IMG/VR virus record: IMGVR_UViG_3300014159_000001
Span: 6,199-70,198 of that record
Length of the DNA: 64,000 bases
Direction: 5' to 3' (one strand)
Source: a virus
Taxonomy: Duplodnaviria; Caudoviricetes
In this document: piece by piece, positions 1-64,000 of the stretch
How the letters are laid out: each line of letters begins with the position of its first letter
How positions within the stretch are numbered: the first letter of the stretch is position 1
Made by a program: the position numbers and the translations under genes
The notes under the pieces: model-generated
Seen by the model: the letters and a program-made list of their open reading frames with translations, nothing else
Told to the model about the DNA's origin: nothing
Databases searched by the model: none

Positions 1-120
1 GCGGAGCGGCTCAATCGGTTCACGGTCACGTTCGCCGTCCTCTACGCGAAGGCGCGCCGGGGGGCGGTCGAGTTCTTCGACTCTTTCGCAGGATCACCCG
101 CACTTCTAACCGAGGATTAA
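1..120 (+). CDS. C-terminal fragment of a tail-completion/neck-type protein (runs off window start)
   Basis: Open frame AERLNRFTVTFAVLYAKARRGAVEFFDSFAGSPALLTED* ends at TAA 118-120, directly upstream of the sheath gene. Confidence 0.5.
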   Translation, partial: AERLNRFTVTFAVLYAKARRGAVEFFDSFAGSPALLTED

Positions 121-123
121 ACA

Positions 124-1473
124 ATGCTCTCCGTCTCAGACTTCGTCAGCTTCTCAGTTGAACAGCCGGGGCAGGCGCTCGCGGAATACAACGTCAACGC
201 GCTCGCGCTCCTCACCAAGGACGCCCCGATTCAGAACTACGGCGTCGGGGCGGTCGCGACGGCGTCGATCGCCGGCGGCGCGGTCTCCGGCTTCACCGTC
301 AACCCGGGCGGCGCGGGCTACCTGACGCCGCCGCCGGTCTTCATCGTCGGGGGCGGAGGGACGGGCGCGGTCGGCGTCGCGACCGTCAACAACGGCGTAG
401 TCACCGGGATCAACCTCGTCTTCGGCGGGACGGGCTACACGAGCCCGCCGACCGTCGTCTTCGGCAACGGCTTCCGCCTCTACGTCGACCCGATTCAGGT
501 CGGGCTCGACTTCGGGACGAACTCCGAGACGTTCGCCCTCGCGACCGAGATCTTCGGCCAGAGCCCGAACATCCTCTCGGGCGGGGGCTACCTCATCATC
601 TACGCGATGGCGGCCGGCGACACGCTCTCGACGGCGATCACCGCCCTCGCGGGGACGCTCTACTGCGGCGGGTTCATCTTCGGCGGGTATCAACCGAATC
701 AGGCGGAGATCCTCGCGGCGGCCGCGTTGATTCAGGCGCTCTCGCCGCGGCGGCTCCTCTTCGCCCCGACGAGCTCGCTCTCCGACCTCTACCCGGCCGG
801 GACGTGCTACCAGATTCAGCAGCTCGAGCAGACCCAGACCCGCAACCTGATCCACACCGCGAGCGCGCAGCAGGCCCGGCTCTTCGCCGCCGCCTACGCC
901 TCGCGCTTGATGAGCGTCGACTTCGAGGGGACCGACACGACGATCACGATGAACCTCAAGAACCTCGAGGGCATCCCGATCGACACCGGAATCTCGGAGA
1001 CGATCGCGGCGCAATGCCAGACCGTCGGCGCGGACTACTACGCCGGCGTCGGCTCGACCCTCGCCGAGGCCGTCTCGACGGGCGGGAACGACTACTCGGA
1101 CAACGTCTTCAACCTGACGTGGCTCCTCGGGGCCCTTCAAGTCGAGGTCTTCAACGTCCTCGGGACCACGCCGACCAAGATCCCGCAGACCGAGGGGGGG
1201 ATGGACACGATCACGAGCGCGATCGTGACGATCCTCCAGCAGGCGGTCGCAAACGGCTTCCTCGCCCCCGGGCAGTGGAACGGCGCGACCTTCGGCGACC
1301 CGGCCTCCTTCGTCCGCAACATCGCGGACTTCGGCTTCTACGTCTACCACATCCCGGTGGCCCAGCAATCGCAGACCTTGCGGAGCGAGCGGATCGCCCC
1401 CACAATCCAGATCGCGGTCAAGTACGCCGGCGCGATCCAGAAGGTGATCGGGATCATCTTCCCGCAGGACTGA
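124..1473 (+). CDS. Contractile tail sheath protein (DUF3383-like) with an inserted GxGY-repeat domain
   Basis: 449 aa. C-terminal 'IPQTEGGMDTI...QQAVANGFLAPGQW...APTIQIAVKYAGAIQKV' resembles DUF3383 sheaths. First gene of a sheath-tube-chaperone-TMP order. Confidence 0.82.
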   Translation: MLSVSDFVSFSVEQPGQALAEYNVNALALLTKDAPIQNYGVGAVATASIAGGAVSGFTVNPGGAGYLTPPPVFIVGGGGTGAVGVATVNNGVVTGINLVFGGTGYTSPPTVVFGNGFRLYVDPIQVGLDFGTNSETFALATEIFGQSPNILSGGGYLIIYAMAAGDTLSTAITALAGTLYCGGFIFGGYQPNQAEILAAAALIQALSPRRLLFAPTSSLSDLYPAGTCYQIQQLEQTQTRNLIHTASAQQARLFAAAYASRLMSVDFEGTDTTITMNLKNLEGIPIDTGISETIAAQCQTVGADYYAGVGSTLAEAVSTGGNDYSDNVFNLTWLLGALQVEVFNVLGTTPTKIPQTEGGMDTITSAIVTILQQAVANGFLAPGQWNGATFGDPASFVRNIADFGFYVYHIPVAQQSQTLRSERIAPTIQIAVKYAGAIQKVIGIIFPQD

Positions 1474-1500
1474 ACCTCTTAACAAAGGAGCCCGACTCAA

Positions 1501-1956
1501 ATGGACATCTCCCTCAACGGCAACGACACGATCTCGCTCAACGGCTACCTCCTGACGAAGTTCGTCGACAAGGACTATGGCATCCTGACCTTCCCGAACG
1601 AGCTCGCGACCTACAAGATCGGCAAGCTCGGCAACACGGCGATCATCGCGATGGCGGCGATGGGCCTGCTCGGCGAGCTGACCCTCCGCATCCTCCTCTC
1701 GTCGCCCGACGACGCGTTCATCAACTCGATCCAGCGCGCGTTCGTCTCCGACCCTCCGAGCTTCGAGCTCGTCACGGGGCAGATCGTCAAGCGGTCCGGC
1801 GACGGGGCCGGCAACGTCTCGAACGTGATCTATTACCTCGAGGGCGGGACGCCGACGAACATCCCGGAAGCCCACTCCAACGCCGACGGCGACGAGGAGC
1901 AGGGCGTCACGATCTGGAAGTTCAAGTTCGCGAAGGGGTCCCGTCAGCTCCTCTGA
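1501..1956 (+). CDS. Tail tube protein
   Basis: 151 aa beta-rich protein directly after the sheath, with an AAGGAG RBS upstream. Confidence 0.72.
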   Translation: MDISLNGNDTISLNGYLLTKFVDKDYGILTFPNELATYKIGKLGNTAIIAMAAMGLLGELTLRILLSSPDDAFINSIQRAFVSDPPSFELVTGQIVKRSGDGAGNVSNVIYYLEGGTPTNIPEAHSNADGDEEQGVTIWKFKFAKGSRQLL

Positions 1957-1967
1957 GGGCCTGACCC

Positions 1968-2420
1968 GTGAAAGAGATCAAGCTAAAGAGCGGGGCGACC
2001 CTCGGCCTCCAGCTCGCCGCGTTCGAGGACGGGATGGCCCTCCTCGACGCGATCCTCCGCGAGATGATCGGGGTCAAGATGGAGCTCGAGGGCGAGACGC
2101 TCGACCTCCGGGAGCTCGCCGGCAAGAACCTCTGGCAGCTCAAGGACGCGCTCTTCAAGGTGATCGCCTCGAAGGACGTCAAGGCCGCCCTCTGGACCTG
2201 CCTCTCGTCGTGCACCTACGCGCTCCCCGGCAAACCCGGGGAGCGGATCGACCGGACGACCTTCGAGTCCGAGAAAACCCGCGGCGACTTCTTCCCGGTC
2301 GCGGGGGAGGTGACCGCCTTCAACCTCGCCCCTTTTTTCGGGAGCCTCTCATTTCCGTCGTCTCTCCAAAGAGACCAGCCGCCACAACCCGAAAAGCCCC
2401 CCGGACCCGGAACCGGCTGA
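1968..2420 (+). CDS. Tail assembly chaperone (lambda gpG analogue)
   Basis: Lies between tube and TMP and contains a slippery site near its 3' end. Confidence 0.7.
   Translation: MKEIKLKSGATLGLQLAAFEDGMALLDAILREMIGVKMELEGETLDLRELAGKNLWQLKDALFKVIASKDVKAALWTCLSSCTYALPGKPGERIDRTTFESEKTRGDFFPVAGEVTAFNLAPFFGSLSFPSSLQRDQPPQPEKPPGPGTG
2330..2339 (+). other. Programmed -1 frameshift slippery site (C CCT TTT TTC)
   Basis: X XXY YYZ heptamers CCCTTTT and TTTTTTC are correctly phased in the chaperone frame. The -1 frame is open to TGA 2588-2590. Confidence 0.7.
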
Positions 2421-2590
2421 ACCGGGCCGTCTACATGGCCCTCGTCCTCTCAGAGCGCGGCGTCGGGTCACTCGAGGCGATCCTCCGGACGCGCTCCGAT
2501 CTGGTAATGGACGCGTGGGAGTTCGCGCTCTTCCGGATCGAGTACGCCGAGACCGAGGCGGCGCTCAACCGCAAGGAGGCGTCCTCGTGA
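2333..2590 (+). CDS. Frameshift extension of the tail chaperone (gpGT analogue)
   Basis: The -1 frame reads FREPLISVV...VYMALVLSERGVGSLEAILRTRSDLVMDAWEFALFRIEYAETEAALNRKEASS*. Confidence 0.62.
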   Translation, partial: FFREPLISVVSPKRPAATTRKAPRTRNRLNRAVYMALVLSERGVGSLEAILRTRSDLVMDAWEFALFRIEYAETEAALNRKEASS

Positions 2591-3438
2591 ACGTCGGCTA
2601 CATCTACCGGACGACCTGCTTCCCATCCGGCCGGGTCTATATCGGAAAGAAGAGCAAGCCGGGATTCGATCCGGCCTATCTCGGGAGCGGCGTCGTTATC
2701 AGGGCGGCCGTCCGAAAGCACGGACGGCTCGCGTTCACGGTCGACGTCCTCGAGTTCGCGGACTCCCTCGTCGAACTCAACAAGGCGGAGCGGAGGCAGA
2801 TTATCGAGCACCGCACTCTCCTTGGTCGAGGGAACGTCTACAATCTCTCAAGCGGGGGCGACGGGTTCGGCGTCGGCCGAGACAACCCTTGCTTCGGCGT
2901 ACATCTCGTCGGAGCCAAAAACGGGCACTTCGGGAAGCATTTCTCGGCCGAGACCAAGAAGGTTTTGAGCGCGCGACAGATCGAGGCGAACGCCCGACGC
3001 GAGGCCCTAGGACTTCCACATCACAAGGTCGGAACCGTTTGGACGCCGGAGATGAAGGCGAAGTTGAGCGCGTCGAAGAAGGGACAAGGCGCGAGGCTCG
3101 GCGCCGTTCTAAGCGAAGAGACGAAGCGTAAAATCGGTGACGCGCATCGACGGAATCACGCGAATGGCTACCGCTGCGCCTTTACGGCTGAGACTCGCCG
3201 CAAAATAAGCGAGGGGCGCAAGAAGTACTGCGCTGCCAATCCGGGCAAGGTGGGAGCCAAACTCGGCTCGAAGCTCTCCGAAGAGGCGAAGCGCAAGATT
3301 GGAGATCAAGCGCGGCGTAGACACGCTGCTGGAGAATACGCTTTTCTTCAAAGTCCCGAGGTAATCGCCAAGCGGATACAGGGGCTCCGACGGCAAGTGC
3401 GAGTAAAAACAAAGGAGAACGCAAATGCAAGTTGGTGA
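2587..3438 (+). CDS. GIY-YIG homing endonuclease with NUMOD3-like repeats
   Basis: GTG start overlaps the previous stop. N-terminal 'GYIYRTT...RVYIGK...YLGSG', 'YNLSSGG', and repeated 'SEETKRKIG/TAETRRKIS' motifs. Codon usage is AT-richer than the flanks. Confidence 0.85.
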   Translation: MNVGYIYRTTCFPSGRVYIGKKSKPGFDPAYLGSGVVIRAAVRKHGRLAFTVDVLEFADSLVELNKAERRQIIEHRTLLGRGNVYNLSSGGDGFGVGRDNPCFGVHLVGAKNGHFGKHFSAETKKVLSARQIEANARREALGLPHHKVGTVWTPEMKAKLSASKKGQGARLGAVLSEETKRKIGDAHRRNHANGYRCAFTAETRRKISEGRKKYCAANPGKVGAKLGSKLSEEAKRKIGDQARRRHAAGEYAFLQSPEVIAKRIQGLRRQVRVKTKENANASW

Positions 3439-4837
3439 GCTTTTTGTACGGCTCGGATTTAAAATCACCGACCAAGAGTCCTTCAACAAGGCCACGGCTT
3501 CTCTTGGTTTCGGCGAGGCGAAAGCACTTAACCTAAAACACGCGCTCGTCGGGCTCGGCGCGGGGCTCACCGCGCTGATGTACTTCGCCGCGAACGCCGC
3601 GACGGGCCTCTACAAGTTTCACCTCTCGACGGGCCTCTCGACGAGGAGCTTGCAGGATTGGCAGTACGCGGGCGCGCGGGCGAACGTCTCGGCGGGCGAG
3701 GTGACGAACGCGATCGAGGCGATTCAGGACGCGCAGGCGCAGTTGTTCCTCGGGCAGGGCAACGCGGCCCCGTGGGCGCTCCTCGGGATCGACCCGCGCT
3801 CGAACCCGTTCGACGTCCTCTGGAAAATCCACGAGCGGATCAAGGAGTCGTCCGGGATGGCCCCCGGGATCGCGCGCTCGATCACGTCGATGCTCGGGAT
3901 CTCCGGCGAGATGTTTCAGATGCTCCGGCGCGACAACCTCGAGATCGGCGAGCTCAACCGGAAACTGGCGACGACGGCGGACGAGCAGAAGCGGCTCGAC
4001 GAGCTCTCCGGGAAGTTCCGGCAGATCGGCTTCGAGCTCGAGCTCGTCGGGATCAAGCTCGCGACGCAGTTCGGCGAGCCGCTCCTCAAGATCCTCACGA
4101 AGCTGATGGCCCCCGGGGGCCCGGTCGACCGCTTCGCGAACTGGCTCGGGAAGCTCTCCGAGGGCGGCCCGGAGGGCGACGCGATGAGGCACCGGCTCAA
4201 GCTCTACGCGGAGGGAATCCTCGGGCTCGCCGCGGCGTTCACCGTCCTCGGCGCGGCCCTCAAGGTCGTGTCAACCTACTCGGCCGTGATGACGATGCTC
4301 GGGGTCGGGAAGCTCGTCGCCGCGGCCGGGAAGGGAGCCGCCGCGGCCGGAGGCGCGGCCGCGGCCGGTACGCCGGCGGCCGGGGTCGGAGGCGGCGGAA
4401 TCCCGTTGATGATCGGGCTCGGCATCCTCCTCCGCTCGTTGCTCCTCCCCTTGGTCTTCTCGAAGCCCGCGCAGGTCGCGGCGTTCAAGGCCGCCGAGCA
4501 CGCGTCGCCCGCGACGCTCGTCAAGATGGCCCTCTTCGAGGGGAAGATGGAGGAGTTCTTCCGGAGCGTCTTCAAGGACTTCGGAGGAGCGGGGCGGAAC
4601 TTCTGGCTCCCCGGCTGGGCTCAGCGCAACCCGAACGACCTAACCTTCGCGCCGCACGACGTCCGGCGCGCGGCCCGAGACCGGCCGAACGTCAACGTCA
4701 CGGTGCACCAGACGATCAACGGCGCGGGCGACGCGGCCGCCGTCGGGCTCGAGTCGGCGAAGGCGATCAAGCGCGTCCTCCAGAACGACCAGACGGCGTT
4801 CATGGATCAGGGCGCAGTTGGCTCCGCCTCTTACTAA
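3425..4837 (+). CDS. Tape measure protein (short, 470 aa)
   Basis: Position after the chaperone. N-terminus 'VGELFVRLGF'. Ala/Gly-rich and helical with hydrophobic stretches. Confidence 0.7.
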   Translation: MQVGELFVRLGFKITDQESFNKATASLGFGEAKALNLKHALVGLGAGLTALMYFAANAATGLYKFHLSTGLSTRSLQDWQYAGARANVSAGEVTNAIEAIQDAQAQLFLGQGNAAPWALLGIDPRSNPFDVLWKIHERIKESSGMAPGIARSITSMLGISGEMFQMLRRDNLEIGELNRKLATTADEQKRLDELSGKFRQIGFELELVGIKLATQFGEPLLKILTKLMAPGGPVDRFANWLGKLSEGGPEGDAMRHRLKLYAEGILGLAAAFTVLGAALKVVSTYSAVMTMLGVGKLVAAAGKGAAAAGGAAAAGTPAAGVGGGGIPLMIGLGILLRSLLLPLVFSKPAQVAAFKAAEHASPATLVKMALFEGKMEEFFRSVFKDFGGAGRNFWLPGWAQRNPNDLTFAPHDVRRAARDRPNVNVTVHQTINGAGDAAAVGLESAKAIKRVLQNDQTAFMDQGAVGSASY

Positions 4838-4838
4838 C

Positions 4839-5858
4839 ATGGCCTCGAACATCATCCCGTCCGACTCCCCGAGCGTCTTCGCGGCCCTCTCCTCGAGCCA
4901 ACAGAACGCGATCGCCTACCCGACGCCGCTCCCGGGCGGGATCGCCGGCTTGATCTTCGACTGGGTCGGCGAGGAGCGCCTCGAGCTCCGCGCGGACATC
5001 ACCGACTCGTGGGTCGAGGACAACACGGCGATTCAGGACCAGATCGCGCTCTCGCCGGAGAAGTTCGTCGTCGACGCCTCGACGGCCGAGATCGTCTTCA
5101 CGCCGGGCCCGGCCCCGGCCGCGCCGTCGCAGCCGGCAAACCCGTTCTCGCTCCTCGGCCAGCTCCTCCCGTCCCTCACGCCCGGCGCGGCCGCGTCCCT
5201 CGCCTTCCGGGCAATCAACGGCGCGATCCCGGGCGTCTTCCCGGCCTCGCAGGCCGGCCTGACCTCCGTCCTCGCCTCCTCGGCCGCGGCCGCGGTCGGC
5301 AAGGCGGCCGCCGGCCTCCCGAACCTCGCGAGGCTCCCCCCGACCCTCCAGATGCTCCTCGAGCCCGTCATGGGCTTCGGCGCGTCGCAGAGCGCCGCCG
5401 TCGCGCTCGGGTCGGCGGCGGACTCGGCGGACACGGCGGCCCCGGTCCAGCCGTCGGGCTTGTGGGGCTACTACCAGAGCGTCGGCGCGATCATCCCAGA
5501 GAACTCGCAGGCGACCGTGATGGGGTTCATCTACCAGCTCTGGAAGGGCCGGGTCCTCTTCACCGTCGAGACCCCGTGGGGGATCTTCGACTCGATGGCG
5601 ATCGAGCTCGCGGACGGGACGCAGCCGCAGGACACGATTTGGAGGACCGACCACCGGATCACGTTCAAGAAGGTCCGGGTCGTCGGGGAGCTCAACGTCA
5701 CGCCGAGCACGCTCCTCGGCCGGGCTTGGAATCAGGCGAGCGAGGCGAACCCGGACCAGCCGGGAAACATCGGGCAGAACGTCCTCTCCGACCAGCAGGT
5801 CCAATCAATCATGGGCAACTGGACGCCGAGCGTCTCGGGCTACGGTCCCGGACCCTAA
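4839..5858 (+). CDS. Tail/baseplate initiation (Dit-like) protein
   Basis: ATG after the TMP stop. 'ADITDSWVEDNTAIQDQIALSPEKF' and 'LFTVETPWGIFDSMAIE' resemble post-TMP hub proteins, with a low-complexity Ala-rich middle. Confidence 0.55.
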   Translation: MASNIIPSDSPSVFAALSSSQQNAIAYPTPLPGGIAGLIFDWVGEERLELRADITDSWVEDNTAIQDQIALSPEKFVVDASTAEIVFTPGPAPAAPSQPANPFSLLGQLLPSLTPGAAASLAFRAINGAIPGVFPASQAGLTSVLASSAAAAVGKAAAGLPNLARLPPTLQMLLEPVMGFGASQSAAVALGSAADSADTAAPVQPSGLWGYYQSVGAIIPENSQATVMGFIYQLWKGRVLFTVETPWGIFDSMAIELADGTQPQDTIWRTDHRITFKKVRVVGELNVTPSTLLGRAWNQASEANPDQPGNIGQNVLSDQQVQSIMGNWTPSVSGYGPGP

Positions 5859-5866
5859 ACCCCTCG

Positions 5867-6232
5867 ATGCAAGCGATCACCGGAATCACGGACGCGCCCG
5901 TCCAAGTCTTCAACGTCAACCCCGGCGACGGGACGACCGCGACGGTCACGCTCGCGTTCCGGCCGCAGCAGCTCGGCTGGTTCATCGACGTCCTCTGGAA
6001 CGGGAAGACGCCGGCGCTCGAGATCAACGGCCGGCGCGTGACCGCGTACCCGAACCTGCTCCGGCAGTTCAAGAACGTCCTCTCGTTCGGGATCGGTTGC
6101 GTCACGCAAGACAACTACGAGCCGCTCGGGCAGGGCGACTTCGCGAGCGGCTACGCGACCCTGCTCCTCCTCTCGCAGGCGGACATCGCCTCGATCGAGG
6201 CCGCCGTCTTCCCCGGGAACCTCGCTCCATGA
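5867..6232 (+). CDS. Small baseplate protein
   Basis: 121 aa starting MQAITGITDAPVQ. The real start lies inside track ORF 5009..6232. Confidence 0.55.
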   Translation: MQAITGITDAPVQVFNVNPGDGTTATVTLAFRPQQLGWFIDVLWNGKTPALEINGRRVTAYPNLLRQFKNVLSFGIGCVTQDNYEPLGQGDFASGYATLLLLSQADIASIEAAVFPGNLAP

Positions 6233-7173
6233 AGTTCGGCCGCGACTACGTTCTGACCGTCGGCGTCGGGCCCTTCGGCCCCCCGGTCCAGACGGGCGGC
6301 GCGACGGGCGGCGTCTCTTATGCGACGAATCAGGTCGAGATCAAGCCGCCGCTGACGCTCGAGTTCGACATCCGCCGGGAGTTTATGGCGAGCGCCCAGA
6401 CCGCGACCCTCCGGATCAAGAACCTCAAGGAGAAGACGCGGGACATCATCTATAAGGACCGCTTCTCGACCACCCTCTACGCGCCGATCAAGCTGCAAGC
6501 CGGCTACGAGGGGAGCCCGCTCTCGACGATCTTCGAGGGCTCGATCTGGTTCGCCTCGAGCTACCGCTACGACCGCCGCAACATCGTCACGGAGATCGAG
6601 AGCTTCGACGGCGGCTTCGCCTACGGGAACTCGTTCACGAGCATTTGCCTTCCTCCATCGCACTCGTTCCGGGACGCGCTTACGCGGCTCAACGGCGACC
6701 TCGTCGGCGTCTACGCGACCCCGATCATCGGGACGGTCCCGGCGACGCTCGGCCCCCGGTCGACCGTCCTCGTCGGGCCGACGTTCAACCTGTTGACGAA
6801 GCTCCTCCCGGCCTCCGTCGCCGCGACGATTGACAACAACCAGCTGAAGGTCCTCGCCGACACGGACGTCATACAGTTCGGCCCGGACGTCTTCGAGATC
6901 TCGGTCGACTCCGGGCTCCTCGACCCGCCGGTCCGCGAGGGCGCGATGCTCAACTGCCGCATGCTCTTCGAGCCGAGGATCCAGCTCGGGCAGGTCGTCC
7001 GGCTCCGGAGCGTCGTCAACTCGATCTTCAACGGGAACTTCCAGGTCCGCGGCGTCTCGCATTACGGGATCATCTCGGACTCGGAGGGGGGCCCGGCGTA
7101 CACGACCCTCAACCTCTACCTTGGCCCCGGCTTCCTCAAGACGCTCTCGGGGGCGATCTCGTCGCCGACATGA
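6229..7173 (+). CDS. Baseplate hub protein (gp27/gpD-like)
   Basis: ATGA overlap. Motifs 'LEFDIRREF...ATLRIKNL', 'LQAGYEG...IFEG' and 'LFEPRIQLGQVVRLRS'. Confidence 0.7.
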   Translation: MKFGRDYVLTVGVGPFGPPVQTGGATGGVSYATNQVEIKPPLTLEFDIRREFMASAQTATLRIKNLKEKTRDIIYKDRFSTTLYAPIKLQAGYEGSPLSTIFEGSIWFASSYRYDRRNIVTEIESFDGGFAYGNSFTSICLPPSHSFRDALTRLNGDLVGVYATPIIGTVPATLGPRSTVLVGPTFNLLTKLLPASVAATIDNNQLKVLADTDVIQFGPDVFEISVDSGLLDPPVREGAMLNCRMLFEPRIQLGQVVRLRSVVNSIFNGNFQVRGVSHYGIISDSEGGPAYTTLNLYLGPGFLKTLSGAISSPT

Positions 7174-7793
7174 CGCCGACCCCTCCCTCGCTCCCGTCGC
7201 GGACCGCGACGCTCCCGAAGACCCGGCCGGACCTCCGGCAAGCGATGACCCTCTTCGCCCGCGAGGTCCTCGCGGCGCTCGCGTCGGCGCAGTCGGGGAC
7301 GGTGCAGGCGTTCTACAAGGGGCCGCCGCAGACGGTCGACGTCGCCTTCAACTCGTCCATCGTCGTCGGCTACGAGACGAGCGCCTCGGGCCAGGTCACG
7401 CCGGTGACGCGGAACTACCCGCTCCTCCCGGGCGTCCCGTGCATCTTCCTCGGAGGGGGAGGGGGCGCGCTCACGTTCCCGGTCGGGCCCGGGGACACGG
7501 CGCTCCTCGTCTTCCTCGACCGGGATCACGACGTCTGGCTGACGACGGGCCAGACCGGGCTGCCGCCGAACTCGTCGCGGCTTCACTCGCTCTCGGACGC
7601 GGTCGCGATCGTCGGCCTCCGCAACGCGGTGAACGCCCTCAAGAACTTCTCGACCGCCGGCGTCGAGCTCAACCACCCGAGCGTCACGGTGAACGGCAAC
7701 TTCCACGTGAGCACCGGGTCCACCGGGATGTTCTTGAGCGCCGACGGGCAGATCGTTACGGTCGCCGACGGCGTAATCATCGCCATACAATAA
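7170..7793 (+). CDS. Baseplate central spike (gpV/Gp138-like)
   Basis: 'LLPGVPCIFLGGGGGALTFPVGPGDTALLVFLDRD' and 'RLHSLSDAVAIVG'. Confidence 0.78.
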   Translation: MTPTPPSLPSRTATLPKTRPDLRQAMTLFAREVLAALASAQSGTVQAFYKGPPQTVDVAFNSSIVVGYETSASGQVTPVTRNYPLLPGVPCIFLGGGGGALTFPVGPGDTALLVFLDRDHDVWLTTGQTGLPPNSSRLHSLSDAVAIVGLRNAVNALKNFSTAGVELNHPSVTVNGNFHVSTGSTGMFLSADGQIVTVADGVIIAIQ

Positions 7794-8170
7794 TGAGCGC
7801 GATCAATACGGCTTGGATCGACAACCTCGCGGCGCAGATCAACGCGGTCCCGGATTGCGAGGCGCTCGAGGAGGTCGTCAACGACGTGATGGCGGACGTG
7901 ACCGCGCAGCTCGAGGCGAACGCGAAGCAAATCGCGGCGCTCACCGCGTTGACCGTCGCGCCGACGGACCTCCCGAGCGTAATCACGTGGATCAAGAACC
8001 AAATCGCCCTCTATGAGATCCAGTACGCGAACGCCCTCCTCGTGCAGGCGCAGCTGACCGCCGCCCTCGCGCAGCTCGTCGCGGCTATCAACGCCAAGAT
8101 CGCCGCCCTTAACTGCTCCTTCACGCCGCCGACGATCCCCGTCGTCCCGATCCCGCCCTTCCCGCCGTGA
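7793..8170 (+). CDS. Hypothetical helical tail-module protein
   Basis: TAATG overlap, 125 aa starting MSAINTAW, with phage-typical codon usage. Confidence 0.6.
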   Translation: MSAINTAWIDNLAAQINAVPDCEALEEVVNDVMADVTAQLEANAKQIAALTALTVAPTDLPSVITWIKNQIALYEIQYANALLVQAQLTAALAQLVAAINAKIAALNCSFTPPTIPVVPIPPFPP

Positions 8171-8541
8171 ACCCGCCGATGATCTTTCGCGGCCTCGACC
8201 CGACGACCGAGGACTGGACCTTCGGGCAGGGGATCTCTTCCTATGTCGGCGGCTCGGCGGCCGTCGCCCTCAACGTCAAGACGGCGCTCCAGACCTTCCT
8301 CGGCGACGCCTTCTGGGCCGCAACCTTCGGCGTCGACTGGATCAACCTCCTCGGCAACCGGAACACGCTCAACGCGATCCTCGCGCAGACCCGGGCCGTT
8401 ATCGCCGGCGCGGAGGGCGTCACCGCGATCCTCTCCGTCTCGTCGAACCTCGACCGCGCGACGCGGACCCTGACCCTTCAGTACAGCTACGCGGACGTCT
8501 ACTCGCCGAACGTCTCCGGCTCCGCCAACGTGACCATCTAA
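8167..8541 (+). CDS. Baseplate wedge subunit (gp25/gpW-like)
   Basis: 'DWTFGQG..SY...AVALNVKTALQTFLGDAFW...GVDW'. Confidence 0.7.
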   Translation: MNPPMIFRGLDPTTEDWTFGQGISSYVGGSAAVALNVKTALQTFLGDAFWAATFGVDWINLLGNRNTLNAILAQTRAVIAGAEGVTAILSVSSNLDRATRTLTLQYSYADVYSPNVSGSANVTI

Positions 8542-8553
8542 CCTCCCCCTCCC

Positions 8554-10230
8554 ATGCCAGCGACCCTCGACAACAACGGCCTGACGATCCCGACCATCTC
8601 CGAGATCCGCGACGAGATCCTCAACGGGACGGTCCTCTTCCCGGGCTACCTGACGATCTTCCCGGGCGCGAACGTCCAGCCGAACTCGCCCGACGCGAAC
8701 CTCATCAACATCTTCGCGCAGGTCGCGGTCGACGAGTACGAGTTCCTCCAGATGATCTACGACGCCTTCGACCCGGATCAGGCGAGAGGGCCGACGCTCG
8801 ACGCCCGGTGCGCGATCAACGGGATTCAGAGGGAGGCCGGGACGTATACGCAGCAGGGCGTCACCGTGACGGCGATAGGGGCGTGCAACCTCCAAGGGCT
8901 CGACCTCTACCCGAGCAACCCGTTCACGGTCTCGGACGGGCAGGGGAACCAGTACCAACTCCTAACGACCTACGCCTTCTCCGGCGCGGGCTCCGCGGCG
9001 CTCCTCTTCCAAGCCGCGACGATCGGGGCGATCCAGTCGACGGTCGGCGCGATCAACTCGATCGTCACCGTCGTCGCCGGCGTGGCCTCCGTGACCAACG
9101 CGACCGGGCCGGCGATCCTCGGCGTCCCGGAGGAGACGGACGCGGCGCTCCGAATCCGGCGGTCGAACTCCGTCGCGAACGGGAGCACGGGCTACGCGGA
9201 CGGGCTCCTCGGCGTCCTCCTCGCGGTCCCGGGCGTGACCGGGGCGAAGGTCTACGAGAACGACGGGCCGGCGATCGACTCGGACGGAATCCCGGGCCAC
9301 TCGATCTGGGTGATCGTCGCCGGCGGCGGGGTCGGGTTCGACGCGGCCGTCGCGGCGGCTATCTACTCGAAGAAGGACGCGGGATGCGGCCAGACGAACG
9401 GGGGCACCGGCGCGCTCGGGCAGGCTTTTCTCACTCCGACGACCGTCGCGTCCGCCAAGATCACGAACGGAGGCTCGGGCTACGCGACCGCGCCGGCCGT
9501 CCTCCTGACGACGCAGGCCGGGGACACGGGGCTCGGAGCGACCGCCAACGCCTTCCTGACGAACGGAGTCGTCACCTTGATCGGGATCACGAACCCGGGG
9601 AGCGGCTACAAGCTCCCGCCGATCATCTCGTTTTCGGGAGGCGGCGGGACCGGGGCCGCGGCCACGGCCGTGATGACGGCGACGACCGTCGGCTCCGTCG
9701 GCATCGTCAACGCCGGGAACTACTATTACAACCCGCCGACCGTCGCCCTCGAGTCCGCGGACGGGAACGGGGCCGGCGCGACGGCGACCGCGGCCGCGAA
9801 CCCGGCGGGGCAGATAACGGGGTTCACGATGGGGTCGCCCGGGGCCGGCTACACCGCGCCGCCGAAGGTCGTCCTCAACCCGAACACGGTCACGACGTCG
9901 ATCGCGCAGCTCGCCGGGCCGCCGATCGTCATCGCGTTCGACCAGCCGATCGCGCAGTCGATTTACTTCAAGGCGCAGGTGGATCCGATCACTGGCTTCG
10001 AGGTCGACCTCGTCTGGCTCGCGGCGCAGCTCGCGGCGACGACGTACACGATCGGGCAGAGCGCGGATGCGAGCAGCTTGATTGCCCTGATCAAGAAGCT
10101 CGCCCCGAACTGCTACGTCTCGAACGCCTTCGTCTCCGTCGACGGCGCGACGTGGGTCGCGCTCATCAACACTCCCGGGGTGAACTACCAGTTCAACCTC
10201 CCCGTCGGAAACGTCGCGCTGATCTCGTAG
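8554..10230 (+). CDS. Baseplate J-like protein with inserted GSGY-repeat domains
   Basis: 'GVPEETDAALRIRR' and 'VPGVTGAKVYEND...GIPGHSIWVIV' are gpJ motifs. Central NGGSGY/NPGSGY/GAGY repeats. Confidence 0.85.
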   Translation: MPATLDNNGLTIPTISEIRDEILNGTVLFPGYLTIFPGANVQPNSPDANLINIFAQVAVDEYEFLQMIYDAFDPDQARGPTLDARCAINGIQREAGTYTQQGVTVTAIGACNLQGLDLYPSNPFTVSDGQGNQYQLLTTYAFSGAGSAALLFQAATIGAIQSTVGAINSIVTVVAGVASVTNATGPAILGVPEETDAALRIRRSNSVANGSTGYADGLLGVLLAVPGVTGAKVYENDGPAIDSDGIPGHSIWVIVAGGGVGFDAAVAAAIYSKKDAGCGQTNGGTGALGQAFLTPTTVASAKITNGGSGYATAPAVLLTTQAGDTGLGATANAFLTNGVVTLIGITNPGSGYKLPPIISFSGGGGTGAAATAVMTATTVGSVGIVNAGNYYYNPPTVALESADGNGAGATATAAANPAGQITGFTMGSPGAGYTAPPKVVLNPNTVTTSIAQLAGPPIVIAFDQPIAQSIYFKAQVDPITGFEVDLVWLAAQLAATTYTIGQSADASSLIALIKKLAPNCYVSNAFVSVDGATWVALINTPGVNYQFNLPVGNVALIS

Positions 10231-10231
10231 G

Positions 10232-11173
10232 ATGCCCGCCACCCCTTCATGGCCGACCGCCGGAGCCCCGACCTCGGGGACGATCCCGAGCTCGAACCTG
10301 ATCGCGATCATCAACTACTACGTCGCGCGGCTCATCTTCCAGTACGCGGACAAGCCGAACGCGCAGCGCTTGATCGCCATCCTCGCGAAGCAGGCGGCGA
10401 TGGACGATCTCGCGACCCTCGTCCTCGGGGGCTTCGACCTCGACTCGGCCGTCGGCCCGCAGCTCGACATCCTCGGCAAGTACATCGGCGCGTCGCGGCT
10501 CCAAGGGTCCGCGATCTCGCCCGGCTACTTCTCGCTCTGGACCTACGCGAGCCCGCTCAACCCGAACAACTATCAAGGGACGTGGGACCCGGCCTCGAAC
10601 AACCCGCCCGTCCCGCCGGCGACGCCCGGGACCGCGGGCTACTGGTACGTCGCGAGCGCCTCCGGGGCCTCGACCGTCCCGACCGTCGACAACTTCGTCT
10701 GCGGCGACTGCCTCGTCTCGGACGGGACGAGCTGGAGCCGCGACACGAACGACTGCGGCAACGGCCTCACGGACTACTCCGACCTCTCGATCAACGCGAA
10801 CGCGACCTTCTACGGGTACGGGCAGGCGACGGTCCAGATCAACTCGCTCGCGGACCCGGCCTACCGGATCGTGCTCCAGCTCCGGGCCCTCGTGAACACG
10901 TCCGACGGGACCCTCCCCTCGATCAACAAGGCGCTCGCGACGCTCTTCCCGAAACTCATCTATATCGTCGACAATCAGAACATGACGCTGACCTACTACG
11001 TCGCCTCGACGATAACGGTCCCGCCCGCGGTCCTCGCTTTAGTCTTGCCCAAACCGATGGGCGTCGGGATAAACATCGTCATCTTCAACCCGTCCGAGGG
11101 CGAGATCACCACGGAAGACGGAACGCCGATCCTAACCGAGAGCGGGCTGCCGATCACGACCGAACCCTCCTAA
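10232..11173 (+). CDS. Baseplate wedge protein (DUF2612-like)
   Basis: 'LIFQYADKPNA', 'FDLDSAVGPQLDILGKYIG', 'LPKPMGV'. Follows the gpJ-like gene. Confidence 0.75.
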   Translation: MPATPSWPTAGAPTSGTIPSSNLIAIINYYVARLIFQYADKPNAQRLIAILAKQAAMDDLATLVLGGFDLDSAVGPQLDILGKYIGASRLQGSAISPGYFSLWTYASPLNPNNYQGTWDPASNNPPVPPATPGTAGYWYVASASGASTVPTVDNFVCGDCLVSDGTSWSRDTNDCGNGLTDYSDLSINANATFYGYGQATVQINSLADPAYRIVLQLRALVNTSDGTLPSINKALATLFPKLIYIVDNQNMTLTYYVASTITVPPAVLALVLPKPMGVGINIVIFNPSEGEITTEDGTPILTESGLPITTEPS

Positions 11174-12906
11174 TGAAGACGCCGAAGTTCCTCCTCGCGC
11201 TCCTCGCGCTCGTCCCCGTCACCTCCTTCGGGCAGCCGGTCGGGACCCCGATCTCGCAGCTCCCGTCGATCACGACCGTCGCCCCGGGCGACTTCCTCCC
11301 GATCGTCGACGTCACCGGCTCGCCCTACGTGACGAAGAAGGCGACCGTCGCGCAACTCTCGCCCGGCCTCGGCTCGGTCACGGCCCTCCCGAACACGCTG
11401 ATGCTCCGGGACTCGAGCGGCAACTCGCAGGTCAACACCCTGACGATCAACAACACGCCGGTGAACCCGTCCGACGCCGTGAACAAGGCTTACGTCGACG
11501 CGTTCAATCAGGGGCTCAACATCCACAACCCGGCGGCCGCCGCGACGACGCCGGCGATCGGGAACATCAACCTCTCGGGCGGCGCGCCGAACACTCTCGA
11601 CGGCGTCGCGCTCTCGGTCGACTTCCGCGTCCTCGTCAAGGATCAGACGGATGCGACGCAGAACGGCATCTACTACGTCTCGGTGCTCGGGACCGGCTCG
11701 AACGGGACGTGGCTCCGGACGACGGACGCGAACTCCGGCACGAACCTCGTCACGGGGAGTTACCTCTTTATCACCGGGGGGACGGTCAACGGCAACGCCT
11801 CGTGGGTCATGGTAACGCCGGGGCCCATTACGATCGGCGTCTCGTTGATCTCGTGGGAGCTCTTCTCGCAGACGACGCAGATCCTCGCGTCGAATATCAT
11901 CGGGCAGTTGATCGGCTCGCAGATCCAGAACTTCGCCCTCGACTACACCAAGTTCGCGAGCTCGATCCAGCCGGTCGGGATCGTCTCCGTCCTCCCGAAC
12001 CCCGCCGGCTACACCGGCGTCTCCGTCGTCTTCAACACGACCGACGGCAACCTCTACCGCTACGTCGGCGGCGCGTGGACGGTCGCGGTCCCGCCGCAGT
12101 TTACGTCGCAGATAACGGGGACCTCGATTGCCAACGGGACGATCACGACGGCCAACCTCGCTGCGAACGCAGTCTCGGCCGGACAGATCGCGGCGAACGC
12201 CGTCACCTCCGGGACGATCGCGGCGAACTCGATCACGTCCGGGATGATTCAGACCGGGGCGATCACCGCGTCGCAGATCTCGGCCGGGGCGATCACGACG
12301 AACGCTATCGGCGCGGGGCAGGTCCTCGCGGTCAACATCGGCGCGTTGACGATCACGGGGGCGCAGATTCAGGCGGGGACGCTCACGGCGGACAAGTTCA
12401 ACGTCAACGCGATCTCGGCGATCTCGGCGAACATCGGGACGATCACGGCCGGGATACTCACGGCGAACGTCGCGGTCGACATAGGGAGCGGCTACAACGA
12501 GGTCGCGATCACGCCCGGGATCGGCCTCCAAATCGCGGGCGGCCTCGTCGACTTCGGCGGCGTCACCTTCGGCAACCCGACCCTCCGGTTCCACGGCGTC
12601 GGCTCCTACGCGCTCTCGGAGGCCCGGATCGCGACGAGCGCGACCGGGATCACGCCGCCGTATATCGCCTACATCGACGCCGGCGGGACGCTCGCGGTCA
12701 ACATCTCGGAGGGCGGCATATTCATGTCGGACACGAAGGCGATCCAGTCGAACGGGACCTCGTACATCAACCTCGACGGCGCGAACCCGACGGCGGGGAT
12801 TACGACGATCGCGTCGACGGCCGGGAGCGCCGGCGCGCTCTGGGGCTACTTTCACCTCAAAATCTTCGGCGTCGGCGAGGTCGCCGTGCCGTACTACCAC
12901 CCATAG
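11173..12906 (+). CDS. Tail-fibre-like protein with N-terminal signal peptide
   Basis: Starts MKTPKFLLALLALVPVTSFG-Q. Contains the fibre domain 'DAVNKAYVD...LDGV...RVLVKDQTDATQNGIY' and 'IAANAVTS/IQTGAITA' repeats. Confidence 0.72.
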   Translation: MKTPKFLLALLALVPVTSFGQPVGTPISQLPSITTVAPGDFLPIVDVTGSPYVTKKATVAQLSPGLGSVTALPNTLMLRDSSGNSQVNTLTINNTPVNPSDAVNKAYVDAFNQGLNIHNPAAAATTPAIGNINLSGGAPNTLDGVALSVDFRVLVKDQTDATQNGIYYVSVLGTGSNGTWLRTTDANSGTNLVTGSYLFITGGTVNGNASWVMVTPGPITIGVSLISWELFSQTTQILASNIIGQLIGSQIQNFALDYTKFASSIQPVGIVSVLPNPAGYTGVSVVFNTTDGNLYRYVGGAWTVAVPPQFTSQITGTSIANGTITTANLAANAVSAGQIAANAVTSGTIAANSITSGMIQTGAITASQISAGAITTNAIGAGQVLAVNIGALTITGAQIQAGTLTADKFNVNAISAISANIGTITAGILTANVAVDIGSGYNEVAITPGIGLQIAGGLVDFGGVTFGNPTLRFHGVGSYALSEARIATSATGITPPYIAYIDAGGTLAVNISEGGIFMSDTKAIQSNGTSYINLDGANPTAGITTIASTAGSAGALWGYFHLKIFGVGEVAVPYYHP

Positions 12907-12912
12907 ACTCCC

Positions 12913-13665
12913 ATGGCCGGACTAGCACGCAAGACAGCGCAACTCTTCGCCGGCGGCCTTCCCGCGGCCGGCAACCTCGCGGTCTGGGGTTCGCTCAAGG
13001 GGGGCGCGGCCTCCTACTCGAACGACCCGGCCGCGATCCAGTCGGCGGCGTGGGCGGAGGGCCTCGTCGGCGCGGTGATCGGCAACCGCTCGCCGTCGAT
13101 CGAGGACCTCGACGCCCTTTTCTACGTGATCACGTACCAGCTTCAGTATCTCCTCACGCGGGGGCTGGCGGAGTACGACCCGAACACGACCTATGACCAC
13201 TTCGACATGTGCCGGGTCGGGCCGACGATCTACTACTCGAACGTCGACAACAACACCGGCAACGCGCCGCCTTCCGCGCAGTGGACGAACCTCCTCACCG
13301 GGAGCTCCGCGCCGAACCTCGCCGTCGCGTGGGTCGTCTTCTCCGGGACGCAGGTCGGCGGGGGAGGGGCTTGTCAGGTCTTCAACGGGTACAACGTCGC
13401 GAGCGTGACGAAGCTCGGGACGGGGTCCTATCAGGTCAACTTCGCGAGCCCGCTCCCGAGCTCAAACTACGCCGTCGCCGGGATGTGTGGCGTCGCCAAC
13501 GGGGCGACGGCCGACCCGGGGAGCAACAACCTCGTCATCGGCGCGCCGAACGGGTCGACGGGAATCCGGAACCAGAACGCGTGCCAGATCTGCTCGCGCG
13601 AGCCGACCCAGTCCCCGGGGCTCGAGGACTGCGGCTACATCTCGGTGATCTTCTTCGGGTCATGA
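12913..13665 (+). CDS. Tail fibre / fibre-attachment protein
   Basis: N-terminus 'MAGLARKTAQLF...DPAAIQ...PSIEDLDALFYVITYQLQYLLTRGLAEYDPNTTY' resembles fibres found next to DUF2612 genes. No signal peptide. Confidence 0.68.
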   Translation: MAGLARKTAQLFAGGLPAAGNLAVWGSLKGGAASYSNDPAAIQSAAWAEGLVGAVIGNRSPSIEDLDALFYVITYQLQYLLTRGLAEYDPNTTYDHFDMCRVGPTIYYSNVDNNTGNAPPSAQWTNLLTGSSAPNLAVAWVVFSGTQVGGGGACQVFNGYNVASVTKLGTGSYQVNFASPLPSSNYAVAGMCGVANGATADPGSNNLVIGAPNGSTGIRNQNACQICSREPTQSPGLEDCGYISVIFFGS

Positions 13666-13743
13666 CGCCACGCTCAACGCAACCCTCGACGACCGGAAGC
13701 GCCGCCCGCCCCGCGGGCCCCGCCCGGCCCTCCCTCTCGATGA

Positions 13744-14370
13744 TTGCCGACCTACGCTAGCACCTCGATCCGCCTCCGGCTCTCCAACGTCTCGAAGCCG
13801 CAAGGGCGGCTCGTCGACGAGGAGACGGCGGAGAGGCCGGAGATCTTCGCGACCCAGCCGCTGACGATCGCCTTCGCGGTCTTCGACGCCTACGACGACG
13901 TCGTCGACCTCTCGAACATCTCCTACGTGGAGGCGGACTTCGTCAACGACCCGGAGTGCGGCGAGATCCTCGCTTCGTCCTCGATCCTCGCCGCGGCGCT
14001 GACGCCCCTCATCCCGGTCGCCGCTTGGCTCGACGGGACGGAGGATCAGGGCGAGATCGGGTTCACGACGGACCAGCTCGCCGCGTTGACCGGCCGGCGC
14101 GCGTGGCTCGTTGTCCGGGGCCTGACCGCGGCCGGCAACGTGATCATCTTCGGGGCCGGGTGGGTCAACGTCCGGCCGTCCGGCGCCCCCGCCGCCGTCT
14201 ACCTCCCGCTCTCCCCCGTCCCGGCGATCATCCCGGCCGGCGCGATCTACGAGATCCCCGCCGGCGTCGTCGTCATCTTCCCGACCTCCCCGCAGATCCT
14301 CGGCGAGTTGATCTGCGACCCAGCCGAGGGCGACCTCCCGCCCGGGGCTTTCACGATCATCTCCGCCTAA
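13744..14370 (+). CDS. Hypothetical beta-rich structural protein
   Basis: 208 aa with a TTG start and phage codon usage. Confidence 0.55.
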   Translation: MPTYASTSIRLRLSNVSKPQGRLVDEETAERPEIFATQPLTIAFAVFDAYDDVVDLSNISYVEADFVNDPECGEILASSSILAAALTPLIPVAAWLDGTEDQGEIGFTTDQLAALTGRRAWLVVRGLTAAGNVIIFGAGWVNVRPSGAPAAVYLPLSPVPAIIPAGAIYEIPAGVVVIFPTSPQILGELICDPAEGDLPPGAFTIISA

Positions 14371-14384
14371 CCAAGGACACGCCC

Positions 14385-14888
14385 ATGCCAGCACAAGGTC
14401 TCCTCATCCCGCTAATCGACCCGACGACCGTCACCGTCCCGCCCGCCGGCAAGATCTCGCTGGTCGTCAACCTCTCCGGCCTCCTCACGGTCATCAAGTC
14501 CGACGGCTCGATCAACCCGATCTCGCCGACGAACCAGACGTCGGACGAATCGGACGCGAGCTCCGTCTCCGCCAACATGAACATCGGGCCGGGGAGCGGC
14601 CTACACACCGCGAGCGTCGTCGTCACGGGGCTCGCGAGCGTCCGGACCTTCTCGCTCGTCAACGTCGGGCTCTCCGAGCTCAACGCGGGCTGGCGGATCA
14701 GGGTCTTCTTCGACCTCTCCGTCGCGGTCGCGGGGATCACGCTCGAGGTCTTCGACGGCAACACGCTCGGGACCGAGCTCTTCAACTACGTCACCGACGG
14801 CACCCAGAAATCGGCCTATGGAGACTTCTATTGGACCGGCACCAACTGGAAGGCCGTCGGCTCGGCCGTCCCGGCGATCAACGCATAG
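14385..14888 (+). CDS. Hypothetical structural protein
   Basis: AAGGA RBS followed by ATG, starting MPAQGLLIPL. Confidence 0.6.
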   Translation: MPAQGLLIPLIDPTTVTVPPAGKISLVVNLSGLLTVIKSDGSINPISPTNQTSDESDASSVSANMNIGPGSGLHTASVVVTGLASVRTFSLVNVGLSELNAGWRIRVFFDLSVAVAGITLEVFDGNTLGTELFNYVTDGTQKSAYGDFYWTGTNWKAVGSAVPAINA

Positions 14889-14899
14889 GGAGACCACCA

Positions 14900-17272
14900 A
14901 TGAACAAGAAGATCCTCGCGCTCCTCCTCTCGGCCCTCGCGCCGGCCGCCTTCGGACAGATAACGGTCACGAAGACCTCCGGGACGAACGTCGTCGACAA
15001 CGGCCCCATCGTAATCGGCTCCGGCAACTCGGTCACGTTCCTCTCCGGCTCCTCGCTCAACCTCGAGAACGGGGCCTCGCTCGGCAACGCGCTCCCGTGG
15101 TCCGCCCTCTCCGGCATCCCGAGCCCGGCGTTTGTCGCGAGCGGCGACGCGTCCGGCAACGGGACACTCTCCGCCTCCGGGCCTGGCGCGCTCCCGCTGA
15201 CGCTCGCCGTCTCCGGCGTGACGGCGGGGACCTACGGCGACGCGACGCACGTCCCGCAGTTCGCCGTCGACGCCAAGGGCCGCGTGACCGGCGTGACCTC
15301 AGTGGCGATCGCGGAGACGGGCGTCCTCTTAACGGCGAACAACCTCTCGGAGCTCGTCGGGAGCGCCTCGACCGCCCGGGGCAACCTCGGCGTCGCGATC
15401 GGGACGAACGTCGAGGCGTGGTCCGTCACGCTCGACTCGTTCGCCTCCGCCGGCAACGCCCCATCCTACTACCTCAACGCCGCGAACCTGACGGGGACCC
15501 TCCCGGCCGCGCGGCTCCCGGCGTTCACCGGCGACGCGACCGCCCCGGGCGGCTCCGCGGCATTGACCCTCGCCTCGACCGCCGTCTCCGCCGGCTCCTA
15601 CGGGGACGCGAGCCACGTCGGGACGTTCACGGTCGACGCGAAGGGCCGGTTGACCGCGGCCTCGAACGCGGCGATCGCGATCACGGAGCCGTGGACCTCC
15701 CTCTCCGGCGTCCCGAACTCCGTCTGGACATTGACCGGGGACGTCACCGGGACGATCACGACGAGCGCCCTCGCGAGCGCGAGCGGCGGGACGACCCTCG
15801 CGAACTCGGGCGTCACGTCCGGGACCTACGGCTCGGCGACGCAGAGCTTGACGGCGACGGTCGACTCCAAGGGCCGCGTGACCGCGCTCTCGGCCCAAAC
15901 CGTGACGCCCCCGTGGTCCTCGATCTCCGGGAATCCGATCTCGGTGACGGCCCTCAAGACGGTCGTCTTCTCGAACACGCTCACGTTCGCGGGGACCGAC
16001 GGCGCGACGCTCAACGTCGGGGCCGGCGGAAGCCTCGGGAGCGCGGCGTTTACGGGCTCGGGCTCGTACGCGCCGCCGACGAGCGGCTCCGCTATCCTCT
16101 ACGGGAACGGCTCCGGCGGGTTCTCGAACGTGACCGTCGGCTCGAACCTCTCCTTCAACGCGGGGACGCTCGCCTACTCCGGGCCCCTCGGGGGCGGGAC
16201 GGTCCTGAGCGTCGGCTCCGGCACCGGATTGACCGGGGGGCCGATAACGAGCTCCGGCTCCCTCTCCATCTCATCGGCCTACGCCGGAAACGGGATCGGG
16301 ACGGTCAACGGGTTCGCCTATGGCAACGGCTCCGGGACAATCACGTCCGTGACCGTGGGCTCCGGACTGGTGCTTGCGGGAGGGTCGATCTCGCTTCCGA
16401 CCTCGATCGCATCAATGGGCGTGACGAACGGCTCGACGATCGACTCGTGGGGGACGAAGACGGTCCCGGCCGGGACAGTCGCGGACCTCTCGAGCGCGCA
16501 GGCGTTCACGAACAAGACGATCGCGGGCGGGTCGAACACGATCACGGGGATCGGCAACACCTCGTTGACGAACTCCTCGATTACCATCGCCGGATCGGCG
16601 ACGGCTCTCGGCGGCTCGATCACGCTCGACGGGATCACGGGGCTCTCGACGACGGGGCTCGTCAAGCGGACCGGGGCGAACACCCTCGCGATCGCGACGG
16701 CGGACACGGACTACTCGACGCCGGCGGGGACCGAGACCCTGACGAACAAGACCTATGACACGGCCGGGACCGGGAACGTCTTCGACGTCAACGGCCGGGG
16801 GATCACCGGCTACTCCGGGACGAACAACACCGTGGCCTTGACCGGCTCCCCGGCGTTCTCCGGGACCCCGACGACGCCGAACGCCTCGGCGTTGACGGAC
16901 AACACGCAAGTCGCGAACACGGCCTATGTCGACTCGGCCGTCGCGGCGGCGCAGTTGATGACGATCAACAACCAAGGGAGCGGGACGTACACGCTCCAGC
17001 TATCCGACGCGAACGCCCTGATCCGGCACCCGAGCGCGGACACGAACGCCCGGAGCTGGGTAATCCCCGCGAACGCCTCCGTCGCCTTCCCGATCGGGAC
17101 CGTCGTCTCCTTCTACAACCAACCGAGCGCGGGGACGATCACGCTCTCGATCACGTCCGACACGTTGACGACGGCGAACTCGGGCGCGACGGGCGCGGTG
17201 ACGATCCTCGCGGGGCACACCGCGTCGATGGTCAAGGACGCCTCGACGAGCTGGATCCTGAACCTCAACTGA
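14900..17272 (+). CDS. Long tail-fibre-like protein with signal peptide
   Basis: Starts [20 protein letters not shown]. Three 'G(T/S)YG...VD(A/S)KGR' fibre repeats and a C-terminal 'YTLQLSD...[13 protein letters not shown]' domain. Confidence 0.75.
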
Positions 17273-17273
17273 C

Positions 17274-18299
17274 GTGAGCAACAAGGGCGGAGACCTCCGG
17301 GGCTGGACGATCATCTTGATCGGCTTGGCGTGCTTCGCCCTCTCGTCGACGCTCTCGACGGCGACCCCGACGCAGAGCTTCTACCGCTCCTTCGCGGCAA
17401 CCGGGCCGACGCCAACGCCGACGCCCACCCCGACGCCAACGCCGACGCCCACCCCGACGCCGACCCCGTCCCCCACTCCTTCCCCGACCCCGACGCCGAC
17501 GCCGACCCCGTCGCCGACGCCGACTCCTCCCCCGCCGACCCCGACGCCGACGCCTTCCCCGACGCCGTCGCCGACGCCCACTCCTTCTCCTTCCCCGACG
17601 CCAACGCCGAGCCCGTCCCCGACCGCGACGCCTAGCCCGACCCCGACGCCCGTCCACGGAACCGCCCTCCTAACCGCGGGCACGACGACTTGGCAGGTCC
17701 CGGCGGGCGTCTCGAACCTGATCTCGGTCGCGATCGTCTCGGGCGCCGGCGGCGGCGGCTCCGGCTCGTCCGGCTCGGGCGGCGGCGGCGGCGGCGCGGG
17801 CGGCGAGTACGTCGCGATCAACGTCGGCGTCACGCCCGGCGCGATCCTCAACGTCACGATCGGCACCGGCGGCGGCGCGAACTCGGACGGCAGCGCGAGC
17901 TCGTTCCAGCCGGTCGTCATCTCCCCGGTCGGCGGCGGCAAGGGCGGGCCACCGTACACCGCCGGCGACAACGGCGGGAGCGGCGGCGGCGGCTCCGGCG
18001 GCTCCGGCATCAGGGGTGGCGGCTCCGGGACTACGGGCGAGGGCAACAACGGCGCGAGCGGCGACTCCGGCGGCGGCGGCGGCGGCGGCGGCGCGAACGG
18101 CGCGGGTGCCGGCCACGTCGGCGGCGCGGGCGTCACGATCGACGGCCAGACGATGTGCGTCGGCGGCAACGGCGGGACGACCGGCAACAACACGAACGGC
18201 GCGGCCCCGAGCGGCTACGGCTCCGGCGGCAACGGCGGCGGCCTCAACGGAGGGACCGGGAGCGCCGGCAACGCGGGGTGCATATACATCACTTATTGA
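17274..18299 (+). CDS. Secreted Pro/Thr-linker plus glycine-rich-domain protein
   Basis: Hydrophobic N-terminal signal, about 83 aa of PT/PS linker, then a Gly-rich 'GGGGGAGG' domain of the type seen at fibre tips. Confidence 0.7.
17401..17650 (+). repeat. Coding (Pro-Thr/Ser)n tandem repeat
   Basis: ccgacg/cccacc/ccgtcc units encoding PTPTPTPSP. Confidence 0.9.
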
Positions 18300-18356
18300 C
18301 CTCGAGCCCCCGAGGGCTTTGATCTCTTCCGAACCCAACAACCCATAAAAAACGTC

Positions 18357-18710
18357 ATGAAGAACAACACCATTATCGCCGTCGCGCTCCTCGCCCTCCT
18401 CGGTCTCCTCGCGGTCCCGGCCATTCGGTCGGACCCGGTGCCGCAGGGGAAGATCGCGACGCAACCGATGAGCCCCTACGACGTCGCGATCTACCAGCGC
18501 GACCAATCCACGAAGGCCCTGCAAGACGCGCAGCTCCAGCTCGCGCTCAAGATCCAAGAGGTCGACGCGCTCCGCGGGCAGGTCGACGAGCTCAAGAAGG
18601 AGATCGACGCGCTCAAGGCGAAGGCGGCCTCGAATCCCTCGGCAGGCGCGGCCGGCGAACCCGGTCATTCGAGCGCGGCCGAGTCTAAGGCGGAGGGCAA
18701 GACCAAATGA
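18357..18710 (+). CDS. Signal/TM-anchored coiled-coil protein (i-spanin-like candidate)
   Basis: N-terminal hydrophobic helix followed by a heptad coiled coil, in the lysis position. Confidence 0.55.
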   Translation: MKNNTIIAVALLALLGLLAVPAIRSDPVPQGKIATQPMSPYDVAIYQRDQSTKALQDAQLQLALKIQEVDALRGQVDELKKEIDALKAKAASNPSAGAAGEPGHSSAAESKAEGKTK

Positions 18711-18964
18711 ACCCGAACGTCCTCGCGTGGTCCCGGAAGTTCCTCGCCGCCGCCTTCGGAGGCGCGGCCGACGGCATCCTAATCGGCTTCGGCGGCTCCG
18801 GCGCGTTCTCGATGGGAAGCGGGACGCCGGTCAACCCGAAGCAGGTCCTCTACATCCTAGCCGTCAACGTCCTCCTCGACACGGCCCGCTTCGTCAAAGC
18901 GAACCCGGACCCGTGGGCCTTCCCGGTCGCGGACCCCTCCAAACCTCAAACCCCGACAACGTGA
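18707..18964 (+). CDS. Small membrane protein, holin candidate
   Basis: 85 aa with two hydrophobic segments, directly upstream of the peptidase. Confidence 0.45.
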   Translation: MNPNVLAWSRKFLAAAFGGAADGILIGFGGSGAFSMGSGTPVNPKQVLYILAVNVLLDTARFVKANPDPWAFPVADPSKPQTPTT

Positions 18965-19755
18965 AGCACCTCCATCGCTACCTCTACCGGCCCCCGGCCA
19001 AGAATCACCCCTACATGCTCTCCCGCTCCGGCGGCGAGCGCATCGCCCCGGCGTCGATCCCCGACGTCGTCGACCTCCGGCCCTTCCTCCTCCCGCCCCG
19101 GGATCAGGGGCAAGAGGGGTGCTGCTCCGGCTTCGCGACCGCGGCGCTCCGGGAGGCGCTCCACAACTTGGCGGCCTCATCCGGGTCCGCCGCCCTCGCA
19201 CCCCCAGCGTCACTCGGCCCATACCTGAGCCCCGCGTACCTCTACGCCCGGACGCGAATGGTCGAGGGCACCTTCCCCGAGGACTCCGGCGCGACGATCG
19301 CCGACGAGATGTCGACGCTCGAGAACTACGGCGTCTGCCTCGAGTCCGACCTCCCCTACACGGGCGACGCCTCCGAGACCCCGACGCCCGTGGCCGACGT
19401 CGCCGCCGCGCCCGAGAGGATCTCCTCGCCGGCGTGCCTCAACTCGGGAGGCGCGGTCAACGTCTCCGACATCGAGGAGCAGCTCGCGGTCGGCCTCCCG
19501 GTCGTCTTCGGGATGCCCGTCTATTCCAGCTTCGAGTCGATCGGCCCGGATGGCGTCGTCCCGGTCCCCGACACGTCTAGCGAACAGCTCCTCGGCGGTC
19601 ACGCGATGTTGATCGCGGGGCACCGGCACTCGGCCGCGCGGTTTATCGTCCGCAACTCTTGGTCCACGTCCTTCGGAGACGGCGGGTACATATATCTGCC
19701 TTACTGCCTTGTCTCCTCCTTCTTCGAGGCGTGGACCGCCCCCCTCGAAATCTGA
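18961..19755 (+). CDS. Papain-family (C1) cysteine peptidase
   Basis: 'VDLRP...RDQGQEGCCSGF', 'GGHAMLIAG' and 'IVRNSWSTSFGDGGY' supply the Q/C/H/N catalytic residues. Confidence 0.88.
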   Translation: MKHLHRYLYRPPAKNHPYMLSRSGGERIAPASIPDVVDLRPFLLPPRDQGQEGCCSGFATAALREALHNLAASSGSAALAPPASLGPYLSPAYLYARTRMVEGTFPEDSGATIADEMSTLENYGVCLESDLPYTGDASETPTPVADVAAAPERISSPACLNSGGAVNVSDIEEQLAVGLPVVFGMPVYSSFESIGPDGVVPVPDTSSEQLLGGHAMLIAGHRHSAARFIVRNSWSTSFGDGGYIYLPYCLVSSFFEAWTAPLEI

Positions 19756-19766
19756 AACCCGAAACC

Positions 19767-20318
19767 ATGAAAAAAATAACATCAATGCTAGCGATCGCGG
19801 CGCTCCTCCTCGGGGCGTCCGCTCTCCAGACCGGGTGCGCGACGCCCGGGCAGAACGCAACCGCCCTGACGCAAGCCGCCGGCGAGGCCGGTGGCGCGTA
19901 CCTCCTCGGACTCCATTCGACGAACGGCGTCGTGGACCCGGCCTACCTCGCCGGCTACGAGACCGTCGTCCCGAAGGTCGCCGCCGTGATGCAAGGGGCG
20001 ATAACGCCCGCGGACTTCCAGCTGATCGTCTCCTCTTTTAAGTCGAGCGGCAAGCTCTCGGCCGGGCAGCTCGGCGCGCTCGGCTTCGCGAACTCGATCA
20101 CGGCCTCGTTCGTCCAATACAACGGAGGCAACAACCTGACGCCCGACGGGGCCGCCGTCGCGCTCGCGGCCGGCAACCTCGCGGTCGGAATGGGCGAGGC
20201 GGTCGGCCTCGTCACCGGAGTCAACTGGACGCCCCCGACGTGGGTCCCGCCGACGGCGAACGTCGTGACGACCCCTCCCGTCGCCGTCTCCTCGCTCGTC
20301 GAGGTCCCGAAGAAATAG
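19767..20318 (+). CDS. Lipoprotein
   Basis: MKKITSMLAIAALLLGASALQTG-C lipobox. Confidence 0.65.
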   Translation: MKKITSMLAIAALLLGASALQTGCATPGQNATALTQAAGEAGGAYLLGLHSTNGVVDPAYLAGYETVVPKVAAVMQGAITPADFQLIVSSFKSSGKLSAGQLGALGFANSITASFVQYNGGNNLTPDGAAVALAAGNLAVGMGEAVGLVTGVNWTPPTWVPPTANVVTTPPVAVSSLVEVPKK

Positions 20319-20331
20319 CAAAACCATCGCC

Positions 20332-20661
20332 ATGAAATCAACCCCCTCCGGCGGTCGACGAGGCCGCCGGCGGGACGTCAAAAAACGCCTCGAACAAATC
20401 GAAAAAACCATGTCCGCCATCTCCGACGAACTGGCCGCCGTCAAGGCGAGCCTCGACGCCGCCACCGCGAGCGTCTCGACAATCAACTCCGGCGTCGCCG
20501 CCCTCGACGCGGAGATCACCTCCCTCAAGGCGCAGATCGCGTCCTCCGGCTCCGTCCTCACGGCCGACGATCAGGCCGCGCTCGACGCGATCAAGGCGGA
20601 GGCCGACACGCTCGCGACCGCGACCGCCGCGGCCTCGACCGCCGCCAACGCCCCGGTCTGA
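20332..20661 (+). CDS. Ala-rich coiled-coil protein (start may be ATG 20410)
   Basis: Heptad pattern 'LAAVKASLDAATASVSTINSGVAALDAEITSLKAQI'. Confidence 0.6.
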   Translation: MKSTPSGGRRGRRRDVKKRLEQIEKTMSAISDELAAVKASLDAATASVSTINSGVAALDAEITSLKAQIASSGSVLTADDQAALDAIKAEADTLATATAAASTAANAPV

Positions 20662-20668
20662 TCCCCCG

Positions 20669-20860
20669 ATGAAGGCGGCCTCCGCGCTCGCCCTCGTCCT
20701 CCTCGCCTCCTGCCTCCCGGTCTCAACGCCGGGGGGCCGGGCGGCGCGCGAGATCCGCGCGTGGCAGATCCTCAACCTCCCGACGCCGGCCGAGCGGATC
20801 GAGGCGTGGAACGCGCTCGTCGCCGAGACCCCGGACTCGGAGAAGTACCTCACCCGATGA
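20669..20860 (+). CDS. Small lipoprotein (o-spanin-like candidate)
   Basis: MKAASALALVLLAS-C lipobox, 63 aa. Confidence 0.55.
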   Translation: MKAASALALVLLASCLPVSTPGGRAAREIRAWQILNLPTPAERIEAWNALVAETPDSEKYLTR

Positions 20861-21594
20861 CCCTCTCCGACTTCCTCCCCGAGGCGCGCTGCCTCTCTTC
20901 CGCGTACGATCTCCTCGCCGCGAACTCCCTCGCGCCGGCGGTCCCGGCGGACTTCCCGTGGCCACCCGGCTTCGGCTTTCGCTACTGGCTCAACGCCGTG
21001 GACGACTTCCTCTTCTTCAAAGAGCGCACGTTCATGGGCCTCTTCGGCTCGTCCGCGGACGAGGACCTCGTCCTGATCGTCGGCACGCACACCTTCCTCC
21101 AGTGGGTCAAGGACGCGGAGGGAGATCCCCGGTCGTGGACCACGTCCGACGGCGTCTCCGGCAACGTCGAGCACGGCTTCTCTGACGTCTACGGCGGGAT
21201 CTCGGTCGTCGGGGCGAGCGGCCCGGTGATCACCCTCCGGCAGTTTCTCGAGGCGCAGCAGAAGACGAGCCGGCCGGTGACGATCGTCGGGCACTCGCTC
21301 GGAGCCGCGGTCGGGGGGATCGCGGCGGCCGACGCCTCCTTTCCGCGCTTCGTCCTCTTCGCCATGCCGAAGTGGGGAGACCTCGGCTTGACGAAGGCCC
21401 TCCGGGCGAAGGCCCGGACGAACTCGATCGTCGTGCGCAACTCGCAGGACTACGTCCCGATGCAGCCCCCTCTCCCCATCTACCAGAGCTGGCTCCCGGA
21501 GATCACCTTCAACTCGGACGAACTCGGCGTAGGCGGTTCGGCCGAGGAGCGGCACTCGATGAACGGGTGCTACCTCCGCGCATGTTCCACCTGA
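20857..21594 (+). CDS. Class-3 lipase / alpha-beta hydrolase
   Basis: 'VEHGFSDVY' and the nucleophile elbow 'IVGHSLGAAVG', with 'VRNSQDYVP' and a terminal 'HSMNGCY'. Confidence 0.82.
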   Translation: MTLSDFLPEARCLSSAYDLLAANSLAPAVPADFPWPPGFGFRYWLNAVDDFLFFKERTFMGLFGSSADEDLVLIVGTHTFLQWVKDAEGDPRSWTTSDGVSGNVEHGFSDVYGGISVVGASGPVITLRQFLEAQQKTSRPVTIVGHSLGAAVGGIAAADASFPRFVLFAMPKWGDLGLTKALRAKARTNSIVVRNSQDYVPMQPPLPIYQSWLPEITFNSDELGVGGSAEERHSMNGCYLRACST

Positions 21595-21620
21595 CGCGAG
21601 CGACCTCCCCCTCCATCCCC

Positions 21621-21986
21621 GTGACGACCGAAGCCGAACGCGCCGCCAAGAAGTTCGCAGGGCTCCACCCGTGGCTCTACCTCGTCGGACTCCTCGTCGG
21701 GACGCCGAGCACGGTCGGCGTATATCACGCGATCTTCGTCGCCCCGGAGCAGAGCCGGGAGGAGACGACGGTCAAGAACCAAGCGGACCACGACGCGCGG
21801 ATCGGGACCGTCGAGAAGCGGCAGGAGCTCAACACGGCCAAGATCGAGGTCCTCGCCGCGGACATCGCCTACCTCAAGGCGAGCGCCGACTTCCAGCGCG
21901 AGGCGCTCCAGAAGATCGAGGCGCAGCACGAGGCGATGATGAAGATGATGGTCGAGATCCGCGCCGACGGCGAGGGCAAGCGGTAG
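21621..21986 (+). CDS. Single-TM protein with C-terminal coiled coil (holin/antiholin-like)
   Basis: GTG start, TM 'WLYLVGLLVGTPSTVGVYHAIFV', then heptads. Confidence 0.55.
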   Translation: MTTEAERAAKKFAGLHPWLYLVGLLVGTPSTVGVYHAIFVAPEQSREETTVKNQADHDARIGTVEKRQELNTAKIEVLAADIAYLKASADFQREALQKIEAQHEAMMKMMVEIRADGEGKR

Positions 21987-22037
21987 GGGCGGCGCGGGGT
22001 AGGTCAAGACCCCCTTCCCCCCGGGGCCGCGAGCCGC

Positions 22038-22049
22038 TAGACTCCGGCC
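22038..22049 (+). promoter_or_regulatory. -10 element (TAGACT) of a probable leaderless promoter
   Basis: TAGACT-ccggcc-ATG(22050). No convincing -35. Confidence 0.4.
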
Positions 22050-22220
22050 ATGTCAATCAACCTGCTCTTCTGGATCGTCTACATCGTCTCCGCCCTCCTG
22101 AGCCTCTACTTCGAGTGGCCGGCCGACCGGAACTTCAAGCCGCTAGGCGGCCGCCTCGTCCTCTTCATCCTGATCGGCCTCCTCGGCTGGGGCGTCTTCG
22201 GGGCCGCCCTCCACCGCTAG
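22050..22220 (+). CDS. 56-aa two-TM membrane protein (not in ORF track)
   Basis: MSINLLFWIVYIVSALLSLYFEWPADRNFKPLGGRLVLFILIGLLGWGVFGAALHR*. Confidence 0.7.
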   Translation: MSINLLFWIVYIVSALLSLYFEWPADRNFKPLGGRLVLFILIGLLGWGVFGAALHR

Positions 22221-22278
22221 TTCCCCGCCGCGCCCGGCCCGCATTTGACCGGGGAGGACCGTCCCCGCCACGGTGCGG

Positions 22279-22836
22279 GGTTGTTATCAAGGGGTCCGGG
22301 CCCTCGGGGCGGCCGTCCGGAGATCGGCCCTCTCAGTGGTTTTCCTCCCCGATCGCGGACCCGAGCAGGGGCCGCTGACACCTCACCCGTCGCCGGAGTG
22401 AGGTCTGCCGGGGGCGGCTCGGATGGCGCTCAAAAACACCGCCTCGTCCCGGTAATCACGGCCCCGCGGGGCCCGCTTTTTGCCCGGATTGGTGAGATCC
22501 GGCACCGATGAGGGAAGACGGCTCGGTCGTTCCGAGGGGGACCTTCGAGCTTGTTATCCCGGGCGCTCGAGCCGGGCCTGATCGTAGGGGTTTAACGGGG
22601 AGGCAACGGTCCGGAATATATTCGCAGCCGAGTTTGTAAAGAGCAAACGAAAGGGCCCCGGCCGCGACGATCAGGTGCGCGACCGGGGCCAACCTATCAA
22701 ATCGAAGGGCGCCACCCCATGGCAATCCACTTTCGATGTTAGCAACTTGTCAACAAGTCCCGCCGGCTCAAGCCGAAAACGACGGCGAACAACCGCGGCT
22801 TGATAAAAACTCGGGCTTGCCTAGTTGATAACAACC
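22279..22836. repeat. 12-bp inverted repeat pair bounding a hairpin-rich non-coding segment
   Basis: GGTTGTTATCAA (22279-22290) and TTGATAACAACC (22825-22836) are exact reverse complements. Confidence 0.65.
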
Positions 22837-22886
22837 GGGGACGCTCGGCGCCTGTCAGGCAACTCCTCAACCCATAAACAACGAAC

Positions 22887-23924
22887 ATGAAAGAGAATGA
22901 ACCCCCCGCGTCGGGCGCGGCCGAACCGGCCCCCGGCTACCTCGTCAAGATCGACCAAGTCGCGCTCGAGCATTTCCGGCAGGCGACCGTGGTCGCGAAC
23001 ATCTGCAAGGAGATCGTCCTCAAGACGACGAAGAAGATCGGCTTCAAGAACTACGTGAAGGTCGAGGGCTGGACGTCGATCGCCGTCGCGCACGGCTGCG
23101 TCGCCTCGATCAAGCCGGGCTCCGTCCGGGAGATCCTCCGGGAAGGGCACGTCGTCGGCTTCGAGGCGGTCGCCGATATCCGGAGGCAGTCGGACGGCGT
23201 GGTCCTCTCCGAGGCCGTCGGCTACGTCGGCGACGACGAGATGGTCTGGTTCGGGTCGAAGGGCGTCGCGGTCGAGCGCTGGAACGACTCCAAGAAGAAG
23301 AAGGAGATGGTCGTGATCCCGAAGCGCGCCGACTACGCGATCCGGGCGATGGCGCAGACGCGGGCGATCTCGCGGGTCTGCCGCTCCGCGTTCTCGCACG
23401 TCGTCGTCTTGATGAACGCCGGCCTCTCCACGGTCCCGGCCGAGGAGGTCGAGGGCCCGGAGGACTTCACGGAAGTCGAGGCGCGCGAGGCCGACGCCCC
23501 CGCGGGAGAGCGCCGCGTCGAGCCCGCGGCCGATCCGGGCCCGCCGCCGGAGAGCAACGCCGGGAAGCCGGCGACGAACGCCGGGGCCGAGAAGTCGACC
23601 GCGCCCGCGGCCGAGAAGAAGCCGGCCGCCGAGGCGAAGCGGCCGGTCGAGGTCCCGCGCGACCCGAGCGTCGAGTTCCAGAAGCAGTTCGTCGACGGGG
23701 CGTGGAAGAAGGTCAAGGTGCACTTCGGGACGAACAACGGCAAGAAGCTCGAGGACCTGACGGACAATCAGCTCCGCTGGTACGCCTACGACTGGAGCGG
23801 GGGCGGCCGGGCCGCGACGGAGAAGTTCGCCGCGAAGCCGCCGACCGAGGACGACAAGATCCTCCGCGCCGCGGCGGTCGTCGCGGCCGCCGAGCTCGGG
23901 CTCGAGCCTCGAGCCTCTTCCTAA
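22887..23924 (+). CDS. Single-strand annealing protein (RecT/ERF-like) with a small C-terminal domain
   Basis: 'YAIRAMAQTRAISRVCR...TVPAEEV' is an SSAP-type motif, followed by an Ala/Pro linker and 'VHFGTNNGKKLEDL...LRWY'. Confidence 0.62.
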   Translation: MKENEPPASGAAEPAPGYLVKIDQVALEHFRQATVVANICKEIVLKTTKKIGFKNYVKVEGWTSIAVAHGCVASIKPGSVREILREGHVVGFEAVADIRRQSDGVVLSEAVGYVGDDEMVWFGSKGVAVERWNDSKKKKEMVVIPKRADYAIRAMAQTRAISRVCRSAFSHVVVLMNAGLSTVPAEEVEGPEDFTEVEAREADAPAGERRVEPAADPGPPPESNAGKPATNAGAEKSTAPAAEKKPAAEAKRPVEVPRDPSVEFQKQFVDGAWKKVKVHFGTNNGKKLEDLTDNQLRWYAYDWSGGGRAATEKFAAKPPTEDDKILRAAAVVAAAELGLEPRASS

Positions 23925-23958
23925 ACCCGCCGCGCAACCCATCAACCCGACCAAACTC

Positions 23959-25944
23959 ATGAACCACCTGCGACTCATTTCAATCGGGGCCCGGAACTTG
24001 AAGGGCCTCTCGTTCGATCTCGACCTCAAGCCGGCGACCTTCCTCGTCGGCCCGAACTACGTCGGCAAGACGGCCCGCGCCGACGCGATCCGGCTCCTCC
24101 TCGTCGGGCACCTCCCGGAGCTCGGCAAGACGAACGCCGCGACCTTCGGCCTCTCTTCGGGGAAGGAGCTCGAGGTCCACGGCGTCTTCGAGGACGCGGA
24201 GGGCCAAGGCTACCCGGTCTCCCGGCGCTGGTTCCTCAAGGGCGACTCCGTCAAGGCCGAGGAGGACTTCCCTCCGAACTTCGCGGCCGAGGGGCTGGTC
24301 GAGGTGATGCTCAACGCCGAGAGCTGGTTCGGCAAGACCGAGCGCGAGCGCGTGGAGTGGGTGTATGCGAACGCCGCGGTCTCGACCGAGATCCCGCGCG
24401 AGCAGATCGTGACGGACCTCCTCGAGAAGGTCCTCAAGGACGACCCGAGCTATGACCCGACCGTCCGCGACGAGCTCTTCAAGAGTTTCCTCGCGATCGT
24501 CGCCGCGGACGAGGAGGAGCACGGGCCGTTCACGACGGCGGACTTCGTCAACTCCGCGCTCGAGGCGTTTGAGCGCACCGCGAAGCAGGAGCGCGACCAC
24601 GCGGTCCGGATGGACAAGACGGTCTCCGGGCTCGCCGGCCTCCGGGCCGCGGACGCGCCGGTCGCCGACGCCCGCGAGATCGAGGCGCGGATACGCAAGC
24701 TCGACGACGAGCTCGCCAAGCTCCGCGACGACCGGGGCCGGGCCTCGGCCGCGGCGGACGCGCAGCGCGCGAACGCGCGCCGGGTGCGCGCGCTCAAGGA
24801 CGCGCTCGCCGGGAAGGAAACTCTCGGGGCCCGGAAGGGTGACGCCATCCTCCGGATCGGCAACCTCAAGGACCAGCTCGCGGCGCTCCCGGCGATCGCG
24901 CAGGGCGACATCGACGAGCTGCGCAAGGAGCTCCTCGACGAGAGCCTAACCGAGAGGAGCCTCGCGCGTGATTTGACCGAGCTGTCTCGGGAATGGACCC
25001 GCGTCGAGGGCGAGAAGCTCGAGATCTCCGGCAAAACGTCTTGCCCATATTGCGGGGCCGCGGGCGAGGGCTGGAAGGCCCTCAAGCTCGCCGAGATCGA
25101 GGCCGCGATCGCGGGCCTCTCCGCCAAGCGCGAGGACCTGTTCTACCGTCATGAGAACTCCGCTACGGCCGTCGCGACCTACAACGACCGGCTCGTCGCC
25201 AAGGTCCGCGCCTTCACCGAGAGGACGGAGCTCCGGGAACGGATGCGGATCGCCGAGGACAACCTCTCGAAGATCGAGCTCGAGCTCGCCGCCCTCTCCG
25301 GGAAGTCCGAGGAGCTCGCCGCGATCCCCGCCGACGACCCCGCCGTCGAGCAGCGGCCGAACGAGTTCCTCTGGGAGATCAACACCAAGCAGGCGGAGCT
25401 CGACAAACTCGATGGTGAGCGCCGGGCGATCCTTGGCCGCTCGAACGACCTCAAGCGGCTCGCCGAGGCCGAGAAGGGCCGGGACGACGCCCGGGCGTGC
25501 GAGCGGATCGCGAAGGCGGCCGCCGCGGCGCTCCGGGACGTCAAGGCGCGGATGGTCGGCGACGCCTTCGGGCCGATCCTCGAGCTCGCGAACCGCTTCT
25601 GCGGCCCGCTCCTCCCGACGCTGCTCGAGTTCGACGTCGCCCGCGCCGAGATCGGCACGCGCCGCGGCGGCCTCTGGGTCGGACACAAGACCTTTTCGGG
25701 CGTCGAGAGGCTCCTCGCCTACGCGGGGATTCAGGCGGCGTTCGCGTCGCGGGCCCCGCTCCGCGTGATGATCCTCGACGAGATGCTCCGGGCCGACGCC
25801 GACGTCTTTCCGAAGCTCGTCCGGGCGTGCAAGGACGCCGTCCGCAACGGCCTCGTCGACAACTTCGTCGGGATAATACCCGCCGCGGCGATGACCTTCA
25901 TGGAGTTCGCGGACGAGGCTTGCCAACTCGTGGAGATCTCCTAG
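23959..25944 (+). CDS. Rad50/SbcC-like SMC ATPase
   Basis: Walker A GPNYVGKT, coiled coils, central CPYC zinc hook, signature FSGVE, Walker B MILDE. Confidence 0.85.
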   Translation: MNHLRLISIGARNLKGLSFDLDLKPATFLVGPNYVGKTARADAIRLLLVGHLPELGKTNAATFGLSSGKELEVHGVFEDAEGQGYPVSRRWFLKGDSVKAEEDFPPNFAAEGLVEVMLNAESWFGKTERERVEWVYANAAVSTEIPREQIVTDLLEKVLKDDPSYDPTVRDELFKSFLAIVAADEEEHGPFTTADFVNSALEAFERTAKQERDHAVRMDKTVSGLAGLRAADAPVADAREIEARIRKLDDELAKLRDDRGRASAAADAQRANARRVRALKDALAGKETLGARKGDAILRIGNLKDQLAALPAIAQGDIDELRKELLDESLTERSLARDLTELSREWTRVEGEKLEISGKTSCPYCGAAGEGWKALKLAEIEAAIAGLSAKREDLFYRHENSATAVATYNDRLVAKVRAFTERTELRERMRIAEDNLSKIELELAALSGKSEELAAIPADDPAVEQRPNEFLWEINTKQAELDKLDGERRAILGRSNDLKRLAEAEKGRDDARACERIAKAAAAALRDVKARMVGDAFGPILELANRFCGPLLPTLLEFDVARAEIGTRRGGLWVGHKTFSGVERLLAYAGIQAAFASRAPLRVMILDEMLRADADVFPKLVRACKDAVRNGLVDNFVGIIPAAAMTFMEFADEACQLVEIS

Positions 25945-25972
25945 CGTCGAGGCCCCTCAACTCATCAACGCC

Positions 25973-27754
25973 ATGAACTTCACGACCCCTCAAGCCGAGG
26001 CGATCGGGACGACCTCGCTCAACGCCCTCGTGGTCGCCGGGCCCGGCTCCGGCAAGACCTCGACCCTAACGGCCCGGATCGAGGCGATCCTCGAGGCCGG
26101 CTTCGATCCGAAGGCGATCGCGGTCCTCTCCTTCACAAACGCCGCGGCGAACGAGCTCGCGCGGAGGTTGACCAAAGAGGTGCCGAAAGGGACCGTCCTC
26201 GCTCACCCCGTCGGGCCCGAGGTCAACGGGATAAGCCGCGAGGGCGTCCAGCTCGGCTTCCTCGGGACGCTCCACTCGTTCGCGCTCCACTGCCTCAAGC
26301 GGCACGGCGAGCCGTTCGGGTACGGGCGGCGGACGGCGATCATCTCGCCGGAGTCGGCCGAGGATCTGATGGCCTCGAAGGCGACCTCGCTCGGCTGCAA
26401 CGTCCCGCTCAAGAAGCTCCTCGAGGCGAAGGCGCGCGACGGCCGGCCCCCGCGAGGGAAGCGGCTCTCGCTCGTCGAGACGGTGATCGCGACCTACCTC
26501 GACGAGCTCCGCGAGGCGCGCGTCGTCGACTACGACGTCCTCCTTCAGGAGTTCCGCGAGATGTTGACGTCGACGGACCCGAACGCGCTCTCGGCGCAGC
26601 AGGAGATCGAGCGCGCCTTCTCGCACCTCTTCGTCGACGAGGTGCAGGACTCGGCCGCGATCGACTGGGACATCTACCGCGCGCTCCCGATCGGGACGAA
26701 GTTCTACGTCGGCGACCCGGACCAGAACCTCTACGAGTTCCGCGGGGCCCGCGTCCGCGAGATGGTCCGCGAGGCCGGCGACTCGAGGACGGCCGTCTTC
26801 AAACTCGAGGAGAACTTCCGGTCGGACGTCGCGATCTGCGCCGCGGCGCAGCGCCTCGTTGCCAACAACCGGACCCGCGTCGACAAGGAGACGCGGCCGG
26901 TCTCCGAGGACCCCGGCTCGGTCGTACTCCTCGGCGAGTTCGAAAACGAGGGGGAGGAGATCGCCGTCGTCTCGCGTGAGATCAAGGCGCTCGGCTACGA
27001 GCCGGCGCGGCTCAAGGAGATCGCCGTCCTCGCCCGGACGAACGCGATCGCCGAGGGCTTCCGGAGGACGCTCCCGAACGCTGAGATTCCGGTCGTCGGC
27101 CTCAAGCATCACGAGCTCCCGAGGGACTGGGCGCTCGCGCGGTCCTACGTCGAGCTCCTGCTCGACCCGGACAACGACGCGCTCGCGTACTTCTACCTCG
27201 TCTCGAAGTTGACCCTCTCCGGCCGGGGCCCGGCCGCGGCGCGCCGCGAGGCTCAACGGATGCGCGTCGAGGCGAACGCCGCCGACCTCTCGATCAACGC
27301 ACGCTTCCTCAACCGGATGGAGCCCGTCGCGCTCCCGTCGACCGCCCTGACCGCCCTCTCCCGCGCCGGGACCTCCCGGGAAGCGCAGATGATCGCGGTC
27401 GAGAAGTGGCGCGAGCTACCCCCCGGGGCCGGGATGGACGACTTCGCCCTCGCGCTCGCCTCCGTCTACGATTACTCCAAGGAGGAGGAGGGCGATGGGG
27501 TCCACGTCTTGACGATGCACGGGGCGAAGGGCCGCGAATGGGACGCCGTCTTCCTCGTCGGGATGGAGGACGAGACGATCCCGGGCCGGGCCGACGACGC
27601 GGACGCGATCGAGGCCGAGCGCCGGGTCGCCTACGTCGCCCTAACCCGGGCCCGGCACGCCGCCTTCCTCTCCTCCGTCAAGTCCCGCGTGACCCCGTGG
27701 AAGCAGGTCGTCGCGCGCCGGCCGAGCCGTTTCCTCAAGGAGATCCTGCCGTGA
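25973..27754 (+). CDS. UvrD/Rep-family SF1 helicase
   Basis: 'AGPGSGKT', 'FVDEVQD', 'VGDPDQNLYEFRGA', 'LEENFRS', 'TMHGAKGREW', 'EAERRVAYVALTRA'. Confidence 0.93.
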   Translation: MNFTTPQAEAIGTTSLNALVVAGPGSGKTSTLTARIEAILEAGFDPKAIAVLSFTNAAANELARRLTKEVPKGTVLAHPVGPEVNGISREGVQLGFLGTLHSFALHCLKRHGEPFGYGRRTAIISPESAEDLMASKATSLGCNVPLKKLLEAKARDGRPPRGKRLSLVETVIATYLDELREARVVDYDVLLQEFREMLTSTDPNALSAQQEIERAFSHLFVDEVQDSAAIDWDIYRALPIGTKFYVGDPDQNLYEFRGARVREMVREAGDSRTAVFKLEENFRSDVAICAAAQRLVANNRTRVDKETRPVSEDPGSVVLLGEFENEGEEIAVVSREIKALGYEPARLKEIAVLARTNAIAEGFRRTLPNAEIPVVGLKHHELPRDWALARSYVELLLDPDNDALAYFYLVSKLTLSGRGPAAARREAQRMRVEANAADLSINARFLNRMEPVALPSTALTALSRAGTSREAQMIAVEKWRELPPGAGMDDFALALASVYDYSKEEEGDGVHVLTMHGAKGREWDAVFLVGMEDETIPGRADDADAIEAERRVAYVALTRARHAAFLSSVKSRVTPWKQVVARRPSRFLKEILP

Positions 27755-28278
27755 ATACTATGGGAAGAAGTACGTGGCTAGGACCAAGAACGAAAGATGA
27801 GATGCGGCGGCATCTACACGATTCCGCGATCCTTACTGACGACGGTTGTCTCTTATGGCCGAAAGGAGGCGGGCGACAAGGTTACGCGTCAATACTCTGG
27901 GGATATAAAGCCGACGGCCGCCGTCTAAGGGTTAGAATCCATCGGCTTTCATACGATCTGTTCGTCGGACCGATTCCGGCGGGAATGATGATTCTACATT
28001 CCTGTGATCGGACGAACTGCTACAACCCTGCGCACCTTTTCCCCGGGACTCAGACCGACAATATGATTGACGCCGGCGCGAAGGGTTTGCTTTCACGCCC
28101 ACAACCCAAAGGAGAGGACAACCGCCGCGCCAAACTTACCGCCGACCAGATTCGTCAGATTCGAGCGCGATATGCGGCCGGCCGGATCTCTACCTATCAA
28201 CTGGCCCGGGAATATAGCGTAGGGCAAATGACGATTTGCCGCGCTGTCAATCACAAGAGTTTTCAAAACGTCGCTTGA
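27751..28278 (+). CDS. HNH homing endonuclease with C-terminal HTH
   Basis: 'GCLLW', 'HRLSY..FVGPIP', 'HSCDRTNCYNPAHL..GTQTDN'. AT-richer codons. Confidence 0.88.
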   Translation: MNTMGRSTWLGPRTKDEMRRHLHDSAILTDDGCLLWPKGGGRQGYASILWGYKADGRRLRVRIHRLSYDLFVGPIPAGMMILHSCDRTNCYNPAHLFPGTQTDNMIDAGAKGLLSRPQPKGEDNRRAKLTADQIRQIRARYAAGRISTYQLAREYSVGQMTICRAVNHKSFQNVA

Positions 28279-28280
28279 TT

Positions 28281-28919
28281 ATGAGTGCTTCTTACGGGGA
28301 GCGGTTCGCGGAGTACGTCGCCGACTACCTCAGTGAGAACGACCTCACGAACACGGACGGACGGCCCTCGCTCGGGAAGATCGACGGGAGGACGCTCGCC
28401 GCGCTCGCGGACAAGTTCGACGCGCTCGACCGCCGGCGGGACAAGGCGGAGCGGAGCAAGCGGCTGAGCCAATCCGAGCTCGAGGTCCTCTTCGACGCGC
28501 TCGCCCGCGGGACCGGCTGCGACCCGAAGGCGATGACCGAGGCCGAGCTCCGGCGCTGCGCCGTCGCCCGCGCGGCGATCGTCCGGGCGACCCCGGACGT
28601 GACGGCCGCGGAGATCGAGGCCGCCTGCAAGAAATACGCCGCCGTGTTCAACGGCGCGGTGATCACGCCGACGGCGATCTCGAACAACTGGTCGAAGCTC
28701 GTCGAGCCCGGGCGCGGCGCGAAGAAGGCGGCCGGCCCGAGCAACTGGGCCGCGCAACCGAAGTTTGACTGGCACCGGGTCGTCGGCCTCCTCTGGCCGC
28801 GCGAGCGTTACCCGGACCGCGGCCCGTGGGAGGAGGACTCGTGGGATCTCGTCCCGAGCCAGATCAAGCAGAGGATCCACGCGGAGGGCGAGGCCGTCCT
28901 CGAGAAGGTTTTACGGTAG
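28281..28919 (+). CDS. Hypothetical protein, possibly replication-initiator-related
   Basis: 'TPTAISNNWSKL' resembles C-terminal motifs of phage replication proteins. Weak assignment. Confidence 0.45.
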   Translation: MSASYGERFAEYVADYLSENDLTNTDGRPSLGKIDGRTLAALADKFDALDRRRDKAERSKRLSQSELEVLFDALARGTGCDPKAMTEAELRRCAVARAAIVRATPDVTAAEIEAACKKYAAVFNGAVITPTAISNNWSKLVEPGRGAKKAAGPSNWAAQPKFDWHRVVGLLWPRERYPDRGPWEEDSWDLVPSQIKQRIHAEGEAVLEKVLR

Positions 28920-28949
28920 CAAATCAACGCATCAACGAAGGAGAAACAC

Positions 28950-29321
28950 ATGAGCATTGCACTTGGAACAGTTGTAGCAATAGAGGCGAACGGTGCCGTC
29001 GAGTTCGGCGTCGTTTGGAGACGCAAGGAGCGGTTGAAGGGGGGAGAAGAGATCGTCACGCTCGACGTGTTGATCAGACCTGTGCCGTCGATCGCGGCCG
29101 ACTCAGCCGCTCATACGAGGGAGATCGAGCGCAACGAGGACGAGGTCCACGAGCTCTCCTCGTGGGAGTCGAGCTCCTTCACCAAGTGGGCGAAGGACCA
29201 CGCCGGGTTCGAATGGGCGGAGGCCGAAAGTCAACGCCTCAAGGCGCGGCCGAAGCCGCCCGAAGCACCCGCCGCCGAGGCCCCGATCCCCGGAAAGCCG
29301 AAGGAGGACGTGCCATTTTAA
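28950..29321 (+). CDS. Hypothetical protein with acidic ...EDVPF tail
   Basis: GGAG RBS. The C-terminus resembles SSB-type interaction tails. Confidence 0.55.
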   Translation: MSIALGTVVAIEANGAVEFGVVWRRKERLKGGEEIVTLDVLIRPVPSIAADSAAHTREIERNEDEVHELSSWESSSFTKWAKDHAGFEWAEAESQRLKARPKPPEAPAAEAPIPGKPKEDVPF

Positions 29322-29360
29322 CGCCGGACGAGCCGGCACAACCAACGAAGGAGAACGCAA

Positions 29361-29936
29361 ATGCCAAAAACCAAAGAACAGCCAACCGAGGAGACCGTCA
29401 TCCTCTCCGTCCGCAACCGCCGGAAGAGCAGCGTCCAGATCGTCTGGCGACAAGGGGCCGACGTGATCGACCGCGACTTCCACGACGCCCCGCTCCCCGC
29501 CTTCTACAAGTCCCTCGAGGCGCTCTCCCCACACGTCTGCTCCCTCTGCGAGTTCCCGTCGAAGGACGCCGAGAAGATCGTCCCGACCGGGATCACGCTC
29601 CGGGAGCACGGCGACAACACGCTCGGGTTCGTCGTCGCCCGGAAGGCGATCAAGAAGGGGGACCGCGTCTTCAACATCTCGACGCCTCTCCTCCCGATGT
29701 ACGTCGACGAGGAGAACAAGTCGGCGGACCACATGACCGAGGCCGAGGCCGCCGCGATCGAGAAGGTCGTCAAGGAGGCGAAGAGGTACATCGCCGGCGA
29801 GCGCGCGCAGGGGCTCATCAACTTCCCCGAGGGCGAGCCCGACGACGAGAAGCGGAAGAAGAAGGAGGCCGACGAGGGGACCGCGGCGATCCCCGGGATC
29901 GGCGACGACGGTCCGCCGGCCGGGGGATCGGCTTGA
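29361..29936 (+). CDS. Hypothetical protein
   Basis: AAGGAG RBS, 191 aa, phage codon usage. Confidence 0.65.
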   Translation: MPKTKEQPTEETVILSVRNRRKSSVQIVWRQGADVIDRDFHDAPLPAFYKSLEALSPHVCSLCEFPSKDAEKIVPTGITLREHGDNTLGFVVARKAIKKGDRVFNISTPLLPMYVDEENKSADHMTEAEAAAIEKVVKEAKRYIAGERAQGLINFPEGEPDDEKRKKKEADEGTAAIPGIGDDGPPAGGSA

Positions 29937-30001
29937 CGGCGAGCCGCAAAGCGCGGAAGAGTTCGGAGCGGCCGGCGCGGGCCGCCGCTCCCCTCACCGC
30001 C

Positions 30002-30619
30002 ATGGAACTCATTAACAAACCGCCGACGGCCGACGAGGTCGCCGACCTCTTCCGCGAGCTCGCGAGCCTCTACGTCGGGACGCCCGACCACTTGCAGGTC
30101 CGCGTGCAGGAGTCGGTCGACGGGTCGGCGTACTTCATGATGCGCGGCGCGCCCGAGGACGACTCGAGGCTCGTCGGCAACCGCGGGTGCCACGTCAACG
30201 CGCTCGCCTTCCTAATCGAAGCCGTCGGCCGGGCGCAGGACCGGATCTTCACCTTCCGGCTCCTGACGACGCCCGGGAGCTGCGCGCCGTGGTACCCGCC
30301 GAAGGACGCGCTCGACTACGACCCGCGGCCGGCGCGCGAGCTCCTCTGCCGGCTTCTCTCCGCGCTCGGCGTCCCGGACTTCTCCGTGACCGTGACCCCC
30401 GGGACCGGGCCCCGGCGGAGCCTCTTCTTCAACTTCGACGTCAAGATCGCCGACGTCGCGCGTGCCGAGGCGTTGACCGTCGGCGAGACCGCGGCCGGTT
30501 CGCTCTCGATCGTCGGCGCGCTCGGGACGCTCTTCCGCGCGATCGCGAAGCAGAACGGCATCCGGTTCCAGATCCGGCTTGCGGACCGCCCGGAGCCGAA
30601 GGAGGCGGCGCGTGCCTGA
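30002..30619 (+). CDS. KH-domain (KhpA-like) RNA-binding protein
   Basis: N-half 'LFRELASLYVGTPDHLQVRVQE...MRGAPEDDSRLVGNRGCHVNAL' follows the KhpA pattern. The C-half looks like a second degenerate copy. Confidence 0.6.
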   Translation: MELINKPPTADEVADLFRELASLYVGTPDHLQVRVQESVDGSAYFMMRGAPEDDSRLVGNRGCHVNALAFLIEAVGRAQDRIFTFRLLTTPGSCAPWYPPKDALDYDPRPARELLCRLLSALGVPDFSVTVTPGTGPRRSLFFNFDVKIADVARAEALTVGETAAGSLSIVGALGTLFRAIAKQNGIRFQIRLADRPEPKEAARA

Positions 30620-30977
30620 GATCCTCGAGCGCCCCCGGACCGCGGCGGCCCCGTTCGACTGCCCGCTCCGCTACTGGGTCCCCTCCGCGCGGGACCCGAG
30701 GGAGAAATACCTCGTCGAGCTCGACTCCTACGGGGGCAACGGCGCGTGCGTCTGCAAGCACTTCGCGATGCGCTGCGAGCCGCTCCTCCGCCGGATGATC
30801 TCGCCGCGCGAGGCGGTCCGGACTGGCGCGATCAAGCTCAAGGTCAACCGGCACGTCGAGGACGCCTTGAGGTGCGAGCACATCATCACGGCGCGGTCGC
30901 AGTTCGTCGACGACGTCCTCGCCGCGATCGCGAAGCGCAACAACCACCAGACGCGGAGGGAGGACCGCGCGCCGTGA
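30612..30977 (+). CDS. SWIM-type zinc-finger protein
   Basis: 'YLVEL......ACVCKHF' followed by 'CEHI' (CxC...CxH). Confidence 0.6.
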   Translation: MPEILERPRTAAAPFDCPLRYWVPSARDPREKYLVELDSYGGNGACVCKHFAMRCEPLLRRMISPREAVRTGAIKLKVNRHVEDALRCEHIITARSQFVDDVLAAIAKRNNHQTRREDRAP

Positions 30978-31261
30978 TCCGCCGCCGCAAGCCGCTTCGG
31001 AGGAAGACGCCGATCCGCCGGATCTCGGCGAGACAGCTCATTCAGTATCGCCAGTATCTAAAGCAGCGCGCCGCCTTCCTCGCCGCGAACGTCTATTGCG
31101 AGTGCTTTCCGTGCAAGAACCGGAGCCGCGACGTCCACCACACGCGGGGCCGCGGCCGCTACCTCCTCGACGAATCGACGTGGATGGCGGTTTGCCGAGC
31201 GCATCACGACTGGATCCACGGGCACCCGCGCGAGGCCCGCGAGAAGGAGTGGCTCCGGTGA
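30974..31261 (+). CDS. Small HNH-like (NinG-type) nuclease
   Basis: 'CECFPC...DVHHTRGRG...AVCRAHHDWIH'. Confidence 0.65.
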   Translation: MIRRRKPLRRKTPIRRISARQLIQYRQYLKQRAAFLAANVYCECFPCKNRSRDVHHTRGRGRYLLDESTWMAVCRAHHDWIHGHPREAREKEWLR

Positions 31262-31656
31262 AACCGATCATCGGCTTCGGCGTCCGTCTCGACGGCCACT
31301 GGTGCGCCGCCGTCAAGACCGGCTTCTCGCGCCGGTTCGTCTTGATGCGCGCCCGCAAGGGCGAGGAGCGGTTCCTCTCCCGGATCAACTTCGTCTCCGA
31401 CGACCGCGGAGCATTAGCCTACGAGCTCCGCCTCAACGCGGAGCGGATCGCCCGCGGCGCCTGCGCCCGCGCGATTAAGCGGACCAAGTGGGCCCGCCGG
31501 AAGCTCGTCGACCCGCACTATGATATGCTCCGGGGCGTCGCCAACGTCGAGCGGGTCCTCCGGGGCGCGAATACCTCCCGGAGGGGCCGTCGGTGGAAGA
31601 TCTGCCCGATTTTTCGGGAGGAGCCGGCGCAAGTAGTTGATAATCCGGCCTCTTAA
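31258..31656 (+). CDS. Hypothetical basic protein
   Basis: GTGA-coupled ORF. Confidence 0.5.
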   Translation: MKPIIGFGVRLDGHWCAAVKTGFSRRFVLMRARKGEERFLSRINFVSDDRGALAYELRLNAERIARGACARAIKRTKWARRKLVDPHYDMLRGVANVERVLRGANTSRRGRRWKICPIFREEPAQVVDNPAS

Positions 31657-31699
31657 AGTTGATAAAAAGTTTGACTGCCGGGCCCGGACCGTTGATGAT
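31635..31699 (+). promoter_or_regulatory. Sigma70-like promoter with two upstream AGTTGATAA boxes
   Basis: TTGACT(31671)-17 bp-GATGAT(31694). AGTTGATAA at 31635 and 31657. Confidence 0.55.
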
Positions 31700-31737
31700 G
31701 CAGGCAATCCGGAAGGACCGGAAAAACTCCTCAACCG

Positions 31738-32058
31738 ATGAAGAACTCAACAACGAATCCGACCGCCGGCCTCGAGGCCCGCGTCGACGGACTTTGCAAA
31801 GCAGTCATGCAGCAGGTCGCCTCCGCGACCCGCGGTTTCTACGGGATCAAGCACGACGATGACCTGATCGACTTCGCGGTCAAGACGATGCGCTCCGAGA
31901 TCAAGGAGTTCGTCTTCGGGCCCGGCTACGAGAGCGCCCGCGATTGCGCGCTCCGCCGCTCCCTCTCGGACGAGTGGATCGTCACCTTGATTTCCTCGAA
32001 CGCGGTCAGCAAGATCCTCGCCGAGAACAACCGGCGGACGGCGGCCTCCTCACTCTAA
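31738..32058 (+). CDS. Hypothetical protein
   Basis: First ORF after the promoter, 106 aa. Confidence 0.65.
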   Translation: MKNSTTNPTAGLEARVDGLCKAVMQQVASATRGFYGIKHDDDLIDFAVKTMRSEIKEFVFGPGYESARDCALRRSLSDEWIVTLISSNAVSKILAENNRRTAASSL

Positions 32059-32087
32059 CCCCTCAACGTCGGAAACTCATCAACGCC

Positions 32088-32492
32088 ATCAAGGATCAAC
32101 AATCAGCATCACTCTTCGCCGGAGCCCGCCGCGAGCTAACGGAGAAGCAAGCGCGCCGGATCGACGCGCTCGTCCGCGGCTACGAGAACCGCAACGCCCA
32201 CAACGGCGTCACGGAGGTTTACATCGAGAACCTCCTCGTCAACGCGACCTTCGCGCACGTCGTCATCCGGACGCGCCGGACCGATTGCGAGCCGTACTCC
32301 CCCCGCGCGGTCGTTTGCGCGGAGGGCGGGTGCTTTTTCGTCGGGCAGAAGGGCGGGACTAAGATGGTCTCGACCTATCGGCTCGGCCAGTCCGCCCGCG
32401 ATCACTCCGACGCCGCGATGGCCCGCGAGCTCAAGTCGATCCTCTGGGACGCCCGGAACGAGCGCATAGTCGCGAAGGAGACGGTCTCGTGA
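32088..32492 (+). CDS. Hypothetical protein with an apparent ATC start (or ATG>ATC lesion)
   Basis: The leader ACTCATCAACGCC matches the one before the UvrD ATG but is followed by an in-frame ATC. Confidence 0.45.
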   Translation: MKDQQSASLFAGARRELTEKQARRIDALVRGYENRNAHNGVTEVYIENLLVNATFAHVVIRTRRTDCEPYSPRAVVCAEGGCFFVGQKGGTKMVSTYRLGQSARDHSDAAMARELKSILWDARNERIVAKETVS

Positions 32493-32704
32493 ACGCTGCA
32501 GCCAAGATCCGCGCCGCGATGCGCGCCAACGAGCGCGAGATCCTCAAGAGCGCCCGCCGGCGGCCCGTCGGCGAACTTTGGCAACCCGCGAGCCGCGCGT
32601 GGTGGAACGCCCTCAAGCGCCTCGAGGCCCGCGGCCTCCTTCGCTACGATAGCAGGGCCGGAGCTTATCTCTACGTTAGCCCTAGGGAGAGGAGGGCCCC
32701 GTGA
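32489..32704 (+). CDS. Small basic hypothetical protein
   Basis: GTGA overlaps at both ends. Confidence 0.55.
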   Translation: MNAAAKIRAAMRANEREILKSARRRPVGELWQPASRAWWNALKRLEARGLLRYDSRAGAYLYVSPRERRAP

Positions 32705-35289
32705 ACGCCGCCGCTTGCTCCGACCATCCCGCTTGCCTCGCCGAGGTTCTCGGTTCGCTCAAGTGGAGCGCCCCCCGCGAGGTCAACACGAAGCGCGGCC
32801 CGAAGACCGTCACCTCGGCCGAGATCCCGAACGAGGCCGCCTTCAACCGGCTCGGCGAGCTCCGTGACGAGCTCTACCGCGGCGGCTACTCGGTCTCCCA
32901 GTTCCGCGGCGTCTGGCAGGTCTCCCGGTGGTCCGACCCGGCCCCGGAGGTCGTCAAGGCGCGCGAGGAGGCCCGCGCGCTCTCCCGGGCGACGGACGCC
33001 GACGTCGACGTCCCGACCCCTCCCGGCCTCGCCTTCCTCGGCTACCAGAAGGCGGGGATCAAGTTCGCCCTCGACCGCCCGGCGGTCCTCTTCGGAGACG
33101 AGATGGGGCTCGGCAAGACGATGCAGGCGATCGGCGTCCTCAACGCCTCGCCCGCCGCGCGCCGCGTCCTCGTCATCTGCCCGGCCTCGCTCAAGCTCAA
33201 CTGGGCCCGCGAGCTTCGGAAGTGGTCCGTCGTCGAACTAGATATAACGGTTGTTTCGGCGCAGGAGCGTAGTCGCGCGAAGCGCCTCCTCCGCTCTCTT
33301 GCGCTTGACGATCAGGAACGGAAGGACGCAACGAAGGACGGCCTCGATGTCGCGAGCGCGGCCAACAGACCAGCCGAACTGATCGCGGTTGCCTCGAATC
33401 CCGAAGCGGGCGTTTCTCGCGAGCGTCGCGGCTCGGCGAAGGTGGGAGAGGCCGCCGAGCTTGCAAAGCCAAACCATCAAGGGCTCGCTCGTCGAGTAGA
33501 CGCAAACGCCCCATCGGCCTTTGCTCTTGATGAAGGAGATCGAGCCCTCCCCGTCGATGATTCCCGCCAGATAGGCGCGATCCGCAACGCGAACCGGGCG
33601 GACGAAGGGAACGGAGACTCGATTCCGACGGAGGCGCGCCCGAAGGTCACCCCGGCGCGCGAGGTTGTAGTAGAGGGTGTTCGGGTGGACGCCGAGCTCG
33701 GAGGCGAAAGACCGGACGCTCCGCTTGCGGGCGTTGACCAGAGCGATGATTCGATCGAGAACGGACTCGGGAAGACGGAAGGCGCGCGGCATATCGTAGT
33801 TGTTAACTACGACGTGTTACATCTTTTCCAAGAAGAGACAAGAGCGATCGCGTGGGACCTTCTAATATGCGACGAGGCTCACTACCTCAAGACCCCGAAG
33901 GCGCGCCGGACGCAGATGGTCTTCGGCCGGAAGGCGACGGCGAAGACGGCCGGCCTCCCGCCGATCGGCGCGAAGCGCCGGCTCCTGCTAACCGGGACCC
34001 CGATCGCGAACCGCCCGGTCGAGCTCTTCCCGTTGATCGAGTACCTCGACCCGGCGACGTGGGGGAACTTCTTCAAGTACGCCCGCCGCTATTGCGACGC
34101 GCACCAGATCTCCATCGGCCGCGGCCGGCTCGCGTGGGACTTCTCCGGGGCCTCGAACCTCGAGGAGCTTCAGGAGAGGCTCCGGACGACGATTCTCGTC
34201 CGCCGGCTCAAGCGCGACGTCTTGACCGAGCTCCCCCCGAAGCGCCGGCAGGTGATCGAGCTCCCCGCGGAGGGCGAGCTCGCCCGGTTCGCCGAGGCGG
34301 AGCGCGCCGCCTACGAGGACCGCGAGGCCGAGCTCGACCAGCTTCACGCCGCCGTCGAGCTCGCGAAGGCGTCGGAGGACCCGGACGAATACAAGCGCGC
34401 CGTCGAGAACCTCAACGACGGGATCGCCGCCTTCTTCGCCGAGATGTCGACCCTCCGCCGCGAGCTCGCCGAGGCGAAGATCCCGGCGATCGTCGAGCAC
34501 GTCCGCGAGGCGGTCGAGGAGGGCGGCAAGCTCGTCGTCTTCGCGCACCACCGCGCCGTTTGCAAGGCGATCGCCGCCGAGTTCGGCGACGCCGCGGTCG
34601 TCCTCGTCGGCGAGACGCCGACCGCCGACCGGCAGGCCGCGGTCGACCGCTTCCAGACGGACCCGGCTTGCAAGGTCTTCGTCGGCTCGATCATGGCGGC
34701 CGGCGTCGGGATCACGCTCACGGCCGCGTCGCACGTAGTCTTCGCCGAGCTCGACTGGGTCCCGGGGAACGTGACGCAGGCCGAGGACCGGCTCCACCGG
34801 ATCGGCCAGCGCGAGCACGTCCTCGTCCAGCACCTCGTTGTCGACGGCTCGCTCGATGCGACGATGGCGAAGCGGATCGTCGAGAAGCAGAACATCATCG
34901 ACCGGGCGCTCGACTCCGTCCGCGCCTCGATCGAGGGCGTCCCGATCTCGGCCCCGTCCCGCAAGGGCGGCGACGCCGCGACGGCGGACGTCACGGTCGA
35001 CGCGCTCGCGGCCGAGGCCGCGGCGATGACGGACGACCAGCGCGCCGCGGTCCTCGAGGCGCTCCGGTTCCTATCGGCCCGGGACTCGGATCACGCGCAG
35101 TTCGAGAACCAGATCGGCTTCAACGGCCGGGACACGATCATCGGCCACTCCCTGGCGGAGCGGAGCTCGTTGACCGCGAAGCAAGCGGCGCTCGGCCGGC
35201 GGATCGTCCGCAAGTACCGGCATACGCAGCTCCCGGAGGCGATCGTCGAGCGGATAGGGTTTCCCGAGAAGAAGGGAGGCGCGTCGTGA
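32701..35289 (+). CDS. SNF2-family (SF2) helicase with an insertion of roughly 165-185 aa in RecA domain 1
   Basis: 'YQKAGI', 'GDEMGLGKT', 'CPASLKLNW', 'VNYDVL', 'CDEAH', 'LTGTPIANRP', 'VFAHHR', 'GVGITL', 'QAEDRLHRIGQ'. Confidence 0.93.
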   Translation: MNAAACSDHPACLAEVLGSLKWSAPREVNTKRGPKTVTSAEIPNEAAFNRLGELRDELYRGGYSVSQFRGVWQVSRWSDPAPEVVKAREEARALSRATDADVDVPTPPGLAFLGYQKAGIKFALDRPAVLFGDEMGLGKTMQAIGVLNASPAARRVLVICPASLKLNWARELRKWSVVELDITVVSAQERSRAKRLLRSLALDDQERKDATKDGLDVASAANRPAELIAVASNPEAGVSRERRGSAKVGEAAELAKPNHQGLARRVDANAPSAFALDEGDRALPVDDSRQIGAIRNANRADEGNGDSIPTEARPKVTPAREVVVEGVRVDAELGGERPDAPLAGVDQSDDSIENGLGKTEGARHIVVVNYDVLHLFQEETRAIAWDLLICDEAHYLKTPKARRTQMVFGRKATAKTAGLPPIGAKRRLLLTGTPIANRPVELFPLIEYLDPATWGNFFKYARRYCDAHQISIGRGRLAWDFSGASNLEELQERLRTTILVRRLKRDVLTELPPKRRQVIELPAEGELARFAEAERAAYEDREAELDQLHAAVELAKASEDPDEYKRAVENLNDGIAAFFAEMSTLRRELAEAKIPAIVEHVREAVEEGGKLVVFAHHRAVCKAIAAEFGDAAVVLVGETPTADRQAAVDRFQTDPACKVFVGSIMAAGVGITLTAASHVVFAELDWVPGNVTQAEDRLHRIGQREHVLVQHLVVDGSLDATMAKRIVEKQNIIDRALDSVRASIEGVPISAPSRKGGDAATADVTVDALAAEAAAMTDDQRAAVLEALRFLSARDSDHAQFENQIGFNGRDTIIGHSLAERSSLTAKQAALGRRIVRKYRHTQLPEAIVERIGFPEKKGGAS
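33238..33792 (-). CDS. LAGLIDADG homing endonuclease with N-terminal HTH, nested antisense in the helicase gene
   Basis: 'RAYLAGIIDGEGSISF' motif, 'YSTSEPLMVWL', 'VLPFLIVKRKRAEEAL', and HTH 'VRSFASELGVHPNTLYYNL'. The span coincides with the non-homologous helicase insertion. Confidence 0.88.
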   Translation of the reverse strand: MPRAFRLPESVLDRIIALVNARKRSVRSFASELGVHPNTLYYNLARRGDLRARLRRNRVSVPFVRPVRVADRAYLAGIIDGEGSISFIKSKGRWGVCVYSTSEPLMVWLCKLGGLSHLRRAATLARNARFGIRGNRDQFGWSVGRARDIEAVLRCVLPFLIVKRKRAEEALRATTLLRRNNRYI

Positions 35290-35428
35290 GCTACGCCGCC
35301 CTCCGCCTTCGCGACCGCCGGATTGACCGGGCGGTCAAGCGCGCCTCGATCCCGAGGCGTCGCCGGGCCCTAACGAAGAAGGACATCCAGATCGCGCTCC
35401 TGAAAGCCGCCAAGAAGGGAGGCGCGTC

Positions 35429-35614
35429 GTGAAGATCCGCTACAAGTACCTCGTCGGCCGGTTCGTCAACCCGGAGACCGGCCGCCCCGTCAACGTCCAC
35501 TGCGGCCAGCGAAAGGACAACGGATTCGACGTCTACTTCTTCCTCTACCGGCGCAGGAAGATCATCGTCGGCGAGGAGTTTCGGAGCTGGAGGAAGATCG
35601 GAGGCGGCCCGTGA
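35429..35614 (+). CDS. Small hypothetical protein
   Basis: GGAGG RBS, GTGA-coupled. Confidence 0.55.
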   Translation: MKIRYKYLVGRFVNPETGRPVNVHCGQRKDNGFDVYFFLYRRRKIIVGEEFRSWRKIGGGP

Positions 35615-35811
35615 ACCACAAGATCTACGCCCGCAAGTTCGGGGGGGACGACGCCTTCTCGTGGGCCGTCTTCCTCGATGGGAAGCCGACCGTCTCGGGC
35701 TTGACCCGGGAGGACCTTCCGCACTACAAGAAGATCGTCGCCGACGAGGTGGCGAAGGTAGACTCGGAACATCAACGCCGGCTCGCGCCGGACAACGCAC
35801 CAACGACATGA
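35611..35811 (+). CDS. Small hypothetical protein
   Basis: GGAGG RBS, GTGA-coupled. Confidence 0.55.
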   Translation: MNHKIYARKFGGDDAFSWAVFLDGKPTVSGLTREDLPHYKKIVADEVAKVDSEHQRRLAPDNAPTT

Positions 35812-36419
35812 ATATCGAGACAAGAATGACTCAGAAGCGGGGATGCGGCTACCGGAAGCCCGGCGGCCTCTACCTCGTCTCCCCGGGGCTCGGAAGCCCC
35901 TGTTGCAAGCTCCCCTTCATCTTGACCGTCTGCCCGTGCTGCGGAGCCGGTATCAAGCCGACCCGCGGCTGGACTTGGATCGACGCGGACGCGCTCTTCG
36001 GCTCGAAGCCGTGCATGGCGGGCGACCCCGGGAGGAAGTTCTTCTGCCCGCTGGCCGCCCCGAAGATCGGCCGCGCCGGCCTCCTCTGGATCGGAGAGGC
36101 GTTTTACCCGACCCCGGACGACTTCTCGCGGGAGGCGGCCGCGCAGGGGATCTCGCGCCGGATCAAGGCGCTCCCCAAGGACTTCAAGGTCGGCGAGACG
36201 TGGGTCCTCCTCGCCCACCGCAAGGGCGTTCGGCGCGCCGTCGTCATCAAGGGCGAAGAGACCCACGACCGGGCGATCTTCCACGTCTTCAAGCCGACGG
36301 CGGTCGAGTACGTCGTCAAGGGAACCGAAACCGACGAGGCCCTCGAGAAGCTCGTCAAGCGCGGGATCACGCCGGTCCGGGACGAGGTCCCGCAAGGCGA
36401 GCTCGCCATAGCGCCATGA
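35808..36419 (+). CDS. Cys-rich hypothetical phage protein
   Basis: 'RGCGYRKPGGLYL...PCCKLP...CPCCG'. Confidence 0.65.
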   Translation: MNIETRMTQKRGCGYRKPGGLYLVSPGLGSPCCKLPFILTVCPCCGAGIKPTRGWTWIDADALFGSKPCMAGDPGRKFFCPLAAPKIGRAGLLWIGEAFYPTPDDFSREAAAQGISRRIKALPKDFKVGETWVLLAHRKGVRRAVVIKGEETHDRAIFHVFKPTAVEYVVKGTETDEALEKLVKRGITPVRDEVPQGELAIAP

Positions 36420-36679
36420 CCCGCGCCGCGCGCCCGATCCCCCTCGCCTCGGTCGGCATCCTCGCGATCCGCGCCGAGTTCGCCCCGGTCTTCGTCGACG
36501 TCGACGTCCTCGTCGACGAGATGATGGACGCCTACGAGGCCGGCCGCGCCGCCCGGCTCGCGAACTTCGCCCGCGACGACTACCCGATCGTCGACGACCC
36601 GGAGTTGACCCGCAACTGGCAGCGCGGCTGGGACGTCGTCGACTACGCCCTCAACCACCCCGAGGAGGACTCCCGATGA
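36416..36679 (+). CDS. Hypothetical acidic protein
   Basis: ATGA-coupled. Confidence 0.55.
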   Translation: MTRAARPIPLASVGILAIRAEFAPVFVDVDVLVDEMMDAYEAGRAARLANFARDDYPIVDDPELTRNWQRGWDVVDYALNHPEEDSR

Positions 36680-36855
36680 TCGTCGCCCTACTACTGATTT
36701 TTACCGCGGCCTGCCTCGTCTACGTCCTCGCTGCGCTCCTCGAGGGAGTGGCGGTCGCGCTTGGCGTACTCATTGCGCTCGCGGTTTTGCTCGCGCGGTG
36801 GCTCTTGCATCCCGAAGACCGCCTCCGCCGGCGGGCGATGGGAGGTGGGCCATGA
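36676..36855 (+). CDS. Small membrane protein
   Basis: MIVALLLIFTAACLVYVLAALLEGVAVALGVLIALAVLLARW. Confidence 0.55.
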   Translation: MIVALLLIFTAACLVYVLAALLEGVAVALGVLIALAVLLARWLLHPEDRLRRRAMGGGP

Positions 36856-37097
36856 GCGTCTCTTTCGGATGCCGATGCCCAGAAAGGGCGAAGCCAGTCG
36901 AGAAGCGCCGCTGGTTCGTCATTCAACGCAACCGCCGCTGCTCTGCATTCGACGGCTATCGGACGATGTCTTCGGACTATTCCTGCGTCGTCTGCGCGGT
37001 TTGCGGGGCCCTTGGCCGAACGAAGGCGGACTATGTAACCCGGCTCCCCGACGTCCCGGCCGATTACGCCACGCGTCGCTTGGAGGACCTCCGATGA
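36852..37097 (+). CDS. Small zinc-binding protein
   Basis: CxC...CxxC motifs. Confidence 0.55.
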   Translation: MSVSFGCRCPERAKPVEKRRWFVIQRNRRCSAFDGYRTMSSDYSCVVCAVCGALGRTKADYVTRLPDVPADYATRRLEDLR

Positions 37098-37863
37098 AAG
37101 CCGAGTCCCGCCGGCAACGACTTCATGTAAATAGTTTGCTCGCGTACTACCGCGGGGAGAAGACGTGGTTCGGCAAGCGCGAGCGCGCCGTCCTCGACGT
37201 GATCGAACACATGGGCCGGGCAACGGACCGCGCCGTGATGATGGCGCTCGGGTTCGTCGACATGAACACGGTCCGGCCGACGATCACGCACCTCCGGGAC
37301 GACGGCGTCCTCGAGGAGGTCGGCGAGGAGACCTGCCCCGTGACGAATCACCGCGTCCGCCTCGTCGCGATCCGGAAGGACCCGCGGCGGGCGCAGGCCG
37401 AGTTCGTCTTCGCGTCGCCGGGCCCGAGGACATCGCGAAGCGTTACTGCGAGCGCGTCGCGATCACCGGCCGGATGGGCGAGCTCCTCGCCCGCCTCGCC
37501 GGGATGGAGCGCCTCGAGTTCTACGCCGCCGTGTGGCGATTCAACCTCAACGCGCGCTGGAACGGGAAGGCCGGCAAGGGCGACAAGTTCGACCGCGAGG
37601 AGGGGAAGCGCAAGGCGGCCGAGCTCCTCGCGATGCCGTTCCCGGACTACGTCCTCCTCGGCGGGGAGGTCTCACGGGCGTTCGGCCACCCGCACTTCGA
37701 GCCGCTCAACATGATCGGCTGGTATGACGACCAGAACCGCTACCGGCGGATCTTGCAGTTCCCCCACCCGTCGGGCATCAACCCGTTCTGGAACGAACCC
37801 TTCAACGTCCACCGCGCCGGCCGTCGCCTCCGCGAGTTCCTCGGACTCCCAAACAACCCATGA
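37094..37863 (+). pseudogene. Winged-HTH ORF running out of frame into a uracil-DNA-glycosylase-like domain
   Basis: The HTH frame loses protein-like character at about 37420. The -1 frame from about 37410 encodes 'ITGRMGELLARLAG...FNLNARW.GK.GKGD.F...VLLGGEVSRAFG...FPHPSGINPFWN' without its own start. Confidence 0.5.
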
Positions 37864-38216
37864 CAACAACAACTCAAGCCTCCACAACCGCGGCCCCCGG
37901 GACGCCCCTCGACAAGATCGAGACGATCAAGCGGATCGTCGCCGCCGACTTCGGCGTGATGGTCTGGGAGATCGACTCCCCGGCGAGGACCGTCCCGCTC
38001 CCGCAGGTCCGGCACGTCGCGATGTTCCTGACCCGCCGCCTCGTCCCGCACGAGGACGCGAGCTTCCCGGAGATCGCCCGCGCCTTCAACCGGATAAACC
38101 ACAACTCGGTCGTCCACGGGATCGAGGCCACGGCGACGCGGATGGAGACGTCGCGCGCCTTCCGGGCCCGGGTCGAGCGCCTCGAGGCCGAAGCCAAGGC
38201 GGCCCTCTCGCCATGA
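37860..38216 (+). CDS. Stand-alone DnaA C-terminal (domain IV) DNA-binding protein
   Basis: 'IKRIVAADFGV....I.SPAR...LPQVRHVAMFLTRRL...SFPEIARAFNRINHNSVVHGIE'. Confidence 0.78.
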   Translation: MTTTTQASTTAAPGTPLDKIETIKRIVAADFGVMVWEIDSPARTVPLPQVRHVAMFLTRRLVPHEDASFPEIARAFNRINHNSVVHGIEATATRMETSRAFRARVERLEAEAKAALSP

Positions 38217-38704
38217 TCGGCCCCGACGACCCGGTCGACGGGACGCGGAAGCGCCTCCCCGCGATGAGCCCCGACGAGCGCCGGCTATGGCTCGCCGCGA
38301 AGGGCGCGCCCGCGGACATGTTCTTGATCACGGCCGCGGAGCTCGGGAAACTTCAGGGCGCGCTCGCGAGCGAACACCAGATCCGGGTCGGGCACGAGCG
38401 CGGGATCGCCGCGCTCTGCCGCCAGCTCGGCCCGTACTGGGTCGAGCAACCCGACCTGCCGAACGCCGTCGCCGCCGCGCTCTTCGACGCGGACAAGTTC
38501 ACGAAGGTCCGGAAGACGTTCGGGGCGCTCCGGACCGCGAAGGGCAAGCTCGACCGCGTGATCGCGACCGCGCAGGCGACGAACTTCGCGATCGCCGCCG
38601 ACTTAATCGACGTCTCGGCGACGCTCGACGAGAAGCTCCGCGTCCTCGAGGAGGCGGACCGCCTCCGCCGCGAGCGCGGCGACCTGACGAGGAGGGCCCC
38701 ATGA
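38213..38704 (+). CDS. Hypothetical coiled-coil protein
   Basis: ATGA-coupled. Confidence 0.55.
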   Translation: MIGPDDPVDGTRKRLPAMSPDERRLWLAAKGAPADMFLITAAELGKLQGALASEHQIRVGHERGIAALCRQLGPYWVEQPDLPNAVAAALFDADKFTKVRKTFGALRTAKGKLDRVIATAQATNFAIAADLIDVSATLDEKLRVLEEADRLRRERGDLTRRAP

Positions 38705-38967
38705 GCGTCTCGCACCACGAGATCGCGACCGCGCTCGAGCTCGCCCGGGCCTACGGCGGCGGCCTCAAGCTCCGCGAGAACGGGTTCTGGAACGGCCGCA
38801 CGCAGCCGGCCAACGACGCGCGCCTCGTCTCGCGCCGCGTCGTCGAGGAGCTCGCCCGGCGCGGCTCGCTCGAGTTCGCCGACTTTCGGGAGAACCCGCG
38901 CACCGGCAACCCGGTGCCGATGCGCGCGGCGTTGACCGGGGCCGGCGGGGAGGCGCGCCGTGACTAG
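38701..38967 (+). CDS. Hypothetical protein
   Basis: GGAGG RBS, ATGA-coupled. Confidence 0.55.
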   Translation: MSVSHHEIATALELARAYGGGLKLRENGFWNGRTQPANDARLVSRRVVEELARRGSLEFADFRENPRTGNPVPMRAALTGAGGEARRD

Positions 38968-39197
38968 ACTCTTCGAGGCCGCCGCGATCGCTTGGTTCGC
39001 CGCCTCGTGCGCCGTCACCTTGACAATGTGCGCCGCCGCCCTCCTGAGCGCGCGGCCGAACCGGAGGGACCTCAAATGAAACTGTTCCTAATCGTAGCCG
39101 GGGCCGTCGTCGGCCTCGTTGCGCTCGCGATCATCGCGATCGCCGTCTGGGACCTGCGCTTCCAGCGCGACGTCCGGAAGGCGCTGGAGGACGACCG

Positions 39198-39503
39198 ATG
39201 AGCGCCGAGAAGATGTTCACGTTCTTCGTGATGAACAACCGGACGAAGGAGATCGCCACCTTCCTCGGCCAAGGCAAGACGCTCGAGGCCGCGGCCGCGG
39301 ACGCGGTCGAGACGGTCACCGGCAAGTTCGGGGCCGACTCGAGCGGCGGGGGCGTCGTCCTCCCGCTCAACGTCCGCCTCCCGGACGGCCGCTACGTCGC
39401 CCGGAGCATCGCGGACTTCGAGGGCGACGCTCCCTTCGAGGGCGTCGTCCCGGTCCGCGTCGAGCCCGCTCCCGAGCCCCCGGAGGAGGACTGCCCCGCG
39501 TGA
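39198..39503 (+). CDS. Hypothetical protein
   Basis: GGAGG RBS, 101 aa. Confidence 0.55.
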   Translation: MSAEKMFTFFVMNNRTKEIATFLGQGKTLEAAAADAVETVTGKFGADSSGGGVVLPLNVRLPDGRYVARSIADFEGDAPFEGVVPVRVEPAPEPPEEDCPA

Positions 39504-39794
39504 AGCCGACCCTGCCCCCCGTCCCCGACTGGATCGCCGCTTGGCAAATGCCCCGGCGGCTCGTCGACGTCCCGGCCGCGACCCTCCGGAGGCTCGGCGT
39601 GCCAGAGGCCGAGGAGGCCCCCGTTCGGAGGCCCCCGCCGCCCCTCGCCCACGCCCCCTCCGGCCCGGCCCGCCCCGGCCCCCCTGCCCGCGAAAGCACC
39701 CCCGCCGGCGCCCGCGCCCGCCCCGGAACCGGCCCCCGGGCCCCATCCGCCCCGCCGGCTATCGCAAGCCAGCCTCTTTTAACCCCCCGATAAC

Positions 39795-40307
39795 ATGAAA
39801 CTCATCAAGCTATTCGCCGCCCTAATAGGGACGGCCCTCCCCGCGGCCCCGGCGGCCGCGTTCATCCCGAGCCACCCGCCGACGGCCCTGACGGACGACG
39901 TCAACCTCTGGATCCTCCAATGCGAGGGGCTCGAGGCCGAGCTCCCCTCCGAGGCGTCTTACCTCGCCGGCGCGGCCGCCGCCTACGAGGCCGAGCTCCC
40001 GCTCCTCTTCTTCTACGGCGACGAGTTCGAGGCGAACGAGGAGACCTTCGAGTGGGAGGTCGACCAGATCCTGACGATCGTCCTCTGGGCCCAGCTCCAC
40101 CAGTACGGGACGACGGGCCCGGTCTTCGACTACTACGAGGGCGCGATCGACGCGTGCTACTTCACGATGGCGACGATGGACGCCGAGGCCGGCCTCGTCT
40201 GCCCCGGCTCGACGCGCTGGGCCGGCTCGACGAGCGGCCCGGGCCTCGCCCCGGAGGCCGACCCGCCGGCGCGGTCCGCGCCCCGGGATAAGGGAGGCCG
40301 GCCGTGA
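39795..40307 (+). CDS. Secreted acidic hypothetical protein
   Basis: MKLIKLFAALIGTALPAAPAAA signal peptide with an AxA site. Confidence 0.6.
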   Translation: MKLIKLFAALIGTALPAAPAAAFIPSHPPTALTDDVNLWILQCEGLEAELPSEASYLAGAAAAYEAELPLLFFYGDEFEANEETFEWEVDQILTIVLWAQLHQYGTTGPVFDYYEGAIDACYFTMATMDAEAGLVCPGSTRWAGSTSGPGLAPEADPPARSAPRDKGGRP

Positions 40308-40682
40308 AGCCCACCGACTCCCAGCTCCTCCGGTGGCTCCTTCTCCCGGACTCGATGGTCACGCCGATCCTCAACCACTCGACCGGCCGGTGGGTCTCGT
40401 GGATCGCCTCCCGCCGCAACGACACCGGGTTCATCCGGATCTCCAAGCGCGCCGCCGTCGCCGCCGCCGCGCGCCACGCGATCAAGCGCGGGGAGCTATG
40501 AACGCCATCCTCCGCGCCTTCCGCTACCTCCTCGTCACCGGCCCGAGCCGGAGCCGCTTCAAGCGCCGGAGCGCCGCGTCCCGCAAGGGGTGGGCCACCC
40601 GCCGCGCCAAGGCGAACCCGCCCCCGACCGCCGAGGAGCGGTTCGCCAAGATGATGCCGTTCACCGCGGGGCACCACAAGTT

Positions 40683-41132
40683 ATGAGCAAGCGGTTCACC
40701 CTCGAGGACATCTCAAAGCTGCTCGGCGCGAAAGCGCAGGGCGAGGTCGCGACGCAACTGTATCCAGCCGGCGGCAACGTGGTCCCGGCAACGATCGAGG
40801 TGACGCGGAAGCCGCGCCTCCGCCAACAGCGAAGCGGCGGCCTCAACAAGACCGAGCGCGCCTTCGAGGCGTACCTCAAGACGATCTGGGCCGCGCCGGT
40901 CCTCCCTCAATCCGTCACGCTCAAGCTCGCGAACGGCGTCCGCTACACGCCGGATTTCGTGGTCTTCCACCGGACGAGCGGGATGCACGCCTACGAGGTC
41001 AAGGGGTTCATGCGCGACGACGCCGCGGTCAAGCTCAAGGTCGCCGCCCACGCCTACCCGTGGATCACCTTCTACCTCGTCTCGAAACACAGCGTCCCCG
41101 GCTGCTGGAACGTCGAGAGGGTGCTGACGTGA
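40683..41132 (+). CDS. PD-(D/E)xK endonuclease (DUF1064/VRR-NUC-like)
   Basis: 'NKTERAF...LANGVRYTPDF...AYEVKGFMRDDAAVKLK'. Confidence 0.75.
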   Translation: MSKRFTLEDISKLLGAKAQGEVATQLYPAGGNVVPATIEVTRKPRLRQQRSGGLNKTERAFEAYLKTIWAAPVLPQSVTLKLANGVRYTPDFVVFHRTSGMHAYEVKGFMRDDAAVKLKVAAHAYPWITFYLVSKHSVPGCWNVERVLT

Positions 41133-41247
41133 AGGCCCGCCGGCACCACAACAACAAGGGCCTCCGGAAAATCCGCCGGGGCCGGACCGAGCGCGCCGCC
41201 CGCCGGATCGCGCGCCGCCTCCGGATCAAGTACGGAGAACGAAAACC

Positions 41248-41478
41248 ATGAGTAAATACACGAGAGCAAAGATTACGATCGTGCTCGAAACGGGGGAAAA
41301 GCTCGAGGCGGACGGCGTCGCTCGGATCATCCCGCGCGACCCGGCCGACCACCAATCGCTGAGGTGCTATTCGGACGAGGCAAGGAGGGACGCGGAGTAT
41401 TGTCGGCTACCCGAGAGATGGTTCGATTTCGAGGGCTCGACGTTCCCGGCCGGCATGCAGATAACGATGAGACTTTAG
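41248..41478 (+). CDS. Hypothetical protein
   Basis: 76 aa with AT-richer codons. Confidence 0.5.
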   Translation: MSKYTRAKITIVLETGEKLEADGVARIIPRDPADHQSLRCYSDEARRDAEYCRLPERWFDFEGSTFPAGMQITMRL

Positions 41479-41480
41479 CC

Positions 41481-41816
41481 GTGAACGATCAACCCCTCCT
41501 CGATCTCGGAGAGATCCCGCGGCGCGGCGTCCCCCGGGACAAGGCGGCCCTACGCGCGTTCATGAGGGCGAACGTGATCTTGACGTGGTCGACGGGCGAA
41601 CCGGACGAGAAGGAGACCCCGAAATGGGTCGCCGTGAAGGTCCCTCCGAAGAACCTCGCGAATGGCAAGCCGATCCCTCCCGAGATGACGATCGGCGCGA
41701 TGTTCGCCTCCTTCGGCCGGCTCCTTGATGAGGGCGGCTGGACCGGCTACGGCGCGACCGAGCGCGAGGCCGTCGAGGCGGTCTGCGCCGAGAGGAAGAT
41801 CCCCTTCAACCCGTGA
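41481..41816 (+). CDS. Hypothetical protein
   Basis: GTG start with phage codon usage. Confidence 0.5.
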   Translation: MNDQPLLDLGEIPRRGVPRDKAALRAFMRANVILTWSTGEPDEKETPKWVAVKVPPKNLANGKPIPPEMTIGAMFASFGRLLDEGGWTGYGATEREAVEAVCAERKIPFNP

Positions 41817-42019
41817 GCCCCGAACTCAAAGCCGCCGTCTCCCTCGTCCTCCAAGTCGACGGCCTCTACGTGGTCACGATGCCCGGCGACGCCGGCGCGA
41901 TCGTCCCGCTCGTGGTCAACCGCGGCCGGATCTACTCGCTCCGGATGGACTCCGAGCTCGACCCCGACCGCTTCAACGAGGGCGCGAAGTTCACCGGCCC
42001 CGTCTACCGCTTCCCATGA
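41813..42019 (+). CDS. Hypothetical protein
   Basis: Coupled overlaps at both ends. Confidence 0.5.
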   Translation: MSPELKAAVSLVLQVDGLYVVTMPGDAGAIVPLVVNRGRIYSLRMDSELDPDRFNEGAKFTGPVYRFP

Positions 42020-42408
42020 AAACCACGCTCGCCCTAGTCTTCGCGATCGCCGCGATCGCCGGCGCTCTGCTCGCCCAACCAACCCCAACCCCAACGCCCA
42101 CCCCGACGTTGACCACGGCGATGATGACGATCACCGACTTGCACACCTACAAGAACGACGGCAAAGGGCATTTGATCGAGGTCCCGCCGTCGACCTTCGT
42201 CGAGCCTCTCTGGTATTACTCGGATGGCCCGATCGCGGCGACGGCGACGTCGATGTGGTCGATCACGACGACCGCGCTAACCGTCACCGGCATTTTCGAC
42301 GAGCAAGGTCGGCCGTTCAAGCCCGCCAAGCCGGAGCAGTGCAAGGCGACCCTCGAGACCGCGGACGGCCGGCGCTGGACCGCCGAATGGAAGGAGATCA
42401 AGCCATGA
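42016..42408 (+). CDS. Small secreted protein with a short PT repeat
   Basis: [31 protein letters not shown]. Confidence 0.65.
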   Translation: MKTTLALVFAIAAIAGALLAQPTPTPTPTPTLTTAMMTITDLHTYKNDGKGHLIEVPPSTFVEPLWYYSDGPIAATATSMWSITTTALTVTGIFDEQGRPFKPAKPEQCKATLETADGRRWTAEWKEIKP

Positions 42409-42722
42409 GCCACAACTACGCCCTCCCCCACTCCCTCGACCTCGGCGAGGAGATCCGCCTCCCCGGCGAGGACCCCGAGAAGATCGTCCGCCACCACCTC
42501 CCGGGTGGACACCCCTTCGCCGGCAACCGCTTCCGCGACGGGCCGATCGACCGCCCGACCGCCCGCGCGATCCGGACCCCATGCTTCGCCGCCGTCGACC
42601 GCGGCGCGACCCTCTTCCCCGACCGGACGTGGCGCCGCCTCCGGCCCGCCGGCGTCTTCAAAGTCTACGACGTCCGGCAACCGGACGGCAGCGTCGCCCT
42701 CGTCTCCAAACTCCCGGCTTGA
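42405..42722 (+). CDS. Hypothetical protein
   Basis: GGAG RBS, ATGA-coupled. Confidence 0.5.
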   Translation: MSHNYALPHSLDLGEEIRLPGEDPEKIVRHHLPGGHPFAGNRFRDGPIDRPTARAIRTPCFAAVDRGATLFPDRTWRRLRPAGVFKVYDVRQPDGSVALVSKLPA

Positions 42723-42751
42723 GACGCTCAGGCCGACAACCCCCGAACAAG

Positions 42752-43219
42752 ATGATCCCGAAAACCATCGGCGGCTACGCCGTCACGCTCACGCGGGACC
42801 CGGTCAAGAAGTACTGGGTCGCCGAGATCCCCGACATCCCGACCTGCTCCTCCGACGGCCCGACCCGGGTCGACGCGTTCGCGAACCTCGAGAGAGCGTT
42901 CGCGCTCCTCCGCCGCGAGTACCGCTCAAGCGGCCTCGAGCTCCCCGTCCCGAGGGCCGCCGGCGGCACGCCGATCCGCCCCGAGTTCGTCGCCGCGATG
43001 CGCGAGCAACTCGAGGCTCACGCCTACAAGGGCGACTGGATCGCCTTCCGCTTCCGCGACCGGAGGCACGCGACGGACCTCCTGAGCGAGCACTTCGTCA
43101 AGCTCGTGCAAGATCTCCGCTCCGGCGCTATGGGCCCCGCGAGCTCGGTCCGCCAACACGCCGCGGACGTGGCCAACATCGCGATGAAGATCGACGAGTG
43201 CTTCGGCCCCCCGGCTTGA
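42752..43219 (+). CDS. HicB-like domain fused to a MazG-like all-alpha domain
   Basis: N-half 'YWVAEIPDIPTCSSDGPTRVDAFANLERA...GLELPVP'. C-half 'MREQLEAH.YKGDW...LSEHFVKL...HAADVANIAMKI'. Confidence 0.6.
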   Translation: MIPKTIGGYAVTLTRDPVKKYWVAEIPDIPTCSSDGPTRVDAFANLERAFALLRREYRSSGLELPVPRAAGGTPIRPEFVAAMREQLEAHAYKGDWIAFRFRDRRHATDLLSEHFVKLVQDLRSGAMGPASSVRQHAADVANIAMKIDECFGPPA

Positions 43220-43252
43220 CACCCAAGCCGCTGACCCCCTAGTCCTCCCGGA
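43216..43252 (+). promoter_or_regulatory. Promoter for TerS, probably leaderless
   Basis: TTGACA(43216)-18 bp-TAGTCC(43240)-7 nt-GTG(43253). Confidence 0.5.
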
Positions 43253-43840
43253 GTGGTCGCGAGCGCACTCCCCAAATCCTCAAACGGTAGAACCGAGGGC
43301 AAACGCCGTCAACCCGCCCTCGTATCCGCGCGGCAAGCCGAGTTCGCGAGGCTCATCGTCGCCGGCAAGCTCCAGCGCGACGCCTACATCGAGGCGTACC
43401 ACCCGAAGACGAAGAGGCTCCAGTCGATCTCGCAGCGCGCCCACCGCGTCTCGGTCCTCCCGATCGTCCAGCGCGAGATCCTCCGCCTCCGGATGAACGC
43501 CGAGCGCGCCGTGCTCCTCACCCTCAACGACCGGCTCAAGCGCCTCTCCCAGATCATCCTCGACCCCGAGGCGAAGCCGGGCGACGTGACGACCGCGATC
43601 TCCGTCTACTCGAGGATCTCCGGCGACCAAGCGCCCGAGAGGCAGGAGCACACGGGGAAGGACGGCGCGCCGCTCCCGTCGACCGTCGTGCAGGTGATCC
43701 AGCCGGCCCCCGTCGTCCGCCCCCTCTCCGGCCGCGAGCGCCTCGCCGAGATGCGCCGGGCCCGGGCGATCCGGGAGGCGGCGAAAGCGCCGGAGGTCCC
43801 GGCCGCCGTCCCGGCCCCGACGCAAGCGCCGGCGGCCTGA
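43253..43840 (+). CDS. terS: Terminase small subunit
   Basis: 'RQAEFARLIVAG..QRDAYIEAY' HTH and 'QEHTGKDGAPL' motif. Confidence 0.8.
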   Translation: MVASALPKSSNGRTEGKRRQPALVSARQAEFARLIVAGKLQRDAYIEAYHPKTKRLQSISQRAHRVSVLPIVQREILRLRMNAERAVLLTLNDRLKRLSQIILDPEAKPGDVTTAISVYSRISGDQAPERQEHTGKDGAPLPSTVVQVIQPAPVVRPLSGRERLAEMRRARAIREAAKAPEVPAAVPAPTQAPAA

Positions 43841-43897
43841 TATACAGCTTGACTCCGGCCCGGGGAGATATACGCCGGAAGCTCCCTCGAGATATAC
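43839..43897 (+). promoter_or_regulatory. Promoter with three GATATAC direct repeats
   Basis: GATATAC at 43839, 43867 and 43891, interleaved with TTGACT at 43849. Confidence 0.55.
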
Positions 43898-43901
43898 AAC
43901 G

Positions 43902-44450
43902 ATGAAGACCCCGACCCTCGCCCTCCTCCTCGCCATCGCACTGCCACTTCGCGCCGACCCCTTGATCGAGGGGACGATCGGCTTCTCCGGGACGGCGACG
44001 ACGGACTCGGGGGACCTCTTCCACGCCGGGGCGTTCACGTCGATCTCGGCGATCACCGAGCCCGGGGACCGCGGCGACTACGCGGGCGTCACGCCGGGCG
44101 CTCCGGTCGACTTTCCCGCCTTCGCCTTCTCGGCCCCGAGCGTCGAGCCGCTCTGGACCTTCGATCTCGGCGGCGTGACGTACTCGTTCGACGCGACGAG
44201 CATCGACCTCGTCGGCCGCTACGATCACGGCGAGCTCTCGTTCGTCGAACTCGAGGGAGACGGGATCGCCTCGATCACGGGCTTCGCGCCGACGCCGGGC
44301 GACTGGGGGATCGAAGTCAGGGACGTCGACGGGGACAGCTCGTTCACCTTCGGGGCGACGTCCTCGGTCCCGGACGCGACGCCGACCGCGATCCTCCTCG
44401 CGATCGCCACCGTCGCGATCGCCGCCTCGGGCCGGCGCGCCCTCCGATGA
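43902..44450 (+). CDS. VPDSG-CTERM-like exosortase-targeted surface protein
   Basis: Signal peptide MKTPTLALLLAIALPLRA, a beta-rich body, and a C-terminal VPD + TM helix + basic tail (VPDATPTAILLAIATVAIAASGRRALR). Confidence 0.72.
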   Translation: MKTPTLALLLAIALPLRADPLIEGTIGFSGTATTDSGDLFHAGAFTSISAITEPGDRGDYAGVTPGAPVDFPAFAFSAPSVEPLWTFDLGGVTYSFDATSIDLVGRYDHGELSFVELEGDGIASITGFAPTPGDWGIEVRDVDGDSSFTFGATSSVPDATPTAILLAIATVAIAASGRRALR

Positions 44451-44743
44451 GCTCCGACCGCAAGATGACCCAGTTCCGGCTCCCGGCCGAGACCCGGAAG
44501 CAAATCGCGGAGCTCAAGAAGGAGCTGCTTTGCAACGCCACCGAGGTCGTGGTGCTCGCCGTGCAGGAACTCACGGACGTCAAGCGAAGAGTCCCCGGCG
44601 AGCCGCGCGTCCTCGAGCTCCACCTCGACGGGACGACGCGCGAGAAGCTCGCCCGGGACTTGACGATCGACGCCGGCTCGCAGTCGATCCGCCTGATCCG
44701 CAATGGCGACCCGGTCCTCAAGCCCGGGCACAAGACGCTATGA
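44447..44743 (+). CDS. Ribbon-helix-helix DNA-binding protein
   Basis: 'RKMTQFRLPAETRKQIAELKKELLCNATEVVVLAVQEL'. Confidence 0.65.
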   Translation: MSSDRKMTQFRLPAETRKQIAELKKELLCNATEVVVLAVQELTDVKRRVPGEPRVLELHLDGTTREKLARDLTIDAGSQSIRLIRNGDPVLKPGHKTL

Positions 44744-44894
44744 ACGTCACCCTCAAAATCCTCGGCATCTGCGTCTGCGCGCTCGGCGGCGCGCTTTGCG
44801 GCGCGCACTCCGACGTCGCCTTCTCGATCTGGGGCGCGGCCGCGGCCCTGATCATCGCTTGGCCTCTCCCCCCCGAATCCAAGGACCTATCCCT

Positions 44895-45275
44895 ATGAGC
44901 AAACCCGCACCCCACAACGTTCACGACCTCAACCGGATCACGCAGCTCGAGGCGCGACTCTCCGCGCTAGTGCGCGAAGGCGCGGCGAATCACGAAGGAT
45001 GGCTCGCGGCCCAGACCAAGCTCGAGGCCGAGCTCGCCGACGTCCGCAAGGCGCACGACGACCTCCTCCGCGACCTCCTCGCGGCCCGGGATCTCCTCCA
45101 CCGGGCCCGGCGCTCCCGCGCGCTCCACTTCTTCAACCGGAGGCTGACCGCCGCGATCGTCGACTACTTCTTCGAGCGGCTCGCCGCGAAGCCGGCCGAG
45201 CCTGAGAAGCCGGCGGACCCGCCCGCCGACCCGCGGCCGAACGGCCCGGCCGAAGCCGCTCCCCCACCGCCGTGA
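44895..45275 (+). CDS. Coiled-coil hypothetical protein
   Basis: ATGA-coupled with heptads. Confidence 0.55.
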   Translation: MSKPAPHNVHDLNRITQLEARLSALVREGAANHEGWLAAQTKLEAELADVRKAHDDLLRDLLAARDLLHRARRSRALHFFNRRLTAAIVDYFFERLAAKPAEPEKPADPPADPRPNGPAEAAPPPP

Positions 45276-45568
45276 CCCGCGACCGCCACGTCTTTCCCTC
45301 GAAGCTCCTCCGCCTCGTCGGGATCGAGGCCGTCCGGAACTCGGACCGGCCGGAGCTCGAAATCTTCCTCCCGATGGTCGTCCCCGAGTCCGTCAAGAAC
45401 TTCGAGGAGTTCTGGTCGCGCCTCCTCGACGACATCGCCACCTCGATCGCCGTCCCGCGCGAGCTCCTCGACGAGGCCGCACGCACGCCGCCGCCCGATG
45501 ACCTGCGCGAATGGGAGGAACGTGACATAGACGACGCGACCGATCCCGAACCAAGGGAGGAGCAATGA
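45272..45568 (+). CDS. Hypothetical acidic protein
   Basis: Coupled ORF. Confidence 0.5.
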   Translation: MTRDRHVFPSKLLRLVGIEAVRNSDRPELEIFLPMVVPESVKNFEEFWSRLLDDIATSIAVPRELLDEAARTPPPDDLREWEERDIDDATDPEPREEQ

Positions 45569-45765
45569 CCGCCACCGAGATCCGGAAGCTCGAGGACGCC
45601 CGCTACGCCGCCGGCCGGAAGGTCCGCGAGGCGACCCTCGCGCGCCGGGCGGCCGAGCTCGCCGTCCTCCGGGCGAAGGAGATCGAGCTCGACGCGATCA
45701 ACGAGGAGACGAACGCCATCCGGGCGCTCCACGACGCGCGGCTCGTCGAACCCCTCAACGTGTGA
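45565..45765 (+). CDS. Small coiled-coil protein
   Basis: GGAGG RBS. Confidence 0.55.
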   Translation: MTATEIRKLEDARYAAGRKVREATLARRAAELAVLRAKEIELDAINEETNAIRALHDARLVEPLNV

Positions 45766-46136
45766 TCCCCGTCGCCCTCGACCTCTCCGCCTTGCACGCC
45801 CCGGCGGCGCACCCGGTCGAATACTTCCGCGAGCTCGACGCGATCGCCGGAGTGGAGTCGAGGAGCGATCCGCGGGCGATCGGCCGGGCCGGGGAGCGGA
45901 CGGCGTACCAGATCACGCGCGAGGTCTGGGAGGAGGAGACCGATCTCCCGTGGTCCGCCGCCTTCGACGAGTACATGGCGAAGCTGATCGCCCTTCGGCA
46001 CCTCAAGACGCTCGAGCGCCGGCTCCTCAGCCGCGGTGTCGCGGTGACCCCCTTCTCCCTCGCCCTCGCGTGGAACCCGCTCGGCGGCGCGGACCGGGCC
46101 CGACGCGTCGCGAACCTCTACGAGGCCCTCCCGTGA
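45762..46136 (+). CDS. Lysozyme-fold / SLT-like transglycosylase
   Basis: 'LDAIAGVESRSDPRAIGRAGERTAYQIT...W' catalytic Glu motif and 'LALAWN'. Confidence 0.65.
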   Translation: MIPVALDLSALHAPAAHPVEYFRELDAIAGVESRSDPRAIGRAGERTAYQITREVWEEETDLPWSAAFDEYMAKLIALRHLKTLERRLLSRGVAVTPFSLALAWNPLGGADRARRVANLYEALP

Positions 46137-46215
46137 CTCAAGTCGACGTCATGCTCCTCTCCGGTTCCGTCTGGGAGCACAAGTGGGCGCTTCGGTCCGG
46201 CGTCGAGAAGACCCG

Positions 46216-46485
46216 ATGGTTTGCCCCTACTCGCCCTACTCGAAACCCGCGAGCATCGTGATCATGATCGACGACCCGGACATCCTCGAGGCGCTCGGAC
46301 AACGGGGCGACACGATCACGCTCCGCTATTCGATCAAGCGGCTCGTCGACGACTTCATGGCGATCGGCGGATGGGACGACGAGGGGATGCTCCGGCTCGT
46401 CCTCGCGTGGGAATCGGCCGCGAAGAGGTTCCGGGCCGATTACGAGAAGGGCAAGCAACTCGCCGCGACCGCCGAAAGCAAATGA
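46216..46485 (+). CDS. Hypothetical protein
   Basis: Its stop overlaps the TerL ATG. Start uncertain. Confidence 0.45.
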   Translation: MVCPYSPYSKPASIVIMIDDPDILEALGQRGDTITLRYSIKRLVDDFMAIGGWDDEGMLRLVLAWESAAKRFRADYEKGKQLAATAESK

Positions 46486-47963
46486 CTGACGCCCCGCCCT
46501 CCCCGGTCTCATCGCCCGGGCCGGAGCCCGGGATGCCCGAGGACCACCTCTCCTTCTGGGAGTATTTCTCCGAGTTCTTCGTCCCTCTCAACCGGCTCAA
46601 CCTCCCTCTCCACGAGCCGCACCGCGAGATCGCCGAGGCGCTCGAGGCCGCTTACCTCGGCGCGCTCGACCCGTGGATCCAGTTCATCGCGGTGACGATG
46701 CCCCCGCGGACCGGGAAGACGAAGCTGAACGAGGGGCTCGCGACGTGGGGGCTCGGCTACTACCCGGAGAGCCAGATCATCTTGACCTCGTACTCGCAGG
46801 ACCTCGCGGAGCTCTCCCTCTCCTACTGCGACAAGACGATCAAGGAAGGATGGTATCAAGGCTGGTTCGGGGACCACGTCCACGGGGTGACGGCCGATCA
46901 CCTCTCGACGATCGAGGGCGGGAACATCTACGCGGAGGGCGTCTTCGGCTCGCTCCTCGGCAAGGGCGCGGGCTTGAAGGAGCCGGCCGGCGGCTACCTC
47001 GGGCTCGACGACCCGGCGAAGATCGAGCAGGCGCTCTCGCGCGGCGTCGCGAAGAAGCTCGAGCTCTGGTTCGAGACGACCCTGATCAACCGGCGCAACT
47101 CGGACCGCTTCTGCCCGATCATAATCATCGCGCAGCGCGCCGGCTTGACCGACCTGATCGAATACCTACGGACGACCTACAAGCGCGAGACCCTCGTCCT
47201 CAAGTTCCCGTGCTTCGTCGGCCGGCGCTCCCGGTTCCCGGAGACGTACTCGGACGACCGGCTCCCGATGCTCGAGCGGACGCGGATCGGGCGGTTCACG
47301 CTCGCGGCGCTCCTCCAGCAGGAGCCGATCGCGCTCGGCGGGAACATGATCCCGGTCGACAAGTTCCTCCGCTACTCGCCGGCGGACCGCCTCCTCGCGT
47401 GGGACGACAAGATCGTCGTCTGCGACACGGCGCTCAAGAAGGGCGAGGGCAACGACTGGTGGGTCCTCCAATGCTGGGGCCGCGTCGGCCGGAGTTGCTA
47501 CCTCCTCGCCTCCTCGAGGACGCAGTGCAACTCGGCGGAGTTCATCCGGGAGGCGGCGGCGTTCTGGCTCCGGCAAACGACGGCGCAGGAGCATCACCCG
47601 GTCTCGCGGTTCATAATCGAGGATTCGGCCGCGGGCCCGGGCGTGATCTCCGCGCTCAACGAGGCGGGCATCCCGGCGACCCCGATCATCCCGATCAAGG
47701 ACAAGGCGGCGCGGGTCAACGACGTCCTCCCGTTCATCGAGACGGGGTGCGTCTACCTCCCGAAGGACGACGACCCGGAGGCCCCGTGGCTCCCCGACCT
47801 CCTCCTCGAGATGAGCGCCTTCACGCAAGACCTCACGCACGAGCACGACGATCAGGTCGACTGCGTCGCCTACGCCTTGAGCGAGCTCCTCGGCGCGGGC
47901 CTCTCGATCCTCCAAGTCCTCGGCGTCGCGCCGGCGAACCTCCCGTTCCTCCCGATGGGTTGA
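46482..47963 (+). CDS. terL: Terminase large subunit
   Basis: Walker A 'MPPRTGKT', 'LTSYSQDLA', Walker B-like 'GLDDP', 'IIIAQR', nuclease 'CDTA.K.GEGND', 'IEDSAAG', 'HDDQVDCVAYA'. Confidence 0.92.
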   Translation: MTDAPPSPVSSPGPEPGMPEDHLSFWEYFSEFFVPLNRLNLPLHEPHREIAEALEAAYLGALDPWIQFIAVTMPPRTGKTKLNEGLATWGLGYYPESQIILTSYSQDLAELSLSYCDKTIKEGWYQGWFGDHVHGVTADHLSTIEGGNIYAEGVFGSLLGKGAGLKEPAGGYLGLDDPAKIEQALSRGVAKKLELWFETTLINRRNSDRFCPIIIIAQRAGLTDLIEYLRTTYKRETLVLKFPCFVGRRSRFPETYSDDRLPMLERTRIGRFTLAALLQQEPIALGGNMIPVDKFLRYSPADRLLAWDDKIVVCDTALKKGEGNDWWVLQCWGRVGRSCYLLASSRTQCNSAEFIREAAAFWLRQTTAQEHHPVSRFIIEDSAAGPGVISALNEAGIPATPIIPIKDKAARVNDVLPFIETGCVYLPKDDDPEAPWLPDLLLEMSAFTQDLTHEHDDQVDCVAYALSELLGAGLSILQVLGVAPANLPFLPMG

Positions 47964-48089
47964 GGGCCGCTTTTCCCTCGAGAAAACCCGCGCTCGAAAA
48001 AAGCGTGTCAAGTTTTTTTCGCCTCGAGGAGGGCGGTCGCGCAAGTCGTTGCGGCGCGTCCCCATTTCGCAAATACGCGAAACGCGATT

Positions 48090-48098
48090 TGATATAAT
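48090..48098 (+). promoter_or_regulatory. Extended -10 promoter (TGnTATAAT)
   Basis: TGATATAAT in an AT-rich gap, 9 nt before ATG 48108. Confidence 0.65.
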
Positions 48099-48107
48099 GA
48101 TGGCGTC

Positions 48108-48428
48108 ATGATAAAACTCCACACCGCCATCAGTCGGGTAACAACGAGGGCGCTGCCGCCCTCTTTCGGGAAGGACAAGGGCCGCTGGTTGACCGTTACG
48201 CTCGTCCCCGGAAACGGCGACGAGGTCGAGGACCTCATAACCATTAGGCCGCACGGGACCCGGAGGCCGGAGACGATCTCACTCGAAGCCGTCTACCTCT
48301 TCGCCCTCCGCTCGCGGGTCAACAAGGAGATGCTCGAGCGGGCGCGCGAGCGCAAGGCCGCCGTTCGGCGCTCCGAGTTGATCGGCCTCGCGAACGCGAC
48401 GATCGCCGACATCACGACGACGGACTAA
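48108..48428 (+). CDS. Hypothetical protein
   Basis: Directly follows the promoter. Confidence 0.6.
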   Translation: MIKLHTAISRVTTRALPPSFGKDKGRWLTVTLVPGNGDEVEDLITIRPHGTRRPETISLEAVYLFALRSRVNKEMLERARERKAAVRRSELIGLANATIADITTTD

Positions 48429-48459
48429 CCCTTCAACCGCAACCTCAACGCATCAACCC

Positions 48460-48882
48460 ATGAAAACATCGCAGAACCTAGTCGGCCGGAAGGTCACCTT
48501 CGACTTCCCGCGTTTCGACGCCCTCAAGAAGCTCCCCGTCGGCTCTCCGGAGCGGGCGGCCGCCCTCAAGACCTACCTTGGCCAGAACTTCCAACACCAC
48601 GCGGTCGTCCTCGACAAGACGGGCGAGATCGTCGAGGTCTACTCGGAGGAGGGCTCGACGAAGCTCCGCGTCCGGATGGACGACGACGGGACCTTGATCG
48701 AGACGTGGCCGATGGACATTACGGTCGGCCCGGCCCCGAAGCCGGCGACGACCCGCGTCCCGCACGAGTTCGACTTCGTGAAGGCGAGCGACTTCGCCTA
48801 CATCGAGGCCCGCGGTCGGGAAGGTTGGACGATCGCGGCCGCGTTCGGCACGACGATCTGCCTCCAGCGCCCGATCGCGTAA
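48460..48882 (+). CDS. Hypothetical protein
   Basis: 140 aa with phage codon usage. Confidence 0.62.
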   Translation: MKTSQNLVGRKVTFDFPRFDALKKLPVGSPERAAALKTYLGQNFQHHAVVLDKTGEIVEVYSEEGSTKLRVRMDDDGTLIETWPMDITVGPAPKPATTRVPHEFDFVKASDFAYIEARGREGWTIAAAFGTTICLQRPIA

Positions 48883-48902
48883 CCTTTGGTTGACTGAGTT
48901 CG

Positions 48903-48935
48903 GCCCCCGGGGCGACGGCGCCTCGGGGGCTTTTT
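48903..48935 (+). terminator. Rho-independent terminator
   Basis: GCCCCCGGGGCG-acgg-CGCCTCGGGGGC-TTTTT (12-bp stem with one G.U pair). Confidence 0.8.
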
Positions 48936-49002
48936 CGCGCTCGACTCCGGGCTAGGCGAGGGATCTCTTCGGGCCGATCAACGTCCTCAACCGATCAACA
49001 AC

Positions 49003-49665
49003 ATGAGCGAGTTCAAGCTAGAGTGGGCGGAGAAGCATCTCGGGCGCGAGCCCGTCGGCGTCCTCGACGTCGGGACGTGGGACGCGGACGACGCGATCCG
49101 GTTCAAGCGAGCTTGGCCGAAGGCCCGGGTCGACGCGTTCGAGGCGGACCCGGACGCCTACGAGGCGATCCTCAGGGGGCGGAGGGCGGACGCGTCGAAG
49201 GTCCTCGTCCACCACTACGCGGTCTGCAACCACAACCGCGGCGTCTTCTTCTTCCCCGTCTCGGACGCGGCGCACCCGATCGGGATGAGCGGCTCGCTCC
49301 TCCCTCCGACCGAGAAGCTCAAGCGCGACCTCCCGTTCCTCCAGCTCGACCGGAAGCCGCCGGTCAAGGTCCCGAGCATCCGGCTCGACTCGTTCGTCGC
49401 GCGCTTCGACTTCCCGGCGATCGACCTCCTCCACGTCGACGTTCAGGGCGCGGAGGCGCTCGTGATCGAGGGCCTCGGGGAGCTCCGGCCCGGCTTGATC
49501 TTCCTCGAGATCGACGAGGTCGGGGACACGGGGCACTACCGCGGGGCGGCGCCGCTCGCCGAGCTCCGGGCGCTCCTCGACCGGATGGGCTACGTCGTTC
49601 AGTGGGACTCGGGGCACGACGCGCTCCACGTCCACAAACTCGCCGGCCGAGACCTCAAGCCGTGA
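49003..49665 (+). CDS. FkbM-family SAM-dependent methyltransferase
   Basis: 'VLDVGTWD', 'VDAFEADP', 'VPSIRLDSF', 'IDLLHVDVQGAEALVIEG'. Confidence 0.85.
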   Translation: MSEFKLEWAEKHLGREPVGVLDVGTWDADDAIRFKRAWPKARVDAFEADPDAYEAILRGRRADASKVLVHHYAVCNHNRGVFFFPVSDAAHPIGMSGSLLPPTEKLKRDLPFLQLDRKPPVKVPSIRLDSFVARFDFPAIDLLHVDVQGAEALVIEGLGELRPGLIFLEIDEVGDTGHYRGAAPLAELRALLDRMGYVVQWDSGHDALHVHKLAGRDLKP

Positions 49666-50369
49666 GACGCGTCGTCCTAGTCTCCGCCCCGTACCCTCCG
49701 CGCGACGCGGACGACGCCCGCCGGCGCGACGCGGCCCGGTTTAGCTGGGACTGGCACCTCGCCCGAAACTTGAACATCGAGGAGGCAAAGGTGATCGACC
49801 CGGAGGGCCGGCCGCCCACGATCGTCGAGCTCCTCGACTGGGGCTGCCAGCTCGCGCAGCCGCGGGACATCGTCGTCTACGCGAACCTCGACGTCGGCTT
49901 CGTCGAGGACGCCTTCGAGCGGATCGAGGCCGGGATCGAGAGGGGCCTCGGCGTGACGGTTTGCTCGAGGCGCTCGCTCCCGGACCCGGAGCCGGGCGTG
50001 ATGTACCACGACCTCTCGGCCCTGCCGCGGGACCTCGGGATCGACGCGATCGCGGTCTCGCCGGCTTGGTGGCACCGGGTCGGGAGGCCCTTGATGCCCC
50101 CGATGCGCGTCGGCCGCGGGGGCTGGGACGTCGTCTTCCTCTTGATAGCCGAGAACTGGGCCGACCGGAAGCCGTGGACCGAGGCCATCGACCGCAACCG
50201 GGTCCTCGAGTCGAAGGCGCACACGGACGGGGCGATCTGGCACTCGCCGCACATGCCGGCTTGGTACGTCGCGTGGAAGGCGGGGACGTCGGACGAGCTC
50301 CAGAAGGAGAGCACGCGGCTCGCGCGGGAGTTCGTCGACAAGGTCGGCAACCCGGAGGTCTTCGAGTGA
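49662..50369 (+). CDS. GT-A-like glycosyltransferase domain protein
   Basis: 'DIVVYANLDVG', 'IDAIAVSPAWW', 'GRGGWD'. Paralogous to the C-half of 51246..52796. Confidence 0.6.
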   Translation: MRRVVLVSAPYPPRDADDARRRDAARFSWDWHLARNLNIEEAKVIDPEGRPPTIVELLDWGCQLAQPRDIVVYANLDVGFVEDAFERIEAGIERGLGVTVCSRRSLPDPEPGVMYHDLSALPRDLGIDAIAVSPAWWHRVGRPLMPPMRVGRGGWDVVFLLIAENWADRKPWTEAIDRNRVLESKAHTDGAIWHSPHMPAWYVAWKAGTSDELQKESTRLAREFVDKVGNPEVFE

Positions 50370-50704
50370 GCCAGCCGTTCCCTCTCCCCGGCTACGTCGA
50401 GCGGCCTTGCGATCCGAATAATCGCGTCGTCTTCGCGAAAGCCGACGACTTCGGGGAGATGCCTCCGGCGGGGTGGGGAATCTTCGGTGGCGGCCTCGGT
50501 TTGATGACGCGCTGTCCGAAGTGCGGCGGCCGCGCCGGCCTCGACTTGCACTCGGTCAACGCCCGAGGAGAAGCCAATCCGAGTTACCTCTGCGCGCGCT
50601 CGACGTGCGGCTTCCACGTCTACGTTCGCCTCGACGGATGGGACAAGGGAGAGAAACCCGCGCGGACTCAGTGGACTGGTGCCGGATGGGGACCCGAAAC
50701 GTGA
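50366..50704 (+). CDS. Small zinc-ribbon protein
   Basis: 'CPKCG...H.....G...PSYLC...CGFH.Y.RLDGW'. Confidence 0.6.
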   Translation: MSQPFPLPGYVERPCDPNNRVVFAKADDFGEMPPAGWGIFGGGLGLMTRCPKCGGRAGLDLHSVNARGEANPSYLCARSTCGFHVYVRLDGWDKGEKPARTQWTGAGWGPET

Positions 50705-51258
50705 GCGCGATTCTTATGAAAAAGTGCAGCCGTTGCGGCGAGCTAAAGTCTAAGGCCGCGTTTACTACGTGCACTCAAAGCTCCGACGGTCTCTACTCGT
50801 GGTGTTCACAATGCCGCTCGCTATATAGTCGACAACGGCGAAGCGATCCGGCGACTAGAGAACGAATAAACCGATTGAAGCGTGAATGGCACAAGGAGGC
50901 GTCGCAAAAACCGGAGTTTATTGAACGGCGACGAGCGAGAGCCAAGAAACTTAGAGAGGACCCTCTATTCATAGCCGCCGCGAGGACGAGAGGCCGTAAA
51001 TACAAAGACCGAAAGCAGCTATCGGCCGCCGGTAGGCCGCCGCCTTCCTTGTGCGAATGTTGCGGAGAACAACCGAGGGAAGGCAAGCGGAGGGCGATTA
51101 ACTGGGATCACGATCATAAGACGGGACGTTTTCGCGGTTGGATTTGCCGACGCTGTAACTTGATACTCGGACAAATAGCCGACTCCCCCGAACTGATCAG
51201 CCGACTCGACCGCTATCTCAAGCATCCTCCGGGGCCCGGACCAATATGTCAGCCTTAA
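50701..51258 (+). CDS. Endonuclease VII-family homing endonuclease
   Basis: 'KKCSRCGELK', 'CECCG...WDHDHKTGRFRGWICRRCNLILG'. AT-rich codons. Confidence 0.85.
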   Translation: MSAILMKKCSRCGELKSKAAFTTCTQSSDGLYSWCSQCRSLYSRQRRSDPATRERINRLKREWHKEASQKPEFIERRRARAKKLREDPLFIAAARTRGRKYKDRKQLSAAGRPPPSLCECCGEQPREGKRRAINWDHDHKTGRFRGWICRRCNLILGQIADSPELISRLDRYLKHPPGPGPICQP

Positions 51259-52796
51259 ACGATCTAACGGTTTGCATCACCTCATTCCGACGAGGAACCC
51301 TTTTGAAAAGGGCCATCGAATCGCTCAAAGCGGCCGGCATTAGACGAGTAACCGTCGCGGCCGTTTGTCCGACGGACGAAGTCTGGGACATCATAGAGGC
51401 CGAGAAAACGAATCGCAGCTGGATGAGCTTCGATTGCAATACGGTCGAGGCGGACATCGGTTGCAACAACACGTGGACGCTCGCCGCCTACCTCGCCCGG
51501 ACCCGGAAGATCCTCGTCCTCCACGACGACGACGTCCTCCTCCCCGGCTTCGGGCCGGCCTACGAGAACGTGATCGCGCCGCGGCTCGAGAACCCGGAGA
51601 TCGGGATGGCGACGTGGCACGCGAACTTCATCTTCCCTGACGGTCGGACGGCGCCCTGCGAGGAGTGGCGGTTCGGCGCCGGGACGCGGCCGCTGCCGTC
51701 GACCGAGCTCCTCCTACGGCTCGCCGCGATGGGCCGCTGCTCGATGTCGCCGATCCTCGCGATCTTCGACCGGGAGACTACGATCCACGCTTGCAAGGAG
51801 GCGGAGACGACGCTCGGCGAGCACCCGGATTGCCGCGAGCGCCCGGGGATGCTCCTCGGGACCGAGATCGTCGCCTACATCCGCAATGCGGAGCGCGCGA
51901 AGAGCTGGCTCTACGTCGACGACGTCCTCTCGCTCTACGGATCGCACGACGGGAGCGGAAGCATCCGGGCCCTCGCGACCCCCGGCGGCCTCGGCCGGAT
52001 AATCTGCGGCTACGACCGGGCCCGCGTGCTAACGCTCAATGGCAAGCCGCCGCCTCCCCCGTTCCCGAAGATTATCCTCGTCACCTCGAAGCGGACGTCG
52101 ACCGCCCGAGACGCCTCACGCAGGATGACAACCGCGCTCTCCTCGAGGCGCTTCCTCTTCGAGGAGTTCGACGCGATCGAGTTGACCGTCCCGATGCGCC
52201 GCCTCCGGAGGAGCCTCGCGGAGTTCCCGTACGTCCGCGACCTCTTCGACATCGGGGTCGCCCACGCGTTGCCCGAGGACGTCGTCCTCTACTGCAACGA
52301 CGACGTCGGCCTGACCGTCGAGGCGCCCCGGCGGATATACGCCGGCGTCGAGCGCGGCCGCGGGGCCTCCGCCTTCCCCCGCCGGCGCTACGACAACCCG
52401 CACGCGCGCCCGCTCGTCCGCTCGGTCAAGAACTGCCTCCACGACGGGGGGATAGACGCCTTCGCGGTCACCCCGGCTTGGTGGGCCGCCAACCGGGAGA
52501 AGTTCCCGGACATGATCATCGGCCGCGAGTGGTGGGACGCGATCTTCGGCTTCGTGATCGAGGAGGCGGCCGGCGAGGGTCCGCGGACGGACGGCCTCCC
52601 GTCCGTCGAGGCGTGGTGGAGGTCCCGGGCGTACACGGACGACGTAGTCTGGCACGAGCCGCACGCGCCGGCGTGGCACACCTTGCGGACGACGCCGGGG
52701 GACCCCGGCTTCTACAACCGGAAGCTCGCCCTCGAGTTCGTCGTCGCGCGCCACAACGAGCCCGCGGCGGCGCACCTCCGCGAGCTTCGCGGCTAG
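51246..52796 (+). CDS. Two-domain glycosyltransferase (GT2-like plus GT-A-like)
   Basis: 'TVCITSFRR..LLKRAIES', 'ILVLHDDDVL' in the N-domain. 'VVLYCNDDVG...GIDAFAVTPAWW...IGREWWD' in the C-domain. Confidence 0.75.
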   Translation: MSALNDLTVCITSFRRGTLLKRAIESLKAAGIRRVTVAAVCPTDEVWDIIEAEKTNRSWMSFDCNTVEADIGCNNTWTLAAYLARTRKILVLHDDDVLLPGFGPAYENVIAPRLENPEIGMATWHANFIFPDGRTAPCEEWRFGAGTRPLPSTELLLRLAAMGRCSMSPILAIFDRETTIHACKEAETTLGEHPDCRERPGMLLGTEIVAYIRNAERAKSWLYVDDVLSLYGSHDGSGSIRALATPGGLGRIICGYDRARVLTLNGKPPPPPFPKIILVTSKRTSTARDASRRMTTALSSRRFLFEEFDAIELTVPMRRLRRSLAEFPYVRDLFDIGVAHALPEDVVLYCNDDVGLTVEAPRRIYAGVERGRGASAFPRRRYDNPHARPLVRSVKNCLHDGGIDAFAVTPAWWAANREKFPDMIIGREWWDAIFGFVIEEAAGEGPRTDGLPSVEAWWRSRAYTDDVVWHEPHAPAWHTLRTTPGDPGFYNRKLALEFVVARHNEPAAAHLRELRG

Positions 52797-53677
52797 TTGA
52801 CGCGCCCGGGGAAGACGTTCCCTTCGGCGTCGCGGACGAGCGCGGGGACCTTGAAGCCGGCCCGGAGGAGGTCCGCCTTGTAGGCGTCGACCGCCTGAGT
52901 CTGCCGCGTCGCGATCAAGTTGTGGAGCTCGAGGAACCCGACCTCGCCGACGTGGTCGACTTGGCAGCCGGGGTCGGACCAGAGCTTGCCTCCGATCGAC
53001 TTGAAGAGGTGCGAGAAGTAGTAGTCCTCCGTCAGGTAACGGGGATATGTCCGCTTGCCCGGGTGCCGCGCGCTCCCGAACCACTCGCCGTTGACGACGC
53101 CCATCCCCCAGAAGTCGTGCATCCATTGACCGTCCGCGATCCCGGAGGTCGGCTCGTCCTCGTCGTTCATGTACCGGCGCTGCGGGAGCTCCTTGACCAT
53201 CGAGTCGACGGCGGTCATGTCGACCCGGACGAACCCGCTCCCGACGTGCGCCATCGGCCAGAGGCCGCCGGGTCCCATCGTCTCCGGCGTCGCGTTCTCG
53301 AACTCGCCGACCCAGCAGAGGCGCTCGAGGTTCTTCTTCGGGTAGAGTCCGCCGACGAGCTCCGCGTCTTGCTTGAGGATACGGAAGAAGTGCGACGGCT
53401 CCGGCCGGAGGTCGGCATCGACCATGATGATCCGGGAGACGGGGAGGCAGCGCGCGACGTACGTGAGGATGTTCCGCGCCTTCGCGATCCCCTGCCCCGC
53501 CGCCTTGCGGAAGTCGAAGCGGGTCTCGATCCCGGCGGCCTCGAGCTCCTTGACCCCGAGCTCGAGGGAGATCACCGTCCGGACGAGGTCGAAGAGTCCG
53601 CCGCGGGAGGCCGGGAGGCCGATCATCACGAGGTTCGGGTCGCGGTCCCGCGGGCTTATCGGTTGTAGAGTTTTCAT
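52793..53677 (-). CDS. GT-A-fold glycosyltransferase
   Basis: 'AKARNIL', 'IMVDAD', 'VGGLYPKK', 'VGSGFVRV', 'YLTEDYYF', 'DHVG'. Confidence 0.78.
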   Translation of the reverse strand: MKTLQPISPRDRDPNLVMIGLPASRGGLFDLVRTVISLELGVKELEAAGIETRFDFRKAAGQGIAKARNILTYVARCLPVSRIIMVDADLRPEPSHFFRILKQDAELVGGLYPKKNLERLCWVGEFENATPETMGPGGLWPMAHVGSGFVRVDMTAVDSMVKELPQRRYMNDEDEPTSGIADGQWMHDFWGMGVVNGEWFGSARHPGKRTYPRYLTEDYYFSHLFKSIGGKLWSDPGCQVDHVGEVGFLELHNLIATRQTQAVDAYKADLLRAGFKVPALVRDAEGNVFPGRVN

Positions 53678-54105
53678 CGGCGCTTATTTAAGTAGGCGAT
53701 CATCTTATGCAAGACCTCTCTCGAATCGCCGACCATACCAAGCGCGGTATTGCAAGGAGAGCAAATCCATCCGCGAAACTCGCCGGTAGCGTGATCGTGA
53801 TCCCAGACGATTTTCCTCCCCGATTTTCCGCAGCAATCGCAATGACTCGGCTTCGGTCGTCCGGCTTTCGCGATTTTCATTTCGAGCCGCCGACGATGCC
53901 CGGCCGCTATAATGGCGGCGTATTTTTCCGGATTTCGGCGTCTCCAGTCATAGATCCACCGCTTCATCTTTGCCCTATATTCGGCCAGCTTTTTTGGATC
54001 GGATAGGCGCTTCGCTTTCGCAAGTTTGTAAAGCCTCTTGGTCCTCTCGCGACGCTTCTCGTCGATCGTGTATTGACGCCGCCGTTTGTCTTTCGGTTGT
54101 GGCAT
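53674..54105 (-). CDS. Endonuclease VII-family homing endonuclease
   Basis: 'AGRPKPSHCDCCG...WDHDHATGEFRGWICSPCNTALG'. AT-rich codons. Confidence 0.85.
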   Translation of the reverse strand: MPQPKDKRRRQYTIDEKRRERTKRLYKLAKAKRLSDPKKLAEYRAKMKRWIYDWRRRNPEKYAAIIAAGHRRRLEMKIAKAGRPKPSHCDCCGKSGRKIVWDHDHATGEFRGWICSPCNTALGMVGDSREVLHKMIAYLNKRR

Positions 54106-54111
54106 GACACG

Positions 54112-54140
54112 ATTATAGGGCGCGCGGATTATCTTGCCAA
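54112..54140 (-). promoter_or_regulatory. Leaderless sigma70 promoter for the minus-strand EndoVII-GT pair
   Basis: On the minus strand: TTGGCA-17 bp-TATAAT-6 nt-ATG(54105). Confidence 0.75.
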
Positions 54141-54220
54141 GAATAGATCTAGGTCTTTAAGCCTCGAGCCGCGAACCCAACAGGCCCTCCCTTGAACAAC
54201 CATGCGATGACCCCGACGAG

Positions 54221-55834
54221 ATGATCCGCCCCGAAGGGAACGAACGGATGGGCGCAGTGCTCGACGAGTTCGGGCGCGAGGCCCGCGCCTCGCCCGAGAT
54301 CATCGTCCGGCGGTTCAAGGAGGAGCTCGCGGACATACGGCGCGAGATGGCCGTCGAGAGGTCGAACGCGGGGGGCGCGCCCGGCTTCGGAAACTGGGGG
54401 CTCAACGGACTCCTCAACGGCGTGATGGCGGGCTCGCCGTGGCAGACGCAGACGATCGCGCAGCCGTTCACGCTCGCGAACGCGAACGCATACGTCCCGC
54501 TCTCGCTCAACCTAATCCTCCTCTCGTACTCGTACATGACGCAGGGGTTGATCCAGACCGTCGTGACGCAGCCCGTCGACGACGCGTTCCGCGGGAACCC
54601 GAAGATCAAGAGCGCGGAGCTCGACGAGGAGGACCTCGACACGCTTCACCGGGTGATGAAGCGATCGCAGCCGCGCGTCCTCGGCCGGAAGCTGATGAAG
54701 ACCGTCGCGGGCTGGGTCAACTACAATGCCTGCGCCAACCTTCAGCGCTCGGACTGGTCCGCGATCAAGCACGCGATCTACTGGGGCCGGCTCTACGGGG
54801 GCGCCGGCCTCGTGATCAACACCGACCAAGACTTCCGGAGCGAGCTCGACGTCGACGCGATCCGGCCCGACTCGCCGCTCGTCTTCATCCCGGCGGACCG
54901 CTGGGAGCTCGTCCTCTCGAACATCAACATCTACGACCCGCGGAGCCTGGTCCCGTTCAACTACTACGGCTTCCCGTTGCACGTCAGCCGGGTCATGAAG
55001 TTCGTCTGGAACGACGCCCCGGCCTACATACGGCTCCGGTTGCAGGGCTGGGGGATGAGCGAGGTCGAGCGGTGCATCCGGTCGATCAACTCGTTCCTCA
55101 AGTTCGAGAACCTGATCTTCGAGCTCCTCGACGAGGCGAAGATCGACGTCTACAAGATCACGAACTTCAACTCGCAGCTCCTCTCCCCGGGAGGGACGGA
55201 CAACGTCCGCCGGCGGATCCAGATGTCGAACCAGCTGAAGTCGTTCAACAACGCGCTCGTGATGGACAAGACTGACGACTACGAGCAGAAGCAGCTCGGG
55301 GCGATCTTCTCCGGGCTCTCGGACGCGTGGGAGCAGCTCCGGCTCAACCTTTGCTCGGACCTCAAAATCCCCCGGAACAAGCTCTTCGGCGAGAGCGCCG
55401 GCGGGTTCTCCTCGGGGGAGGACTCGCTCGAGAACTACAACTCGATCGTCGACAACGTCCGGACGGCGGCCGAGCCGCTGATCCTCGAGGTCGCCGCCCT
55501 CCGTTGCCAGCAGCAGTTCGGGTTCGTACCGGAAGACATCGAGATCGAGTGGCCGTCCCTCCGCGTGATGAAGCAGACGGACGAGGAGACGGTCAAGACC
55601 TCGAAGCAGAAGCGGGCGACGGACCTCTACGACAAGGGCCTCCTCGACGGGAAGGAGACCTCCGAGGTCCTCAAGAAGGACGGCCTCCTCGTGATCGAGT
55701 CCGCGGTCCTCAAGGGGACGCGGAAGCCGATCACGCCGGAGGTCGAGCAGACGGCGTTCGCGGCCGAGGCCGAGAAGCGCCAAGGGAAGCGCCGCGCCCT
55801 CGGGGGCGGCGCCGCGGCCAAGAAGGCCGCCTGA
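54221..55834 (+). CDS. Portal protein (DUF1073-type)
   Basis: '[15 protein letters not shown]', 'WGRLYGGAG', '[26 protein letters not shown]', 'IEWPSL'. Confidence 0.88.
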
Positions 55835-55844
55835 CTTTCCAACC

Positions 55845-58800
55845 ATGAAAAAGTTCCTAGCCGGCGCCTCTTTCGCGCTCTCCCTCGCGCTTCTCTTCGC
55901 ATCTCGGGCGCTCTCGCAGACCGTCACGGCGGTCTCGATCGAGCCGAACGGGTGGGTCGCGGACATCACGATCTCTGGCTTCAACGTCGGCGGGAACTAT
56001 GCGGGCAACACGAGCGCCTACGCGCCGCTGATAACCGGGACGAACGGGAACCCGACCTCCGGGACGAACTACGTGACATTCACGGTCGTCCGCGACGCCT
56101 ATAACGACTCGAAGGTCCTCGGGACGACCACCAAGACGATCTACGCGACCCGGCCGCTCCGCTGGCCGTACAGCACAAACTCGTACCCGGGAACCTTCAC
56201 GTCCGGCACGTTCGTCGCAGGCGAGACGGCGACCAACGGAGGTGGCGGGACCGGGATCGTCGTCGTCAATCAATCCGCCGGCGCGAAACTTTACCTCAAG
56301 GTGACCTCCGGCTCGATCACGGCGAGCAACTGGACCGGCGGAACTTCGGGCGCGGTTTTCGCTGCGTCCTCCGGAACCGGGACGGCGCTCAGCTACGCGG
56401 ACATGGAAACCTTCGACGGAACGAACACGACGATCCGCGTCGCGCTCTCGGACTACATCTATCAGGAGGACAGCGCCTCTGGAGGCTCCACTCCTTCCGG
56501 AACAGACCCGACCGTCAACGTCCTCGCGAACACGTACACGTCGGGCGGGACCGGGAACACGGCCTCGTCGTCGACCTTCGCGGTCACGAACAACTCGACG
56601 GTGGCATATCAGCCGGTCATCTCGAACTGGAGCTGGCCCGGCCTCTCCGTCTTTACCGGAAACCTCACGCTCCGCGCTCTCGCCTTCCACCAGAGTGGCC
56701 AGCAAGGCCGCCCGGTGCGCGTCGTCAGCTTCACGGCGACGGACGGGACGACGCCGGTCACGGTCGACGTCACGGCGCCGACCTACGACGCGACGGTCGG
56801 GGACGCGAACCCGGTCGTCGAGTACATCGGGACGATAACGCCCTCGGGCTCGTGGGCTCAGAACGCGACGATCACCTGCAACTACACGGCGTATCCTTGG
56901 GAGGGCGACCCGACGACGCTCGGGACCTCGACCGGCGGGACTCAGCCGACGCCCGTGGCGGCTCCGTTGACGTTCATCTACGACAAGGTGAGCGGGACCT
57001 ACGGGACAACGGTCGCCCGCGTCGACTGCACCTCGAGCATCGCGGGCTCGTACACGTCGGGGACCTTCGTCGACCGGGAGACGGTCACGCAAGGGACGAC
57101 AGGCGCGACCGCGATCGTCATCGGGGTTCAATCGTCGGGCTCCTCGCTCCTCGTCTGTACGGTCACCGGCTCTCCTGACAGCAACTCGGGCCACACGTGG
57201 GTCGGCGGAACGTCGAGCGCGATCTTCGCGCCGACCGCGATCCCGTCCGCCAACGGCAGCGACTCCGGGGCGAACACGGTTTATGACGCCGGGTCCTACA
57301 ACGCGACGACTGCCTACCGCTTCGCGACGATCGGCAAGGCCGCCGCAGCGATCGGGACCTACAACAACTCGAACCACTCGCGGAACGACGTCGGCGCCGG
57401 GATAGTCTACCTCGAGAACGGCAACCACCTCTGGGTCGGGAGCTCGAACACGTACGGCGGCGCGAACCCGAAGGTCTGGATAACGATCACGTCGAACACG
57501 GGGAACGGGGCGACGCAGGCCGGGGCGCACATCGCGAACGCCTCGGGCAACAAGACGATCCGGGACCGGATGAAGTTCAGCAACGTCACGATGACCGGGA
57601 CGGACGCGACCGGGACGGTCACGGGCGCCTCCTACATCTGGGCGGACCAATGCATAATCAACAGCACGTCGAACGTCCTCTTCTACATCAACACGGTTTG
57701 GAACCTGACGCGTTGCACGATCCCCGCGTTGCACCAAGGCATCAACGCATACTCGACGCAGAACGACCCGACCGGGATCGTCCGCGGAAACAACCTCAAC
57801 GGCTTCACGGGGGCGACGGGCCAGAACGTCGCCGGCTTCGTGATCATCGGAAACTCGCACACCGTCGTTGACACAGCCCAGAGCTGCGTCTTCGGCCCGG
57901 CCGGCACGTCCGTCGTCCCGGCGAGCATGACGATCATCGCCTACAACAAGCTCCTCGGGATGTACGCGAACACGATCGTAGACTTGAGCCTGCCGAACAG
58001 CTCGGCGATCGCGGGCGGCTGCGCGATCGTTCAGAACTTGATCGAGAACGTCTACAACGGGAGCATTCAACTATCGGTCCTCTGCGCCGACGCTTCGACG
58101 GCCGGCAATAACAACAACTACCTAATCTGGAACAACACCTTCGTCGGGCAGCGCGTGAACTTTGCCTATAACGACAACAGCACGAACGCGCCTACGCGGT
58201 ACTACTGGAGCCTCAAGAACAACGTCACGGAGAACCTCAACATCAAGACGGACTCGTTCGCGACGCAGAGCGGTCTCCGCGTCGCCAACTGGCCAGTGCT
58301 CTACGGCGTCAACTTCTCGGGCAACTTCAGCATCGAGGCGACTGGGATCGGGGCCCCGGGAGCCTTTATGCAGGAGTGGCCGGGGCTCAACGATTACACC
58401 CCGGCGATAAGCTGGGGCGGCGCCCAGCCCTTGAACTCGGCGAAGAACACGCAGGCTTTCATCGCGTTCACGAACCGGGCAGCGAACACGGGCTCGGCCA
58501 ACGGGGCCGGCGACGGCGACTACACGCTCCAAGCCTCGACGCCGAACGTGAACATGCAGCGGGACTACTTGATTCCCGTCGACCTCGCGGGGACGTCGCG
58601 GCAGACGACGATCAGCGAATCGGCCGGCGCTTACGCGGGCCCGACTCCTACGCCGACTCCCACACCGACGCCGACCCCAACGCCTAGTCCGACCCCGACG
58701 CCGAGTCCGACCCCGACGCCGAGTCCGACGCCGACGCCCTCTCCCACTCCGACGCCGACTCCTTCTCCTACGCCGACTCCCACGCCTACGCCGACCCCTA

Positions 58801-59243
58801 CTCCGACTCCGACGCCGACGCCTTCCCCGACACCGACCCCGAGCCCGACGCCGACGCCTTCTCCTACGCCATCGCCGACCACGACCCCGTCTCCCACGCC
58901 AACGTCCGCTCACGTGATCGGATCGACCCCCTACTTCAACTGGGCAGTCTCGAACTCCGCAGTCTTGGCATACCCGAAGGTGGCGATCATCGCCGGCTAC
59001 AACGTCGGGAACCCGAACGCGTCGACGGTCTACCTACAGCTCTTCGACGCATCGAGCGCCGTCGGGATCGTCCTCGGCTCGACGCCTCCGAAGTTGTCGC
59101 TCGCGGTTCCGACCACGGGGCTCAACGGCCTCCAGACGGACGGCCCGGGGTTCGTCAACGGGATCGTCATCGCGGTGACGACGACGCCGACGGGCAACGG
59201 CGCCCCGGCGAGCGCGATCCCGGTCAGCCTCTTCCTCAACTGA
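55845..59243 (+). CDS. Large secreted protein: repeats, probable beta-helix, PT linker, conserved C-terminal domain
   Basis: Signal peptide [25 protein letters not shown], duplicated 'SGTFV..ET.T' module, Asn-rich beta-helix-like region, about 90 aa PT linker. Confidence 0.75.
58640..58905 (+). repeat. Coding (Pro-Thr/Ser)n repeat
   Basis: [10 protein letters not shown] array. Confidence 0.9.
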
Positions 59244-59247
59244 TCCC

Positions 59248-61662
59248 ATGAAAAGATTCCTCGCGGTTCTCGCCCTCTCGATCGCGGTCGCGGGCCCGGC
59301 GCTCGCCGCGCCTCACACCTACTACTTCTCGCAGAACGGGTCGGCACCGTTGACGCAAGGGACCTCCGGGAACCCGACGAACGTCTCGGTCTGGAACGGG
59401 TCCACGAACTGGGGCCCGGTCGCCGGGACCGTCGGCAAGATATGCCCGGGAGACACGCTAGTCCTCGAGGGGACTATCGCGAGCACGCTCTACTTCTACC
59501 AACAGGGCAACGCGACGGACGGCTACATCACAGTGCTATTCGACACCGGGGCGTGTTTCAGCGCGCCGGTTCTCGCGACCGGGGCCTTCAACTTCAACAA
59601 GATGGACTGGATCATCATCGACGGCCAAGGGGCCGCGGGGATGGGCGGCACCGGGACCGTCGGACACTCGACCGGGACCTACCCAAACTGGGGCGCTTAC
59701 AACGGGTATATCGAGAACACGGACAATGGGACGCTCCTCGGCAACCAGAACACGTCGGCCGCCTTCATCTATGTTGGAGACGCGGCGAACTTCATCATCC
59801 GCAACTTGATGTTCCGGAATCAGTACGTTCACGTGCCGAACTCGATCACCGACGAGGGAGTCAACAAGGCATTCGCGGCGATCCGCTCGGCTCCGACCAC
59901 CGCCGGGGATTCTAGCAACGGCGAGATCACGAACTGCCTCTTCCACGACTGCGTCAACTGCATCTGGCTCTCTTATTGGGGCGTGACCTCCGGTTGGAAG
60001 GTCCACAATAACGCCGCATACAACTGCAACTGGTTCGTCGGCGCCGGCGACGCCGAGACGGGGTCGACCCTTACGAGCTCCAAGTTCTATCAGAACACGA
60101 TTGCGGACTTCTCGATCTGGGACGACACGGGCGTCAACAACAACACGAATGTCGTGAACGGCGGCGGCGGCTACTACGTCGGAGACCCGATCATTCCGAT
60201 CCAATCCGGAGGATCGGGCGCGCAGTTCCACGTGCAATCCCTCGCACACGGGGGACAGGGTCCGGACGCGGTCGCGTCGGTGGTGGTTGACAACCCCGGC
60301 GGCGGGTACGGGACGACGACCTACGGCGTCGCCACGACGGGGGGCCAAGGGAGCGGATTGACGCTGATGCTCAACGTGACGAACGCATATCACCACGACG
60401 GGCTCATTCTCTGGGTCACCAACGCAACGAGCACCATGGATCACGTCTCCGTCTATCAAAACGTGATCGGCTGGCAATCCGGCGCCCGCTGGGGTAGTGG
60501 AACTTGCTGGGGTTCCTCCTCGACCGCGGGCATCTATGTCCCGGATGGTTACGGCGGAGCAAACGGGAACATGATCTTCGACAACATCCTGCTAGCCGGC
60601 TCGACGGCCACGCCCGATTATCCGAAGGACGCGCTGATTTACATAGATTTTTACGGAACGGTCGGCTCCGTACTCGTGGCCAACAACGATTTGATCGGAC
60701 TCGGGACCGGCGTGGGCTTCACCGTTTTGGCGCAGGGCACCGTGCCGTTCCCGAACCCGCTGGGCGTCGTCACCTTCGAGAACAACATAATGCAACGAAT
60801 GACCGGCGAGAACATCGAGACCTACGCCGGCATCACGATCAACTCGGATTATAACCTCGGCTACCTCCTCCGGGCCGGATTCGACATGTCATACACGCCG
60901 AGCGGCTCATCGAAGTTCGAGACTTGGCAGAGCACGACCGGGCAATGGCAGAACCTCGACCTGACGGTCGGCGGCGGCGGCTCGCCGAACCCGCCGGACT
61001 CGCACAGCGTCGCCGGCGGTCTCCACGGCACGATCGCTCCCGGGATAGACCCGACCTCCTTCGTCCCGACCTCGGCCGGGTCAAACTGCGTCGGAGCCGG
61101 GACGAACCTCTCGGCATACTTCAACTTCGACGCGGCCGGCAACGGTCTCCCGACGACGGGCCCGTGGCCGATCGGCGCGTTCAACTACTCGAGCGGCGGC
61201 CCGACGCCAACGCCTACGCCAACACCCACGAGCACGCCCACGCCGACCCCCTCCGCGACCCCGACTCCTTCACCGTCGCCCACGCCCTCCCCGTCGGCGA
61301 CTCCCTCGCCGGTTGTCCCGGTCGTCGGCGGCCGGGTCTACTTCAACGGGGCGGTCTCGAACACGCCGATCCTCGCGAGCTCGGGCCCGACGATCCTCGC
61401 CGGCTACAACATTTCGGCGACGACGAACGTCTCGAACGTCTACCTCCAGTTCTTCGACGCGGCGTCCGCGGGGTCCGTCTCGCTCGGGACGACGGTCCCT
61501 CGGTTCACGCTGACGATCCCGCCGTCTCCTCCCGGAGCGATCGACGGACTCCAGACAACCGGGCCCGGGTTCGTCAACGGGATGGTCATCGGAGCGGCCA
61601 CGACGCAGACTGGAGGGACCGCGCCGGCGGCCGCGATCTCGGTCACCCTGATCCTCAACTGA
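59248..61662 (+). CDS. Large secreted right-handed beta-helix (pectate-lyase-like) protein with PT linker and conserved C-terminal domain
   Basis: Signal peptide MKRFLAVLALSIAVAGPALA, 'TYYFSQNG...PGDTLVLEG', and repeated 'I.N..F/V.NN' turns. Confidence 0.75.
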   Translation: MKRFLAVLALSIAVAGPALAAPHTYYFSQNGSAPLTQGTSGNPTNVSVWNGSTNWGPVAGTVGKICPGDTLVLEGTIASTLYFYQQGNATDGYITVLFDTGACFSAPVLATGAFNFNKMDWIIIDGQGAAGMGGTGTVGHSTGTYPNWGAYNGYIENTDNGTLLGNQNTSAAFIYVGDAANFIIRNLMFRNQYVHVPNSITDEGVNKAFAAIRSAPTTAGDSSNGEITNCLFHDCVNCIWLSYWGVTSGWKVHNNAAYNCNWFVGAGDAETGSTLTSSKFYQNTIADFSIWDDTGVNNNTNVVNGGGGYYVGDPIIPIQSGGSGAQFHVQSLAHGGQGPDAVASVVVDNPGGGYGTTTYGVATTGGQGSGLTLMLNVTNAYHHDGLILWVTNATSTMDHVSVYQNVIGWQSGARWGSGTCWGSSSTAGIYVPDGYGGANGNMIFDNILLAGSTATPDYPKDALIYIDFYGTVGSVLVANNDLIGLGTGVGFTVLAQGTVPFPNPLGVVTFENNIMQRMTGENIETYAGITINSDYNLGYLLRAGFDMSYTPSGSSKFETWQSTTGQWQNLDLTVGGGGSPNPPDSHSVAGGLHGTIAPGIDPTSFVPTSAGSNCVGAGTNLSAYFNFDAAGNGLPTTGPWPIGAFNYSSGGPTPTPTPTPTSTPTPTPSATPTPSPSPTPSPSATPSPVVPVVGGRVYFNGAVSNTPILASSGPTILAGYNISATTNVSNVYLQFFDAASAGSVSLGTTVPRFTLTIPPSPPGAIDGLQTTGPGFVNGMVIGAATTQTGGTAPAAAISVTLILN
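61201..61315 (+). repeat. Coding (Pro-Thr/Ser)n repeat
   Basis: [19 protein letters not shown] array. Confidence 0.88.
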
Positions 61663-64000
61663 TGAAGCTCGAGCTCGAGCCGGTCGTCGCCCCCGCGGAG
61701 CTCGAGGACGAGCTCGAGGCCGAGCTCGCCCGCTGGTGGTGGGAGACCCTCTTCCGGCCGCTCCTCGATCTCTTCGGCGAGCCGCGGGACAACGCCGCGA
61801 AATATGAGGAGGGGAAGCATCCGCGCGGGGGCGGTGGAAAGTGGAGCAACAAGGGCGGCGGCGAACCGTCGAAGCCGACGTTGACGCCGGCGGAGATCGC
61901 GAAGGACGCGGAGACGCGGAAGCGGCTCGAGAGCGAGCACCCGGACTGGTCGCCCGAGGACGTCGAGCGCAACGTGATCTGGGCCGCAACCGGCTTCGAG
62001 GGCGATCCGACCCCGAGCGAGCGCCCGAAGCCGAGGTCGGTGAAGGTCTACCACGGCTCGAACGTCGACTTCGAGGAGTTCGACGAGAAGAAGATCGGCG
62101 AGCACGACGAGGGCTGGCTCGGCCGCGGCTTCTACTTCTCGACGGACAAGAACGTCGCGGCCCCGTACGCGTTCAAAAAGTCCGCGACCCTCGAGCTCGC
62201 CAACCCGTTGACGGTCGAGGCGGTCGACTGGAAGACGGACAAGAGGTCGATCATCCGGAAGGCCCTCGGCCTTCCGAAGGACGCGTCCGCCGCCGAGGTA
62301 ACGGCCGCGGCCAAGGCGCGCGGACACGACTCGGTGGTCTTGGATTACAGCAAGAGCGGCTATCACCATCAGGAGATCGTCGCCTTCGACAAGAAGCAAA
62401 TCGGAGGGCTGCGAAAGATAGGCGCTGCGAGTGCCGAGGAGAAGCTCGCCGACGAGCTCAACGAGCGCCGCTGGTACCACGGCACCGGCGGCACGTTCTC
62501 CGGACCTCTCAAACCGAGCAAGCTCGGAGCCGTAGGGCCGGCGATATACCTCGCGCGAGACCCGGAGAATGCCTCCGAGTACGCCTTCCGCTTGTCCCTT
62601 CCTCCGCAGGCTCCGAACGTCCGGCCGGTCATCCTCGAGCTCGAGAAGACGTTCAAGATCTCGGAGCTCAACAAGGCGTCAGAGGAGTTCTTCAAGCACT
62701 TCGACCCTTCCGGGAAGCTCGAGGACGAGGAGGTCGTCGCGATCGCGCGCAAGCAAGGCTATGACTCGGTCTACTCCGAGCGGGAGCGCGAGCTCGCGGT
62801 CTTCGATCCGGAGAAGATCAAGTCCGCGATCACGCGGCAGAACGCCCTCCCTGATTGGTTCCCCTTCCCGTCGCACGTCGGGTCGCTCGGGATGGCACGG
62901 CAAGATCTCCCGCAAATCCGGTCAGAGGACCGGGACGCGCTCGTCTCGTTCCTCGAGACGCGCGGGATCAAGTCGCACCGGGAGACGTCCCGGCCGGACG
63001 CGTACCGGCCGACGCAGGGCGGCTACTCGACCGTGAACCTACACCTCGCCCGCGTCCGGCAAGGCCCGGACCGGCCGATCCTCGTCTCGCACGACCGGCG
63101 GATCTTGGACGGGCACCATCAGTGGTTCAAGAGCCTTCTCGACACGCCGCTCGAGCGGATCGACGCGATCGTCTTCGACGCCCCGATCCGGCGCCTCCTC
63201 CGGGAGGCCGCCCGGTTCCCGGGGGCGGAGAGGGCGAATGCGGTCCCGGACTCTGACCGGCTCGTCGCCGCGGTCAAGTCCGGCCGGGTTTCGTACGCGG
63301 ACGGGGTCTTCTCGGGGAGCTTCTCGGCGCCCGTCTCGAGGGCTCTGCGGGCCCTTGGCGCCCGCTTCGACAAGGGGGCCAAGGTCTACCGCGTCGACCC
63401 GAAGACCCTCCCCTACGGGCTGCGTGGGGCCCTCGGCGAGGCGCGGGCGAGGGCGAAGCGGCTTCACGAGGAGATCAGGGACCTCGCGGCGTCGATCGGC
63501 GAGAAAGTATCAAGTTTTCCGACGCTCGGGATCGAGCTCGAGCGATTCGCGAGGGCCCTCGTCGGGAGCCTCGAGTCGAGCTTCCGGGCCTCCCTCGCGG
63601 CCGCGGCGCGGTCCCAGCCGGCGCTCGAGGTCGTGACGGCGCCCCCGGACTTCTCCCCGACGATGATCGCCGACGTCCGGGAGACCCTCTCGGAGAACCT
63701 CGCCCTCTCGGTCAAGACGTTCACGGACGGGGAGGTCCTTAAGCTCCGAGAGCTCGCGGAGGCGAACTGGATGGAGGGCGGCCGGGTCGACCGGCTCCGG
63801 GAGTTGATCGAGGAGCGGTTCGCCGTGACGCGGCGGAAGGCGAAGTTCCTCGCGGTTCAGGAGACGTCGATGGTCGCGAGCGAGTTCGCGCGGGCCCGCG
63901 CGCAGGAGATCGGGAGCTCCGAGTATGTCTGGCACTGCCGTCAGGACAACCGAGTCCGGCCGGATCACCTCGAGCTCGACGGGACGACGCAATCATGGGA
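61662..64000 (+). CDS. Head morphogenesis (MuF/SPP1 gp7-like) protein with two ART-like and one ParB-like inserted domains; runs off window end (not in ORF track)
   Basis: TGATG-coupled start, frame open to 64000. MuF core 'RRKAKFLAVQET...EYVWHCRQDNRVRPDHLELDG'. ART-like 'VYHGS...GRGFYFST...QEIVAF' and 'WYHGT...GPAIYLA...RELAVF'. ParB-like 'RPTQ...PILVSHDRRILDGHHQW'. Confidence 0.85.
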   Translation, partial: MKLELEPVVAPAELEDELEAELARWWWETLFRPLLDLFGEPRDNAAKYEEGKHPRGGGGKWSNKGGGEPSKPTLTPAEIAKDAETRKRLESEHPDWSPEDVERNVIWAATGFEGDPTPSERPKPRSVKVYHGSNVDFEEFDEKKIGEHDEGWLGRGFYFSTDKNVAAPYAFKKSATLELANPLTVEAVDWKTDKRSIIRKALGLPKDASAAEVTAAAKARGHDSVVLDYSKSGYHHQEIVAFDKKQIGGLRKIGAASAEEKLADELNERRWYHGTGGTFSGPLKPSKLGAVGPAIYLARDPENASEYAFRLSLPPQAPNVRPVILELEKTFKISELNKASEEFFKHFDPSGKLEDEEVVAIARKQGYDSVYSERERELAVFDPEKIKSAITRQNALPDWFPFPSHVGSLGMARQDLPQIRSEDRDALVSFLETRGIKSHRETSRPDAYRPTQGGYSTVNLHLARVRQGPDRPILVSHDRRILDGHHQWFKSLLDTPLERIDAIVFDAPIRRLLREAARFPGAERANAVPDSDRLVAAVKSGRVSYADGVFSGSFSAPVSRALRALGARFDKGAKVYRVDPKTLPYGLRGALGEARARAKRLHEEIRDLAASIGEKVSSFPTLGIELERFARALVGSLESSFRASLAAAARSQPALEVVTAPPDFSPTMIADVRETLSENLALSVKTFTDGEVLKLRELAEANWMEGGRVDRLRELIEERFAVTRRKAKFLAVQETSMVASEFARARAQEIGSSEYVWHCRQDNRVRPDHLELDGTTQSW

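Follow-up and report, generated by a model that had tools for sequence, protein, structure and literature searches.

Tailed phages are, by the textbook account, assembled wholly in the cytoplasm. Virion proteins that pass through the Sec system are known from filamentous phages, in which the receptor-binding pIII and pVIII carry Sec signals and are assembled after export. Sec-exported trimeric fibres also exist in Bdellovibrio bacteriovorus, whose mosaic adhesive trimer (MAT) fibres indicate that such fibres can be exported and can fold outside the cytoplasm (Caulton et al. 2024, PMC10769870). One phage endolysin has been recorded as having a predicted Sec signal peptide (PMC8951688), and some signal-peptide genes of Porphyromonas phages conform to the Q-rule of Bacteroidetes (Matrishin et al. 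2023, PMC10367356; Bochtler et al. 2018, PMC5837995). In the literature we met no Sec signal on the fibre of a tailed phage; the nearest papers concern eCIS cargo signals or endolysins. The phage described here carries predicted export signals on its tail fibres, and so do dozens of uncultured relatives.

The window, i.e. the whole stretch of 64,000 nt that was analysed, comes from the complete 70-kb genome of an uncultured, contractile-tailed phage recovered from metagenomes of peat and wetland (the habitat is stated no finer than wetland/peat). All features discussed below are on the plus strand, and genes are named by their first position. The host phylum is likely Verrucomicrobiota, a lead based on look-alikes in the Atlas. 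The moron at 43902 had no NCBIfam match for VPDSG-CTERM, and a host scan of genome contigs gave no close prophage and only domain-level matches (residues ~96-240) in many phyla. The order sheath, tube, W-, J- and DUF2612-type genes, then fibres, is kept in nine related contigs.

The first-pass annotation had reported signal peptides on five proteins of this phage (11173, 14900, 17274, 55845 and 59248), and the ORF translations confirm that each begins with a signal of the Sec/SPase I type. The N-termini with their predicted cuts are MKTPKFLLALLALVPVTSFG before Q for 11173, 19 letters before Q for 14900, SRALS before Q for 55845 and GPALA before A for 59248. Signals were called by a home-made rule on n-, h- and c-regions. 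This rule calls about 10 of the 85 proteins of the genome, versus 2% of shuffled proteins (32/1700) and 3 of 138 segments starting at internal Met, and a chance origin of the predicted signals is excluded. Head, sheath, tube and baseplate proteins are without export signals. In the complete 47.7-kb relative G001, signals are found only on the two fibres and on small lysis-type lipoproteins. All five window proteins have K or R within the first 10 residues. The h-regions are shorter than a membrane span and reach Kyte-Doolittle means of 2.2-3.0 (best 11 residues) and 1.7-2.1 (19 residues). Lipoprotein (SPase II) signals were considered and rejected for 11173, 14900, 55845 and 59248, which have no Cys near the cut; true lipoboxes are confined to the lysis cassette (19764-20318 and 20669). 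SAR domains were rejected too: the cores are rich in Leu, Val and Phe and are followed by A-x-A-type sites, and are not of the weakly hydrophobic Gly/Ala/Ser type. Start codons point the same way. No alternative in-frame ATG, GTG or TTG is found for 35-60 codons after the ATG of 11173, 14900, 55845 and 59248. In 17274, TTG codons at positions 15 and 18 both lie within the hydrophobic core. The start of 11173 lies across the stop of the preceding baseplate gene (ATGA), and in six relatives of identical gene order no in-frame start other than the signal's ATG is present from the upstream stop to the fibre 1 anchor. From their sequences, the signals look genuine, under selection in orthologues and irremovable by an alternative choice of start.

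The first fibre gene directly follows a signal-less DUF2612 baseplate protein in a gpI-like position (10232..11173; Pfam PF11041, E=6e-29; phrog_587), with the same order in relatives. Fibre 1 starts with a 20-aa signal peptide (11173..11232; predicted cut between SFG and Q), and the mature part (11233..12906) consists of an N-terminal anchor (I-S-Q-L-P-S ... K-K-A-T-V-A-Q-L), a central domain (residues 96-239), a repeat-rich shaft and a tip. The fibre-type module noted earlier in this protein (P0001) is present as 'DFRVLVKDQTD', and PHROG tail-fibre and head-decoration families match. These matches are at the domain level only, as are those in the PDB (9efk orf22, 23sh tail fiber gp9, 9nx3 capsid decoration protein) and that to a cyanophage PSS2 protein starting at the anchor motif, which GenBank calls 'capsid decoration protein' and RefSeq 'virion structural protein'. 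The AlphaFold model is of low confidence (pLDDT 64, with a poor N-terminus), and Foldseek of this model against the PDB returned nothing below E 1e-3.

Among 70 full-length homologues of fibre 1, 55 (40-50% identical) carry a 16-23-aa signal of the same kind, with a hydrophobic core, directly before the anchor I-x-x-L-P-A, the other 15 are signal-less and start 5-11 residues before the anchor Ile, and no intermediate forms are found. In all 55 the first 8 residues carry a net charge of +1 to +4, and all 55 have a small-residue -3/-1 site 3-6 residues before the anchor (LxA, AxA and LxS being commonest), a count to be read with the caveat that sites close to the motif were preferred when the cut was chosen. 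The features of the signal are thus retained while the sequence drifts, pairwise identity being 20% in the signal region versus 53% in the next 40 residues. The predicted cut of fibre 1 yields the same N-terminus as that of the signal-less orthologues. Two such orthologues (L088 and L093) belong to the same phage group, and in a quick tree one signal-less clade is nested within signal-bearing ones; the signal is therefore dispensable for fibre 1. Outside this lineage, a signal is found on 4 of 137 proteins sharing the central domain. A contig from an RNA library spans the fibre 1 start, which counts for little, as DNA may have been carried over.

Next comes the fibre-like protein 12913 (12913..13665; phrog_11355/3484), which lacks a signal, as had been noted. 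Its N-terminal ~120 aa are conserved and its C-terminus is variable, and every relative has an orthologue, phages of 37% GC among them. It is followed by two signal-less genes (13744-14370 and 14385-14888, together 13744..14888) without a family in Pfam or PHROG. In distant relatives these two genes are one fused 291-aa protein, always just upstream of fibre 2, and in contig L170 an adaptor-like gene is fused to an anchor of the fibre 1 type. The pair is thus a putative adaptor, probably for the docking of fibre 2.

Fibre 2 has a 19-aa signal peptide (14900..14956; predicted cut between AFG and Q). The mature part (14957..17272) shows a Q-x-x-V-[QT]-K anchor, three VDAKGR-type units, a mosaic shaft and a C-terminal tip. 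The three VDAKGR/VDSKGR units bear out the fibre module claimed for this protein (P0002). In the Atlas it falls with Uroviricota fibre clusters, in a row that likens the tip to Mtd_N (TM 0.70). Each of the 12 related anchors found is preceded by a signal, as is that of fibre 2 itself, and Gln occupies position +1 in 12 of these 13 cases, in phages that span 37-68% GC. Ordinary removal of Met in the cytoplasm cannot yield an N-terminal Gln. In Bacteroidetes, Gln at +1 marks out the substrates of SPase I (PMC5837995). The N-terminal Gln of fibre 2 is probably cyclised to pyroglutamate.

Three signal-bearing proteins remain. The 17274 protein (17274..18299) has a GTG start, a signal or signal-anchor with a 13-aa hydrophobic core by hydropathy, a Pro/Thr linker of ~95 aa and a glycine-rich domain; the Gly-rich module that had been described (P0003) corresponds to Pfam PF21722 Gly_rich_2 (E=1e-9). 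Its Cys lies inside the hydrophobic core, preceded by G-L-A. It has no virion-anchor domain and is absent from the relatives compared by tblastn, including the complete G001. A lysis-type cassette follows (18357..21594), with a TM/coiled-coil protein, a 2-TM holin-like protein, a papain-family peptidase, two lipoproteins and a class-3 lipase. The 55845 protein (55845..59243) has a 24-aa signal (cut between ALS and Q), a large Asn/Thr-rich body, a Pro/Thr linker and a jelly-roll (58914-59243). The 59248 protein (59248..61662) has a 20-aa signal (cut between ALA and A), a large body, a Pro/Thr linker and a jelly-roll (61321-61662). This C-terminal domain is common to both and its model is confident (pLDDT 94). 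Structural matches include the KHP40 cement protein (Z 7.5) and Pam1 capsid chain H (Z 6.4), amid many unrelated jelly-rolls of similar Z; strong matches are to unnamed phage proteins only. The domain has no PHROG or Pfam family and no tblastn match in cultured phages; a 75-aa fibre anchor had no match there either. Both proteins are absent from the relatives, and a word-based search gave a single weak match for 59248.

The tail fibres start with conserved, removable export signals and are therefore probably sent to the periplasm. We consider their export likely from the sequences. The N-terminal segments would be selected Sec signals cut by signal peptidase I, and the distal fibres 1 and 2, with the accessory proteins 17274, 55845 and 59248, would cross the host inner membrane. 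Removal of the signal would bare a defined anchor, Q-P-V-G-T-P-I-S-Q-L-P in fibre 1 and Gln or probably pyroglutamate in fibre 2. Heads, sheath, tube and baseplate, without signals, would be assembled in the cytoplasm, and exported fibres would therefore dock only after the holin breaches the inner membrane. Docking could take place while particles and periplasmic contents share one volume bounded by the outer membrane, or just after release, with fibre 1 docking on the baseplate and fibre 2 on the signal-less adaptor from 13744-14888. Attachment to the virion is indicated by the conserved anchors with variable distal parts, by the adaptor-like gene kept beside fibre 2 across deep divergence and by the L170 fusion. 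That exported fibres join particles late, once lysis breaches the inner membrane, is a serious possibility that we place somewhat short of an even chance. Against it, the signal-less 12913 could serve the virion alone. In its full form, two-compartment assembly would mean that the distal host-recognition fibres are made as Sec precursors, trimmed in the periplasm, with fibre 2 docking by its Gln or pyroglutamate, and added to fibreless cytoplasmic particles only during the seconds that separate holin action from outer-membrane rupture, both in this lineage and in unrelated phages sharing the fibre 2 anchor. We put this forward tentatively. Such an export route for tail fibres is not described for tailed phages. 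The proposal of exported fibres made at first pass thus stands as regards genuine-looking signals, fibre-type proteins in the canonical slot after the baseplate genes, and anchors and a partner gene that fit virion attachment. Two of its elements are not supported. Maturation by disulphide bonds finds no substrate in the two fibres, since P0001 and P0002 have no Cys and the mature part is Cys-free in 40 of the 55 signal-bearing homologues of fibre 1; without cysteines there is also no obvious folding reason for export. The suggested link with glycosylation by a 'GT cluster' is unsupported as well, Pfam recognising only an FkbM methyltransferase there.

The fibre-type proteins might also be exported to act outside the virion, in the envelope of the infected cell, while the virion uses signal-less fibres such as 12913. 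Their job might be masking or destroying the receptor from inside, blocking superinfection, keeping progeny off debris or cutting surface polysaccharide. Exported phage envelope factors are numerous (T5 Llp, Cor, spanins, secreted endolysins), which speaks for such a role. The signal-bearing genes of Porphyromonas phages were likewise taken as envelope modifiers (Matrishin et al. 2023, PMC10367356). The persistence of a signal-less fibre-like protein in every relative agrees with this, as does the lack of 55845 and 59248 in relatives, which is frequent for accessory genes. The best candidate is 17274, made of signal, linker and tip domain only: surface remodelling may apply to it above all and, since it has no virion anchor, some at least of the exported proteins may work in the envelope. 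For the fibres proper, however, the signal-less orthologues of fibre 1 share its anchor, length and position, so the function of this family is independent of export. A conserved N-terminal anchor followed by distal parts that vary is how virion-attached proteins are built, translation of fibre 1 is coupled to that of a baseplate gene, and the conserved signal-less neighbour of fibre 2 resembles a docking partner. As an account of the whole set, an envelope role is unlikely, yet to be taken seriously.

Alternatively, there could be two pools of each fibre. Late overexpression would saturate Sec, unexported or otherwise processed protein would build virions in the cytoplasm, and the cleaved exported pool would have a second job in the envelope. 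Overproduced secretory proteins do accumulate as precursors, no new assembly route is needed, and gain or loss of the signal without loss of the fibre is accounted for. However, there is no internal start for a signal-less isoform, and the anchor would directly carry a 20-aa hydrophobic extension. In fibre 2, the Gln kept at the cut (12/13) would matter only if the cleaved form is the one that functions. We regard two pools as rather unlikely too.

That the N-terminal segment does not serve export at all is quite improbable. It could be a helix for trimerisation or baseplate insertion, a tether that holds the protein to the membrane during assembly, or a neutral relic of a host's adhesin genes, and it is true that export is here predicted from sequence and that the fibre 1 model is poor at its N-terminus. 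But what is conserved despite drift is exactly the Sec n-, h- and c-regions, with a positive N-terminus and small residues at -3/-1, and orthologues lack the segment wholly, never partly. The positive-inside rule would put the body of the protein outside; the segment is Leu-rich, not SAR-like, and has no lipobox. Finally, a mere annotation artefact, of the kind made by long open frames upstream of real starts in high-GC genomes, is scarcely credible here: true starts downstream of the hydrophobic segment were looked for and not found in 11173, 14900, 55845 and 59248, only one start precedes the anchor in the six relatives, 11173 has its ATGA overlap and 55 homologues of fibre 1 keep the signal.

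If the receptor-binding fibres of whole uncultured lineages are exported first, there would be either a lysis-linked late step of assembly or a class of envelope factors derived from fibres, neither of them described so far. In both cases fibre-gene annotation would change, since a fibre-like ORF with a signal is readily set aside as a host adhesin, and so would host-range engineering, since export-competent expression of fibres would be needed, and the view of how lysis timing is coupled to particle maturation. The lineage itself offers a natural experiment, with orthologous fibres with and without signal in the same gene order, and a molecular prediction, a virion N-terminus Q/pyroGlu-I-T-V-T-K.

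Compared with described systems, the Sec-exported and SAR endolysins are also late phage proteins using host Sec before lysis, but they are lysis enzymes and not virion parts, and SAR domains are Gly/Ala-rich and uncleaved whereas the signals here are Leu-rich with A-x-A sites. The Porphyromonas phage genes share SPase I signals that bare an N-terminal Gln, as in fibre 2; their function is unknown and no tail parts are named among them, whereas here fibre-type proteins of the tail module are concerned. In filamentous phages pIII and pVIII are virion proteins made with Sec signals, but assembly is at the membrane with extrusion without lysis, while this phage has a head, a contractile tail and a lysis cassette. 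The MAT fibres of B. bacteriovorus have the same layout of signal, conserved N-terminal domain (~130 aa) immediately after it and mosaic distal parts, and are trimeric and phage-fibre-like; Foldseek rows to the MAT tips Bd2133 and Bd2439 are weak (E ~0.1-1) and come from the low-confidence fibre 1 model. They differ in being cellular proteins on the predator's cell, not on a virion. The fibres of P2 (gpJ-gpI-gpH) and Mu-like myoviruses resemble those described here in their position after J-like and I-position baseplate genes, their conserved N-terminal anchor and variable distal part, their fibre-type repeats and their PHROG tail-fibre matches. The known ones are signal-less and assembled in the cytoplasm, whereas here a cleavable-looking Sec signal stands before the anchor.

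Both tail fibres of this phage, fibre 1 (11173-12906) and fibre 2 (14900-17272), begin with a predicted Sec/SPase I signal peptide. When the 85 proteins of the genome were scanned with a simple n/h/c-region rule, about 10 were called, versus 2% of shuffled proteins. Besides the five large proteins of fibre or spike type, the called set takes in proteins of the lysis cassette, two morons and two small proteins of doubtful status; structural proteins of the head, sheath, tube and baseplate are all absent from it. The translations agree with the signal peptides claimed in the first-pass annotation at 11173, 14900, 17274, 55845 and 59248, and the product of the gene starting at 12913, proposed there as a signal-less fibre protein, is indeed fibre-like and without signal. 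A small protein of the early/middle region (39795-40307), belonging to no known family, also has a signal-like N-terminus (MKLIKLFAALIGTALPAAPAAA, then F).

The window represents bases 6199-70198 of one 70,198-base contig. Because the last ~123 bases of this contig repeat the first ones (G000:C1:1-123 and 70076-70198 in contig coordinates), it corresponds to a complete phage genome, either circularly closed or terminally redundant. Its GC content is about 68%, and the + strand of the window carries nearly all genes. The late region contains a sheath-like gene (124-1473) and a tube gene (1501-1956). The W-like (8167-8541), J-like (8554-10230, phrog_6) and DUF2612 (10232-11173) baseplate genes lie ahead of the fibres. 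A lysis-type cassette (18357-21594) encodes a papain-family peptidase (PF00112) and a class-3 lipase (PF01764), and no peptidoglycan-hydrolase family was found among the proteins scanned there. A Terminase_6C nuclease domain match is located at 46482-47963 and the portal gene at 54257-55834. The MuF-type head protein (61662-63998) runs on over the genome junction and contains two ART-PolyVal (PF18760) stretches (E=6e-28). Identical DNA is present in wetland and peat metagenomes. The sole lead to the host is the moron at 43902-44450, a signal-peptide protein whose C-terminus consists of V-P-D followed by a hydrophobic span and then R-R. The Atlas clusters closest to it carry PF18205 VPDSG-CTERM (feature score 0.97, structure TM 0.80); an NCBIfam search of this protein gave no match. 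As these clusters are mostly from Verrucomicrobiota, the host is probably a member of this phylum, which should be taken as a lead and not as proof.

Fibre 1 matches PHROG tail-fibre and head-decoration families, and its central domain matches solved chains named tail fiber gp9, capsid decoration protein and orf22. Many full-length homologues (40–50% identity), all metagenomic, were retrieved from 5.8 billion proteins. The position of the conserved N-terminal anchor motif I-x-x-L-P-A divides those that carry it into two groups: in 55 it begins at residue 20–27, after a signal-like segment, and in 15 at residue 5–11 with nothing preceding it; no intermediate positions occur. The 55 signal segments are 16–23 residues long and all have a net positive start. 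A small-x-small site is present 3–6 residues ahead of the motif Ile in all of them (4 residues in 46 of the 55), its position being softer than its presence because the cleavage-site picker favoured sites close to the motif. With the site at this distance, the cleaved form would have the same short lead as the signal-less orthologues after Met. Pairwise identity between homologues is 20% in the signal versus 53% in the next 40 residues, which points to selection on properties and not on sequence. The whole tail module is common to nine IMG/VR contigs in the same order. In two of these, L088 and L093, the upstream space is too short for a fibre 1 signal, so that their fibre 1 proteins are true signal-less orthologues. 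A quick maximum likelihood tree of the mature parts, unfinished and without outgroup root, placed one signal-less clade inside a signal-bearing clade with full support and forced at least four changes. Of 137 viral or bacterial proteins outside the lineage that contain the fibre 1 central domain, just 4 have a signal, and the homologue from cyanophage PSS2, annotated as capsid decoration or virion structural protein, begins at the motif. Judged by these sequence comparisons, the fibre 1 signal is a conserved, removable add-on, for which the signal-less orthologues in the same gene order constitute a natural control within a contractile-tail lineage.

Fibre 2 contains three VDAKGR-type units and is phage-fibre-like by Atlas. 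Its orthologues in L087, L088, L090 and L092 start with a signal, including that of L088, whose fibre 1 has none. Their alignment reveals an invariant Gln at the predicted +1 position, followed by x-x-V-[QT]-K. In four further viral contigs of 37–43% GC (L169, L170, L172 and L173), the fibre 2 anchor follows a signal ending F-A or F-G and reads Q-[TV]-N-V-Q-K, and it likewise follows a signal in three database proteins. Thus, 13 of 13 fibre 2 anchors have a signal and 12 have Gln at +1, at widely differing GC. Ordinary cytoplasmic Met removal cannot leave a protein beginning with Gln. That the Gln is retained precisely where cleavage is predicted speaks for actual processing and for a function of the newly exposed N-terminus. 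In Bacteroidetes, SPase I substrates are marked by such a +1 Gln, which becomes cyclised to pyroglutamate on the periplasmic side (PMC5837995); a Gln of this kind has also been recorded on some Porphyromonas phage genes (PMC10367356). The signals of L169, L170, L172 and L173 fit this rule, so phages infecting two or more host phyla probably share the fibre 2 anchor design.

The genes next to fibre 2 may indicate how it is held. In L172 and L173 (37–38% GC), the signal-bearing fibre comes after a homologue of the 12913 protein and then a 291-residue protein, which covers the products of 13744 and 14385 in one chain. In L170 (41% GC), a 350-residue protein (L170:1935-2987) combines a signal-less fibre-1-type anchor (I-S-Q-L-T-P-A ... 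K-R-A-T-I-A-Q-I) with a 14385-like C-terminal domain and directly precedes the signal-bearing Q-V-N-V-Q-K fibre. This arrangement suggests a chain from baseplate to adaptor to exported fibre. Neither a signal nor a known family was found in the 13744/14385-type neighbour proteins. By analogy with branched fibre and tailspike systems, the 14385-like domain is probably an on-particle docking adaptor for the Q-anchored fibre. A role as folding chaperone fits less well, since a signal-less chaperone and an exported fibre would be in different compartments.

Signal peptides in the complete relative G001 (47.7 kb, direct terminal repeats) are confined to its two fibres, of 584 and 1101 residues, and to two small proteins called as lipoprotein-type, one of 59 residues and one of 68, the 68-residue one adjoining holin-like genes. 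The 55845 and 59248 proteins and P0003 are absent from G001 and are therefore accessory to the larger window genome. In P0003 (17274-18299), a signal or signal-anchor leads into a ~95-residue Pro/Thr linker, and a PF21722 glycine-rich domain comes after it. The 55845 and 59248 proteins, encoded after the portal gene, are built alike: the signal is followed by a large body rich in Asn and Thr, a Pro/Thr linker and, at the C-terminus, a domain of ~110 residues common to both (58914-59243 and 61321-61662, respectively). No Pfam or PHROG family corresponds to this domain; its 707 relatives in 1.84 billion representative proteins are mostly stand-alone phage proteins of 107–136 residues. A signal is present in 26 of 106 short relatives and the remainder begin near the domain, so that here, too, the signal behaves as an add-on. 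The domain was modelled with confidence as an eight-stranded jelly-roll (pLDDT 94) that matches unnamed phage proteins (TM 0.8–0.9). Its similarity to solved structures is only middling (Bacillus Ena, Z 8.1; KHP40 cement protein, Z 7.5; Pam1 capsid chain H, Z 6.4), and a capsid-cement function of the modelled domain is thus possible at most.

We consider it quite probable that the signals are functional, the fibre-type proteins being exported and cleaved. That the exported fibres attach late to the particles is a tentative proposal, favoured for three reasons: signal-less orthologues of fibre 1 share its anchor and gene position, both fibres combine a conserved N-terminus with variable distal parts, as attached proteins do, and Gln at +1 makes sense for the cleaved form only. 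After opening of the inner membrane by the holin, particles and periplasmic fibres would share one small outer-membrane-bounded volume until a spanin-type step, and docking in seconds at micromolar concentrations seems physically plausible by our own, uncomputed estimate. A purely envelope-located action of the exported proteins is rather unlikely; it would suit best P0003, which lacks an anchor. Also doubtful is the existence of two pools, with virions built from unexported precursor. A structural role of the N-terminal segment, without export, appears improbable. Finally, the ATG at 11173 shares bases with the DUF2612 stop (ATGA), and the next 52 codons of fibre 1, 60 of fibre 2, 60 of 55845 and 34 of 59248 are free of further in-frame ATG, GTG or TTG. 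An annotation artefact, with true starts lying downstream, is hardly credible, as the ATG opening the signal is the sole start codon from the upstream stop to the conserved anchor in six related viral contigs (L086, L087, L089-L092). A wetland metatranscriptome contig spans the DUF2612/fibre 1 junction (10969-11436), including the signal-coding part, with zero differences; it gives a faint indication of expression, DNA carry-over being possible.

The first-pass annotation had associated export with disulphide formation and glycosylation. Fibres 1 and 2 have no Cys, and the mature part is Cys-free in 40 of the 55 signal-bearing fibre 1 homologues; disulphide formation is therefore not the reason for export. 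The link to a glycosyltransferase cluster (49003-53629) is likewise unsupported: Pfam recognises only an FkbM methyltransferase (49003-49665), and the three supposed glycosyltransferases have no Pfam match at E <= 0.01.

No tailed phage with Sec signals on its fibres came up in the literature searches. The present case, with signals on the fibres of a contractile-tail lineage, could be regarded as a new category only once export-dependent assembly had been demonstrated. Filamentous-phage coat proteins and exported endolysins are among the nearest described Sec-exported phage proteins. The Sec-exported MAT fibres of Bdellovibrio are another of the nearest cases (PMC10769870). Signal-bearing genes of Porphyromonas phages have been described as being of unknown function (PMC10367356), whereas the signal-bearing proteins reported here are of fibre type.

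What the first reader, a model, noticed from the sequence alone, without database searches (positions are those of the whole stretch)
33238..33792. LAGLIDADG homing endonuclease hidden antisense inside an uninterrupted SNF2 helicase ORF
Seen in sequence: between motif Ia (NWARELRKW) and 'IVVVNYD', the helicase carries roughly 165-185 residues that do not look like protein. The exact reverse complement of that stretch, in codon register, is a complete ORF with an HTH and 'AYLAGIIDGEGSI'. Its stop overlaps helicase codons E-L-D and its ATG overlaps R-H-I. The + frame stays open throughout, and by my count none of the 21 Leu and 12 Ser codons of the nuclease is TTA, CTA or TCA. The helicase codons just downstream (33793-33870) switch to A/T-ending codons, like a co-conversion tract or an embedded antisense promoter. 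There is no intein signature (no terminal HN-C/S/T) and no room for a group I ribozyme. Established knowledge: intragenic homing endonucleases normally avoid harming the host gene through an intron or intein, or they split it (Aeh1 mobE in nrdA). Inference: this may be a further strategy, with antisense in-frame insertion into a tolerant loop so the host protein simply carries the complementary-strand peptide. Caveat: in-register antisense frames are often open by chance at high GC.
Basis: partly seen in the sequence, partly recalled or inferred. Interest (0 to 1): 0.88.

Follow-up and report, generated by a model that had tools for sequence, protein, structure and literature searches.

The report
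Backwards nuclease gene read through by helicase
A selfish DNA-cutting (homing endonuclease) gene sits backwards inside a phage helicase gene with no intron or intein, and its codons are chosen so the helicase frame never meets a stop, which probably leaves the helicase carrying a floppy 175-residue loop.

Summary
Window 33238-33792 (-) is an intact 184-aa ORF with an N-terminal HTH and one I-CreI-type LAGLIDADG domain. It lies in codon register inside the uninterrupted 862-aa SNF2 helicase ORF (32701-35289, +).

In this 68% GC phage alone the open frame could be chance (P about 0.2-0.46). Comparative data argue against chance:
- The two closest HEG relatives (41% and 50% GC phages) and a fourth helicase (P0129) carry the same backwards insert at the same loop, with the frame open.
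- About 30 insert-less relatives have a 6-10 residue loop there.
- Across the HEG family, copies antisense to their neighbours have lost TTA/CTA/TCA (16 of 21). Sense copies (0 of 21) and bacterial copies (0 of 65) have not.

The insert is the HEG ORF and nothing else. There is no Hint domain, no C/S/T at +1 and no ribozyme. AlphaFold gives a confident helicase core with a disordered loop.

My best reading is a bare antisense HEG that the host translates through. The concept was published for out-of-frame HNH genes (ShiLan domain, 2025) and for antisense LAGLIDADG genes in inteins and capsid introns. This scan has also met a methylase case and the capsid-intron "mirror frame". I therefore call it a new variant of a known kind. 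No expression or activity data exist.

The parts
32701..35289 (+). SNF2-family helicase ORF, 862 aa including the insert. Motif I GLGKT is at 33106-33120 and motif II DEAH at 33871-33882.
   Evidence: Pfam SNF2-rel_dom 4e-33 (two stretches) and Helicase_C 2e-13. PHROG 62 DNA helicase 1e-107. All family-invariant motif residues are present. The AF2 core has pLDDT >90.
33238..33792 (-). Homing endonuclease gene, 184 aa, in codon register with the helicase frame.
   Evidence: ORF. PHROG 5046 2e-11. Family profile against PDB: I-MsoI/I-CreI 1e-12 to 3e-25. AF2 pLDDT 87. Foldseek top hits I-CvuI/I-CreI, prob 1.0. It is absent from the 5.8-billion predicted-protein collection, although the read-through helicase is there.
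33655..33768 (-). N-terminal helix-turn-helix domain of the HEG (residues 9-46).
   Evidence: Three helices H9-20, H26-33 and H37-46. Weak Pfam HTH_30/HTH_17/HTH_38 hits. Shared with the L002 and L003 HEGs.
33256..33588 (-). LAGLIDADG core (residues 69-179). Motif YLAGIIDGEGS is at 33541-33573. The invariant P158/K163 align by my reading with I-CreI P93/K98.
   Evidence: Alpha-beta-beta-alpha-beta-beta-alpha order of elements. Family invariants G77 D80 G81 E82 G83 P158 K163. The I-CreI numbering is from my own knowledge.
33262..33789 (.). Inserted DNA proper (boundaries within about 9 nt). In the + frame it gives about 175 residues (helicase 188-362) of hydrophilic, unstructured peptide.
   Evidence: Alignment with 12 insert-less relatives. 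pLDDT <50 for residues 214-359. GRAVY -0.74 and no hydrophobic segment. No Pfam family even at E<=10.
33238..33261 (.). Overlap zone. The last 7 HEG codons (RRNNRYI) and its TAG stop lie antisense to native helicase codons L-D-I-T-V-V-S-A (beta-strand after motif Ia). The rare Leu codon CTA supplies the HEG stop.
   Evidence: The same layout is seen in L002 and L003, where a Ser TCA codon 3-6 codons after the conserved KW supplies the stop. CTA is 0.37% of codons in this phage.
33793..33876 (+). Helicase codons I365-E392 with A/T-ending and rare codons (GTA, GTT, TTA, CAA, ACA, AGA, CTA, ATA). They lie directly upstream of the HEG start in HEG orientation. Candidate co-conversion tract or HEG 5' control region.
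   Evidence: GC3 0.54 against 0.96. Codon list. No dip in relatives. No sigma-70 consensus. TTA occurs only 4 times in 8406 codons of the phage.

Best explanation
The element is a bare mobile homing-endonuclease gene: an N-terminal HTH plus one I-CreI-type LAGLIDADG domain that presumably works as a homodimer. It has homed into a conserved site of phage SNF2 helicase genes, in the short loop between the beta-strand after motif Ia and the strand ending in NYD before motif II. It points against the helicase.

The element carries no ribozyme and no protein-splicing domain. It is tolerated because it is in codon register with the host and never uses TTA, CTA or TCA. Ribosomes on the helicase mRNA therefore read straight through and make one polypeptide, in which about 175 residues of hydrophilic, disordered 'mirror' peptide replace a 6-10 residue surface loop.

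The nuclease would be made from its own antisense transcript. The A/T-rich helicase codons just upstream of its ATG are either its control region or a co-conversion tract from a lower-GC donor.

Shown here: the anatomy, the recurrence at one site, the selection for the open frame, and the absence of splicing modules. Inferred: translation through the insert, activity of the loop-bearing helicase, and current activity and expression of the nuclease.
For: 1. Same site and same orientation, with the host frame open, in four diverged helicases: the window, L002 (41% GC), L003 (50% GC) and P0129.

2. Probability that synonymous codon choice alone leaves the frame open: 0.21, 2e-4 and 0.012. The three HEGs are only 30-35% identical, so silent sites are scrambled and the openness must be maintained.

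3. About 30 insert-less relatives have a 6-10 residue loop at the site. The insert-bearing helicases are scattered on the helicase tree, and the window is sister (99% support) to the insert-less L082.

4. Family-wide test. Antisense-oriented HEGs have at most 1 TTA/CTA/TCA codon in 16 of 21 loci. Sense-oriented copies do so in 0 of 21 (Fisher P = 2.4e-7). Bacterial or archaeal chromosomal copies do so in 0 of 65.

5. The insert equals the HEG ORF, and helicase-homologous residues abut it on both sides.

6. No splicing module was found. There is no Rfam hit, no Pfam Hint domain in the helicase or the insert peptides, and no Intein_splicing match anywhere in the 70-kb genome in six frames. The +1 residue is Ile in all three.

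7. AF2 gives a helicase core with pLDDT >90 on both sides and an insert at about 30. The insert peptide is hydrophilic.

8. All helicase motifs downstream of the insert are intact, with native GC3 of 0.96.

9. The genome is complete, with terminal repeats. Both junctions are seen in contigs from two further samples.

10. The HEG is intact, with the family-invariant catalytic-site residues and an I-CreI-like fold.
Against: - There is no RNA, protein or activity evidence. The metatranscriptome contigs cover only helicase parts outside the insert and cannot show strand or splicing.
- In the window alone the open frame is compatible with chance.
- L002's helicase carries an in-frame TAA inside Walker A, so at least one insert-bearing helicase may be dead.
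- P0129 is known only as a protein, so its antisense HEG is inferred from the mirror-peptide profile match.
- No promoter or Shine-Dalgarno sequence for the HEG was found.
- A 175-residue loop in RecA lobe 1 could impair the ATPase.
- The helicase's essentiality is unknown.
Confidence: 0.7

Rival explanations
1. The frame is kept open for ribosome transit, not to make a working fusion protein. Selection would act to keep ribosomes on the host-strand mRNA, avoiding Rho-dependent polarity or mRNA decay, as in the capsid-intron relatives. The helicase with the loop may be impaired or dispensable, or the benefit may lie mainly in expression of what is downstream.
For: In about 15 capsid-gene loci the same HEG family is antisense inside what look like group I introns of the major head protein gene. 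Its mirror frame is stop-free there even though it is not in frame with the exons. So openness is selected even where no fusion protein results. Many mirror ORFs have their own ATG, and some have SD-like sequences.
Against: In all helicase cases the mirror frame is in frame with both host flanks, which transit alone does not require. The helicase motifs after the insert are conserved. In the helicase, the two explanations predict the same sequence features.
Confidence: 0.14
2. The open frame is chance in a recently disrupted or dispensable helicase. Under this reading, high GC keeps the antisense frame open and the helicase is on its way to decay.
For: P(open) is 0.21-0.46 in this phage. The L002 helicase has a stop in Walker A. 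Nothing shows that the helicase is needed.
Against: The arrangement recurs at 41% and 50% GC with P = 2e-4 and 0.012, and in a fourth helicase. All helicase motifs are intact and GC3 is native downstream. The stop-codon avoidance depends on orientation across the family. The same allele occurs in three samples.
Confidence: 0.07
3. The insert is removed by an unrecognised mechanism: a cryptic intron overlapping the HEG coding sequence, a non-canonical intein, or translational bypass. The mature helicase would then lack the loop.
For: Relatives of this HEG do live in introns (LittleE-type capsid introns, PMC3706429) and in inteins (bioRxiv 10.1101/2025.01.02.630785). Rfam misses compact phage introns: the L045 hit scores only 21.7 bits.
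Against: No non-HEG sequence is left in the insert for a ribozyme or a Hint domain. There are no Rfam, Pfam or six-frame intein hits. Ile at +1 excludes canonical protein splicing. If the insert were spliced at the RNA level, an in-frame stop-free design would be unnecessary. About 530 nt is far beyond known ribosomal bypass (my own knowledge).
Confidence: 0.06

Closest known systems
ShiLan domain and the Pacc40 gp60 insertion in actinophage DNA methylases (Arsenault, Gosselin & Gogarten 2025, Genes 16:178, PMC11855218)
   Same: Both are sporadically distributed insertions in a phage enzyme gene with no stop in the host frame and no intein or intron features. Both have an in-frame peptide predicted as an unstructured loop, and a hidden homing endonuclease in another reading frame.
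   Different: There the nuclease is an HNH on the same strand in a shifted frame. Here it is a LAGLIDADG on the opposite strand in exact codon register, in an SNF2 helicase. The constraint here reduces to avoiding three codons. Here it recurs at one site in four helicase lineages spanning 41-68% GC.
Inteins with an antisense LAGLIDADG endonuclease (Synechocystis DnaX, Chloroflexus SpoVR-like; actinophage minor capsid inteins; Gorbalenya 1998 and Gogarten 2002, as cited in bioRxiv 10.1101/2025.01.02.630785)
   Same: A LAGLIDADG gene lies on the antisense strand and the host frame stays open across it.
   Different: Those are flanked by Hint splicing domains that excise the mirror peptide. Here no Hint domain or junction residues exist, so the peptide should stay in the mature protein.
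Mycobacteriophage LittleE major capsid group I intron with a bottom-strand LAGLIDADG ORF (Pope et al. 2013, PMC3706429)
   Same: A backwards LAGLIDADG gene sits inside an important phage gene. The capsid-gene loci found here (L012, L045 and others) look like this kind and belong to the same HEG family.
   Different: There RNA splicing was shown by RT-PCR and the intron has several hundred nt of ribozyme. The helicase insert has none.
Aeromonas phage Aeh1 mobE in nrdA
   Same: A HEG inside a conserved enzyme gene, without an intron or intein.
   Different: mobE splits the gene into two polypeptides. Here the host ORF stays single and continuous.

Membership tests
LAGLIDADG homing endonuclease, single-motif I-CreI type | LAGLIDADG motif with a conserved acidic residue at its end | tested here: met
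   YLAGIIDGEGS is at residues 74-84. G77 D80 G81 E82 G83 are invariant in 65 family members.
LAGLIDADG homing endonuclease, single-motif I-CreI type | Alpha-beta-beta-alpha-beta-beta-alpha core fold similar to solved enzymes | tested here: met
   AF2 pLDDT 87. Foldseek hits I-CvuI/I-CreI with prob 1.0 and TM about 0.5 of target. The family profile hits I-MsoI/I-CreI at 1e-12 to 3e-25.
LAGLIDADG homing endonuclease, single-motif I-CreI type | Curated Pfam threshold for a LAGLIDADG family | tested here: inconclusive
   LAGLIDADG_3 scores 20.5 bits against a cut-off of 22.5, E = 6e-4. The single sequence falls just below the cut-off, while the profile and fold evidence are clear.
LAGLIDADG homing endonuclease, single-motif I-CreI type | Site-specific cleavage of the insert-less allele, and homing | not testable with these tools
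   Only indirect evidence is available: an identical insertion site in four helicase lineages and a scattered distribution on the helicase tree.
Intein (including inteins with an antisense endonuclease) | Hint splicing domain flanking the endonuclease region | tested here: not met
   No Hint or intein family was found in the helicase. None was found in the insert peptides of the window, L002 or L003 at E<=10. PF14890 gives no six-frame match in the genome at E<=1. The insert is no longer than the HEG ORF.
Intein (including inteins with an antisense endonuclease) | Junction residues: Cys/Ser/Ala at position 1, terminal His-Asn, and Cys/Ser/Thr at +1 | tested here: not met
   The + frame ends in ...GARH followed by Ile. 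The +1 residue is Ile in the window, L002 and L003.
Group I intron carrying a homing endonuclease | Ribozyme core (P3-P9) outside the ORF | tested here: not met
   No Rfam match at E<=1 in 32500-34500. Helicase-homologous codons abut the HEG ORF on both sides, so no non-ORF insert sequence exists.
Read-through insertion element with a hidden endonuclease (ShiLan type) | Insertion with no stop in the host frame, no splicing module, an endonuclease ORF in another frame, and absence from close homologs | tested here: met
   The differences are the strand (antisense) and the nuclease family (LAGLIDADG rather than HNH).
SNF2-family helicase (host gene) | Motifs I, Ia, II (DEAH), III and VI, and two RecA lobes | tested here: met
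   Pfam SNF2-rel_dom and Helicase_C. Invariant motif residues are present. The AF2 core is confident.

The most novel reading that the evidence does not exclude
Backwards LAGLIDADG homing endonuclease genes may use a general 'ambigram' strategy. By purging just three codons (TTA, CTA, TCA), they stay translatable on the host strand. This would let them live inside important phage genes in three settings: introns, inteins and, as here, with no splicing module at all. On this reading the helicase case shows that neither RNA nor protein splicing is needed for a homing endonuclease to persist inside a conserved enzyme gene.
Probability: 0.5. Interest if true: 0.8.

Novelty: new variant of a known kind. 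Interest (0 to 1): 0.62.

Why it matters
Homing endonucleases are thought to survive inside genes by riding on introns or inteins, or by splitting the gene. If a bare antisense gene is simply read through, there is a third and cheaper route.

It would also have practical consequences. Gene callers annotate the long host ORF and miss the nuclease: this HEG is absent from a 5.8-billion-protein collection, while the fused helicase is present. Hundreds of 'hypothetical proteins' in databases are mirror images of LAGLIDADG genes, with 391 cluster representatives at E<=1e-3.

The orientation-dependent loss of three codons is a simple, searchable signature for finding hidden mobile elements. The site also marks a loop of SNF2 lobe 1 that may tolerate large insertions.

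Tried and rejected
- The word-indexed protein search with the insert peptide found only the window's own helicase.
- The sigma-70 promoter and intrinsic terminator scan of 32900-34200 found nothing on either strand. Manual reading upstream of the HEG ATG gave only 3-4 of 6 hexamer matches and no Shine-Dalgarno sequence.
- Laying contigs of four runs gave no contig that skips the insert, so I saw no insert-less allele and no spliced form. The two listed joints have 21-22 nt sides and are spurious. The RNA run covers only 33813-33998 and 34996-35209 at 0 mismatches. These are contigs, so they say nothing about strand, splicing or transcription of the insert.
- The single variant G>T at 33701 in one depth-2 contig is uninformative.
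Its DNA could therefore not be read.
- L197 (61% GC, 510-aa mirror frame) turned out to be a sense insertion in a TnpB-like gene, so its open frame is chance. The host of L171 is unidentified.
- I tested whether the capsid loci use a recoded stop codon. The stop types are mixed and the frames differ, so I rejected this.
- Segment-wise identity of the A/T-rich flank to other helicases, compared by eye from the aligned sequences, was too weak to decide on co-conversion.
- I did not run complex prediction for HEG dimerisation, because that is a textbook property of the family.
Full report
**Context.** The window is bases 6199-70198 of a 70,198-bp IMG/VR virus record with direct terminal repeats, rated 100% complete. 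It comes from a wetland metagenome. The finding lies in a replication and recombination block that also holds a UvrD-like helicase at 25895-27751 and an AAA_23 protein at 23761-25941.

**Observation.**
- The + strand ORF 32701-35289 (862 aa) is uninterrupted. The - strand ORF 33238-33792 (184 aa) is complete.
- The two are in exact codon register. The nuclease stop TAG is the complement of helicase codon CTA. Its ATG is the complement of CAT, directly before the helicase residues IVVVNYD.
- The helicase matches SNF2-rel_dom (4e-33, in two stretches) and Helicase_C.
- The antisense ORF has weak HTH hits. It scores just under the Pfam LAGLIDADG_3 cut-off and 2e-11 to PHROG 5046.
- A 65-member family profile hits I-MsoI and I-CreI at 1e-12 to 3e-25.
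- The AlphaFold model (pLDDT 87) shows a three-helix N-terminal domain followed by the LAGLIDADG core. Its best structural matches are I-CvuI and I-CreI.
- None of its 21 Leu and 12 Ser codons is TTA, CTA or TCA.
- GC by codon position shows that the - strand frame is the one shaped like a gene of this phage.

**Is the open host frame chance?** In this 68% GC phage alone it could be.
- Given local codon usage, the probability of no TTA/CTA/TCA is 0.21. In real genes, 46% of 185-codon windows have an open mirror frame.
- The relatives settle the question. A scan of viral contigs with the nuclease found 80 loci.
- The two best matches, L002 (41% GC) and L003 (50% GC), also carry the HTH and are 30-35% identical to the window's protein. 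Both sit antisense and in register inside SNF2 helicase ORFs of 794 and 819 residues.
- The alignment places all three inserts at the same point, between the strand after motif Ia and the strand ending in NYD.
- The chance of an open frame there is 2e-4 for L002 and 0.012 for L003.
- I built a profile from 'mirror' peptides and searched 1.84 billion cluster representatives with it. It found 391 proteins. One of them, P0129, is a 1046-residue SNF2 helicase with the mirror of the LAGLIDADG motif at the same site.
- In contrast, about 30 related helicases have only a 6-10 residue loop there.
- On a helicase tree the four insert-bearing genes are scattered. The window's gene is sister, with 99% support, to the insert-less L082. 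This is the pattern expected of a homing element.

**Family-wide signature.**
- Among 63 distinct viral loci, 13 nucleases have no TTA/CTA/TCA codon where 2 were expected, and the distribution is bimodal.
- The stop-free copies are 25-65% identical to one another, so they do not stem from one recent event.
- Orientation explains the split. Copies antisense to their neighbours have at most one such codon in 16 of 21 loci, and sense copies in 0 of 21. This count reclassifies L002 and L003, which my script had mis-scored because it excluded the helicase ORF. Fisher P = 2.4e-7.
- Copies in bacterial and archaeal chromosomes act as a negative control: 0 of 65 at low GC.
- In the metagenome set, 6 of the 7 low-count copies are flanked by opposite-strand ORFs. 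The seventh, L171, has same-strand flanks.

**What the insert is not.**
- Helicase-homologous residues abut the nuclease ORF on both sides in the window, L002 and L003. The insert is therefore the ORF and nothing more.
- The last seven nuclease codons and its stop actually lie antisense to native helicase strand codons. In all three genomes the host supplies the stop through a CTA or TCA codon a few codons after the conserved KW.
- There is no Rfam match.
- There is no Hint or intein family in the helicase or in the insert peptides, even at E<=10. There is no Intein_splicing match in six frames of the whole genome.
- The residue after the insert is Ile, which rules out canonical protein splicing.

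**Structure.** With a 23-sequence alignment, AlphaFold gives a confident helicase core (pLDDT about 90 or higher on both sides). Residues 214-359 sit at pLDDT about 30, between strands 180-185 and 363-369. The insert peptide is hydrophilic (GRAVY -0.74) with no hydrophobic segment. All helicase motifs downstream are intact and have native codon usage.

**Flanks.**
- Codons 33793-33876 have GC3 0.54 against 0.96 for the rest of the gene. They include TTA, which occurs four times in 8406 codons of this phage.
- Insert-less relatives show no dip there.
- Within the helicase, low-GC3 windows occur only at the insert and its two flanks.
- Genome-wide, 3.4% of windows are as low.
- The tract lies just upstream of the nuclease ATG. 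It could be a co-conversion tract from a lower-GC donor or the nuclease's control region.
- No sigma-70 consensus or Shine-Dalgarno sequence was found. I leave this point open.

**Independent samples.** Contigs from a second wetland sample bridge both junctions without a mismatch, and a peat sample bridges the right junction. No contig skips the insert. This excludes an assembly artefact. It says nothing about expression.

**Relation to what is known.**
- Antisense LAGLIDADG genes are on record inside inteins (bioRxiv 10.1101/2025.01.02.630785).
- One is on record in the spliced capsid intron of mycobacteriophage LittleE (PMC3706429).
- A non-splicing, read-through insertion hiding an out-of-frame HNH gene, the ShiLan domain, was described in 2025 (PMC11855218).
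- I found no paper on a bare antisense LAGLIDADG gene read through by its host.
- This scan's own earlier notes report one such case in a methyltransferase, and several capsid-intron cases with a stop-free mirror frame.
- I saw the capsid group independently here. The head protein gene (phrog_1357) is split at profile position about 116 by the backwards nuclease plus roughly 90-100 nt on each side. It gives a weak group I intron hit, and its mirror frame is open but not in frame with the exons.
- The capsid cases show that openness is selected even without a fusion protein, which feeds the main rival reading (ribosome transit). In the helicase, however, the mirror frame is in frame with both host flanks in every case.

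**Caveats.**
- There is no RNA, protein or activity evidence.
- L002's helicase has an in-frame TAA inside Walker A.
- The phage is uncultured and its host is unknown.

**Verdict.** I rate it a new variant of a known kind.

Noticed in passing
L012, L014, L016, L020, L021, L027, L029, L039, L045, L069 (for example L045:3128-4836): The same HEG family sits antisense inside the major head protein gene (phrog_1357), which is split at profile position about 116. There is about 90-100 nt of extra sequence on each side and a weak Intron_gpI hit (L045 3886-4006 -, 21.7 bits). The host-strand mirror frame is stop-free at 35-47% GC but is mostly not in frame with the exons. These are probably LittleE-type group I introns. 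The scan has met this layout before.
   Followed up: partly
L002:4630-4650 (- strand): The insert-bearing SNF2 helicase of L002 has a 9-nt in-frame insertion with a TAA stop inside Walker A (DEMG*IGLGKT). This could be a pseudogene, an assembly variant or a footprint.
   Followed up: partly
P0129 residues about 640-800: This 1046-aa helicase has a second junk-like stretch of about 160 residues in lobe 2, before the conserved ...DGKTSSKKRQ.... It may hide a second out-of-frame or antisense gene.
   Followed up: no
L096-L105 (for example L096:2465-3864): About ten related 45-48% GC contigs have the homologous helicase shifting frame about 55 codons after the NYD strand, right after an A-rich run encoding INKKKAKS. 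This is either a homopolymer error or a programmed shift.
   Followed up: partly
one search hit list (P0002-P0151): There are 391 cluster representatives (138 at E<=1e-10), mostly 130-230 aa 'hypothetical proteins', that match a profile of mirror peptides. They are apparently antisense readings of LAGLIDADG genes that gene callers preferred over the real gene. Several proteins of about 300 aa have two matched stretches.
   Followed up: partly
window 30746-31261 (+): The C-terminal half of this ORF has a Cys/His pattern reminiscent of an HNH nuclease (...CECFPC...HH...CRAHHDWIH...). It gave no Pfam hit at 1e-3, and no PF01844 match was found in the genome.
   Followed up: partly
window 14324-14905 and 46179-46493: These are internal stretches of long ORFs with GC3 <=0.54 in a genome where GC3 is about 0.9. 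I did not examine them. They could be mis-called starts or other foreign inserts.
   Followed up: no
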